Shown here: positions 1-22,297 of the stretch, in pieces | Position numbering within the stretch: position 1 is the stretch's first letter | Layout of the letters: the number at the start of each line of letters is the position of its first letter | Assembly (NCBI GenBank): GCA_002433595.1 | Contig: DJIL01000014.1 | Coordinates: forward strand, 1 to 22,297 | Origin: a bacterium UBP8_UBA6595 | GTDB lineage: Bacteria > Margulisbacteria > Marinamargulisbacteria > UBA6595 | Length of the DNA stretch: 22,297 bases | Direction of reading: 5' to 3' | Notes under the pieces: generated by a model | Told to the model about the DNA's origin: nothing | What the model saw: the letters and a program-made list of their open reading frames with translations, nothing else | The model's database searches: none | Position numbers and translations under genes: made by a program

Positions 1-173
1 CAGTAGCTATACCCGATCATTCCAATGGTTTGGAGTGGCTCGGTCTTCCAAAATGACCATTCATAGTAGGCATGGTATTCAAGTAAAAACCATGCATGGA
101 TAACGATTAATATTTTTAGTATAGGGGTTCGAGGAAAATGGAAGGACTGGGATAGCTGCTGTTTAATGTTCAT
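1..173 (-). CDS. Possible 5' end of a divergently transcribed hypothetical gene that runs off the left edge (N-terminus MNIKQQLSQSFHFPRTPILKILIVIHAWFLLEYHAYYEW...).
   Basis: The minus-strand frame is open from the ATG at 173..171 down to position 1 (57 codons). It is absent from the ORF track because no stop lies inside the window. It contains a hydrophobic stretch. There is no SD, and a single frame is open over 57 codons by chance about 6% of the time, so this may be spurious. Confidence 0.2.
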   Translation of the reverse strand, partial: MNIKQQLSQSFHFPRTPILKILIVIHAWFLLEYHAYYEWSFWKTEPLQTIGMIGYSY

Positions 174-258
174 TTTTTTAATAGTACCTGATAAACCCGC
201 CAATTGAAATCAGTAAGTGTCTAGTCATGCGCAGACGCCCCATGGCCATGCGGGTTTG

Positions 259-267
259 TGGTAAAAT
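259..267 (+). promoter_or_regulatory. Extended -10 element TGgTAAAAT directly upstream of the permease start, implying a near-leaderless transcript.
   Basis: The sequence tgtggtaaaat ends 9 nt before the ATG at 277. There is no SD in between and no good -35. Confidence 0.25.
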
Positions 268-276
268 AGAGACTCT

Positions 277-1578
277 ATGACCAGCGCAATTAAACTGCAT
301 CGACAATTGGGTGTTTGGGGTGCAGCCATGATGGGGCTGGGCTCTATTTTAGGTACCGGTGTATTTGTAAGCTTGGCCATTGTTGCGGATGTTACCGGCC
401 CGTCGGTTATTTTGGCCTGTGCGATTGCGGCTGTATTGGCGGCCTGCAATGCCATGAGCACGGTTCAATTATCTGTTAGCCACCCCGTGAGTGGGGGGGC
501 TTATGAGTATGCCAGTCGGTATTTAAATGCCCGCGTTGGCTTTGTTGCCGGTTGGTTGTTTTTGTTGGCCAAGGTGGCATCCGCAGCGACGGCGGCTCTG
601 GGATTCGCAACGTATTTTCGAGCGGGGTTTTCAGAAGCCACCACAATGCCGAGTGTTACGACAATTGCCTTAATCACCGTGCTGAGTATGACGGCAATTG
701 CTGCTTTTGGTTTAAAGCAAGCCAATATGGTCAATATTGTCATGGTTTTCATTACGATTGGGTCGTTAGGCTTATTTGTTTTTACCGGGTTTCAGGAAAG
801 TCATGCGCCGATTATGACTAGTCTAACGCCCTTTTTTTCGGGCACAATTACAGAGTTTTTATATGGGGTTGCCTTAGCGTTTGTTGCGTATGCTGGCTAC
901 GGGCGTATTGCAACCCTAGGGGAGGAGGTTCGTTACCCAAAAGAAACGATTCCAAAAGCCATTGGGCTCACCGTGGTAATCAGTGCAGTTTTGTATATTA
1001 CGGTGTCATTGGTAGCCATTAGTCTAACTGGGGGAGAGTTTCATGAAGTTTTGTCACAAAATCCCACAGTGGCACCGTTAATTCACGTGGCGCAAGTGGC
1101 CCAATTGCCATTTAGTCACAGTATTTTGGTAGTTGGCGCCATGACGGCTATGTTGGGGGTATTGCTAAACCTAATTTTAGGATTGTCTCGAACAATATTA
1201 GCAATGGGGAGACGGGGGGATATGCCAGTAAGTTTGACCCGTTTAAATGCCAATAGAACAACACCGTATAGGGCGGTAGTGTTTGTAGGCATTTTGATTC
1301 TAGCGATTACAAGCGTGGGCGATTTAAAATTGGCGTGGACGTTTAGTGCGCTAAATGTATTAATTTATTATTCTATTACCAATCTGGCCGCATTAAAAAT
1401 TAAAGGGTCTGATCGGTTTATTAGCCGGTGGATATCTCGGGTAGGATTTATGGGCTGCTTGTTTTTATCCCTATGGATTGATTCGGATATGTGGCTGTTA
1501 TGTGGGGCTTTATTGGGAACGGGCTTTGTGTTTCGATGGTTGCTTATGACCCCAAGTCGGGTACAGAAAACAAAATAG
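277..1578 (+). CDS. APC-superfamily amino acid/polyamine permease
   Basis: 433-aa ORF with about 12 hydrophobic segments. It has a glycine-rich TM1 (GVWGAAMMGLGSILGTGVFV) and the overall architecture typical of APC transporters. Confidence 0.8.
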   Translation: MTSAIKLHRQLGVWGAAMMGLGSILGTGVFVSLAIVADVTGPSVILACAIAAVLAACNAMSTVQLSVSHPVSGGAYEYASRYLNARVGFVAGWLFLLAKVASAATAALGFATYFRAGFSEATTMPSVTTIALITVLSMTAIAAFGLKQANMVNIVMVFITIGSLGLFVFTGFQESHAPIMTSLTPFFSGTITEFLYGVALAFVAYAGYGRIATLGEEVRYPKETIPKAIGLTVVISAVLYITVSLVAISLTGGEFHEVLSQNPTVAPLIHVAQVAQLPFSHSILVVGAMTAMLGVLLNLILGLSRTILAMGRRGDMPVSLTRLNANRTTPYRAVVFVGILILAITSVGDLKLAWTFSALNVLIYYSITNLAALKIKGSDRFISRWISRVGFMGCLFLSLWIDSDMWLLCGALLGTGFVFRWLLMTPSRVQKTK

Positions 1579-2212
1579 GCAAGTGAGTCTTTGCCTGAAT
1601 AATAGCCATGTTATCGGCAGCAATGGGTGCCGGAGTATCCACTGGTACATGATTAAACACCAGCCCCATAAGGGGCACTTTAGCAGCACGTAGCGCTTGA
1701 ATCGTGAGCAAACTATGATTGATGCATCCCAGCGTATTGCCGATCACAATAACCGTGGGCAAGTTTAGGGCAGACACACAGTCCAATACCGTTTCTGTTG
1801 GCGTTACCGGGACTAGAATGCCGCCAGCACCTTCGCAAATAACTGTATCGAATTGGTTAGCCAGTCGATAAAAAGCTGCGTAAATTTTTTCAGTATGAAT
1901 GGGCGTGTTTTCTAAGTGTGCGGCCAAATGGGGGGATGCCGGATAGGCAAACTGATACGGACAGCAATCGGCTAAATACGGCATGAGGGCGGCGGTACCT
2001 CGTTGCCGAATAACCCAGTGCGTGTTTAAATCCTCTGGAATCGGGGCGGTACAGCCCGTCTGAACCCATTTTTGAGTGATTACTTGCCGTGTTGTTTGCA
2101 AGTGCTTGGCAATTAAGCCGGTAACAACAGTTTTTCCCACGCCGGTATTGGTACCCGTGATAAATAGGTGCTGGGGCCATTCAATCGTGGATGGAAGTGT
2201 AAAGTCAATCAT
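1544..2212 (-). CDS. bioD: Dethiobiotin synthetase
   Basis: P-loop ITGTNTGVGKT and the motifs CEGAGG and GCINH are diagnostic of BioD. Its ATG overlaps the bioC stop by 8 nt. Confidence 0.85.
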   Translation of the reverse strand: MIDFTLPSTIEWPQHLFITGTNTGVGKTVVTGLIAKHLQTTRQVITQKWVQTGCTAPIPEDLNTHWVIRQRGTAALMPYLADCCPYQFAYPASPHLAAHLENTPIHTEKIYAAFYRLANQFDTVICEGAGGILVPVTPTETVLDCVSALNLPTVIVIGNTLGCINHSLLTIQALRAAKVPLMGLVFNHVPVDTPAPIAADNMAIIQAKTHLPILFSVPDLGS

Positions 2213-2927
2213 AATTTCGGATGCTAATTAAAGAGTGTGTTGCCCAAATGCCCCCAAAATGCCGGCAATAGGTTTCGGCTAAGGCAGAGAGTCGTCGAGG
2301 GGTCCACAATCCACGGGCGGTGGCCATTGAGGTGCCAGTATATTTAATTGTTTTGAGTAAGTCTGTGATGGAGGGATAAGCCACCGATAAGCGGGTATGG
2401 TCAATAACAAGCGGGCCAAATTCGGGGCGCAAATCGCGCACATAATCATCGACTGTTCGAAATGGGGTATTCGGTAGGGGCGTCCTTTGGGGCCAACAAA
2501 TACGAAGGGCTTGGTGTAACTCTGTGTAGGTTTCGGGGCCAAACATATGAATATTAAACCCGCCGTGGGGGGCCAGGTTTTTTCGAATAATCGGCGCGAT
2601 TGGGCCCGTTAGCCAGTGAAGGGTTCCGTGGCTACTAATGAAATCGACACGATCAGGGTGTGTGTAGGTTTCGGCAGAGGCAATCTGCCAGCGGATGGGG
2701 GCGGCATACTTTCGAGCCTGGTCAATCATTTGGGACGATTGGTCCACGCCAGTGATGATGCTTTGGGTATAACGGCTGTGTAGTTTGAGTGTATTTACGC
2801 CAGTGCCACAGCCAATATCTAAAATTTGGTCAGGGGCTCTGGTTGGGTATGTAGGCAAAACGCGGGTAAAAAGGGCCTGTTGTGCGGTACTAAACTGGGT
2901 GTATGTAGGGGCGGCTGTGTCAAACAT
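2205..2927 (-). CDS. bioC: Malonyl-ACP O-methyltransferase (class I SAM methyltransferase)
   Basis: SAM motif I (ILDIGCGTG), and it aligns colinearly with BioC (the HGTLHWL and ELHQAL regions). It sits between bioH and bioD. Confidence 0.75.
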   Translation of the reverse strand: MFDTAAPTYTQFSTAQQALFTRVLPTYPTRAPDQILDIGCGTGVNTLKLHSRYTQSIITGVDQSSQMIDQARKYAAPIRWQIASAETYTHPDRVDFISSHGTLHWLTGPIAPIIRKNLAPHGGFNIHMFGPETYTELHQALRICWPQRTPLPNTPFRTVDDYVRDLRPEFGPLVIDHTRLSVAYPSITDLLKTIKYTGTSMATARGLWTPRRLSALAETYCRHFGGIWATHSLISIRNYD

Positions 2928-3570
2928 GGGTATTGCGATGACGGCACAGTTGATGCTGGAAGTCTGTGTTTAGAAAGGGGAAGTGCCCGGTGTTAATCAG
3001 TTGGAGCTCAGTGTTTAGAGCGGCTGCCAACCCGCGTGTCTCTTGAATGGGTGCAATGGCATCGTACTGCCCATGATACAAGGTTAAATTGGGCCACTCA
3101 GCCAATAGGGACGTCTGAAACGATTGGGTGAGTACGGACAGACCGGCTAAAAGGGCCTCTTTGGGCCACATTGCGTGACACTGTGTGTGAAAATAGGTAT
3201 GGAATTGGCGGTATTCCTGGGCATTGTGAAAACAGGTTTGGTGAAAGGTGCTAAGAACAGATTCCGGGTGCTTAGCCATTGTTTTTTGAAAGCGGGTAAT
3301 GCTTTTTTTGGGGTAACAAGGGGCCACGCCAACAAGATAGATGTGGTGTAAGTACGGGGCCAAGTCGGGTAGCCATTGGGATAACATGAGTCCGCCCATC
3401 GAAAAAGCGAGGCAGTCCATAGGGGCGTGCATGCGCGCATACGCTACCCATGGTTCGGGGTCTTGGTGCCAGCTTGATTGGTACCCTACATCGGGTATTC
3501 TGTAACCGGGGGAATACTGAAAGCAGTCGGGAGAAAACCCCCATCCGGGGAGTATTAGCAAGGGCCTCAT
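2920..3570 (-). CDS. bioH: Pimeloyl-ACP methyl ester carboxylesterase (alpha/beta hydrolase, BioH-like)
   Basis: LLILPGWG oxyanion region, nucleophile elbow AFSMGG, and C-terminal LYHGQYD...GHFPF, all BioH-like. I take the ATG at 3570..3568, which forms an ATGA overlap with the bioF stop. The ORF-track start at 3588 is a GTG. Confidence 0.65.
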   Translation of the reverse strand: MRPLLILPGWGFSPDCFQYSPGYRIPDVGYQSSWHQDPEPWVAYARMHAPMDCLAFSMGGLMLSQWLPDLAPYLHHIYLVGVAPCYPKKSITRFQKTMAKHPESVLSTFHQTCFHNAQEYRQFHTYFHTQCHAMWPKEALLAGLSVLTQSFQTSLLAEWPNLTLYHGQYDAIAPIQETRGLAAALNTELQLINTGHFPFLNTDFQHQLCRHRNTHV

Positions 3571-4688
3571 GTCTGTATTGAGTGCCACGCAGTGGCCAGT
3601 TGATCAATATCAGACAGCCGATGATTAGCGCGTAGGCTAATTCGAATTAAATCGGTGTGTTTGGGTACCGTTGGGTGTCGAATGGCTGTAGCAATGATCC
3701 CCTGCTGAGCCAAGGCATGGGTATAAGCAAGCGCTTTTTCAGGACAGCCAACCGGTAATGGGACAATGTGATGCTTAGCGGTCGGGGAACAACCCGTGGG
3801 GAGGGTCGTATGACAATAGCGTGTAAGAGTCGCCAATGCCAGTTGGTGCTGGCTATGGTTTTGGGTAACTGTTGCTAGATTGACCCCAGCAACAAAGGGC
3901 GGTAAGGCTGTTGAGTAAATAAACGGTCGGCATCGATTAATGAGGTAGTCGCGTAGCTCAGGCGAACCGCCAATAAAGGCGCCCATACTTCCCCAAGCTT
4001 TGCCAAAGGTTCCAATGATAATATCAACAGCATCCAAAATATGGTGTGCGTCAGCGAGCCCCATGCCGGACGGGCCGTAGCAACCCACCGCGTGGGCTTC
4101 GTCCACAATCAATTGGGCCTTGGCATCGCATTTAAGTTGAATTAATCGCTCAAAGTTGCACGAAGCCCCCGTCATGCTGAATAAGGATTCGGTGACAATG
4201 AATAATCGATTGTAGTTTGCACGGTGCTTCTGAATTAAATACCCTAAATGATCATAATCAGTATGCCGATAGCGTTTAAACGTAGCGGCGGATAGCCGAG
4301 CGCCGTCAATTAGGCTGGCATGACAGGCACGATCTGCTAAAATCAAATCAGAACGCTGAGGGAGGCATCCCAATAGGCCAGTATTGGCATGGTAGCCAGA
4401 GTTTACCACTAATGCAGACTTGCCCAGACGTATAGAGAGGGCCGATTCTAAATCGCATAGCGTGGGGTATTGCCCACTTAATAACCGAGAGCCAGTGGCC
4501 CCTGCGCCATAATGGTTGGCGGCAGCTAACCCTGCTTGAATGCGGGAGTAATCCGTTGTTAATCCTAGATAGTCGTTGGTATTAAAGACAATTAATGACG
4601 CATCAGAGCCGGAGACTTGATCGGGAAGTGTGCGGTATGAATGGGTGTCTTTAAGTTTAGATAGCGTATGATTTAAAAAGCGATCCAA
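3567..4688 (-). CDS. bioF: 8-amino-7-oxononanoate synthase (PLP-dependent)
   Basis: Colinear with BioF/AONS family proteins (NDYLGL, FSMTG, and the TFGKA PLP-lysine region). The only possible start is the TTG at 4688..4686, 3 nt after the ftsZ stop. Confidence 0.85.
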   Translation of the reverse strand: MDRFLNHTLSKLKDTHSYRTLPDQVSGSDASLIVFNTNDYLGLTTDYSRIQAGLAAANHYGAGATGSRLLSGQYPTLCDLESALSIRLGKSALVVNSGYHANTGLLGCLPQRSDLILADRACHASLIDGARLSAATFKRYRHTDYDHLGYLIQKHRANYNRLFIVTESLFSMTGASCNFERLIQLKCDAKAQLIVDEAHAVGCYGPSGMGLADAHHILDAVDIIIGTFGKAWGSMGAFIGGSPELRDYLINRCRPFIYSTALPPFVAGVNLATVTQNHSQHQLALATLTRYCHTTLPTGCSPTAKHHIVPLPVGCPEKALAYTHALAQQGIIATAIRHPTVPKHTDLIRISLRANHRLSDIDQLATAWHSIQT

Positions 4689-4691
4689 GAC

Positions 4692-5978
4692 TTACTTGCG
4701 TAAAAAAGCAGGGAATTCCAAATCATCGCTTAAAGAATCAGATACAATATCTGCGTCCTCGGGTCGGGGACGGTTAATAGCGTATTGAACGGGCGGCCGC
4801 TCAACGGGTGGTTGAGGGGAGGCAGGCGATTCCGTGAATTGAGGCTTTGATCCGGACGATTCTACAGAATAGGGGGTGCCAATAGATGATGCATTAGGCT
4901 CAGGTTCTAAGAGAGACGGGGGGGCTGGCATGGGGGCAGCCGTTGAAGCGGTCACCGTTTCAGCCGTAGGCTTGTCTTCCAAGTGGTCACGGGGTATAGA
5001 GGTTCGAGACGCGGGCTGGTGCTTATCGGGCTTAAACCCAGTCGCGATGACGGTTACAATTAAATGATCTTCAGCGTTTTTATCAATAACGGATCCGAAT
5101 ACAATATTAGCATTGGACTGATCAACCGCTTCATAGATAGTTTGGGCGGCTTGATCAACCTCATGTAAACTCATGGTCTCACTACCGGTTATATTAATAA
5201 TAACGCCACTAGCCCCAGTAATTGTTTCTTCAAGTAGTGGCGAAGAAATGGCTTGCTCAGCGGCTTCAATAGCCCGGTTTTCGCCACTGGCTTTTCCAAT
5301 ACCCATCATGGCAGATCCAGAGTCAGACATAATCGTGCGAACATCGGCAAAGTCTAAATTGATTAAACCTGGAATTGTAATTAAATCAGCGATCCCTTGA
5401 ACCCCTTGGCGCAGAACATCATCGGCCATTTTAAACGCATCGATTAATGTTGTCATTTTTTCTGTAATTTTAAGTAACTGGTCGTTGGGAATGACAATTA
5501 AGGCATCAAGCTCATCACGAAGTGACTGCACACCGTATTCAGATTGCTGCAATCGAACAGGCCCTTCAAATCGAAATGGCTTAGTGACAACGCCAATAGT
5601 CAAGGCACCGGCTTCTTTAGCAATTTTGGCAATCATAGGGGAAGCCCCAGTCCCGGTTCCACCCCCCATTCCAGCAGTAATGAACACCATATCGGCACCT
5701 TCAATGGCCATTTTGATATCGTCTTTACTTTCTTGGGCAGATTGCTCCCCCATTTGAGCTTGAGCCCCACAGCCAAGCCCTTTTGTTATCTTGGTTCCTA
5801 ACTGCAATTTATGATCAGATAAGCTAGTGTTTAATGCCTGAAGATCGGTGTTCATTACCCAAAACTCAACCCCTGTAAGATTGGACGCAATCATTCGATT
5901 GACTGCGTTTGTACCACCACCACCAACACCAATAACTTTTATGTTTGCATATTTATTTAACGAATCATTCGCATTCAT
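4692..5978 (-). CDS. ftsZ: Cell division GTPase FtsZ
   Basis: IKVIGVGGGGTNAVNRM, the tubulin signature GGGTGTG, a long Pro/Ser-rich linker and the conserved C-terminal peptide DDLEFPAFLRK. Confidence 0.95.
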   Translation of the reverse strand: MNANDSLNKYANIKVIGVGGGGTNAVNRMIASNLTGVEFWVMNTDLQALNTSLSDHKLQLGTKITKGLGCGAQAQMGEQSAQESKDDIKMAIEGADMVFITAGMGGGTGTGASPMIAKIAKEAGALTIGVVTKPFRFEGPVRLQQSEYGVQSLRDELDALIVIPNDQLLKITEKMTTLIDAFKMADDVLRQGVQGIADLITIPGLINLDFADVRTIMSDSGSAMMGIGKASGENRAIEAAEQAISSPLLEETITGASGVIINITGSETMSLHEVDQAAQTIYEAVDQSNANIVFGSVIDKNAEDHLIVTVIATGFKPDKHQPASRTSIPRDHLEDKPTAETVTASTAAPMPAPPSLLEPEPNASSIGTPYSVESSGSKPQFTESPASPQPPVERPPVQYAINRPRPEDADIVSDSLSDDLEFPAFLRK

Positions 5979-6026
5979 TTCATGAAACAGTTTAGCATAC
6001 TCACTTGCCGAATGCTAGGTATTGAT

Positions 6027-6056
6027 TTGACAATACGCGTGTTCGTTTTGTACGAT
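6027..6056 (+). promoter_or_regulatory. Candidate sigma70 promoter (TTGACA-N18-TACGAT) for the lipoprotein gene, within the ftsZ/lipoprotein divergent region.
   Basis: TTGACA at 6027..6032 and TACGAT at 6051..6056. The spacer is 18 nt and the ATG is at 6076. Confidence 0.3.
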
Positions 6057-6075
6057 TTCCAATACGGATTCTTGC

Positions 6076-6468
6076 ATGGTTCATAAAATTTACATTGTAG
6101 TTTTGGTTTCTTTAGTCCTAACGGGGTGTGCCGGTCGATCCGCCATGCATCGCGAATCGACAGTGGCCGGCCGTGCGTTGCCTAAGCCCGTAATGCATCA
6201 AATGATTCACAAGCATGTTAAAGAAGGAACCACACAGCGTGCAGATATAGTGGCTACTTTTGGATACCCCAGCAGCACGTTTCAATCGGAACGTGGGCGA
6301 ACTGTTTGGTACTACCCAGGTATGGGGTACCACGCTAATGCCAAAAAAAGACACTTTAAACTGCATCAGGCCACCGATCCTCAGGCCGTCGATCTGGTGA
6401 TCATCTACGGGGATGATTCGTTTGAAAACACCGTGGCTCAGGTGCGGATAATGCCCGCACACTTATAG
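6076..6468 (+). CDS. Small outer-membrane lipoprotein, BamE (SmpA/OmlA)-like
   Basis: Lipoprotein signal peptide with lipobox LVLTGC. A G-T-x-x-x-V-x-x-x-G-P...W-Y-Y pattern (KEGTTQRADIVATFGYPSS...TVWYY) resembles the BamE fold motif. Confidence 0.45.
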   Translation: MVHKIYIVVLVSLVLTGCAGRSAMHRESTVAGRALPKPVMHQMIHKHVKEGTTQRADIVATFGYPSSTFQSERGRTVWYYPGMGYHANAKKRHFKLHQATDPQAVDLVIIYGDDSFENTVAQVRIMPAHL

Positions 6469-6471
6469 TTA

Positions 6472-6491
6472 GGGCCAGGCTGCCTAGGCCC
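6472..6491. terminator. GC-rich hairpin between the convergent lipoprotein and lptFG genes; possible bidirectional terminator.
   Basis: GGGCCAGG ctg CCTaGGCCC gives an 8-bp stem with one bulge. It overlaps the lptFG stop, and the flanking T/A runs are weak. Confidence 0.25.
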
Positions 6492-7578
6492 GGACTTTGA
6501 CTTGGTACCAAATGAAACTAATTCCCAACAGCAATAAATTGGGAATCCAGGCTGCAATAACAGGGTATAACCAGCCCAGAAGACACCCCCCCATAGCGAC
6601 AGATAAAAGAACGTAATAGGCAATAATAGTCCCAACCCCAACACCAAGGTTAGCCATAGACCGTGTGCGTTGAAACGAAAGGCTCATGAGTGCACCGATA
6701 ATGGCAAAGGTCAATGTGGTAAATGGAAGTGAAAACTTAACATGTAGATTAAACTGGTCATCTCGGCTAAACCGGCCCGTTGCTTCTTTTTGCTGAATTT
6801 GAGTTTTGAGTGCTTGACTACTTAGTTGTTCCGCGCGGGATTCAGTCGCATGAATGCGATCCGGGGGAACCGTCAAAGGCGTGCGCCAGCCAGTGGTAAT
6901 GGCTGATGTGTGAATATGACTGGGTTGAATGACAAATTGAATCCCCTGATTGAGCGCCCAATAACCACCACGCCAATGGGCGCTTGCCGCTTTGGTGACT
7001 CGATAAATGCGGGAATCGTTATTGTCATTGGTATATTCAATGAGCGTTGGAGTGCTCAATGTGTACGGTTCATTGGGGGTTGGCATGGCGTGCAAGCTAT
7101 AGCTAAGGTGCCCGTTGCTTTTGAATGATTGATAGTGAATGGCGGATACTGTCGCTGAACGGCTCAATGGCTGCGTAATTCGCGCAGCGGCTTGGTTGCT
7201 TGGGGCAACGCCATATTCATTAGCCCCAATGCTAAGCATGCTGAGAAAAAAGCTAATCCAAACAATGGGCTGAATAATTCGGGGAATCGACAGGCCCATA
7301 GCCCGAACGCTAACAATGGCTAATTGTTGGTTTAACTGACTCATGCTAACAAGGCTTGCGCATAAACTGCTCATGGGAATAGCATATAAAACAATGCTGG
7401 GAAATTGAAACAAAAGCAATAACATGGCGGGTTGAAATGACAGCGAATACTCATTGACGGTGGCAATCCAGGTGATTAATTGGGTGGCTGCCATTAGGAT
7501 AATACTGATCATAAGTAGGCTAAACACAAATGTTTTGCTCCATTCAGTGAGTAAATGGCGATCAAACCGTGTGATCAT
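6484..7578 (-). CDS. LPS export ABC permease, LptF/LptG (YjgP/YjgQ) family
   Basis: 3 TM + large periplasmic domain + 3 TM topology. Its start overlaps the lptB stop (ATGA). Only one F/G-family gene is present in the window. Confidence 0.8.
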   Translation of the reverse strand: MITRFDRHLLTEWSKTFVFSLLMISIILMAATQLITWIATVNEYSLSFQPAMLLLLFQFPSIVLYAIPMSSLCASLVSMSQLNQQLAIVSVRAMGLSIPRIIQPIVWISFFLSMLSIGANEYGVAPSNQAAARITQPLSRSATVSAIHYQSFKSNGHLSYSLHAMPTPNEPYTLSTPTLIEYTNDNNDSRIYRVTKAASAHWRGGYWALNQGIQFVIQPSHIHTSAITTGWRTPLTVPPDRIHATESRAEQLSSQALKTQIQQKEATGRFSRDDQFNLHVKFSLPFTTLTFAIIGALMSLSFQRTRSMANLGVGVGTIIAYYVLLSVAMGGCLLGWLYPVIAAWIPNLLLLGISFIWYQVKVRA

Positions 7579-8288
7579 AAATTAAAAGATTCTCCCAAAT
7601 AATATCGCTTAGCATCCGGATGATTAACAATTTCATCGGATGACCCATGCAATAGCACGCGGCCGTCGTGTAAGATATAGGTTTTGTCTGTAATAGACAG
7701 TGTTTCGCGAACGTTATGATCGGTTATAATAACACCCAGTCCAAGGGACTTGAGTTGCATAATAATGTCCTTAATTTCAGAAACAGCAATGGGGTCGATA
7801 CCTGCAAACGGCTCATCCAACAAAACAACACGCGGCTTGTTGGCCAATAACCGAGCAATTTCAACGCGGCGCTTTTCCCCACCAGAAAGCTCAATGCAGT
7901 ACGCATTTTTTAAATGCTGGATACTCATTTTCTCCAATAATTGATCCAACTCGGCGGCGTGATCCACTGGCGCTTTGGTAAGCTCCCAAACCATTAAAAT
8001 ATTATCAGCAACCGTTAGTTTTTTAAATAATGATGTTTCTTGAGGCAAATAGCCCAGTCCCAGCTGAGCGCGCTTATGCATGGGATACTTACCAATATCA
8101 ATAGAATCAAAATAAATATGACCCTGGTCCGATTGAACCAGGCCCATAATCATGTAAAAAGTGGTTGTTTTTCCAGCACCATTTGGGCCCAAGATCCCGA
8201 CAATTTCACCGGCATTAACCGTCAGGCTAACATCGTGAACAACGGTTCGCTTCCCGTATGTTTTTTTTAGGTGCCTAGCGTCCAGCAT
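7575..8288 (-). CDS. lptB: LPS export ABC transporter ATP-binding protein
   Basis: Near-colinear with LptB as I remember it: GPNGAGKTTTFYM, LGLGYLPQE, LSGGEKRRVEIAR, LLDEPFAGIDP, ITDHNVRETL and a C-terminal YLGESF. The LptB match is from memory rather than a search. Confidence 0.9.
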   Translation of the reverse strand: MLDARHLKKTYGKRTVVHDVSLTVNAGEIVGILGPNGAGKTTTFYMIMGLVQSDQGHIYFDSIDIGKYPMHKRAQLGLGYLPQETSLFKKLTVADNILMVWELTKAPVDHAAELDQLLEKMSIQHLKNAYCIELSGGEKRRVEIARLLANKPRVVLLDEPFAGIDPIAVSEIKDIIMQLKSLGLGVIITDHNVRETLSITDKTYILHDGRVLLHGSSDEIVNHPDAKRYYLGESFNL

Positions 8289-8295
8289 CGCTTGA

Positions 8296-9807
8296 TTATT
8301 TAGCGGTTGAATACGCCCGAGTTTCTCGAATTAACGATACAGTCACTTCTCCGGGATAGTCGACTTCTGATTCAATGCGTTTAGCAATGTCTCGCGCTAA
8401 CTTGTACATTCGGTTATCGCGAATTTCAGATGGCTCAACCAATACCCGCACTTCACGGCCAGCCTGAATGGCAAATACTTTTTTAACCCCATCAAATGTT
8501 TTGGCAATGGCCTCTAGTTTAGTCAACCGTTCAATGTATTTTTCGATTGATTCTCGGCGAGCCCCGGGTCGAGCGGATGAAATAGCATCCGCCATCATAA
8601 CAATTACGGCTTCAATAGTGGCTGGCGATTCGTCTTCATGATGGGCGTTAATACAGTTAATCACAACCTCGCTTTCACCATACTTTCGGCACACAGAATC
8701 CCCAATATCCACATGGGATCCTTCCGTTTCAAAATCCAACGCCTTGCCAATATCATGGAGCAAGGTTCCGCGCTTAGCTAAATCAACATCCAAACCCAGC
8801 TCAGCAGCCAAGATCCCAGCAATATGCGCCGCTTCCATTGAATGTTTTAAAATATTTTGACCGTAGCTAGTCCGATAGTTTAGCCGACCAATGAGTTCAA
8901 TTAGTTTGGGGTGGAATTTTAGCTGAAGTGTTTCAGCCGCTTCTTGCCCAAGCGCAATCATAGTTTTTTGCAAGTTGGCTTCCGAGTTTTTAACCGACTC
9001 TTCAATCCGGGCGGGATTGATTCGACCATCACCAACCAGCTCGGTTAATGCAATGCGTCCAATTTCACGTCGAATTGGGTTAAAGCAGGATAGCGTAACG
9101 GTGTCGGGGGAGTCATCAATAATAATGTCACAACCGGTTGCTGTTTCAAACGCGCGAATATTTCGCCCTTCTTTACCAATAATGCGTCCTTTTAATTCTT
9201 CGCTAGGGAGTTGAACGGCGGTTGTGGTCACCGCGGCTACTATGTTAACAGCGGTTCTCTGAATAGCATTGACCACCAATTCACGGGCTTGTTCTTTGGC
9301 GTTTTCTTTGGCTTTGGCAACGGATTGTTTGATCAGGGTCCCAATATCGTTTTCAGCGGCTTCTTCGGCTTGCTTGATCACAATAGCCCGGGCTTCTTCC
9401 TGTGTAAAATTTGCAATGTTTTCCAATTGATCAGCCAATGATTCATGCCGAGCTTCCCAGCTTTGTTTGAGTGTGTTTATTTGTGCTTTTTCGTCACTCA
9501 AGCGCGTTTCTTTACGCGATAGCTGAGCCTCAACTTCTTCGACTCGACCCAAGCGTTTTTCAATGGCACTCGCCTCTTCAGATAAACCTTTTCGACGGTC
9601 CATTTCTTCCTGATTGATTCGCTTGCGGGCATCGGACTCTATTTTTTGTACTTTTCGATTGGTGTCGGCAAGCAGCTGACTCACTGTTTGGTCTGTTTTT
9701 TTTCTTGTTTCTTCAACTAAAGATTGGTTTTTTTTGTATTTCGCCCATAACAAATAATACCCAATCAAAAGCCCCAAACTAAAGAGAACAAGTAGCCCCT
9801 TATCCAT
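8296..9807 (-). CDS. rny: Ribonuclease Y (N-terminal TM helix, coiled coil, KH and HD domains)
   Basis: KH motif [17 protein letters not shown] motif LLHDIGK and a C-terminal [10 protein letters not shown]...[16 protein letters not shown] prefer the ATG at 9807 over the TTG at 9837, because the N-terminus then begins with the TM helix, 2 nt after the recA stop. Confidence 0.9.
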
Positions 9808-10813
9808 TAGATTTTTCCGCTTCTTTTGCGAGTCCAAACCGATCCATGAGTTGCTCTCGGAGTGTTGCCATAAGGGCTGGGTTTTCTTTTAAATACGTTT
9901 TTGCTGATTCTCGTCCTTGGCCCATGCGTTGATCGCCAATTGAAAACCAGGTACCGCTTTTTTCAATTAAATCAAATTTAACAGCGAGGTCTAGGGTGTC
10001 CCCGGTCGCTGAAATTCCTTCACCAAACATAATGTCAAATTCAGTTAGTTTAAATGGCGGTGCAAGTTTGTTTTTAACAATTTTGACACGCACTTTAATA
10101 CCAATCATATCAGTGCCGGACTTGAGGGTTTCAATTCGACGCACATCTATACGCAAAGAAGAGAAAAATTTGAGGGCACGTCCCCCGGGAGTAACCTCAG
10201 GGTTTCCAAACATTACACCAATTTTTTCTCGAATTTGGTTGACAAAAATTATTCCGGATTGTGATTTGTTTACAATTCCGGTGAGCTTGCGCAAGGCTTG
10301 CGACATTAGGCGCGCTTGAACGCCCATGACAGAGTCGCCCATTTCGCCTTCAATTTCGGATTTTGGCGTTAAGGCGGCAACGGAATCAACGACCACCAAG
10401 TCCACAGCACCCGATCGGATTAACGCTTCAGCAATTTCTAATGCCTGTTCGCCATAATCAGGCTGAGACAGTAGCAAGCTTTCAACCTGAACCCCAATTT
10501 TTTTAGCATACTTGGCATCAAAGGCATGCTCAGCGTCAATAAAGGCACACACACCACCTTGTTTTTGAGACTCAGCAATTGCATGAATAGCCAATGTCGT
10601 TTTTCCCGATGATTCTGGTCCAAAAAGCTCAACAATTCGCCCTCTTGGGTATCCGCCAATGCCCAATGCCACATCCAAGGACAAGGCACCCGTTGGCACT
10701 ACGCTGAGCGCACGGTCCGGGGCATCGCCCAGTCGCATAATAGACCCTTTTCCATGCGATTTTTCAATTTGGGCAATCGCAAATCCCAATGCTTTTTGTT
10801 TTTGTTCATCCAT
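9800..10813 (-). CDS. recA: Recombinase RecA
   Basis: [19 protein letters not shown], Walker [10 protein letters not shown], and the L2-loop region. There is an AAGGA SD about 11 nt upstream of the ATG. Confidence 0.95.
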
Positions 10814-10885
10814 ACTAAATGTAGTCCTTGTTTATAATTACGAGTCAAAATGACGATACTGTTACTGTGTGATAGCGATAGCCCT

Positions 10886-11392
10886 TCAGTGGCTATTGCG
10901 CACACGCCGCATACAATAGTGTACCAGGGTTGCGCTGCCGATGACAGTCTCAAGTGACGGAGAATCGGGGCGGTCGGGCATTGGGACCGGCATGGATTCT
11001 GTGTGATTGGCATAGCTAACGCCAATATAGAAGCATCGGTTAGTAGTGTTGTAGTCGCTGAGTGCTAGCCCCAAGGATGTGGCATACACATGCCGGAGCT
11101 GCTTCGCTAAATACTGAGTGAACGGTTCACTGGAGGTTCCGTGCTCGCGAATAATTTGAGGTGACAGGCCCAAGGGGCGAATCAGCACGCTGGGGTGATG
11201 AATGGTCGTTGTGGCAGCCATGTGACGGGGTAAGTGGTGAGACATCCAGTAGCTAAATAAGCCATGGGCACCGATATCGGCAAGGCTAACCGTGAGCCCT
11301 ACAAAGTCTGCGGCGAGCTGATCCACAAGTGTTTCCGTTTGCTTAGCTTGAATTTCTGTTAAAATTGATTCAAATGCGTGCAAATTACGCAA
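10886..11392 (-). CDS. CinA C-terminal domain/PncC-like protein (divergent)
   Basis: Colinear with the CinA C-domain/PncC, including GLxxxWxS and REHGTSSEP (compare the conserved AQHGAVSEP region). The conserved ESCTGG block is replaced by LADIGAHG. It has a TTG start, lies 6 nt after the metK stop, and sits immediately upstream of recA as pncC does in E. coli. Confidence 0.55.
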   Translation of the reverse strand: MRNLHAFESILTEIQAKQTETLVDQLAADFVGLTVSLADIGAHGLFSYWMSHHLPRHMAATTTIHHPSVLIRPLGLSPQIIREHGTSSEPFTQYLAKQLRHVYATSLGLALSDYNTTNRCFYIGVSYANHTESMPVPMPDRPDSPSLETVIGSATLVHYCMRRVRNSH

Positions 11393-11398
11393 TCCCGC

Positions 11399-12553
11399 TT
11401 ACCGTGAGTAAGCCGGGGCTAGCTTCTGTTGAATTTCAGCCACTTTGTTGGTTTGTTCCCATGTGAATTCATCACGGCCAAAGTGCCCATAGACGGCCGT
11501 ATTTGAAAATATGGGCGAGCACAACGATAACGTGCGAATAATACCCGCGGGCGTTAAGTCAAACGTATCTCGAATTAGGGCAACCAAAGCATCGGTGTCA
11601 TGCTGGCTGTCGCTGGTGACGTGAATAGACACTGGATCGGCAATTCCAATCGCATAAGCCAATTGAATTTCCATGTGGGTCGCTAGTCCGGCAGCCACTA
11701 GGTTTTTCGCAATATAGCGCGCCATGTACGCAACACTTCGGTCAACTTTAGAGGCGTCTTTTCCAGAAAAAGCACCGCCGCCGTGGCGGGCCCAGCCACC
11801 ATAAGTGTCCACGATGATTTTTCGGCCAGTTAGCCCAGCGTCCCCTTTAGGCCCCCCAATAACAAATCGGCCACTGGGATTGATTAAAAAGCGAGTCGTG
11901 TCGTCCACTAGTTTTTTAGGTAGAACAGTGGGGAAAATATGGGTATGCAAGGCGTTTGTCAATGTATCTGTGTCAACCGCTTCAGTATGCTGGGTAGAGA
12001 TAACCACAGTATGGATTCGAACTGGCGTGTTGCCAGAGTATTCAACGGTTACTTGTGATTTAGCGTCAGGAAGCAAGTAATCCACCGCACCGGAATGCCG
12101 AAGTTTGGCCAGCGCATGAACCAATTTATGCGATAGCATAATAGGCAATGGCATTAGCTCGGGGGTTTGGCTGCAGGCATACCCGAACATCAACCCTTGG
12201 TCGCCGGCACCCAACTGATGGGGGTCTTCGTGGGTAATACCGTGATGAATGTCGGCGGATTGCTGGTTAATGACGGACTGAATGGTACACTGATTGGCAT
12301 CAATGCCAATCGCGCGATTGGTGTAGCCAATTTGGGCTAATTTAGCACGAACAATTTGCTCGATATCAAGCGTTGCGGTTGTTGTGATCTCGCCGCCCAC
12401 CAGGACAAGGTCATTGGATATAAAACATTCAGCAGCGACTCGGCTGGCGGGGTCTTGGGCTAAACAGGCATCCAAAATACTATCGGACAACTGGTCACAA
12501 ATTTTATCGGGGTGACCTTCGGATACGGACTCGGATGTAAATAAGTAATGCAT
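11399..12553 (-). CDS. metK: S-adenosylmethionine synthetase
   Basis: GHPDKICDQ and the GGGAFSGKD P-loop-like motif. A strong AAGGAG SD precedes the ATG. Confidence 0.95.
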   Translation of the reverse strand: MHYLFTSESVSEGHPDKICDQLSDSILDACLAQDPASRVAAECFISNDLVLVGGEITTTATLDIEQIVRAKLAQIGYTNRAIGIDANQCTIQSVINQQSADIHHGITHEDPHQLGAGDQGLMFGYACSQTPELMPLPIMLSHKLVHALAKLRHSGAVDYLLPDAKSQVTVEYSGNTPVRIHTVVISTQHTEAVDTDTLTNALHTHIFPTVLPKKLVDDTTRFLINPSGRFVIGGPKGDAGLTGRKIIVDTYGGWARHGGGAFSGKDASKVDRSVAYMARYIAKNLVAAGLATHMEIQLAYAIGIADPVSIHVTSDSQHDTDALVALIRDTFDLTPAGIIRTLSLCSPIFSNTAVYGHFGRDEFTWEQTNKVAEIQQKLAPAYSR

Positions 12554-12819
12554 AAGCGACTGCTCTCCTTTTTAATTGTTTAAACACGAACTATTTATTT
12601 TAAATCTAATTTTAATTATATCAGATATACTGAAATGATCAAAAAATTAACCGGTTTATGCCTTTGAATCAACTGTCAGGGATAGGCAGGCTATAGTACC
12701 GGCCATAGTCGTAGAGCCCCCCAAACTGCCAGTCAACAAAATGGTGGATATGTCGCTTTGGTTGAAGGGGGGTTAAACGGGGTGACAGCAGGTGGGATTT
12801 CCGATATGATTAGTAGCCT

Positions 12820-14439
12820 ATGATAGTTGTTGATAATTTAGGGGTTTCATTTAGTGGGAACGTGCTATTTGAGGATGTGAACTTAAAGTTTGTTCCGGGT
12901 GAATGCTATGGCCTAATTGGCGCCAATGGCGCTGGAAAATCAACATTTTTAAAAGTGATGGCGAAGGAGCTTGAGTCTACATCTGGGGCAATTAATATCC
13001 CCGATGGGTGCCGAGTGTCAATGTTGCGGCAAGATCATTTTGCTTACGAATCACAGACTGTTTTGGATACTGTATTAATGGGGCACCAGGCATTATACAC
13101 CGTTTATGAGGAGCGAATGCGTTTGTATGACAAAACAGAGCTAACCGATGCGGAGGGCGAGCGTATTGGTGAATTGGAGTCTCAATTTGGTGAGATGGAT
13201 GGGTATGTAGCTGAATCCGATGCCGCAACCATGTTGGCAGACTTGGGTATTTATACCGATAAGCATGATAAACCGATGGCGCAACTAGACGGATCTGAGA
13301 AAGTACGTGTTTTGTTGGCACAAGCCTTGTTTGGAGAGCCCGATGTATTGCTGCTCGATGAGCCGACCAATCAGTTGGATTATCTGTCTGTTTTATGGCT
13401 TGAAAAGTTTATTATGGACTTTAAAAACACGGTTATTGTGGTGTCTCATGATCGCCATTTTCTTAATAAAGTATGTACCTATATTGCCGATGTTGATTTT
13501 GGACAGATTAAATTGTATCCAGGAAATTATGATTTTTGGAAGCAGTCCAGTGAGCTTATTCAGCATCAGCAGCAAGATAAAAAGCAAAAAGATGAGAAGA
13601 AAATAAAAGAGCTTGAAGCCTTTGTTCGACGATTTAGCGCTAACGCATCCAAATCCAAGCAGGCAACGTCGAGAAAAAAAATGATTGAAAAATTACGCCC
13701 AGATGAGATGCCTACGTCTCGCCGACGGTCCCCATTTATTCACTTTAAGCCGTTCCGGTCGTGCGGCAGCCGGGTGTTAACGGTTAAACACTTAACGGCA
13801 TCTGTAGGGGGCGATGTGGTGCTGAAAGACGTGTCGTTTACCTTAGAAAAAGATGACAAGTTGGCCATCGTTGGGCAAAACGGTGTTTCTAAAACAGCCT
13901 TGCTGGATGTTTTGGCTGGCGAGATAGTCCCCGATGCGGGCTCAATTGAATGGGGAGATACCATTCGAACGTCCTATTTTCCCAAAGACAATACCGCCTA
14001 TTTTAAAGACAAGGCGTCAATAATGGATTGGTTATCTAGCTACCAAGATTCGGTGGATAATGAAGCGTTGCGTGGGTTCTTGGGTCGAATGTTATTTTCA
14101 GGCGATGATGCAAAGAAAAACGTTCAGGTTCTATCGGGGGGAGAAAAAGCGCGAGCCATGTTTTCTCGCATGATGATGGCAGATGGCAATGTGTTGGTGT
14201 TTGATGAACCAACCAACCACTTGGATTTAGAGGCGATATCCGCAATTAACATGGCCTTAGAGACGTTTGAAGGGGGGTTGATACTAACATCGCATGACTT
14301 TCAGTTATTAAATACGGTTCCCAATCGCATTTTAGAAGTGTCTCCGTATGGCATGATTGAGCGCCGAACAGATTTTGATAGTTATATGCAAGACGAGCGA
14401 GTCGCAAAAATTAGAGATTCTTGGGCTGTTTCAGCCTAG
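12820..14439 (+). CDS. ABC-F family ATPase (tandem ABC domains, no TMD; translation-factor-type)
   Basis: Two Walker A motifs (GANGAGKST, GQNGVSKT), two Walker B motifs (LLLDEPTNQLD, LVFDEPTNHLD), and a basic inter-domain linker. The second signature is canonical (LSGGEKAR); the first reads LDGSEK. Confidence 0.85.
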   Translation: MIVVDNLGVSFSGNVLFEDVNLKFVPGECYGLIGANGAGKSTFLKVMAKELESTSGAINIPDGCRVSMLRQDHFAYESQTVLDTVLMGHQALYTVYEERMRLYDKTELTDAEGERIGELESQFGEMDGYVAESDAATMLADLGIYTDKHDKPMAQLDGSEKVRVLLAQALFGEPDVLLLDEPTNQLDYLSVLWLEKFIMDFKNTVIVVSHDRHFLNKVCTYIADVDFGQIKLYPGNYDFWKQSSELIQHQQQDKKQKDEKKIKELEAFVRRFSANASKSKQATSRKKMIEKLRPDEMPTSRRRSPFIHFKPFRSCGSRVLTVKHLTASVGGDVVLKDVSFTLEKDDKLAIVGQNGVSKTALLDVLAGEIVPDAGSIEWGDTIRTSYFPKDNTAYFKDKASIMDWLSSYQDSVDNEALRGFLGRMLFSGDDAKKNVQVLSGGEKARAMFSRMMMADGNVLVFDEPTNHLDLEAISAINMALETFEGGLILTSHDFQLLNTVPNRILEVSPYGMIERRTDFDSYMQDERVAKIRDSWAVSA

Positions 14440-14447
14440 CAATTCGA

Positions 14448-14477
14448 TTGCGCACTGGCCGTGGGTTATGCTATAAC
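14448..14477 (+). promoter_or_regulatory. Candidate sigma70 promoter TTGCGC-N18-TATAAC upstream of the SPFH gene.
   Basis: -35 at 14448..14453 and -10 at 14472..14477. A strong SD AAGGAG at 14513..14518 precedes the ATG at 14529. Confidence 0.3.
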
Positions 14478-14528
14478 TAAATGCATTAATGCGAGGGATT
14501 AACTTACAATAAAAGGAGATGTCCAATT

Positions 14529-15416
14529 ATGACAAATACGATTAACCTATCATCATTTAAATTTCCCAATTATACACGGTACCTGATTGCGGTTGCGCTT
14601 GTGTTTTTATTTGCCCCCTCGGCGTTTGTGATCATTGATGCAGGTACGGTGGGCGTTGTTAAGCGTTTGGGTGCGGTTAAAATGATACCGCTGCAAGAAG
14701 GTCTGCACTTTAAAGTGCCATTTGTTGAAACAGTTGTTCCCGTAAATATTCGATTGAATGGGGCCAATTCAGAAGCCTTATCGTCATCCAAAGACTTGCA
14801 AACTGTTCGGACGGTTGTGTCTGTTCAATATTCAATCAATGGGGACATGGCCCCCATGACATTTCAAAAGATTGGGCTTAACCCTAAAATACAAGCCACA
14901 GTTATTGGCCCTTCAATTGGGGAGTCTGTAAAGGCAGTAACCGCAAAATATACAGCGGAAGAGTTAATTACAAAGCGTGAAACAGTTAAAGAGCAAATCC
15001 AAATGGCGATTCAAACATTTATTGATAAAACATTGAATGAAAAAGCGATTGCGAATGGCATTTCTATAGCCAACGTCGCGATTACAGATTTTCAATTTTC
15101 AGAGGAGTTTAATCGGGCTATTGAGTTAAAAGTAAAAGCGGAGCAAGAGGCATTGCAAGCCAAGAATGAAAAAATTCGACGGGTAACTCAGGCAGAGGCC
15201 GCAGCGGCAGAGCGTCAGTTGGGTGCCGATGCTGAAGCCTATTCCGTAACGGTTCAGTCTAAAGCCCGTGCCGATGCTATTCAGCGCGAGGCGCGTGCTT
15301 TACGCGGGAATCCTAATTTAGTTGAGTTGCGGCGCGTTGAAAAGTGGAACGGTGAATTGCCAAGATTTACGGGCGGCGCCACCCCTTTAATGGATGTTAG
15401 TAAAATTCTTAAATAG
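14529..15416 (+). CDS. SPFH/band-7 (prohibitin/HflC-like) membrane protein
   Basis: N-terminal TM helix followed by the SPFH core (GTVGVVKRLG...). The C-terminal half is a coiled coil rich in A/E/R/Q. Confidence 0.8.
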   Translation: MTNTINLSSFKFPNYTRYLIAVALVFLFAPSAFVIIDAGTVGVVKRLGAVKMIPLQEGLHFKVPFVETVVPVNIRLNGANSEALSSSKDLQTVRTVVSVQYSINGDMAPMTFQKIGLNPKIQATVIGPSIGESVKAVTAKYTAEELITKRETVKEQIQMAIQTFIDKTLNEKAIANGISIANVAITDFQFSEEFNRAIELKVKAEQEALQAKNEKIRRVTQAEAAAAERQLGADAEAYSVTVQSKARADAIQREARALRGNPNLVELRRVEKWNGELPRFTGGATPLMDVSKILK

Positions 15417-15419
15417 ACG

Positions 15420-16499
15420 ATGAATCGGTGGCCGGGCGTTGTTGAGTATTATAAGCAGTACCTCCCGGTTACGGATCAAACGCCCATTGTATCGTTAAAT
15501 GAAGGGGCTACCCCGTTAATTCAGCTGAAGCGGTTGCCGAGTAAATTTGGGGTCCATGCCGATTGGTATGTGAAATTTGAAGGGCTTAATCCAACCGGGT
15601 CTTTCAAAGATCGGGGTATGTGTATGGCTATGAGTAAAGCCGCTGAGGCGGGTTCTAAAATCGTTATGTGTGCCTCAACGGGCAATACATCAGCAGCGGC
15701 GGCGGCATACGCTGTGCGCGCGGGCATGCGGTGTGTGGTGGTGATTCCGGAAGGGAAAATTGCTCTGGGTAAGTTATCGCAAGCCATGATTAAGGATGCA
15801 CTGGTATTGCAAATTCGAGGAAACTTTGATGATGCTTTGCGCATAGTGCGTGATGTGTGTGAGACGCACCCGATAGCGTTGGTTAATTCGGTTAATCCAT
15901 ACCGAATTGAAGGCCAAAAAACAGGCGCTTTTGAAATTGTTGATCAGTTGGGTGGGCGCGCACCCGATTACCACTTTATTCCCGTTGGCAATGCCGGAAA
16001 TATATCGGCATACTGGAAGGGCTACACAGAGTACTATGAGCACAAAAAAATTACGCAATTGCCCAAAATGATGGGGTATCAAGCTGAGGGCGCGGCTCCG
16101 TTGGTGCTGGGTCATGTGGTGAATACGCCAGAAACAGTGGCTACAGCCATTCGCATTGGCAACCCGGCTAGCTGGCATTTAGCGGAAGCGGCTCGGGACG
16201 AGTCCAAGGGTGTTATTGAATCAGTCACGGATGATGAAATTACCCAAGCCCAGAAATTATTGGCTGCTGAAGAAGGTGTTTTTTGCGAGCCGGCCTCGGC
16301 TGCGTCTGTTGCGGGCGTCATTAAGTCTGTTCAGCATCTGGGGCGGTCGTTTGAGTCTGGGCAAGTTGTGGTGTCGGTGTTAACCGGGCATGGGTTAAAA
16401 GATCCCAACCGAGCCATTGATATTGTGCAACAAGAGCCGGTAGTGGTGAGCAACAATCATGAAGCCGTTGTTTCAGCGCTAAAGCCATTGGGGTTATAG
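15420..16499 (+). CDS. thrC: Threonine synthase (short-type, PLP fold II)
   Basis: The PLP-lysine motif [11 protein letters not shown] is diagnostic of ThrC. The ATG is 3 nt after the upstream stop. Confidence 0.85.
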
Positions 16500-16501
16500 G
16501 G

Positions 16502-17644
16502 ATGAAGTACATCGTCTGTCTAGGTGACGGTATGTCTGACTGGCCCATTGAGGGTTTAGGGAACCAAACACCCTTAGCGTATGCTAAAACACCCAACATG
16601 GATGCGTTGGCAGCCCAAGGTCGTGTGGGGGTAGTGGATACGGTTGAGGCCCCATTTTACCCAGGCTCGGATGTGGCGAATATGGGTATTTTAGGGTACG
16701 ATCCTGCGGAATCTTACACAGGTCGTGCGGCAATTGAATCCGCAGCTATGGGTGTTGATATTCCCAACGGCTACAGTGCATTTCGATGCAATTTAGTCAC
16801 AATAAGCAATGAGACAATGGTTAGCTTTACAGCGCATCATATTGAAACGGCTGCGGCTGCGCGGGTTTTGGATGCCTTAAACCAACACTTTGATGGCCGG
16901 GTGCAGTTTTATGTGGGGGCCAGTTATCGGCATATTGCGGTAATGCCGGGTGCCTATCCCGATATTGTTTGCACACCTCCGCATGATTTAACAGACAAAC
17001 CGGTGGTGGGTCCATCTGAGGGGGGGGCAGCTGTTATCCAAGCCCTAATGACTGAGGCTCAAGCGGTTGTTCAGTCAGTGGGTACAGGGGCAACAGATAT
17101 TTGGCTGTGGAGTCCGGGCACGGCGGTCAATCTGCCGACGTTTCACGTGAAACATGGCTTGACCGGGGGTGTGGTATCCGCCGTGGACGTTGTGAAAGGG
17201 TTGGGCTGTTTAATGGGTATGCACGTGCCAGATGTGCCGGGGGCAACGGGGTTTTTAGATACAAATTATGCAGGAAAATGGGCCGCTGCAACGGCTATCT
17301 TAGAAACCAGTGATTTTGTTTATGTGCATGTGGAGGCCCCGGATGAATGCGGGCATTTGGGCGATGTTGACAAAAAGGTACAAGCGATTGAAGACTTTGA
17401 TGCACATATCATAGGGCCTGCTCGGGCGTATTTAAAGGCCAATCCGGATACAAGGATCATGGTGCTTCCAGATCACGCAACCCCGTGTGCGATTAAGACC
17501 CATTCGCGAGAAGCCGTTCCGGTGGTGCTGGCCGGTCTGGGTATTGCATCCAATGGGGCAACGAAGTATTCGGAGGCTGTGGCGGTTCAAACGGATTGGC
17601 ATGAAACGACGCCCTGGGCATTGTTTAAACAGCTGATTTGTTAA
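16502..17644 (+). CDS. ApgM-family (cofactor-independent phosphoglycerate mutase-like, alkaline-phosphatase superfamily) protein; proposed non-orthologous homoserine kinase
   Basis: The N-terminus CLGDGMSDWP...TPNMD and overall colinearity match the archaeal-type iPGM/'proposed homoserine kinase' family, which commonly sits next to thrC. Here it starts 2 nt after the thrC stop. Confidence 0.65.
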   Translation: MKYIVCLGDGMSDWPIEGLGNQTPLAYAKTPNMDALAAQGRVGVVDTVEAPFYPGSDVANMGILGYDPAESYTGRAAIESAAMGVDIPNGYSAFRCNLVTISNETMVSFTAHHIETAAAARVLDALNQHFDGRVQFYVGASYRHIAVMPGAYPDIVCTPPHDLTDKPVVGPSEGGAAVIQALMTEAQAVVQSVGTGATDIWLWSPGTAVNLPTFHVKHGLTGGVVSAVDVVKGLGCLMGMHVPDVPGATGFLDTNYAGKWAAATAILETSDFVYVHVEAPDECGHLGDVDKKVQAIEDFDAHIIGPARAYLKANPDTRIMVLPDHATPCAIKTHSREAVPVVLAGLGIASNGATKYSEAVAVQTDWHETTPWALFKQLIC

Positions 17645-17674
17645 TTGTGAGTTTTATAGCCTATTTGGTATACT
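17645..17674 (+). promoter_or_regulatory. Candidate sigma70 promoter TTGTGA-N18-TATACT at the head of the phosphonate cassette.
   Basis: -35 at 17645..17650 and -10 at 17669..17674. This 62-bp gap is the only intergenic space between thrC/apgM and licD. Confidence 0.35.
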
Positions 17675-17706
17675 AAGTATATGAAAAAAACTGATAAAGC
17701 GTATAC

Positions 17707-18465
17707 ATGCTGCCAATAATGATGCGCGCTCGGTTTTCTGACATTCGGAAATCATTTTTGCCTCATACAGCAGATCAAATTAAGCCTGTTTCTCATATGG
17801 CGCATACGCCCGATGAATGGTTGGTCCGGTTTCATGCTATTTTAATGCGAGCGGGTGTTCAGCTAACCCCTTTGTATGGCACCTGTTTGGGATTTTTTCG
17901 AGATAATTGCATTATTCCAGGAGATACCGATGCGGATTTTGGAATTGCCCTCTCGGACTTGCCAGCGGTTCGAGCGTGTGTTCCGGAGTTGCTGGCAGCC
18001 GGTTTTTATATTTCCGGTCGGGGGAATTATCAACTCACGTTTAGCATGCCCAACAGCTCATTTTATATTGATATTTGGCCATACAAGGCCTTGAATTTCC
18101 CCCTAACGATGCTGGGGCACCGATGGCTCTGTGATCATGTGTATTACAAAGCTGATTTTTTTTCAGAGTGTCAGCCGTTTAATTACAATGGCTGTACGTA
18201 TTATTTGCCCGCACGGTGTGAGATGTATTTGGAAATGGTATATGGATTAGACTGGAGAACCCCGGTTTCTGGGTGTTTTTCAGGACCTAGAGGCTTAATA
18301 TCCCAATGGATTAATTGGCCATTTATTGATTTTCCGGTGCCATCTGCCTTTTCAGGGGAAGCCCATTTGGGCACCTACAAACCCTGGGCATCTAAACTAT
18401 TAAAAAGAGTAGTTCCCAATGCTCGTATTACACAATTGTTCAAACATCCGGAGGTTAAATCATGA
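17707..18465 (+). CDS. LicD-family phosphotransferase (transfers phospho-/phosphono-alcohols from CDP/CMP donors to glycans)
   Basis: Colinear with the LicD/fukutin family: [11 protein letters not shown]...[11 protein letters not shown] (compare GTLLGAVRH...IPWDDDIDI), YIDIWPY, and a C-terminal YL...[13 protein letters not shown]. The stop overlaps the ppm ATG (ATGA). Confidence 0.7.
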
Positions 18466-20072
18466 ATTTACAAGCAACCACAACAAAACAGCGAAAAACC
18501 ACGCAATTGCGTGCCTTATTTCAACGCTCAGAGTTAGCGTTTTTGATGGAGGCCCATAATGGTTTGTCGGCACGATTGGTCGAAGAAACAGGGTTTTCGG
18601 GCATTTGGGCCAGTGGATTAGCCATTTCAGCGAGCATGGGCGTTCGAGATAACAATGAAGCGTCCTGGACTCAGGTGGTGGATACGTTAGAATTTATGAG
18701 TGATGCCACTTCAATTCCTATTTTATTGGATGGGGATACAGGGTATGGTAATTTTAACAATGTTCGTCGGTTAATTAAAAAGCTGGAACAACGCGACATT
18801 GCGGGCGTGTGTTTAGAAGATAAATTGTTTCCAAAAACCAACTCGTTTTTAAATGGTGAGCAGCAAGAGCTGGCCGATGTGTCGGAGTTTTGCGGTAAAA
18901 TAAAAGCGGCTAAAGACACGCAATCAGACCCCGATTTTTCAGTTGTAGCCCGCATTGAATCGTTTATTGTGGGCATGGGTTTAAATGAGGCATTGGATCG
19001 AGCGTATGCGTACGCCAATGCCGGTGCCGATGCCATTTTGGTTCACAGCAAAAAAGCGGTGCCTGATGATATTGTGGCGTTCATGCAGGCGTGGGATTCG
19101 CCGGTTCCGATTGTTATTGTGCCAACCAAGTACTATGCAACACCGACGGATCAGTTTCGTACCATGGGAATCTCCACGGTAATTTGGGCTAACCACAGCA
19201 TTCGGTCCGCTATGACTGCCATGAAAACAACAATGAAAACTATTTATGATACAGAAACGCTTAAAGATGTCGAACCTAAGATTAGTTCGGTATCGGATAT
19301 TTTTCGGATTCAAGGAGCCGATGAACTAGCGGAGGCCGAAACCCAATATTTGCCGGGTTACAATACCCAACTAGCGGGCATTATTTTAGCGGCAGGTCCC
19401 TCACGTATTGACGGGTTTTCAGGGCCCAAAAGCATGCTTTTAGTTCATGGGAGATCAATTTTAGATCATCAAGTGGATCATTTGGAGCGGTTTGGCATTG
19501 GTCATGTAACCGTGGTGCGTGGGCATGATAAAGCGCAGATGGTATCGGATCGGGTGTCATTTGTGGATAATGATGCATACGCAACAACGTCAGAGGTTTA
19601 CTCATTGGCATTGCTTGCGGATCAGTTGGACACTGCCGCCGTCATTAGTTATGGGGACGTGGTATATAAGCATTATTTTATTCACGAATGTTTAGCTCAT
19701 TCAGGGGATGTCGTTATTGTGGTGGATGTGAACTGCCCCGCGACAGACTCTTGGCGAGACTACGTTCAAGCGAGCGAGGCTTTTGATGCGTTACGCATTC
19801 AGCAATCGCCTACCCTGATTCAAATGGCTCGTTCTATAAGTGCCGATCAAATTTCGGGTGAGTTTGTGGGGCTGATGAAAACAACCAAAACGGGCAGTCG
19901 TGCCATTCAAGCCGCCCTCAGATCTATCGAGTCATCCACCTTAGCCCGTATGACAATGCCTGAGTTTTTAACGGCCTTAAGCCAGACGATTCCGGTGCAT
20001 ATTGTGTATGTTCAAGGGGGATGGGTGGATGTGAATACCCTATCCGATTGGACGGCAGCGGCTGACGTTTAA
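18462..20072 (+). CDS. ppm: Phosphoenolpyruvate mutase fused to a C-terminal LicC-like nucleotidyltransferase domain
   Basis: The N-terminal domain is colinear with PEP mutase and carries the diagnostic EDKx5NS motif ([10 protein letters not shown], nt 18816..18845). The C-terminal domain, from about nt 19368, is nucleotidyltransferase-fold ([10 protein letters not shown]..., [13 protein letters not shown], and a C-terminal [10 protein letters not shown]). A GGAGG SD is 8 nt upstream. Confidence 0.85.
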
Positions 20073-21206
20073 ATGATTTCAGCGCATGCATTTTGCCACG
20101 CATTAGCTGGCCGGGGATTTGATTGCTATACGGGTGTTCCGTGTTCGTTTTTGACCGGTGTTATTAATGTTGCCATGGCGGAATATACCTATATTAACGC
20201 CACCAATGAAGGCGATGCTGTTGCGATTGCCGTGGGCGCGGCTTTGTCAGGCAAGCGACCGGTTGTGCTCATGCAAAACTCTGGTTTGGGCAATGCGGTA
20301 TCACCCCTAACGTCATTAACGCACCCATTTGGTGTACCGGTTCTAACGGTAATTAGTTGGCGGGGGCAGCCAGGTATTCAAGATGAGCCCCAGCATGCAC
20401 TTATGGGGGTCATTACCCCCGATATGGCCCAGTTAATGGGTATGGAAACGATTATTTTTTCCGCGTCCGACTTGCCGGATCAGCTGAATGCGATTGATGC
20501 GGCTTTGGGTCGTGGGCAATCCGTGGCCTGGGTGATTCCGAAGGGGGAGATTGAACCCGTTAAAACTCCGGGTCGGTCCCAGCCGGTACCTCATTCAGGG
20601 GCTATCCAGACCCAATCCGCGCACCCAGGGGTGGTGGGAAGCCGAACCGATGCGTTGAAAACCATTGTAGCGGCGCAACCACCCCACAGTGCGGTGTTGG
20701 CAACCACCGGCAAAACGGGGCGGGAATTATTCACATTAGGGGATCGGGATAATCAGGTCTATCAAGTGGGGTCTATGGGGTGCATAGGGGCGCTGGGTTT
20801 GGGTATTGCGTTGGCCAAGCCGGCATGTCGGGTAATCGTCATTGATGGCGATGGTGCGGCCTTAATGCGGTTGGGATCGTGGGCATCCGTGGGATACTAT
20901 AAGCCCAAGGGGTTCTTGCATATTGTCTTAGATAATGGGGTGCATGATTCAACCGGAGGCCAAGATACGGTGGCGGAGTCTGTTGATTTTGTGGCTTGTG
21001 CACAGGCCATGGGGTATCCGGTGTCAAGGACTGTAGCCAGTTTGGATGAATTGGCTGATCAGATTCAGCAGTGGGCCGCTGAGCCTCAATTAACACTGCT
21101 GCATGTCGCAATTACGCCGGGGAGCCCGGCAACGTTGGGACGACCCACGTGTACACCCGCCGAGGTTGCGGCGCGATTCAAACACTATTTGGCCAACGGG
21201 TTATGA
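20073..21206 (+). CDS. ppd: Phosphonopyruvate decarboxylase (ThDP-dependent)
   Basis: About 375 aa, the typical Ppd size, with ThDP motif GDG...N (VIVIDGDGAALM...LDNGVHDSTGGQ). The ATG immediately follows the ppm stop. Confidence 0.85.
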   Translation: MISAHAFCHALAGRGFDCYTGVPCSFLTGVINVAMAEYTYINATNEGDAVAIAVGAALSGKRPVVLMQNSGLGNAVSPLTSLTHPFGVPVLTVISWRGQPGIQDEPQHALMGVITPDMAQLMGMETIIFSASDLPDQLNAIDAALGRGQSVAWVIPKGEIEPVKTPGRSQPVPHSGAIQTQSAHPGVVGSRTDALKTIVAAQPPHSAVLATTGKTGRELFTLGDRDNQVYQVGSMGCIGALGLGIALAKPACRVIVIDGDGAALMRLGSWASVGYYKPKGFLHIVLDNGVHDSTGGQDTVAESVDFVACAQAMGYPVSRTVASLDELADQIQQWAAEPQLTLLHVAITPGSPATLGRPTCTPAEVAARFKHYLANGL

Positions 21207-22297
21207 TCCGAACAGCGGTTATTCTTGCGGCGGGGAAAGGGTCGCGATTGCGTCCCCACTTGGATCCCCAGTTGCCCAAAGGGGCGCTAACAATCGGGGC
21301 CTGCGCGATGATTGAACGTAGCATTCAGCAATTGCTTGCCCAAGGGATTGACCATATTATTGTGGGTACGGGGCATGGGGCAGATTGGTATGATGCTTTA
21401 GCCACACGCTATCCGGTAACCTGTGTGCCCAACGTGGCGTATGCAACCACAGGCAGCATGGCAACCTTGCGTGCCGTTGTGGCGGCCACCGGCATTCAAT
21501 CTCCGTTGGTGCTTGTGGAGTCGGATTTGATTTATGAACAGGCGGTGCTGGGGGATCTTTTGGAGCATCCAGAGCCCAATTGTGTGTTGGGTATGCGGTA
21601 CCGGGGCTATGGCGATGAGGTGTTTATACAGGTGGATACTCAAGATCATGTGGTTGGCTTAACTAAAACAGCGCCAGCATCCGTTGAAACGGCGCCGGTT
21701 TTGGTGGGTTTAACGACCATTGGCCCGGCCTTATTGTCGGCCATGGTGGCGCACTATGATGCCGCTAAGAACCCGATGATGGATTACGAAGATGCGTTGA
21801 TAGCCGCTAATGAACCAGCGATATGCTTGATGACCGATGGGCAGGCAATGGAAGTGGATGATGCGAATCATCTAAGCATTGCTCAAACGCTCATACTGGA
21901 TATTGAATGCAACGATGCATACCCGGAGCCCAAGCGAACCGTGTTGTTAAATCCGGGGCCAGCGACAACCAGCCAATCGGTTAAACTCGCTCAAATTGTG
22001 CCGGATATTTGCCCTCGTGAGCAGGCGTTTGTTCAGGTGATGGCGGCGTGCCGGCAGCAGGTGTGCGCGTTGGCATCGGCAACATCTGAGGCGGTGGCTG
22101 CGGTCTTTTTTAGTGGATCGGGGACTGCGGCTGTGGAAGCGATGGTCAGTTCGGTGATGCCGGCGAACGGCCATGCGTTAATTATTGATCAAGGGGCGTA
22201 TGGGCAGCGCATGGCCAGTATTGCCCAGGTGCATGGCTTGGCGCATACGGTGTATTCGCCGGATCCGGTGCGGGCGTTGCCGGTATCGGGGGTTGAG
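21203..22297 (+). CDS. Bifunctional LicC-like (PntC-type) cytidylyltransferase / 2-aminoethylphosphonate:pyruvate aminotransferase, 3'-partial
   Basis: Not in the ORF track because it runs off the window. I translated it by hand: the ATG at 21203 overlaps the ppd TGA, and 365 codons follow with no stop. N-domain: MIRTAVILAAGKGSRLRP...KGAL, a canonical sugar-phosphate nucleotidyltransferase motif. From about nt 21932 the sequence KRTVLLNPGPATTSQ...FFSGSGTAAVEAM...LIIDQGAYGQRM matches class-V AEP transaminase (PhnW-like). The same domain order occurs in T. denticola Tde1415. Confidence 0.8.
   Translation, partial: MIRTAVILAAGKGSRLRPHLDPQLPKGALTIGACAMIERSIQQLLAQGIDHIIVGTGHGADWYDALATRYPVTCVPNVAYATTGSMATLRAVVAATGIQSPLVLVESDLIYEQAVLGDLLEHPEPNCVLGMRYRGYGDEVFIQVDTQDHVVGLTKTAPASVETAPVLVGLTTIGPALLSAMVAHYDAAKNPMMDYEDALIAANEPAICLMTDGQAMEVDDANHLSIAQTLILDIECNDAYPEPKRTVLLNPGPATTSQSVKLAQIVPDICPREQAFVQVMAACRQQVCALASATSEAVAAVFFSGSGTAAVEAMVSSVMPANGHALIIDQGAYGQRMASIAQVHGLAHTVYSPDPVRALPVSGVE

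What the first reader, a model, noticed from the sequence alone, without database searches (positions are those of the whole stretch)
3567..6075. Orphan ftsZ outside any dcw cluster, apparently heading a ftsZ-bioFHCD transcription unit
ftsZ is a full-length gene with a long disordered linker and a canonical C-terminal DDLEFPAFLRK peptide, which is the anchor-binding motif for FtsA/ZipA-type proteins. No ftsA or ftsQ lies upstream. Instead a divergent BamE-like lipoprotein gene sits 97 bp away. The ftsZ stop is followed 3 nt later by the only possible start of bioF, a TTG, and bioF-bioH-bioC-bioD are coupled by ATGA or 8-nt overlaps. Linking a cell-division gene to biotin synthesis is unusual. 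bioA and bioB are not in the window.
Basis: seen in the sequence. Interest (0 to 1): 0.55.

Follow-up and report, generated by a model that had tools for sequence, protein, structure and literature searches.

The report
Relocated ftsZ–biotin gene operon
In this marine Margulisbacteria genome the cell-division gene ftsZ and four biotin-synthesis genes form one tightly packed unit; this is the broken-off tail of the usual cell-division gene cluster, so it is an evolutionary curiosity, not a new system.

Summary
On the minus strand lie ftsZ (4692-5978), then TAA-GTC-TTG, then bioF, an α/β-hydrolase, bioC and bioD, joined by 4- or 8-nt overlaps. A lipoprotein gene diverges 97 bp upstream. Ten independent assemblies show the same order, so this is not an assembly error.

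The organism is a marine Candidatus Marinamargulisbacteria. In four other lineages of that class the order is murC-murB-ddl-ftsQ-ftsA-ftsZ-bioF…. All seven Marinamargulisbacteria ftsZ loci examined have bioF downstream. The ftsZ–bio link is therefore ancestral: the bio genes sit at the tail of the dcw cluster. Here, and independently in one other lineage, the chromosome broke between ftsA and ftsZ.

The "missing" genes exist. A murC-murB-ddl-ftsQ-ftsA contig ending right after ftsA occurs in the same four samples. It has the same nucleotide signature, and a conspecific MAG carries both genes.

Every lineage has an extended -10 motif just upstream of ftsZ, which explains why the block could move. 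No conserved promoter motif lies inside ftsZ. None of the five genes has a Shine-Dalgarno sequence.

The most likely mechanism is co-transcription from the ftsZ promoter with bioF translated by termination–reinitiation. This is inferred, not shown. It is a new variant of a known kind, of modest interest.

The parts
5989..5997 (-). Extended -10-type promoter motif TGCTAAACT, 10 nt upstream of the ftsZ ATG. It is the candidate promoter of the whole unit and implies a very short or absent leader.
   Evidence: The same 9-mer sits 7 nt before the start in sibling L011. A TGnTAnnnT motif lies within 102 nt upstream of ftsZ in 8 of 8 lineages. Background is about 1 per 970 nt per strand; the joint chance is about 1e-9. 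No Shine-Dalgarno sequence is present. Function is inferred, not shown.
5979..6075 (.). 97-bp divergent intergenic region between ftsZ and the lipoprotein gene. It holds a sigma-70-like site (TTGACA-18-TACGAT, 6027-6056, + strand) facing the lipoprotein gene.
4692..5978 (-). ftsZ, 428 aa: GTPase core, variable linker of about 100 aa (about 4728-5030), and C-terminal peptide DDLEFPAFLRK (4695-4727).
   Evidence: TIGR00065 at 413.5 bits (cutoff 295.2); PF00091 and PF12327. Alignment with nine relatives.
4686..4694 (-). ftsZ/bioF junction TAA-GTC-TTG: stop, 3-nt spacer, weak start codon, same reading frame, no Shine-Dalgarno sequence. Proposed termination-reinitiation site.
   Evidence: The 3-nt spacer is conserved in L011 (TAA ACC TTG), L013 (TAA CGA TTG) and L018 (TAA GCC ATG).
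4663..4730 (-). Predicted RNA hairpin pairing the ftsZ C-terminal-peptide codons with bioF codons 4-9, enclosing the stop/start junction. Weak evidence.
   Evidence: -25.9 kcal/mol, z = -1.84, 10 of 200 shuffles as good. L011 has an enclosing hairpin in a different register (z = -2.32). L013, L018 and L014 are not significant.
3567..4688 (-). bioF-like 8-amino-7-oxononanoate synthase (α-oxoamine synthase family), 373 aa, TTG start.
   Evidence: TIGR00858 is the best family at 332 bits, below its cutoff of 426. PF00155. PDB relatives are BioF, serine palmitoyltransferase and Kbl. The PLP-lysine motif TFGKA is present in the sequence.
2920..3570 (-). α/β-hydrolase of 216 aa in the BioH position; candidate pimeloyl-ACP methyl ester esterase. 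ATGA overlap with bioF.
   Evidence: Only sub-threshold Pfam hits: Hydrolase_4, Abhydrolase_1 and Abhydrolase_6. No NCBIfam hit. One weak PDB hydrolase hit. The L018 ortholog is a clear α/β-hydrolase. FSMGG, YDAI and GHFPF motifs are seen in the sequence.
2205..2927 (-). bioC-like SAM methyltransferase, 240 aa; 8-nt overlap with the hydrolase gene.
   Evidence: TIGR02072 is the best family at 110.8 bits, below its cutoff of 185. Methyltransf_25/11/12 domains.
1544..2212 (-). bioD, dethiobiotin synthase, 222 aa; 8-nt overlap with bioC. Last gene of the unit.
   Evidence: TIGR00347 at 147.7 bits (cutoff 83.3); PF13500.
277..1578 (+). Convergent amino-acid permease gene overlapping the bioD 3' end by 35 nt. 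It marks the end of the unit.
6076..6468 (+). Divergent 130-aa lipoprotein gene (signal peptide plus LTGC lipobox), family unknown. It marks the new upstream neighbour acquired after the rearrangement.
   Evidence: Conserved at the same place in sibling L011.

Best explanation
**What it is.** This is the detached distal end of the division/cell-wall (dcw) cluster of a marine Candidatus Marinamargulisbacteria.

**Origin.** In the ancestor of the class the order was murC-murB-ddl-ftsQ-ftsA-ftsZ-bioF-esterase-bioC-bioD(-bioA). In this lineage the chromosome broke in the short ftsA-ftsZ spacer.
- murC-murB-ddl-ftsQ-ftsA stayed behind.
- ftsZ moved next to lptG and a lipoprotein gene. It took its own proximal extended -10 promoter and the bio genes with it.

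**How it works (inferred).**
1. One mRNA starts a few nucleotides upstream of the ftsZ ATG, with a short or absent leader and no Shine-Dalgarno sequence.
2. Ribosomes finishing ftsZ at TAA restart 3 nt later at the weak TTG of bioF.
3. They then restart at the ATGA and 8-nt overlaps of the next three genes.
4. Biotin enzymes would thus be made as a small, fixed fraction of the abundant FtsZ, with no separate promoter, operator or ribosome-binding site.

**FtsZ function.** FtsZ function is unchanged. Its C-terminal peptide still has FtsA, which is encoded elsewhere.

**Shown versus inferred.** Shown: gene identities, junction anatomy, conservation of the layout, the ancestral arrangement, and the presence of ftsQ/ftsA in the same organism. 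Inferred: the promoter, co-transcription, reinitiation and the expression ratio.
For: **Organism.** The closest named FtsZ proteins are from Ca. Marinamargulisbacteria, and a conspecific MAG is so named.

**Ancestral layout.**
- L013, L015/L027, L016 and L018 have murC-murB-ddl-ftsQ-ftsA-ftsZ followed by bioF. In L018 only the segment from ddl onward was read, and there bioA follows bioD.
- All seven Marinamargulisbacteria ftsZ loci examined have bioF downstream.
- An FtsZ neighbour-joining tree nests the window clade inside lineages that have ftsA-ftsZ-bioF. It also makes L014 (dnaA<>ftsZ-bioF) sister to L013 (ftsA-ftsZ-bioF), which implies two independent breaks at ftsA|ftsZ.

**The remnant locus (L028-L033).** It reads murC-murB-ddl-ftsQ-ftsA followed by a convergent gene, with no ftsZ or bioF remnant. 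Four lines tie it to the window organism:
- It occurs in the same four samples as the window's contigs.
- Its tetranucleotide correlation with the window is r = 0.956, against 0.5-0.77 for other lineages.
- Its FtsA is closest to that of L013 (42.6% identity), as its FtsZ is.
- One MAG carries both proteins, 201 accession numbers apart: MDG2264772 and MDG2264973.

**Promoter.** TGnTAnnnT lies upstream of ftsZ in 8 of 8 lineages.

**No separate bio promoter.**
- The spacer is 3 nt.
- The only sense-strand extended -10 motif inside ftsZ (5112-5104) is lost in sibling L011. L011, L014 and L018 have none in the 3' half.
- Synonymous conservation does not rise at the 3' end.
- No sigma-70-like site lies in the last ~740 nt of ftsZ.

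**Translational coupling.**
- No Shine-Dalgarno sequence precedes any of the five genes, while metK, recA and the band-7 gene have one.
- The relative with a 64-nt spacer (L015) has AAGGAG plus ATG instead.
- Experiments show that reinitiation needs overlaps or very short spacers, and is almost abolished by about 20 nt (PMC10666635; PMC6728339).
Against: - There are no RNA data. Co-transcription, the start site and reinitiation are all inferred.
- The classical -35/-10 scan found no ftsZ promoter in the 97-bp region.
- The extended -10 motif is short, and intergenic DNA is more AT-rich than the background used for its chance estimate.
- One sense-strand TGCTAATAT lies inside ftsZ, 421 nt before the ftsZ stop and so about 420 nt upstream of bioF. 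It could be a lineage-specific internal promoter.
- The link between the ftsA contig and the window rests on co-occurrence, composition and accession numbering, not on a closed genome.
- The tree is a single-gene neighbour-joining tree without support values.
- BioF, BioC and the esterase score below the curated family cutoffs.
- bioA and bioB were not located for this organism.
Confidence: 0.7

Rival explanations
1. The bio genes are an independent transcription unit driven by a promoter embedded in the ftsZ coding sequence. ftsZ and the bio genes are merely packed together, and bioF uses its TTG by direct initiation.
For: One sense-strand extended -10-like motif (TGCTAATAT, 5112-5104) lies inside ftsZ about 420 nt upstream of bioF. 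A sigma-70-like site lies at 5456-5428. Internal promoters in dcw clusters are well known in model bacteria (own knowledge).
Against: - The 5112 motif is broken in the closest sibling L011.
- L011, L014 and L018 have no such motif in the 3' half of ftsZ.
- The number of motifs in ftsZ equals the chance expectation.
- Synonymous sites at the ftsZ 3' end are not unusually conserved.
- bioF has no Shine-Dalgarno sequence and a TTG start, which is poor for independent initiation.
Confidence: 0.2
2. The ftsZ-bio linkage is kept by selection because it couples division to biotin-dependent lipid synthesis. Biotin is needed for acetyl-CoA carboxylase, and BioC/BioH use the fatty-acid synthesis pathway. 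It would therefore be a regulatory design rather than an inherited neighbourhood.
For: The linkage survived in 7 of 7 lineages and through two independent rearrangements that separated ftsZ from ftsA. The exact 3-nt spacing is kept in four deep lineages while the spacer sequence varies.
Against: - Retention is explained more simply. A 3-nt junction offers no breakpoint that would leave bioF expressed, whereas the ftsA-ftsZ spacer carries a promoter.
- One lineage tolerates an SLH gene between ftsZ and bioF (L016), and another a 64-nt spacer with its own Shine-Dalgarno sequence (L015).
- A non-marine relative has no such link.
- bioA and bioB are not kept with the block.
Confidence: 0.08
3. The junction is an assembly or binning artefact, or ftsZ and bioF are fused by stop-codon read-through into one protein (they share a reading frame).
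For: ftsZ and bioF are in the same frame and are separated only by TAA GTC.
Against: - Ten independent assemblies are colinear at 99.8-99.96% identity.
- Relatives have 4-nt or 64-nt spacers, or an intervening gene, so frame identity is not conserved.
- A fusion would bury the C-terminal peptide that is conserved in all lineages.
Confidence: 0.02

Closest known systems
Distal end of the Escherichia coli dcw cluster (ftsQ-ftsA-ftsZ-lpxC/envA)
   Same: A metabolic, non-division gene lies directly downstream of ftsZ at the tail of the cluster. ftsZ has proximal promoters of its own inside or after the upstream genes (own knowledge). The Marinamargulisbacteria relatives L013, L015, L016 and L018 show the same ftsQ-ftsA-ftsZ-metabolic-gene logic.
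   Different: Here the downstream genes are for biotin synthesis, not lipid A synthesis. They are joined to ftsZ by 3 nt with no room for their own promoter. In this genome ftsZ has also been cut away from ftsA.
ftsZ lying outside the full dcw cluster in other phyla, for example Cyanobacteria, the sister group of Margulisbacteria
   Same: ftsZ functions away from the mur and fts genes under its own promoter (own knowledge).
   Different: Cyanobacteria lack FtsA and use other anchors (own knowledge). This organism keeps a normal FtsA with SHS2 and FtsA domains next to ftsQ and the mur genes.
E. coli-type bio operon (bioBFCD with the BirA operator bioO)
   Same: The same enzymatic steps are encoded: BioC methyltransferase, esterase, BioF, BioD.
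   Different: There is no noncoding DNA upstream of bioF, so there is no dedicated operator or promoter. bioA and bioB are not in the block. The esterase is not a recognisable BioH-family member. No palindromic operator was found in the ftsZ upstream region beyond a 9-nt AATACGCGT palindrome.
Translationally coupled gene pairs using termination-reinitiation (PMC6728339, PMC10666635)
   Same: Stop and start lie within a few nucleotides of each other. The downstream gene has no Shine-Dalgarno sequence. A chain of ATGA and 8-nt overlaps follows.
   Different: Such pairs are enriched for subunits of one complex. Here a cytoskeletal protein is coupled to unrelated enzymes through a +3 spacer and a TTG start, which should give a large step down in output.

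Membership tests
FtsZ (TIGR00065; PF00091 + PF12327) | Profile score above the curated cutoff | tested here: met
   413.5 bits against a cutoff of 295.2. Tubulin and FtsZ_C domains are present.
FtsZ (TIGR00065; PF00091 + PF12327) | GTP-binding signature GGGTGTG, T7 loop NxDxxD, and conserved C-terminal anchor-binding peptide | tested here: met
   GMGGGTGTG, NLDFADV and DDLEFPAFLRK are seen in the sequence and are invariant or nearly so among 10 relatives.
dcw cluster (…ftsQ-ftsA-ftsZ) | ftsZ directly downstream of ftsQ/ftsA and the mur genes | tested here: not met
   In the window the upstream neighbour is a divergent lipoprotein gene. The criterion is met in relatives L013, L015, L016, L018 and L027.
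dcw cluster (…ftsQ-ftsA-ftsZ) | ftsQ, ftsA and the mur genes are present in the same genome | tested here: met
   L028-L033 carry murC-murB-ddl-ftsQ-ftsA. They come from the same four samples, have tetranucleotide r = 0.956 with the window, and one MAG holds both proteins in the same accession block. This is inferred co-residence, not a closed genome.
BioF, 8-amino-7-oxononanoate synthase (TIGR00858) | Profile score above the curated cutoff | tested here: not met
   332 bits against a cutoff of 426, although it is the best-scoring family (the next is serine palmitoyltransferase at 240 bits). PDB relatives are a mixture of BioF, SPT and Kbl.
BioF, 8-amino-7-oxononanoate synthase (TIGR00858) | PLP-lysine motif and genomic context with bioC/bioD (and bioA) | tested here: met
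   TFGKA and DEAH motifs are in the sequence. bioC and bioD are adjacent. bioA follows in L018.
BioH-type pimeloyl-ACP methyl ester esterase | Match to a BioH (or BioG) family profile | tested here: not met
   No NCBIfam hit. Pfam gives only sub-threshold general α/β-hydrolase matches at E ≤ 10, with no BioG-family (DUF452) match. The role is inferred from position only.
BioC, malonyl-ACP O-methyltransferase (TIGR02072) | Profile score above the curated cutoff | tested here: not met
   110.8 bits against a cutoff of 184.95. It is the best-scoring family and the match covers the full length.
BioD, dethiobiotin synthase (TIGR00347) | Profile score above the curated cutoff | tested here: met
   147.7 bits against a cutoff of 83.3.
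BamE (SmpA/OmlA) lipoprotein | Sequence or fold match to BamE | tested here: inconclusive
   No Pfam, NCBIfam or PDB sequence match. The AlphaFold single-sequence model has pLDDT 41.7 and is unusable. Only the lipobox is certain.
Termination-reinitiation coupled gene pair | Stop and start overlapping or within a few nucleotides, with the downstream gene lacking its own Shine-Dalgarno sequence | tested here: met
   The spacings are +3, -4, -8 and -8 nt, and no Shine-Dalgarno-like sequence lies within 22 nt upstream of any of the genes.
Termination-reinitiation coupled gene pair | Downstream translation depends on upstream translation | not testable with these tools
   This needs reporter fusions with premature stop codons in ftsZ.

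The most novel reading that the evidence does not exclude
The whole five-gene unit is read from a leaderless or near-leaderless mRNA with a single ribosome entry at the ftsZ start. Every downstream bio gene is then translated only by ribosomes handed on from ftsZ. Biotin-enzyme output would be hard-wired to FtsZ synthesis, and so to the division cycle. This dependence would be why ftsZ-bioF has stayed together through repeated rearrangements across the Marinamargulisbacteria.
Probability: 0.25. Interest if true: 0.45.

Novelty: new variant of a known kind. Interest (0 to 1): 0.3.

Why it matters
The result shows how a core division gene can leave the dcw cluster without loss of function. It carries its own proximal promoter, and its partner FtsA stays encoded elsewhere.

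It also gives a clear natural example of how genome compaction welds unrelated genes into one expression unit. That unit then behaves as a single block in later rearrangements.

For annotators of Margulisbacteria genomes there are two practical points. An isolated ftsZ does not mean an FtsA-less division machinery. The bio genes also lack any dedicated regulatory region.

The result does not reveal a new molecular system.

Tried and rejected
**Searching for FtsA with the word-indexed protein search.**
- The best hits belonged to other lineages: P0246 = L018, P0247 = a freshwater lineage, P0244 = a 35%-GC lineage with ftsA-trkH, and P0241 = the L015 group.
- The search was also lossy: a query-alignment member (P0123) was missing from the hit list, so an absent hit meant nothing.

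**Genome-collection scan.**
- The scan with P0247 found only a Lake Zurich MAG.

**What solved it.** The exhaustive representative search plus the cluster-member look-up found the FtsA of the window organism.

**Promoter and RNA structure.**
- The classical sigma-70 -35/-10 scan found no ftsZ promoter and no excess of terminators.
- The junction hairpin is modestly better than shuffles in the window and L011, but not in L013, L018 or L014. It is kept only as a weak hint.

**BamE assignment of the lipoprotein.** There was no sequence support, and the structure model was too poor to search with.

**Rearrangement by recombination between paralogs.** I asked whether the 165-aa gene after ftsA (L028) and the 168-aa gene in the window are paralogs. 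They show no similarity.

**Literature.** Searches found no earlier description of a ftsZ-bio linkage or of division genes in Marinamargulisbacteria.


Full report
**1. What is in the sequence**

All genes in the finding lie on the minus strand.

- ftsZ is at 4692-5978 (428 aa, ATG start). It is an unambiguous FtsZ, scoring 413.5 bits against TIGR00065 (cutoff 295.2) and matching the Tubulin and FtsZ_C domains.
- It has the GGGTGTG and NLDFADV motifs, a variable linker of about 100 residues and the C-terminal peptide DDLEFPAFLRK.
- The stop TAA (4694-4692) is followed by GTC and then TTG (4688-4686), the start of a 373-aa α-oxoamine synthase. Its best family is BioF (TIGR00858, 332 bits, below the cutoff of 426).
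- The next in-frame start codon is codon 94, so TTG is the only workable start.
- Three more genes follow:
  - a 216-aa α/β-hydrolase (2920-3570, ATGA overlap);
  - a BioC-like methyltransferase (2205-2927, 8-nt overlap);
  - BioD (1544-2212, 8-nt overlap; TIGR00347 above its cutoff).
- A convergent permease gene overlaps the bioD end by 35 nt.
- A 130-aa lipoprotein gene diverges 97 bp upstream of ftsZ.
- The window holds no ftsA, ftsQ, bioA or bioB.

The window is colinear and 99.8-99.96% identical to ten independently assembled contigs from different samples and assemblers. The junction at 4690 is therefore not an assembly error.

Two labels are not supported:
- 'BamE-like': no sequence match, and the structure model was unusable.
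- 'BioH': only weak general hydrolase matches.

**2. Whose genome it is**

The identical FtsZ is found in two NCBI MAGs and many Tara Oceans assemblies. A ≥90%-identical cluster member is annotated Candidatus Marinamargulisbacteria. The closest named homologs are from Marinamargulisbacteria single-cell genomes. This class is a marine branch of Margulisbacteria, a sibling lineage of Cyanobacteria (PMC6349859). That paper does not mention ftsZ, cell division or biotin.

**3. Synteny in relatives**

FtsZ identity to the window is given where it was measured.

| Locus | FtsZ identity | Gene order |
|---|---|---|
| L011/L012 | 80% | same layout as the window |
| L013 | 67% | murC-murB-ddl-ftsQ-ftsA-ftsZ-(3 nt)-bioF-hydrolase-bioC-bioD-rsmG |
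| L018 | 58% | ddl-ftsQ-ftsA-ftsZ-(3 nt)-bioF-hydrolase-bioC-bioD-bioA-secG-bamA |
| L015/L027 | 58% | murC…ftsA-ftsZ-(64 nt)-bioF |
| L016 | 60% | murC…ftsA-ftsZ-SLH gene-bioF |
| L014 | 62% | dnaA<>ftsZ-(4 nt)-bioF…hydrolase-bioC |
| L017 (non-marine Margulisbacteria) | 68% over 79% of the query | neither ftsA nor bio genes next to ftsZ |

- All seven Marinamargulisbacteria ftsZ loci have bioF downstream. In four of them ftsA is directly upstream.
- A neighbour-joining tree of the FtsZ core nests the window clade inside the lineages that have ftsA-ftsZ-bioF.
- The same tree places L014 as sister to L013. The ftsA|ftsZ link was therefore broken at least twice independently, while ftsZ|bioF held (single gene, no support values).

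**4. Where ftsA went**

Word-indexed searches failed to find it. An exhaustive profile search gave further FtsA representatives, and a cluster look-up then gave two results:
- The window's FtsZ cluster contains MDG2264973.1.
- One FtsA cluster contains MDG2264772.1. Both are labelled Ca. Marinamargulisbacteria and lie 201 accession numbers apart, which points to one MAG.

The FtsA member P0474 lies on contigs reading tgt<>murC-murB-ddl-ftsQ-ftsA. These are followed at once by a convergent gene that overlaps the ftsA end (L028-L033). Several lines tie these contigs to the window organism:
- They come from the same four samples as the window's ftsZ contigs: ERZ23491136, ERZ909128, ERZ27286416 and ERZ2774237.
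- GC content is 0.474 against 0.477.
- Tetranucleotide correlation with the window is r = 0.956, against 0.5-0.77 for other lineages.
- Their FtsA is closest to that of L013 (42.6% identity), mirroring FtsZ.
- The protein has FtsA and SHS2 domains above the Pfam cutoffs.
- No ftsZ or bioF remnant follows ftsA.

ftsZ is therefore 'orphan' only in position. FtsQ and FtsA are retained at the truncated end of the dcw cluster.

**5. Expression signals**

*Promoter upstream of ftsZ.*
- The -35/-10 scan finds nothing for ftsZ in the 97-bp region.
- An extended -10 motif (TGnTAnnnT) lies upstream of ftsZ in 8 of 8 lineages, including those with ftsA upstream:
  - TGCTAAACT, 10 nt before the ATG in the window (5997-5989) and 7 nt before the start in L011;
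  - TGATATAAT at 14 nt in L018;
  - TGTTATGAT at 48 nt in L013 and 63 nt in L015;
  - TGGTATGAT at 93 nt in L016;
  - TGGTAAAGT at 41 nt in L014;
  - TGGTATAGT at 38 nt in L017.
- The motif occurs about once per 970 nt per strand in the window, at chance level overall. The joint chance of finding it in all eight upstream regions is about 1e-9. This estimate is optimistic, because intergenic DNA is AT-richer than the background and some lineages are related.
- A portable proximal promoter explains why ftsZ could be moved.
- In the window its closeness to the ATG, together with the lack of a Shine-Dalgarno sequence, suggests a very short or absent leader. The permease gene has the same layout, whereas metK, recA and the band-7 gene have AAGGA(G).

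*No sign of a promoter inside ftsZ.*
- The only sense-strand extended -10 motif (5112-5104) is destroyed by a synonymous change in sibling L011.
- L011, L014 and L018 have none in the 3' half of ftsZ.
- Identity at synonymous sites between the window and L011 is lower at the 3' end (0.35-0.40) than in most of the core (0.34-0.68, mostly 0.45-0.65).

*Translation.*
- None of the five genes has a Shine-Dalgarno sequence.
- The relative with a 64-nt ftsZ-bioF spacer has AAGGAG plus ATG instead.
- The 3-nt spacer is kept in four deep lineages, with variable spacer sequence (GTC, ACC, CGA, GCC) and TTG in three of them.
- A hairpin enclosing the junction is modestly better than shuffles in the window (z = -1.84) and L011 (z = -2.32), but not elsewhere.

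**6. Most likely mechanism**

- One transcript starts just upstream of ftsZ and runs to bioD.
- Ribosomes terminating at the ftsZ TAA reinitiate at TTG three nucleotides on, and again at each overlap.
- Published reporter work shows that such coupling needs overlaps or very short spacers, and is almost abolished by about 20 nt (PMC10666635; PMC6728339).
- A weak start codon after an abundant protein's gene would give the low enzyme levels that biotin synthesis needs. That last step rests on my own reasoning.
- The repeated survival of ftsZ-bioF is most simply explained by the absence of any breakpoint there that would leave bioF expressed.

**7. Comparison with the known, and verdict**

- A metabolic gene following ftsZ at the dcw tail has a classic precedent in E. 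coli ftsZ-lpxC (own knowledge).
- ftsZ outside the dcw cluster is common in other phyla.
- Tight coupling by overlaps is general.
- New here are the partners (biotin genes), the 3-nt TTG junction conserved across a class, and the documented break that left ftsQ-ftsA behind.

This is a new variant of known gene organisation, not a new system. Interest is modest. The main open points are the transcription start, proof of coupling, and the whereabouts of bioA and bioB.

Noticed in passing
window 16502-21206 (+): Likely phosphonate-biosynthesis cluster. It holds a PEP mutase fused to a MobA-like nucleotidyltransferase (18462-20072) and a TPP enzyme resembling phosphonopyruvate decarboxylase (20073-21206). 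These are preceded by a cofactor-independent phosphoglycerate-mutase-like metalloenzyme (16502-17644) and a 252-aa protein with no family match.
   Followed up: partly
window 259-267 (+) and 12615-12623 (-): The permease gene has TGGTAAAAT 9 nt before its ATG and no Shine-Dalgarno sequence, the same near-leaderless layout as ftsZ. metK has TGATATAAT 61 nt upstream plus an AAGGAG Shine-Dalgarno sequence. Both mRNA styles seem to be used in this genome.
   Followed up: partly
window 1544-1596: bioD and the convergent permease gene overlap by 35 nt. A hairpin plus T-run on the minus strand (1596-1567) lies inside the last 20 codons of bioD, ending about 20 nt before its stop. That is an odd place for a terminator.
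   Followed up: no
window 10886-11392 (-): A 165-168-aa ORF between metK and recA has only a weak CinA-domain hit (E = 0.0023). It may be a degenerate cinA in the classic position upstream of recA.
   Followed up: no
L001 18347-21287: Just beyond the window's left end, the same contigs encode a giant protein (3,470 aa called) with ankyrin repeats and a SecA DEAD-like motor domain.
   Followed up: no
L014 6025-8000: In another Marinamargulisbacteria lineage, ftsZ-bioF lies divergent to dnaA across a 635-nt spacer. ftsZ may therefore sit next to the replication origin there.
   Followed up: no
L024-L026 and L021-L023: Two further lineages have ftsQ-ftsA not followed by ftsZ. One (35% GC) has ftsA overlapping trkH-trkA. 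The other, a freshwater lineage (Lake Zurich MAG), has a very divergent FtsA followed by a 525-aa protein of unknown function. Where their ftsZ lies is unknown.
   Followed up: partly
L016 9230-9568: A 112-aa SLH-domain gene is inserted between ftsZ and bioF in one lineage. A bioB-like radical-SAM gene lies about 7 kb downstream.
   Followed up: no
L028 8325-9014: The 229-aa protein in the FtsQ position of the window organism has no Pfam match at all, although its counterparts in relatives give weak POTRA_1 or FtsQ_DivIB_C hits.
   Followed up: no

Follow-up and report, generated by a model that had tools for sequence, protein, structure and literature searches.

The window analysed here is a whole contig of 22,297 nt, and its ORF layout ends in a tightly coupled four-gene operon (17707-22297), all on the + strand, that is assigned to 2-aminoethylphosphonate (AEP) metabolism. 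The features discussed below are as follows.

17645..17674, + strand: promoter-like site, TTGTGA-18 nt-TATACT with a TG extension, from a consensus scan
17707-18465 (17707..18465), + strand: licD-like ORF, 252 aa, a LicD-family (fukutin/FKRP-fold) phosphotransferase by Pfam LicD
18462-20072, + strand: ppm-NTase fusion ORF, 536 aa
18462..19376, + strand: PEP mutase (Ppm) domain, residues 1-305 of the 536-aa fusion, TIGR02320
19377..20072, + strand: second nucleotidyltransferase (NTase) domain (NTP_transf_3, LicC-like), residues 306-536 of the Ppm ORF
20073-21206 (20073..21206), + strand: ppd ORF, 377 aa, ThDP-dependent phosphonopyruvate decarboxylase (Ppd), TIGR03297
21203 to the window end, + strand: pntC-AEPT ORF, 365 aa, cut
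21203..21937, + strand: PntC (AEP cytidylyltransferase) domain, residues 1-245 of a 609-aa fusion
21938..22297, + strand: AEPT (PhnW/AepZ) domain, its N-terminal 120 residues, cut by the contig end, TIGR03301

The coupling of four same-strand genes, which had been noticed from the sequence-only reading, is evident at each junction. The licD-like and ppm genes overlap by ATGA (18462-18465), the TAA of ppm is followed immediately by the ATG of ppd with 0 nt between them, and ppd and pntC overlap again by ATGA (21203-21206). The start of the cassette had been placed at 17645 and has to be moved: that position directly follows the stop codon of the gene before it, and the ORF itself begins at 17707, with homologues of the licD-like ORF beginning at the equivalents of M5/M6. 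The promoter-like site lies in the 62 nt that separate the stop of the apgM-like gene from the start of the licD-like one. Such sites are not enriched across the region (10 versus 6.8 +/- 3.2 in shuffles), and the one at 17645..17674 is weakly suggestive by its position only. The cassette had also been described as following thrC and apgM directly; the gene order stands, while the apgM-like gene is more likely a thrC-linked paralogue of homoserine-kinase type.

As the window is the whole contig, its last gene is cut at the contig end. The idea that the cassette might extend further did not hold beyond the 244 remaining aminotransferase codons, which are found in near-identical contigs; there, strain-variable defence or toxin-antitoxin genes lie downstream of the aminotransferase gene. 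A search of that region for glycosyltransferases and flippases had been proposed beforehand, and none were present downstream of the cassette in the near-identical contigs.

The Ppm domain scores 387.5 bits with TIGR02320 (NCBIfam), above the equivalog cut-off of 319.55, and is 65% identical to Mytilus edulis Ppm (1M1B) over 292 residues. It keeps S46, G47, L48, D58, D85, D87, E114, K120, N122, S123, R159 and H190, all identical, which we take to be the catalytic positions in Mytilus Ppm numbering. Related families were tried as well: the domain gives 152.7 bits as methylisocitrate lyase (own cut-off 354.4), 92 bits as carboxy-PEP mutase (420) and 237.4 bits as phosphonopyruvate hydrolase (374.4). 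An intact EDKx5NS motif lies at residue 119; the EDKxxxxxNS motif sets Ppm apart from other PF13714 proteins (Rice 2019, PMC6697681). The Ppm identity was thus upheld on the profile score, the motif and the sub-threshold scores of the rival families, and the domain is predicted to interconvert PEP and phosphonopyruvate. Ppd scores 384.8 bits with TIGR03297 (cut-off 312.5), with residues 15-373 of 377 aligned to profile positions 1-360, and carries the Pfam domains TPP_enzyme_N and TPP_enzyme_C. The expected ThDP-binding motif, of the form GDG-x26-NG, is present at residue 259 (GDGAALMRLGSWASVGYYKPKGFLHIVLDNG).

The last ORF opens with a cytidylyltransferase domain (Pfam NTP_transf_3, 50.8 bits versus a cut-off of 27) that has a GKGSR motif at residue 11. 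The window holds only residues 1-365 of this 609-aa protein; its full length was read from the contigs L001, L016 and L020, which are 99.8-99.9% identical. Residues 1-602 of the L001 protein align with residues 1-607 of Treponema denticola Tde1415 (445.6 bits, E 2.5e-132), for which CMP-AEP synthesis, AEPT activity and a structure have been published (PMC6697681; PDB 6PD1). This end-to-end alignment bears out the fusion of a PhnW-like aminotransferase to a GKGSRL cytidylyltransferase that had been read from the cut gene. Rice et al. mutated R15, K25 and K153 in Tde1415 and identified E104 and E196 as the ligands of the AEP amine (PMC6697681). Their counterparts here are R15, K26 and K155, and E106 together with the Glu of DYE; these catalytic and amine-ligand residues are invariant in the PntC-domain alignment. 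From this conservation we infer that the PntC domain prefers AEP over phosphocholine and would form CMP-AEP.

The AEPT part matches TIGR03301 (PhnW-AepZ) with 111.2 bits over residues 247-361, a score to be read against a full-length cut-off of 360.8, as just 120 residues of the domain fall in the window. The whole domain, taken from a near-identical contig, scores 231 bits against Salmonella typhimurium PhnW (1M32), and its SNK PLP-lysine motif aligns to that of Tde1415. The catabolic PhnW models TIGR02326 (82 bits) and NF010006 (84 bits) match the partial domain too, and AEP is abundant in sea water (PMC9381506), so that a catabolic or salvage cassette, in which PhnW-type transamination of environmental AEP supplies phosphorus, may be considered. 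Such a role is barely credible here: Ppm and Ppd are biosynthetic enzymes that pass their equivalog cut-offs, the aminotransferase shares its polypeptide with a cytidylyltransferase that activates AEP, just as in the biosynthetic Tde1415, and phosphonatase (PhnX), PhnA, C-P lyase and an AEP transporter are absent from the window and its relatives.

While the 536-aa ORF had rightly been read as Ppm in its first part, its C-terminal NTase domain had been overlooked. This domain matches NTP_transf_3 (PF12804) with 45.5 bits (cut-off 27) from residue 306 to at least residue 421. Its closest solved relative is LicC of Streptococcus pneumoniae (1JYK, E 1.3e-18); Tde1415 scores E 1.2e-9, and hhalign aligns it to PntC domains with 97.7% probability at 20% identity. 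The R/K, K and two Asp positions are retained. A Tyr (SYGD) that does not vary stands where Tde has E104, and no conserved residue matches E196; with both amine-binding glutamates absent, the domain lacks an AEP pocket of the Tde-PntC type. It could still use AEP through a pocket of the LicC/Ari-PntC type (PMC6697681), and may be either a second AEP cytidylyltransferase of that type or an enzyme that acts on something else. A simple linear pathway does not account for two NTase domains. The same Ppm-NTase fusion occurs in the contigs L007, L008, L009 and L027 and in the P0048 contig.

The operon opens with the LicD-family gene, an assignment made from the sequence-only reading that Pfam and a profile comparison with the PDB support; a fold comparison points the same way. 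The Pfam LicD match (PF04991) is marginal and limited to residues 57-94 (25.8 bits versus a cut-off of 22.6); LicD is matched in 22 of the 23 subfamily members, with a best E of 3.1e-17. Searched against the PDB, the subfamily profile has FKRP (6KAJ, E 4.4e-5) as its sole match. D73, D75 and D77 (GTCLG...DTDAD) align to the D-Y-D-V-D of FKRP, and D122 in IDIWP aligns to its VDLWP; D73 never varies among the 23 diverse members, and conservation of D75 and D77 reaches at least 90%. The top 13 Foldseek matches of an AF2 model were all FKRP chains (E 2.4e-7 to 2.8e-6, probability 1.00, TMq 0.44-0.47), the model being of low to moderate confidence (pLDDT 59.4) with the C-terminal 65 residues unmodelled. 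FKRP, a LicD-fold enzyme of solved structure (PDB 6KAJ-6KAN), has the D-x-D-x-D metal/nucleotide motif in common with the LicD-like protein, as well as the D-x-W-P strand after it; identity is only about 21-24%. Unlike the protein encoded here, FKRP works in the eukaryotic Golgi and has an additional stem domain. It uses CDP-ribitol to place ribitol phosphate on a defined O-mannosyl glycan, which differs from the role proposed below. No transmembrane segment was found in the LicD-like protein (maximum KD19 1.27), which is predicted to be soluble. The protein falls in a small subfamily whose C-terminal tail is conserved and basic (KPW..LK...P....KHP).

To our knowledge, the donors of those LicD-family enzymes that have been characterised are CDP-choline, CDP-ribitol and the like, and no demonstration of a LicD-family enzyme using CMP-AEP was found in the literature searched. 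Both points would favour a gene unrelated to its phosphonate neighbours, acting on another CDP-alcohol such as CDP-choline or CDP-glycerol, with CMP-AEP used elsewhere or AEP released free. The gene arrangement makes this quite improbable. The licD stop and the ppm start overlap, genes for choline kinase, choline permease or any other part of CDP-alcohol synthesis are absent from the window, and members of the subfamily adjoin ppm, ppd and aept in each of the six contexts that offer about 9 kb of sequence or more, even though the proteins from these contexts are only 30-50% identical. The LicD-like protein is therefore a good candidate for a CMP-AEP:acceptor 2-aminoethylphosphonyl transferase, and it is genomic association that points to CMP-AEP as the donor.

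The conservation of the gene set extends beyond this position. The LicD-like, Ppm-NT, Ppd and PntC-AEPT genes lie together at the same site in a sister lineage of 82% nucleotide identity. They are also found together, at other positions, in a single-cell genome of the Marinamargulisbacteria and in further contigs. We favour the view, with a probability of roughly three in four, that the locus is a self-contained phosphonyl-tailoring (pnt) operon by which AEP is made, activated with CTP and transferred by the LicD-family enzyme to an envelope glycoconjugate. Ppm would convert PEP into phosphonopyruvate, and Ppd would decarboxylate this irreversibly to phosphonoacetaldehyde, pulling the unfavourable mutase equilibrium forward. 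The C-terminal AEPT domain would transaminate phosphonoacetaldehyde to AEP, from which the N-terminal PntC domain would form CMP-AEP with CTP. In the last step the LicD-family enzyme would direct an acceptor hydroxyl onto the phosphonate phosphorus of CMP-AEP, releasing CMP and leaving the acceptor with an aminoethylphosphonyl ester, an exact analogue of phosphocholine decoration by LicC and LicD. At the level of sequence, the first four steps draw support from curated HMM cut-offs, from the catalytic residues and from near homologues whose activity has been characterised. The route from PEP through CMP-AEP to an acceptor had been outlined before, and every enzyme assignment in it stood; the transfer step and the acceptor we still infer, from family membership and the conserved gene neighbourhood.

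Neither the window nor its near-identical relatives contain acceptor-synthesis genes, so the target class is left unconstrained by the local context. AEP is very probably attached to a molecule of the cell envelope. The lack of glycosyltransferases and flippases, the occurrence of the core genes at unrelated positions and the soluble character of the LicD-like protein together point to an envelope glycoconjugate. Most likely the acceptor is a sugar hydroxyl on such a glycoconjugate made elsewhere in the genome, and LPS or another lipid-linked glycan built on the cytoplasmic face may serve as examples. The window encodes LptB (344.8 bits versus a cut-off of 240) as well as LptF/G, which indicates that the host envelope bears LPS and that its export is encoded. 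The host belongs to an uncultured marine Candidatus Marinamargulisbacteria population.

A cassette without glycosyltransferase or flippase would also suit a LicD-like enzyme that moves AEP from CMP-AEP to diacylglycerol or a glycolipid, giving a phosphonolipid and not a phosphonoglycan. The best NCBIfam match of the protein is indeed the Mycoplasma fermentans diacylglycerol cholinephosphotransferase Mf1 (34.1 bits, E 3e-8), yet this match is far under the 225-bit cut-off and spans 43 residues only. An alpha/beta-hydrolase gene lies in or beside the cassette in two relatives (L007 and L008), and the C-terminal tail could act as a membrane-surface anchor. Other neighbourhoods speak against a lipid product: in the relative L030 the same enzymes, with a stand-alone Ppm, lie directly beside the GDP-sugar genes for GDP-mannose dehydratase, an epimerase and ManC, while another subfamily member is found beside an ABC exporter and a second LicD, and yet another beside a weak GT1 match. 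Moreover, known bacterial phosphonolipid clusters contain lipid genes of the CDP-alcohol type and not LicD (PMC8942020). On balance, we regard a phosphonolipid product as unlikely, although it is the strongest competitor of the envelope glycoconjugate.

The design of the operon has already been published (Rice et al. 2019, PMC6697681; Li & Horsman 2022, PMC8942020). The pnt clusters were described in oral anaerobes, e.g., T. denticola with Tde1415 (Rice et al. 2019, Nat Commun 10:3698, PMC6697681; PDB 6PD1/6PD2), and those in Fig. 3c of that work have a ppm-fused NTase with another NTase 1-2 genes away and LicD-like phosphotransferases or glycosyltransferases nearby. Like the T. denticola cluster, the operon joins a PF12804 NTase to Ppm and encodes Ppd as well as a PntC-AEPT fusion; the gene-by-gene synteny is drawn from the text of PMC6697681. 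Unlike it, the operon is a minimal four-gene module without glycan genes, in which LicD comes first, is translationally coupled and belongs to the small subfamily with the conserved tail; the host is an uncultured marine member of the Margulisbacteria instead of an oral anaerobe. As the design was described in 2019, the locus adds an example from an uncultured marine phylum to a known kind of system. What is modestly new is the LicD subfamily with its conserved tail beside Ppm, Ppd and AEPT genes, as a candidate AEP transferase, and a Ppm-fused NTase in which the two glutamates that serve as AEP-amine ligands in Tde-PntC are both missing.

The lic1/lic systems (LicA-LicB-LicC-LicD) of Haemophilus influenzae and S. 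pneumoniae follow the same logic, in that a LicC-type NTase activates the head group with cytidine and LicD transfers it to a hydroxyl of a glycan, setting CMP free; the S. pneumoniae LicC structure is also the one closest to the Ppm-fused NTase. In contrast, Ppm, Ppd and AEPT would here build the head group de novo, starting from PEP, where the lic systems take theirs up and phosphorylate it; the LicA kinase and LicB permease are absent, and the donor would be CMP-AEP, a phosphonic-phosphoric anhydride, not CDP-choline. Burkholderiales 'CDP-OH' group-1 phosphonolipid clusters (PMC8942020) share Ppm, Ppd, AEPT and two PntC-type cytidylyltransferases, one of them fused to Ppm. They carry an Fe(II)/2OG oxygenase gene, two phospholipid-synthesis genes and no LicD, whereas in the window LicD is present and all of those genes are missing. 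In the distant relative L027, genes for a PhyH-type oxygenase and a methyltransferase are added.

Ppm-based phosphonate synthesis in marine bacterioplankton is also known from Prochlorococcus SB and SAR11 (Acker et al., bioRxiv 10.1101/2020.11.04.368217; PMC8931226), where phosphonates have been proposed to decorate surface glycoproteins or glycans (PMC8931226). The main text of Acker et al. makes no mention of Margulisbacteria, LicD or nucleotidyl activation. Here, the cassette is present in every contig of this clade in the comparison that reaches past the apgM-like gene.

The window is one entire NCBI contig of 22,297 nt. Its phosphonate cassette consists of four genes, all on the forward strand:

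17707-18465, forward strand: ORF1, LicD-like protein, 252 aa
18462-20072, forward strand: ORF2, PEP mutase (Ppm) fused to a nucleotidyltransferase (NTase), 536 aa
20073-21206, forward strand: ORF3, phosphonopyruvate decarboxylase (Ppd), 377 aa
21203 to the window end, forward strand: ORF4, fusion of 2-aminoethylphosphonate (AEP) cytidylyltransferase and AEP aminotransferase (PntC-AEPT), 365 aa, open and cut by the contig end

Inspection of the sequence confirmed the junctions described in the sequence-only reading, namely an ATGA overlap, a TAA directly followed by ATG, and a second ATGA overlap. A GGAGG motif lies 9-13 nt 5' of the ppm start, and the 62-nt spacer 3' of the upstream gene contains a promoter-like TTGTGA-18-TATACT, a weak consensus match that is notable for its position only. 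The true start of the licD-like gene is uncertain by 4-5 codons because positions equivalent to M5/M6 (17719/17722) are used in the gene calls of other contigs and in an 83%-identical homologue. The annotated start at 17707 is overlapped by a 12-codon ORF (17681-17722). Regulatory RNA was rejected, since no Rfam family matched at the gathering threshold across the whole window; the window contains no tRNA either.

The assignments of the biosynthetic enzymes made earlier stood up to curated HMM cut-offs for Ppm and Ppd and, for ORF4, to alignment with a characterised fusion protein. The N-terminal part of ORF2 scored 387.5 bits on TIGR02320 (PEP mutase; cut-off 319.55), and the two families that had been named as possible refutations, methylisocitrate lyase and carboxy-PEP mutase, failed their own cut-offs (152.7 versus 354 and 92 versus 420). 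The ten-residue Ppm motif is present, the protein is 65% identical to the crystallised Ppm of Mytilus edulis with all catalytic residues checked conserved, and GenBank already annotates the gene as Ppm. Residues 7-298 (window 18480-19355) align without gaps to the Mytilus structure (PDB 1M1B; 191/292 identical), and another solved Ppm entry, 5UNC, is much less similar (268 versus 436 bits); judged by sequence, the window and mussel enzymes form an unusually close bacterium-animal pair. ORF3 scored 384.8 bits on TIGR03297 (Ppd; cut-off 312.5) and carries the ThDP motif. The full ORF4 protein, read from contigs 99.8-99.9% identical to the window, has 609 aa and aligns over residues 1-602 with Tde1415 of Treponema denticola (PDB 6PD1; 445.6 bits), a PntC-AEPT fusion that makes CMP-AEP and transaminates AEP (Rice et al., PMC6697681). 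The residues mutated in Tde1415 (R15, K25 and K153) are kept, as are E104 and E196, the glutamates in contact with the amine of AEP. A further match to the AEPT domain is a chain of PDB 9os7, deposited as the methionyl-tRNA synthetase of Mycoplasma penetrans (E 5.9e-13); a 2026 paper on this synthetase names PntC seven times (PMC13215547), which suggests a PntC/AEPT-like ancillary domain on the synthetase.

The sequence-only reading overlooked that the Ppm protein is a fusion. Residues 306-536 (window 19377-20072) form a second NTase domain (NTP_transf_3, 45.5 bits versus a cut-off of 27), so that the cassette encodes two different NTase domains, one at the Ppm C-terminus and one in PntC. The closest solved relative of the Ppm-fused domain is LicC of S. 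pneumoniae (E 1.3e-18), with Tde1415 behind it (E 1.2e-9); profile-profile comparison with PntC domains gave 97.7% probability at 20% identity. The domain retains the Arg/Lys in its glycine-rich loop, the PK lysine, both aspartates that bind metal and, where Tde1415 has K153, a basic residue. An invariant tyrosine (SYGD) stands in place of Tde1415 E104, and no conserved residue matches E196. Both AEP-amine-binding glutamates are thus missing. The Ppm-fused NTase might activate a different phosphonate from the PntC domain, or a different nucleotide, in which case the cassette of four genes would provide two different activated donors. About 60% of Ppm enzymes are joined to NTases, and the three clusters studied combine a ppm-fused NTase with another one or two genes away (Rice et al., PMC6697681); Burkholderiales clusters encode two PntCs, one of them fused to Ppm (Li & Horsman, PMC8942020). 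No substrate assignment for the Ppm-fused PF12804 domain was found in the literature searched.

The product of ORF1, annotated in GenBank as a hypothetical protein, had been called a member of the LicD family, and several lines of evidence support this. Exact-sequence look-ups assign this protein, Ppm and ThrC to Candidatus Marinamargulisbacteria. The Pfam LicD score is just over threshold (25.8 versus 22.6), and the same model matches 22 of 23 diverse members of the subfamily. The sole PDB match of the subfamily profile is FKRP (E 4.4e-5), whose D-Y-D-V-D motif lines up with D73/D75/D77 of the window protein, and the 13 best Foldseek matches of a modest AF2 model (6-sequence alignment, pLDDT 59.4) are all FKRP chains. 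No transmembrane segment was found in the protein. Its best NCBIfam match is the lipid-directed LicD enzyme Mf1, a weak one (34 bits versus a cut-off of 225). A scan of GTDB genomes with the LicD alignment gave 3 loci, owing to low pattern-based recall; exhaustive HMMER searching of 1.84 billion representatives revealed a far larger family, with 26 clusters below 1e-30 and 8,866 below 1e-3. About twenty full-length subfamily members share a conserved C-terminal tail, FSG...KPW.S..LK...P....KHP; the tail-bearing subfamily amounts to about 20 clusters at 50% identity.

The neighbourhoods of the subfamily genes were as follows, where "core" denotes the Ppm-NTase fusion, Ppd and PntC-AEPT:

Window clade and its 82%-identical sister lineage: LicD, core
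L007 (Marinamargulisbacteria SAG AG-343-D04): two tandem LicD paralogues and core, at a different genomic site
L008: the same core with an alpha/beta hydrolase inserted
L027: PhyH oxygenase, LicD, core, methyltransferase
P0048 contig: LicD adjoining core, on the opposite strand
L030: GDP-mannose dehydratase, epimerase, ManC, PntC-AEPT, Ppm and Ppd, LicD, DUF268 methyltransferase
L029 (short contig): ABC exporter, second LicD, stand-alone NTase
L033 (short contig): weak GT1 match
L032 (short contig): 1.1 kb, uninformative

Six contexts offer about 9 kb of sequence or more, and AEP genes accompany the LicD-like gene in every one of them, which supports, and does not prove, the use of CMP-AEP as donor by the subfamily. 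The tandem paralogues of L007 (10001-11534) are 51% and 39% identical to the window protein, and this locus has two NTase domains alongside its two LicD paralogues, which might serve two donors or two acceptors. In L030, a Logan contig, the gene caller placed nothing other than tiny ORFs between the PntC-AEPT and LicD-like genes; tblastn found Ppm (39% identity) and Ppd (34% identity) there at 5110-7402 on the opposite, reverse strand. Therefore, precomputed gene tables can hide cluster members.

By homology to characterised enzymes, Ppm would convert PEP to phosphonopyruvate, Ppd would decarboxylate it to phosphonoacetaldehyde, the AEPT domain would yield AEP, and the PntC domain would form CMP-AEP. 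The LicD-like enzyme may then move the aminoethylphosphonyl group from CMP-AEP to an acceptor hydroxyl with release of CMP, in parallel to LicC/LicD phosphocholine decoration, the acceptor presumably being a glycoconjugate or lipid of the envelope at its cytoplasmic face. The GDP-sugar, exporter and glycosyltransferase neighbours lean towards glycan acceptors, and the weak Mf1 match leaves a lipid open. Experimental proof of the transferring enzyme and acceptor after CMP-AEP was not found in the literature searched. Apart from Rice 2019 and Li & Horsman 2022, the searches gave nothing on CMP-AEP, on phosphonates in Margulisbacteria or on any LicD-type AEP transferase that has been characterised. 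A more far-reaching reading, with a probability of roughly 0.3, is that the tail-bearing LicD-like proteins would be the long-missing dedicated CMP-AEP:acceptor phosphonyl transferases of the phosphonyl-tailoring (pnt) pathways, and that the Ppm-fused NTase might activate another phosphonate or nucleotide than PntC does. The Marinamargulisbacteria module would then be a minimal plug-in decorating a constitutive envelope molecule, e.g., LPS or a glycolipid.

It had been considered that the cassette might extend past the window edge. This was rejected: in four near-identical contigs (L001, L016, L019 and L020; 99.8-99.9% identity) it continues by the rest of the aminotransferase gene only, and the glycosyltransferases or flippases suggested as a downstream check were not found there or in the sister lineage. 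Two arrangements follow the aminotransferase gene in the near-identical contigs, either a 228-aa protein with no Pfam match or a 166-aa ORF, DUF2326 and CTD10 followed by leuA; the sister lineage has an HEPN/MNT pair and then glyoxalase and ilvC genes. Hence the cassette stops at its fourth gene, bordering a strain-variable patch. The DUF2326 and CTD10 genes are defence-system-like, and the HEPN/MNT genes form a toxin-antitoxin pair. Strains that are 99.8% identical over the cassette itself diverge in the DNA directly 3' of it (variable regions L016 14751-18689, L020 5697-9635, L001 13101-13787 and, in the sister lineage, L009 14514-15238), and this patch looks like a variable hot spot.

Upstream, the window carries housekeeping genes: an amino-acid permease gene, a biotin operon, ftsZ, lptF/G, lptB (344.8 bits versus a cut-off of 240), and genes for RNase Y, RecA, MetK, an ABC-F ATPase and a band-7 protein, followed by:

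15420-16499, forward strand: thrC
16502-17644, forward strand: apgM-like gene, starting 2 nt after the thrC stop

The apgM-like gene came close to the cut-off of TIGR02535, "proposed homoserine kinase" (428.2 versus 446.3 bits), and passed that of NF003242, cofactor-independent phosphoglycerate mutase (440.6 versus 426); it probably encodes a thrC-linked, non-orthologous homoserine kinase and no glycolytic mutase. A PhpG-like phosphonate enzyme was rejected (191.6 bits versus a cut-off of 545). The gene lies outside the phosphonate module because it is absent beside the cassette in other lineages (L007, L008 and L027). Among the contigs listed for the ThrC cluster of the window, the cassette is present in every one long enough to reach beyond the apgM-like gene; the trait seems to be fixed in the window clade, not patchy. 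A recent horizontal-transfer island is not supported. With a window mean of 0.477, the GC content is slightly higher in ppd (0.544) and pntC-aept (0.553), is 0.445 in licD and 0.466 in ppm, and is 0.50-0.52 in thrC and apgM; these values give no clear sign of recent transfer; the cassette occupies the same site in the lineage with 82% nucleotide identity, and no tRNA, integrase or repeat pointing to an island was found in the window.

The cassette design follows published pnt logic (Rice 2019, PMC6697681; Li & Horsman 2022, PMC8942020), and nothing in it alters the known logic of phosphonate tailoring. New are the host lineage, Margulisbacteria, for which no link to phosphonates was found in the literature searched, and the minimal, transferase-first arrangement. 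Likewise new are the tail-bearing LicD subfamily delineated here, with its tight association with AEP genes, and the observation that the AEP-amine ligands of Tde-PntC are missing from the Ppm-fused NTase. According to Acker et al. (PMC8931226), between about one fifth and one quarter of the phosphorus in marine dissolved organic matter of high molecular weight is in phosphonates. Phosphonate producers are only partly known, and the uncultured, widespread marine Marinamargulisbacteria join those likely to make AEP bound to macromolecules. With its four genes, the transferase coming first, and a soluble LicD of 250 aa, the module suits heterologous testing of the post-CMP-AEP step. Marinamargulisbacteria are a sister group to Cyanobacteria.

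Several minor observations concern the remainder of the window. The biotin operon reads:

1544-4688, reverse strand: bioF-like gene, 222-aa ORF, BioC-like methyltransferase gene, bioD

The bioF-like product (332 bits) and the BioC-like methyltransferase (110.8) are below their cut-offs of 426 and 185, and bioD (147.7) exceeds 83. The 222-aa ORF (2920-3588), with sub-threshold alpha/beta-hydrolase matches only, may encode a divergent pimeloyl-ACP methyl ester esterase. Between metK and recA, a 168-aa ORF (10886-11392, reverse strand) has sub-threshold CinA matches (Pfam 18 versus a cut-off of 23.5) and is reminiscent of the widespread cinA-recA gene order, CinA here being divergent or truncated. 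Between metK and the ABC-F gene, the sister lineage (L009 2561-4243; L021 5665-7347) carries a gene for a ShlB/POTRA two-partner-secretion transporter, where the window has just a 266-nt spacer (12554-12819). Finally, L013 (CAXPTH010000028.1), titled "MAG: Alteromonas sp.", shares gene order with the Marinamargulisbacteria locus across about 12 kb, at about 82% identity; probably the contig was mis-binned or the MAG mislabelled.

Follow-up and report, generated by a model that had tools for sequence, protein, structure and literature searches.

A PntC-like domain fused to phosphoenolpyruvate mutase appears to have lost PntC catalytic residues in a Marinamargulisbacteria phosphonate operon and across its family

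The phosphonate operon and its Ppm-NTase fusion gene

The window, by which is meant the whole 22,297-nucleotide stretch of DNA analysed here, derives from a Candidatus Marinamargulisbacteria MAG and ends with a set of translationally coupled genes on the forward strand. This set begins with a LicD-family phosphotransferase-like gene (17707..18465; PF04991, E=1.3e-5; NF045866, Mf1 cholinephosphotransferase, E=3e-8), whose stop codon overlaps the start codon of the PEP mutase (Ppm) gene as ATGA. The latter is the Ppm-NTase fusion gene (18462..20072), encoding 536 aa plus stop. It is followed by a phosphonopyruvate decarboxylase (Ppd) gene (20073..21206; TIGR03297, 384.8 bits for a cut-off of 312.5) and by a gene for a canonical PntC fused to an AEP transaminase (21203..22297), which runs off the window end. 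The PntC-AEPT protein matches Tde1415 (6PD1, 136.5 bits) and, over aa 247-361, TIGR03301; a full-length orthologue of 594 aa is found in another locus (L082). The canonical loop LAAGKGSRLRP, attributed in the earlier note to the aminotransferase-fused NTase, is indeed located in the ORF starting at 21203 (ILAAGKGSRLRP). The operon is chemically complete without the fused NTase-fold domain, since its genes cover each step that leads from PEP to an acceptor decorated with AEP. An apgM-like gene at 16502-17644 was considered as a PhpG-like phosphonate enzyme, an assignment that was rejected in favour of a proposed homoserine kinase because the gene adjoins a thrC-like gene and scores much higher on those models.

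The fusion protein is a PEP mutase with a C-terminal PF12804 nucleotidyltransferase-fold domain. Pfam assigns PF13714 (PEP_mutase) to aa 16-261 with 210 bits and PF12804 (NTP_transf_3) to aa 306-421 with 45.5 bits (cut-off 27; E=1.2e-11), and the TIGR02320 PEP mutase model reaches 387.5 bits for a cut-off of 319.55. The PEP mutase catalytic domain (aa 16-287; 18507..19322) is matched by Foldseek to the Mytilus Ppm 1PYM with 66% identity and a TMt of 0.93. At aa 119-128 (18816..18845), it displays the motif EDKxxxxxNS, which distinguishes Ppm within the isocitrate-lyase superfamily (Rice et al. 2019, PMC6697681). The annotation 'phosphoenolpyruvate mutase [Candidatus Marinamargulisbacteria bacterium]' is borne by P0156, a protein with 100% identity to it. 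The presence of two PF12804 domains in the cassette and the order Ppm then NTase, both put forward previously, are borne out by Pfam, with the C-terminal domain at 19368..20072 (aa 303-536 plus stop codon).

The earlier note implies that this architecture is unusual. It is in fact the commonest Ppm fusion: 33% of all Ppm enzymes carry a PF12804 domain, in many cases with another nucleotidyltransferase at a distance of one or two genes, and examples of the fusion include the Treponema denticola, Atopobium rimae, and Olsenella uli clusters (Rice et al. 2019, Nat Commun 10:3698, PMC6697681). The architecture is thus already catalogued, and the window protein is one more family member with a clade-specific loop. 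It shares with the family the order Ppm then PF12804, the presence of Ppd, and, one to two genes away, a second canonical NTase that is joined to AEPT, as in Tde1415. The domain order had also been presented as the reverse of that of Fom1, involved in fosfomycin synthesis, which is misleading. Ppm is also fused to a nucleotide-activating domain in Fom1, but the Fom1 cytidylyltransferase is N-terminal and belongs to another Pfam family, PF01467, whereas the extra domain of the window protein is C-terminal and belongs to PF12804. Pfam returned no PF01467 match in the window fusion protein. As the two fusions differ in family, they are no simple reversal of each other.

Fold and sequence motifs of the C-terminal domain

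With the full-length fusion model, Foldseek matched Ppm and isocitrate-lyase structures only, and a model of the domain alone was therefore built for the fold search. An AlphaFold model had been suggested as a check; AF2 run on the PntC/LicC-like domain alone gives a confident fold (pLDDT 92.8, pTM 0.90), to which Foldseek finds its best PDB match in Tde1415's PntC domain (6PD2; E=7.9e-18, TM 0.79, 22% identity). The fused family and the neighbouring PntC family match in profile-profile comparison with E=5e-43. The PF12804 match of the C-terminal domain is not a matter of chance, since the predicted fold is confident, PntC is the best fold match, and the two families are related at the profile level. 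By sequence, the best PDB match of the domain is LicC 1JYK (34 bits, E=1.9e-7).

The altered Gly-rich loop reported in the earlier note (aa 309-326) is present at 19386..19439. It keeps K323, the equivalent of PntC Lys25, and lacks the canonical GxG(T/S)R: the loop reads G-P-S-R-x6-PK, with the second Gly of the signature missing. Ten residues lie between AA and PK, where the canonical neighbours have 13 and most fused family members 12-13. The Arg of GPSR can be aligned with the canonical Arg by means of a gap, other alignments being equally possible, and this residue varies among the closest relatives (R, K, D or N). The family loop motif AAS[QR]G(x)LGxLT is absent in the window protein and its 10 closest relatives, which display AAG[AP]S, a clade-level variant. 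The Marinamargulisbacteria-like clade differs from the Ppm-PF12804 family by a loop AAG[AP]S[RKDN] where the family has AAS[QR]G, by two to three residues fewer before PK, and by an Asn at the Asp222 position, found in all 10 closest relatives.

The NDxYxxxxxxYSL block (within aa 369-382) and GGWVDVNT (aa 519-526; 20016..20039), both described before, are present. The VVRGHDK block (19512..19532) carries the family-specific R353 and K357; the R353-equivalent position is Thr/Leu/Val in 94% of canonical PntCs. The SYGDV block (19647..19661) keeps D399, the equivalent of PntC Asp106, with Y397 in place of the amine-binding Glu104. The stretch GEFVGLMK (19857..19880) contains the conserved G-E-x-x-G block common to PntC (G163-E164-x-x-G167). 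In GGWVDVNT, W521 and D523 (Glu220 in PntC) are kept, and N525 occupies the PntC Asp222 position. The metal-site carboxylates of PntC being presumably Asp106, Glu220, and Asp222, the putative metal-site positions of the window domain comprise Asp399 and Asp523, with Asn525 for Asp222.

Compared with the AEP-specific cytidylyltransferase Tde1415 PntC (6PD1/6PD2), the window domain shares the fold and the equivalents of Lys25, Asp106, Gly56, Asn77, G-E-x-x-G, and Trp218, but it lacks the conserved Arg15. Glu104 is replaced by Tyr, Glu196 by Pro, and Asp222 by Asn, and the position aligned, with less certainty, to Lys153 carries an Arg, against Ser/Thr/Asn in the family. With LicC, the CTP:phosphocholine cytidylyltransferase of Streptococcus pneumoniae, it has the NDxYA...YSL and PK blocks in common, whereas the LicC loop is a canonical GLGTR and the LicC VIDAD aligns with ISYGD in the window. 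The first Asp of VIDAD, taken here to be the Asp105 that Rice et al. 2019 equate with PntC Glu104, is a Tyr in the window. The domain is under purifying selection, with a dN/dS of 0.10 against its closest relative at a dS of ~1.15.

Residues of the Ppm-fused family and of neighbouring nucleotidyltransferases

Homologues were gathered by an exhaustive HMMER search and by a search with the full-length query, a word-indexed search with the domain alone having returned 5 matches only. The best 120 homologues are nearly all Ppm-PF12804 proteins of ~530 aa each, and 80 genomic loci carry this architecture. The fusion is found in Bacillota, Bacteroidota, Spirochaetota, Pseudomonadota, Nitrospirota, Cyanobacteria, and an archaeal MAG. 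Of the 70 loci with Ppd, 51 also have a canonical second NTase no more than ~3 kb away. A fused domain that is the sole NTase beside a CMP-dependent transferase would argue for activity. A strong second-NTase match is missing in 16 of 44 well-flanked loci, but those inspected, two orphan ppm genes (L042 and L003) and ten minimal ppm-ppd(-aept) modules, speak neither for nor against it. Some high-GC fusion ORFs (L026, L039, and L043) display long N-terminal extensions, which carry no extra Pfam domain and are probably stop-to-stop artefacts.

A total of 196 Ppm-fused domains were compared, in Tde-PntC numbering, with 49 neighbouring nucleotidyltransferases, either stand-alone or fused to an aminotransferase. 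Arg15 is present in 100% of the neighbours and in 5% of the fused domains, 175 of the 196 having neither Arg nor Lys at this position. Lys153 drops from 97% to ~1% (2/196); its position, in a region where the alignment is less certain, is occupied by Ser (46%), Arg (9%, as in the window) or Thr (8%). Position 104 is acidic (Asp/Glu) in 87% of the neighbours and in none of the fused domains, 99% of which have Tyr/Phe. Glu196 is found in 83% of the neighbours, whereas an acidic residue stands there in only 15/196 fused domains, the others having mostly Thr/Pro/Ser/Ala (Pro in the window). Altogether, Arg15, Lys153, and both AEP-amine-binding acids are missing in 171/196 fused domains, and all four are present in 42/49 neighbours. 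In Tde-PntC, R15A, K25A, and K153A each lower the activity to <10%, and the amine of AEP is held by Glu104 and Glu196 (Rice et al. 2019, PMC6697681). Lys25, the lysine of PK, is kept by 99% of the fused family and Asp106 by 100% of both groups, and an Asp is kept at the Glu220 position in 90% of the fused domains.

The loop itself comprises 8, 10, 12, 13 or 14 residues across the fused family, and the mean net charge of its residues 1-7 is +0.10, against +1.41 in the neighbours. The altered loop is no oddity of one protein; a non-canonical loop is the rule across the Ppm-fused family. The GPSR variant, for its part, is confined to the nearest relatives of the window protein and is not common among active PntC homologues. 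The altered signature holds family-wide, which is new in this analysis, as does the apparent loss of PntC catalytic and substrate-binding residues seen in the window protein. The losses differ between groups. Burkholderiales fused domains read VVGGY, GRWIGL, and WRGVN, and have therefore lost the equivalents of Glu164, Glu220, and Asp222; both metal-binding acids are absent in them. The erosion is a mosaic, the catalytic residues lost not being the same from one lineage to another.

The fused family is nonetheless strongly conserved on its own terms. In the C-terminal region (aa 295-536), 82 positions are at least 85% conserved, and the window protein is identical at 51 of them, including all the invariant ones. 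The family positions kept in the window include K323, R353, G354, N370, S381, G398-D399, G466-E467-F468-x-G470, W521, and D523. Within the domain proper, 13 positions are invariant across phyla and dozens more are nearly so. The family also conserves charged residues of its own (R353, K357, D369, D371, and E378) and has a loop motif proper to it, AAS[QR]G. R353 was considered as a compensating arginine for the lost Arg15. This relocation was rejected because the two show no anticorrelation: the 34 fused domains that lack R353 all lack Arg/Lys15 as well, and all 21 fused domains with Arg/Lys15 also have R353.

Possible roles of the fused domain

The most likely reading, to which a probability of about 0.5 is given, is that the domain derives from PntC, has no catalytic activity, and plays a regulatory or structural role. 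It would no longer be the AEP cytidylyltransferase of the pathway, the formation of CMP-AEP falling to the canonical PntC of the aminotransferase fusion encoded two genes downstream, and would be retained by purifying selection as a pseudo-cytidylyltransferase. A Mg-nucleotide ligand, e.g., CTP or CMP-AEP, would probably still be bound via Lys323 and Asp399, and the domain may regulate or organise Ppm, which catalyzes the committed step drawing on PEP. It is probably a helper of this kind and not a second activating enzyme because the family lacks most of the catalytic residues of the true enzyme located downstream. Among the functions offered in the earlier note, 'degenerate or regulatory' is therefore favoured, whereas the use of a different substrate or NTP is less likely.

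Several points count against a non-catalytic module. Lys25 and Asp106 are near-invariant and the Asp at position 220 is mostly kept, as would be the case in an active enzyme. The conserved R353, K357, D369, D371, and E378, together with AAS[QR]G, might form a rewired active site, and Arg/Lys15 is still found in ~10% of the fused domains, among them those of Treponemataceae. Losses of single residues are not lethal, since the Tde-PntC alanine mutants kept up to 10% activity. Moreover, among fusions of biosynthetic enzymes, regulatory ones are less common than catalytic ones.

A second reading is a rewired but active nucleotidyltransferase, using an NTP and a substrate other than AEP (amine-free or anionic PnPy, PnAA, or HEP, or a non-phosphonate), in which family-specific residues replace the lost ones. 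Besides the retained Lys25, Asp106, G-E-x-x-G, Trp218, and, in most members, Asp at 220, and the new basic and acidic residues mentioned above, the replacement of the acidic amine-binding pair by Tyr and small residues would suit another substrate, and the CMP activation of other phosphonates has precedents in Fom1, PhpF, and FrbH. However, the relocation of the arginine to R353 fails, both metal-binding acids are gone in Burkholderiales members, and the loop that should hold the pyrophosphate varies in length, often contains Asp/Glu, and is nearly devoid of net charge. Furthermore, neither the window operon nor the minimal ppm-ppd loci include an extra tailoring or transferase gene for a second activated compound; in ten minimal ppm-ppd(-aept) loci, the 25 commonest of 104 Pfam families include no LicD or CDP-alcohol transferase. 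Such an enzyme is thus considered rather unlikely.

It is much less probable that the fused domain is a PntC doing the same job as the canonical one, with CTP and AEP as substrates, even though PntC 6PD2 is its best structural match, the setting is an AEP operon, and the literature calls the Ppm-fused domain a PntC. Indeed, the conserved Arg15, Lys153, Glu104, and Glu196 are missing family-wide, and most extended clusters also possess a canonical PntC, which would be needless if the fused domain did this job. In the literature covered by the search, no assay or structure of any Ppm-fused PF12804 domain was found. Hardly credible at all is a relic in decay, left from an earlier PntC fusion and devoid of present function. 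The lineage-dependent erosion of the catalytic residues would fit such a relic, but the domain is no decaying one because 82 positions are conserved, the dN/dS is low, and the AF2 model is confident; invariant positions are shared across phyla, and the fusion is retained in many of them, including in an archaeal MAG.

For the non-catalytic module, a more precise and tentative proposal, made by analogy, is that the pseudo-cytidylyltransferase senses CTP or CMP-AEP, with which the pathway ends, and allosterically gates Ppm, whose committed step is thermodynamically uphill. It might do so by docking on the canonical PntC, which would make it a bacterial analogue of the GMPPA/GMPPB type of control. 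The large subunit of plant ADP-glucose pyrophosphorylase is a non-catalytic regulator with an NTase fold. GMPPA, a paralogue without catalytic activity, binds GDP-mannose and exerts regulation on GMPPB (PMC11228364). The GMPPA/GMPPB complex 7D74 is among the Foldseek fold matches of the window domain. The resemblance is a works-like analogy only: both have an NTase fold with a defective Gly-rich loop and co-occur with a catalytically intact paralogue, but there is no close sequence kinship, and the window module is fused to Ppm instead of being a paralogous subunit.

Approximately 5% of microbes make phosphonates, and roughly one third of their PEP mutases carry a PF12804 domain (Rice et al. 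2019, PMC6697681). For the window itself, the result is modest: it adds a further family member, whose loop is specific to its clade, from a Marinamargulisbacteria MAG. At the family level, an active rewired enzyme would suggest that the pathways to cell-surface phosphonates include a CMP-activated intermediate so far overlooked. If the domain is a non-catalytic sensor or scaffold, the annotation of 'two PntCs' per cluster would need correcting, and how the committed step in phosphonate biosynthesis is regulated could be tested directly. The family would then represent a widespread bacterial pseudoenzyme derived from the last soluble enzyme of the pathway itself.

The Ppm fusion and its operon

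The Ppm-nucleotidyltransferase fusion is a protein of 536 aa (18462-20072, + strand). Its N-terminal half is entirely covered by the PEP mutase model TIGR02320 (387.5 bits, cut-off 319.55), gives a PF13714 PEP_mutase match over residues 16-261 (210 bits, Pfam profile search) and carries the Ppm-specific motif EDKxxxxxNS. The full-length AF2 model (pLDDT 87.6, pTM 0.57) has a match of 66% identity in 1PYM, the Ppm structure from Mytilus. For a bacterial and an animal protein, such identity between the Ppm half (18507-19322, +) and the enzyme of the mussel Mytilus edulis is unusually high. A 100% identical database protein is labelled 'phosphoenolpyruvate mutase [Candidatus Marinamargulisbacteria bacterium]'.

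The C-terminal domain (19368-20072, +; residues 303-536 plus the stop) matches PF12804 NTP_transf_3 at residues 306-421 (45.5 bits, cut-off 27). Modelled alone (pLDDT 92.8, pTM 0.90), it finds its best PDB fold match in 6PD2, the PntC domain of Treponema denticola Tde1415 (E=7.9e-18, TM 0.79, 22% identity), followed by other nucleotidyltransferases of the same fold, LicC among them. The earlier note's observation of a second nucleotidyltransferase-type domain with an altered signature on Ppm is confirmed: the altered loop, the NDxYxxxxxxYSL block and GGWVDVNT are all present, as is the canonical loop ILAAGKGSRLRP in the next-but-one gene after the fusion.

The fusion belongs to a translationally coupled operon, in which it follows a LicD-family phosphotransferase-like gene (17707-18465, +) whose stop codon overlaps the Ppm start codon, and precedes genes for phosphonopyruvate decarboxylase (Ppd; 20073-21206, +; TIGR03297, 384.8 bits) and a PntC-AEP transaminase fusion (PntC-AEPT; 21203 to past the window end, +; 136.5 bits to Tde1415). 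The closest relatives share this order, PntC-AEPT being complete (594 aa) in L082, the closest long relative. With steps assigned as in the Pnt pathway of Rice et al. (PMC6697681), these genes cover PEP -> PnPy -> PnAA -> AEP -> CMP-AEP -> AEP-decorated acceptor, and the extra domain is needed for no step. The canonical PntC domain (21203-21940, +) retains Arg15, Lys25, Glu104, Asp106, Lys153, Glu196, Glu220 and Asp222; unlike most neighbouring PntCs, it has Ala for Trp218 and Pro-Val for Gly163-Glu164. In L082, a 432-aa gene without Pfam match (4971-6266, +) lies 3' of PntC-AEPT in the same direction and is a candidate for the pathway's missing acceptor-side component; the matching region falls past the window end.

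Directly upstream of the operon, a thrC-like PALP gene is followed after 3 nt by an apgM-like gene (together 15420-17644, +). The latter scores 440 bits with PRK04200 (cofactor-independent phosphoglycerate mutase), 428 bits with TIGR02535 ('proposed homoserine kinase') and 192 bits with the model of the phosphonate enzyme PhpG; despite its position, a threonine-pathway role seems more likely. Elsewhere the window carries ordinary chromosomal genes (ftsZ, recA, rny, metK, lptFG, biotin-synthesis genes and the thrC-like gene). Three ORFs among the housekeeping genes, 2920-3588 (-), 6076-6468 (+) and 10886-11392 (-), of 222, 130 and 168 aa, match nothing in Pfam at E<=1e-4.

A known and widespread fusion

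The unusualness implied by the earlier note was not supported, as the protein is a member of a known, abundant fusion family: in the Ppm fusion inventory of Rice et al. 2019 (PMC6697681), PF12804 is the commonest fusion and occurs on 33% of all Ppm enzymes. The loop of the window protein is clade-specific. Nor is the arrangement a reversed version of fosfomycin Fom1, since the cytidylyltransferase of the latter is a PF01467 domain (Rice et al. 2019, PMC6697681), whereas the window protein carries PF12804. The enzymes characterised by Rice et al. 2019 (PMC6697681) are the separate Ari1348 and Tde1415, and no assay of a Ppm-fused PF12804 domain was found in the literature searched, subscription journals being mostly outside its coverage.

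A genome scan gave full-length fusions in 80 loci, with Bacillota, Bacteroidota, Spirochaetota, Burkholderiales and other Pseudomonadota, Nitrospirota, Cyanobacteria and Verrucomicrobiota represented. One lies in a Halobacteriales archaeon MAG (L017:7763-9382, +) beside a canonical second nucleotidyltransferase, which suggests cassette transfer into archaea or a binning error. In two Chloroflexota loci (L038:2533-4932 and L040:11505-12983), the canonical second nucleotidyltransferase directly abuts the fusion and scores 248-264 bits with the canonical model, far above other neighbours; the stop-to-stop frame of L038 also holds HTH and cupin matches, possibly because this high-GC frame runs on into an adjacent regulator gene. 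Potamilus streckersoni, a freshwater mussel, is the recorded source of a 534-aa Ppm that carries this C-terminal domain (P0236, loop ILAASQGN-LGELT); the gene may truly belong to the animal or may come from bacterial DNA contaminating its assembly.

Catalytic positions across the family

Searched exhaustively with HMMER, the domain gave 2010 matches, the top ones only 36-39% identical. Their loops fall into two classes, Ppm-fused proteins or Ppm-tail fragments reading AAS[RQ]G..LG.LT...PK or other non-canonical variants, and stand-alone proteins of ~250 aa with the canonical AAGxG[ST]RLxPxT..PK. A loop at all like the canonical GxG(T/S)R occurs in just one of 118 full-length fusion homologues (P0203, ...GEKLRPLT...). 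The closest relatives read AAG[AP]S[RKDN]-[ILF][GD], and even there the Arg of GPSR is unconserved. An unexplained repeat protein of 4282 aa (P0009) matches domain residues 190-232 in 38 separate stretches (131 bits).

We aligned 196 fused domains, 49 nucleotidyltransferases encoded beside them and Tde-PntC, whose numbering is used, with MAFFT; a profile-profile alignment was consistent (E=5e-43). Lys25 (99% fused, 100% neighbours) and Asp106 (100% in both) are shared. Gly11 is Ser in 78% of fused domains against Gly in all neighbours; Arg15, likewise universal in neighbours, is Arg in 5% and Lys in 6%, otherwise gap, Glu, Gly or Ala; position 55 (Thr in Tde-PntC) is Arg in 82% against 2%; and position 104 is Tyr or Phe in 99% against Asp or Glu in 87%. 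Lys153 (97% of neighbours) becomes Ser (46%), Arg (9%) or Thr (8%), with Lys in 2/196, and Glu196 (83% of neighbours) mainly Thr, Pro, Ser or Ala, both in a more variable alignment region where MAFFT and hhalign are concordant. Glu220 and Asp222, invariant in neighbours, are Asp (90%) and Asp or Asn (68% and 30%), respectively. Arg15, Lys153 and the acids at 104 and 196 are jointly absent from 171 of the 196 fused domains and jointly present in none, against 42 of the 49 neighbours. In Tde-PntC, R15A, K25A and K153A each leave less than 10% of the activity, and the AEP amine is held through hydrogen bonds from Glu104 and Glu196 (Rice et al., PMC6697681). That the fused domain is a redundant PntC is very unlikely. 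The window domain has Gly11, Lys25, Arg55, Tyr104, Asp106, Arg153, Glu164, Pro196, Asp220 and Asn222, its loop Arg falling one position before 15. The newly conserved arginine, Arg353 in the numbering of the window protein, was rejected as a substitute for the lost loop arginine (Arg/Lys15 in 0/34 domains without Arg353; Arg353 in 21/21 with Arg/Lys15).

The extent of erosion differs among members. Treponemataceae domains (loci L008 and L012) retain Arg15 within the loop AAARGDRLGELT, while in those of Burkholderiales (L035 and others) the counterparts of Glu164, Glu220 and Asp222 are lost as well, the sequences reading VVGGY, GRWIGL and WRGVN; the window clade has Asn222; and the pyrophosphate loop is of variable length in fused domains, with a mean net charge of ~+0.1 vs +1.4 in canonical neighbours. 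These losses and the low-charge loop point to lineage-specific mosaic erosion, with the fold and a putative ligand-site core (Lys25, Asp106, G-E-x-x-G, Trp218) kept.

A probable non-catalytic module, possibly a rewired enzyme

The fused domain is not decaying, since 82 positions of the region scanned (aa 295-536) are >=85% conserved, the window being identical at 51 of them, 13 positions within the domain itself do not vary among 119 sequences, and dN/dS against a 90%-identical relative is 0.10 (0.025 for the Ppm half; dS ~1.15); a mere relic is extremely improbable. A canonical nucleotidyltransferase is encoded within ~3 kb in 51/70 Ppd-containing loci, and the loci inspected without one are orphan ppm genes or minimal ppm-ppd modules, uninformative on activity. 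Eroded catalytic positions, a kept core and a canonical enzyme nearby form the pattern expected of a pseudoenzyme still binding something. A precedent for such a regulator exists within the same fold: GMPPA, itself non-catalytic, binds GDP-mannose and controls its paralogue GMPPB (PMC11228364), and the GMPPA/GMPPB complex 7D74 is among the fold matches of the domain model. Given mosaic erosion around a kept core, the nearby canonical enzyme and this precedent, we prefer to read the domain as a non-catalytic module with a regulatory or structural role (probability about 0.5). The interpretation in the earlier note is thus partly supported, 'degenerate or regulatory' being the best reading among its options. 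An enzyme rewired for a substrate without an amine is a serious rival, since Lys25 and Asp106 do not vary and the family also conserves charged residues of its own, although we consider it rather unlikely; pocket geometry was deduced from alignments only. As a non-catalytic module, the domain would probably sense CTP or CMP-AEP at the committed step.

The domain that is labelled PntC on one in three Ppm enzymes is devoid of the residues by which PntC is defined, which was not found stated in the literature searched, where subscription journals are mostly outside coverage. The absence of these residues from Ppm-fused domains is a family-level result and directly testable.
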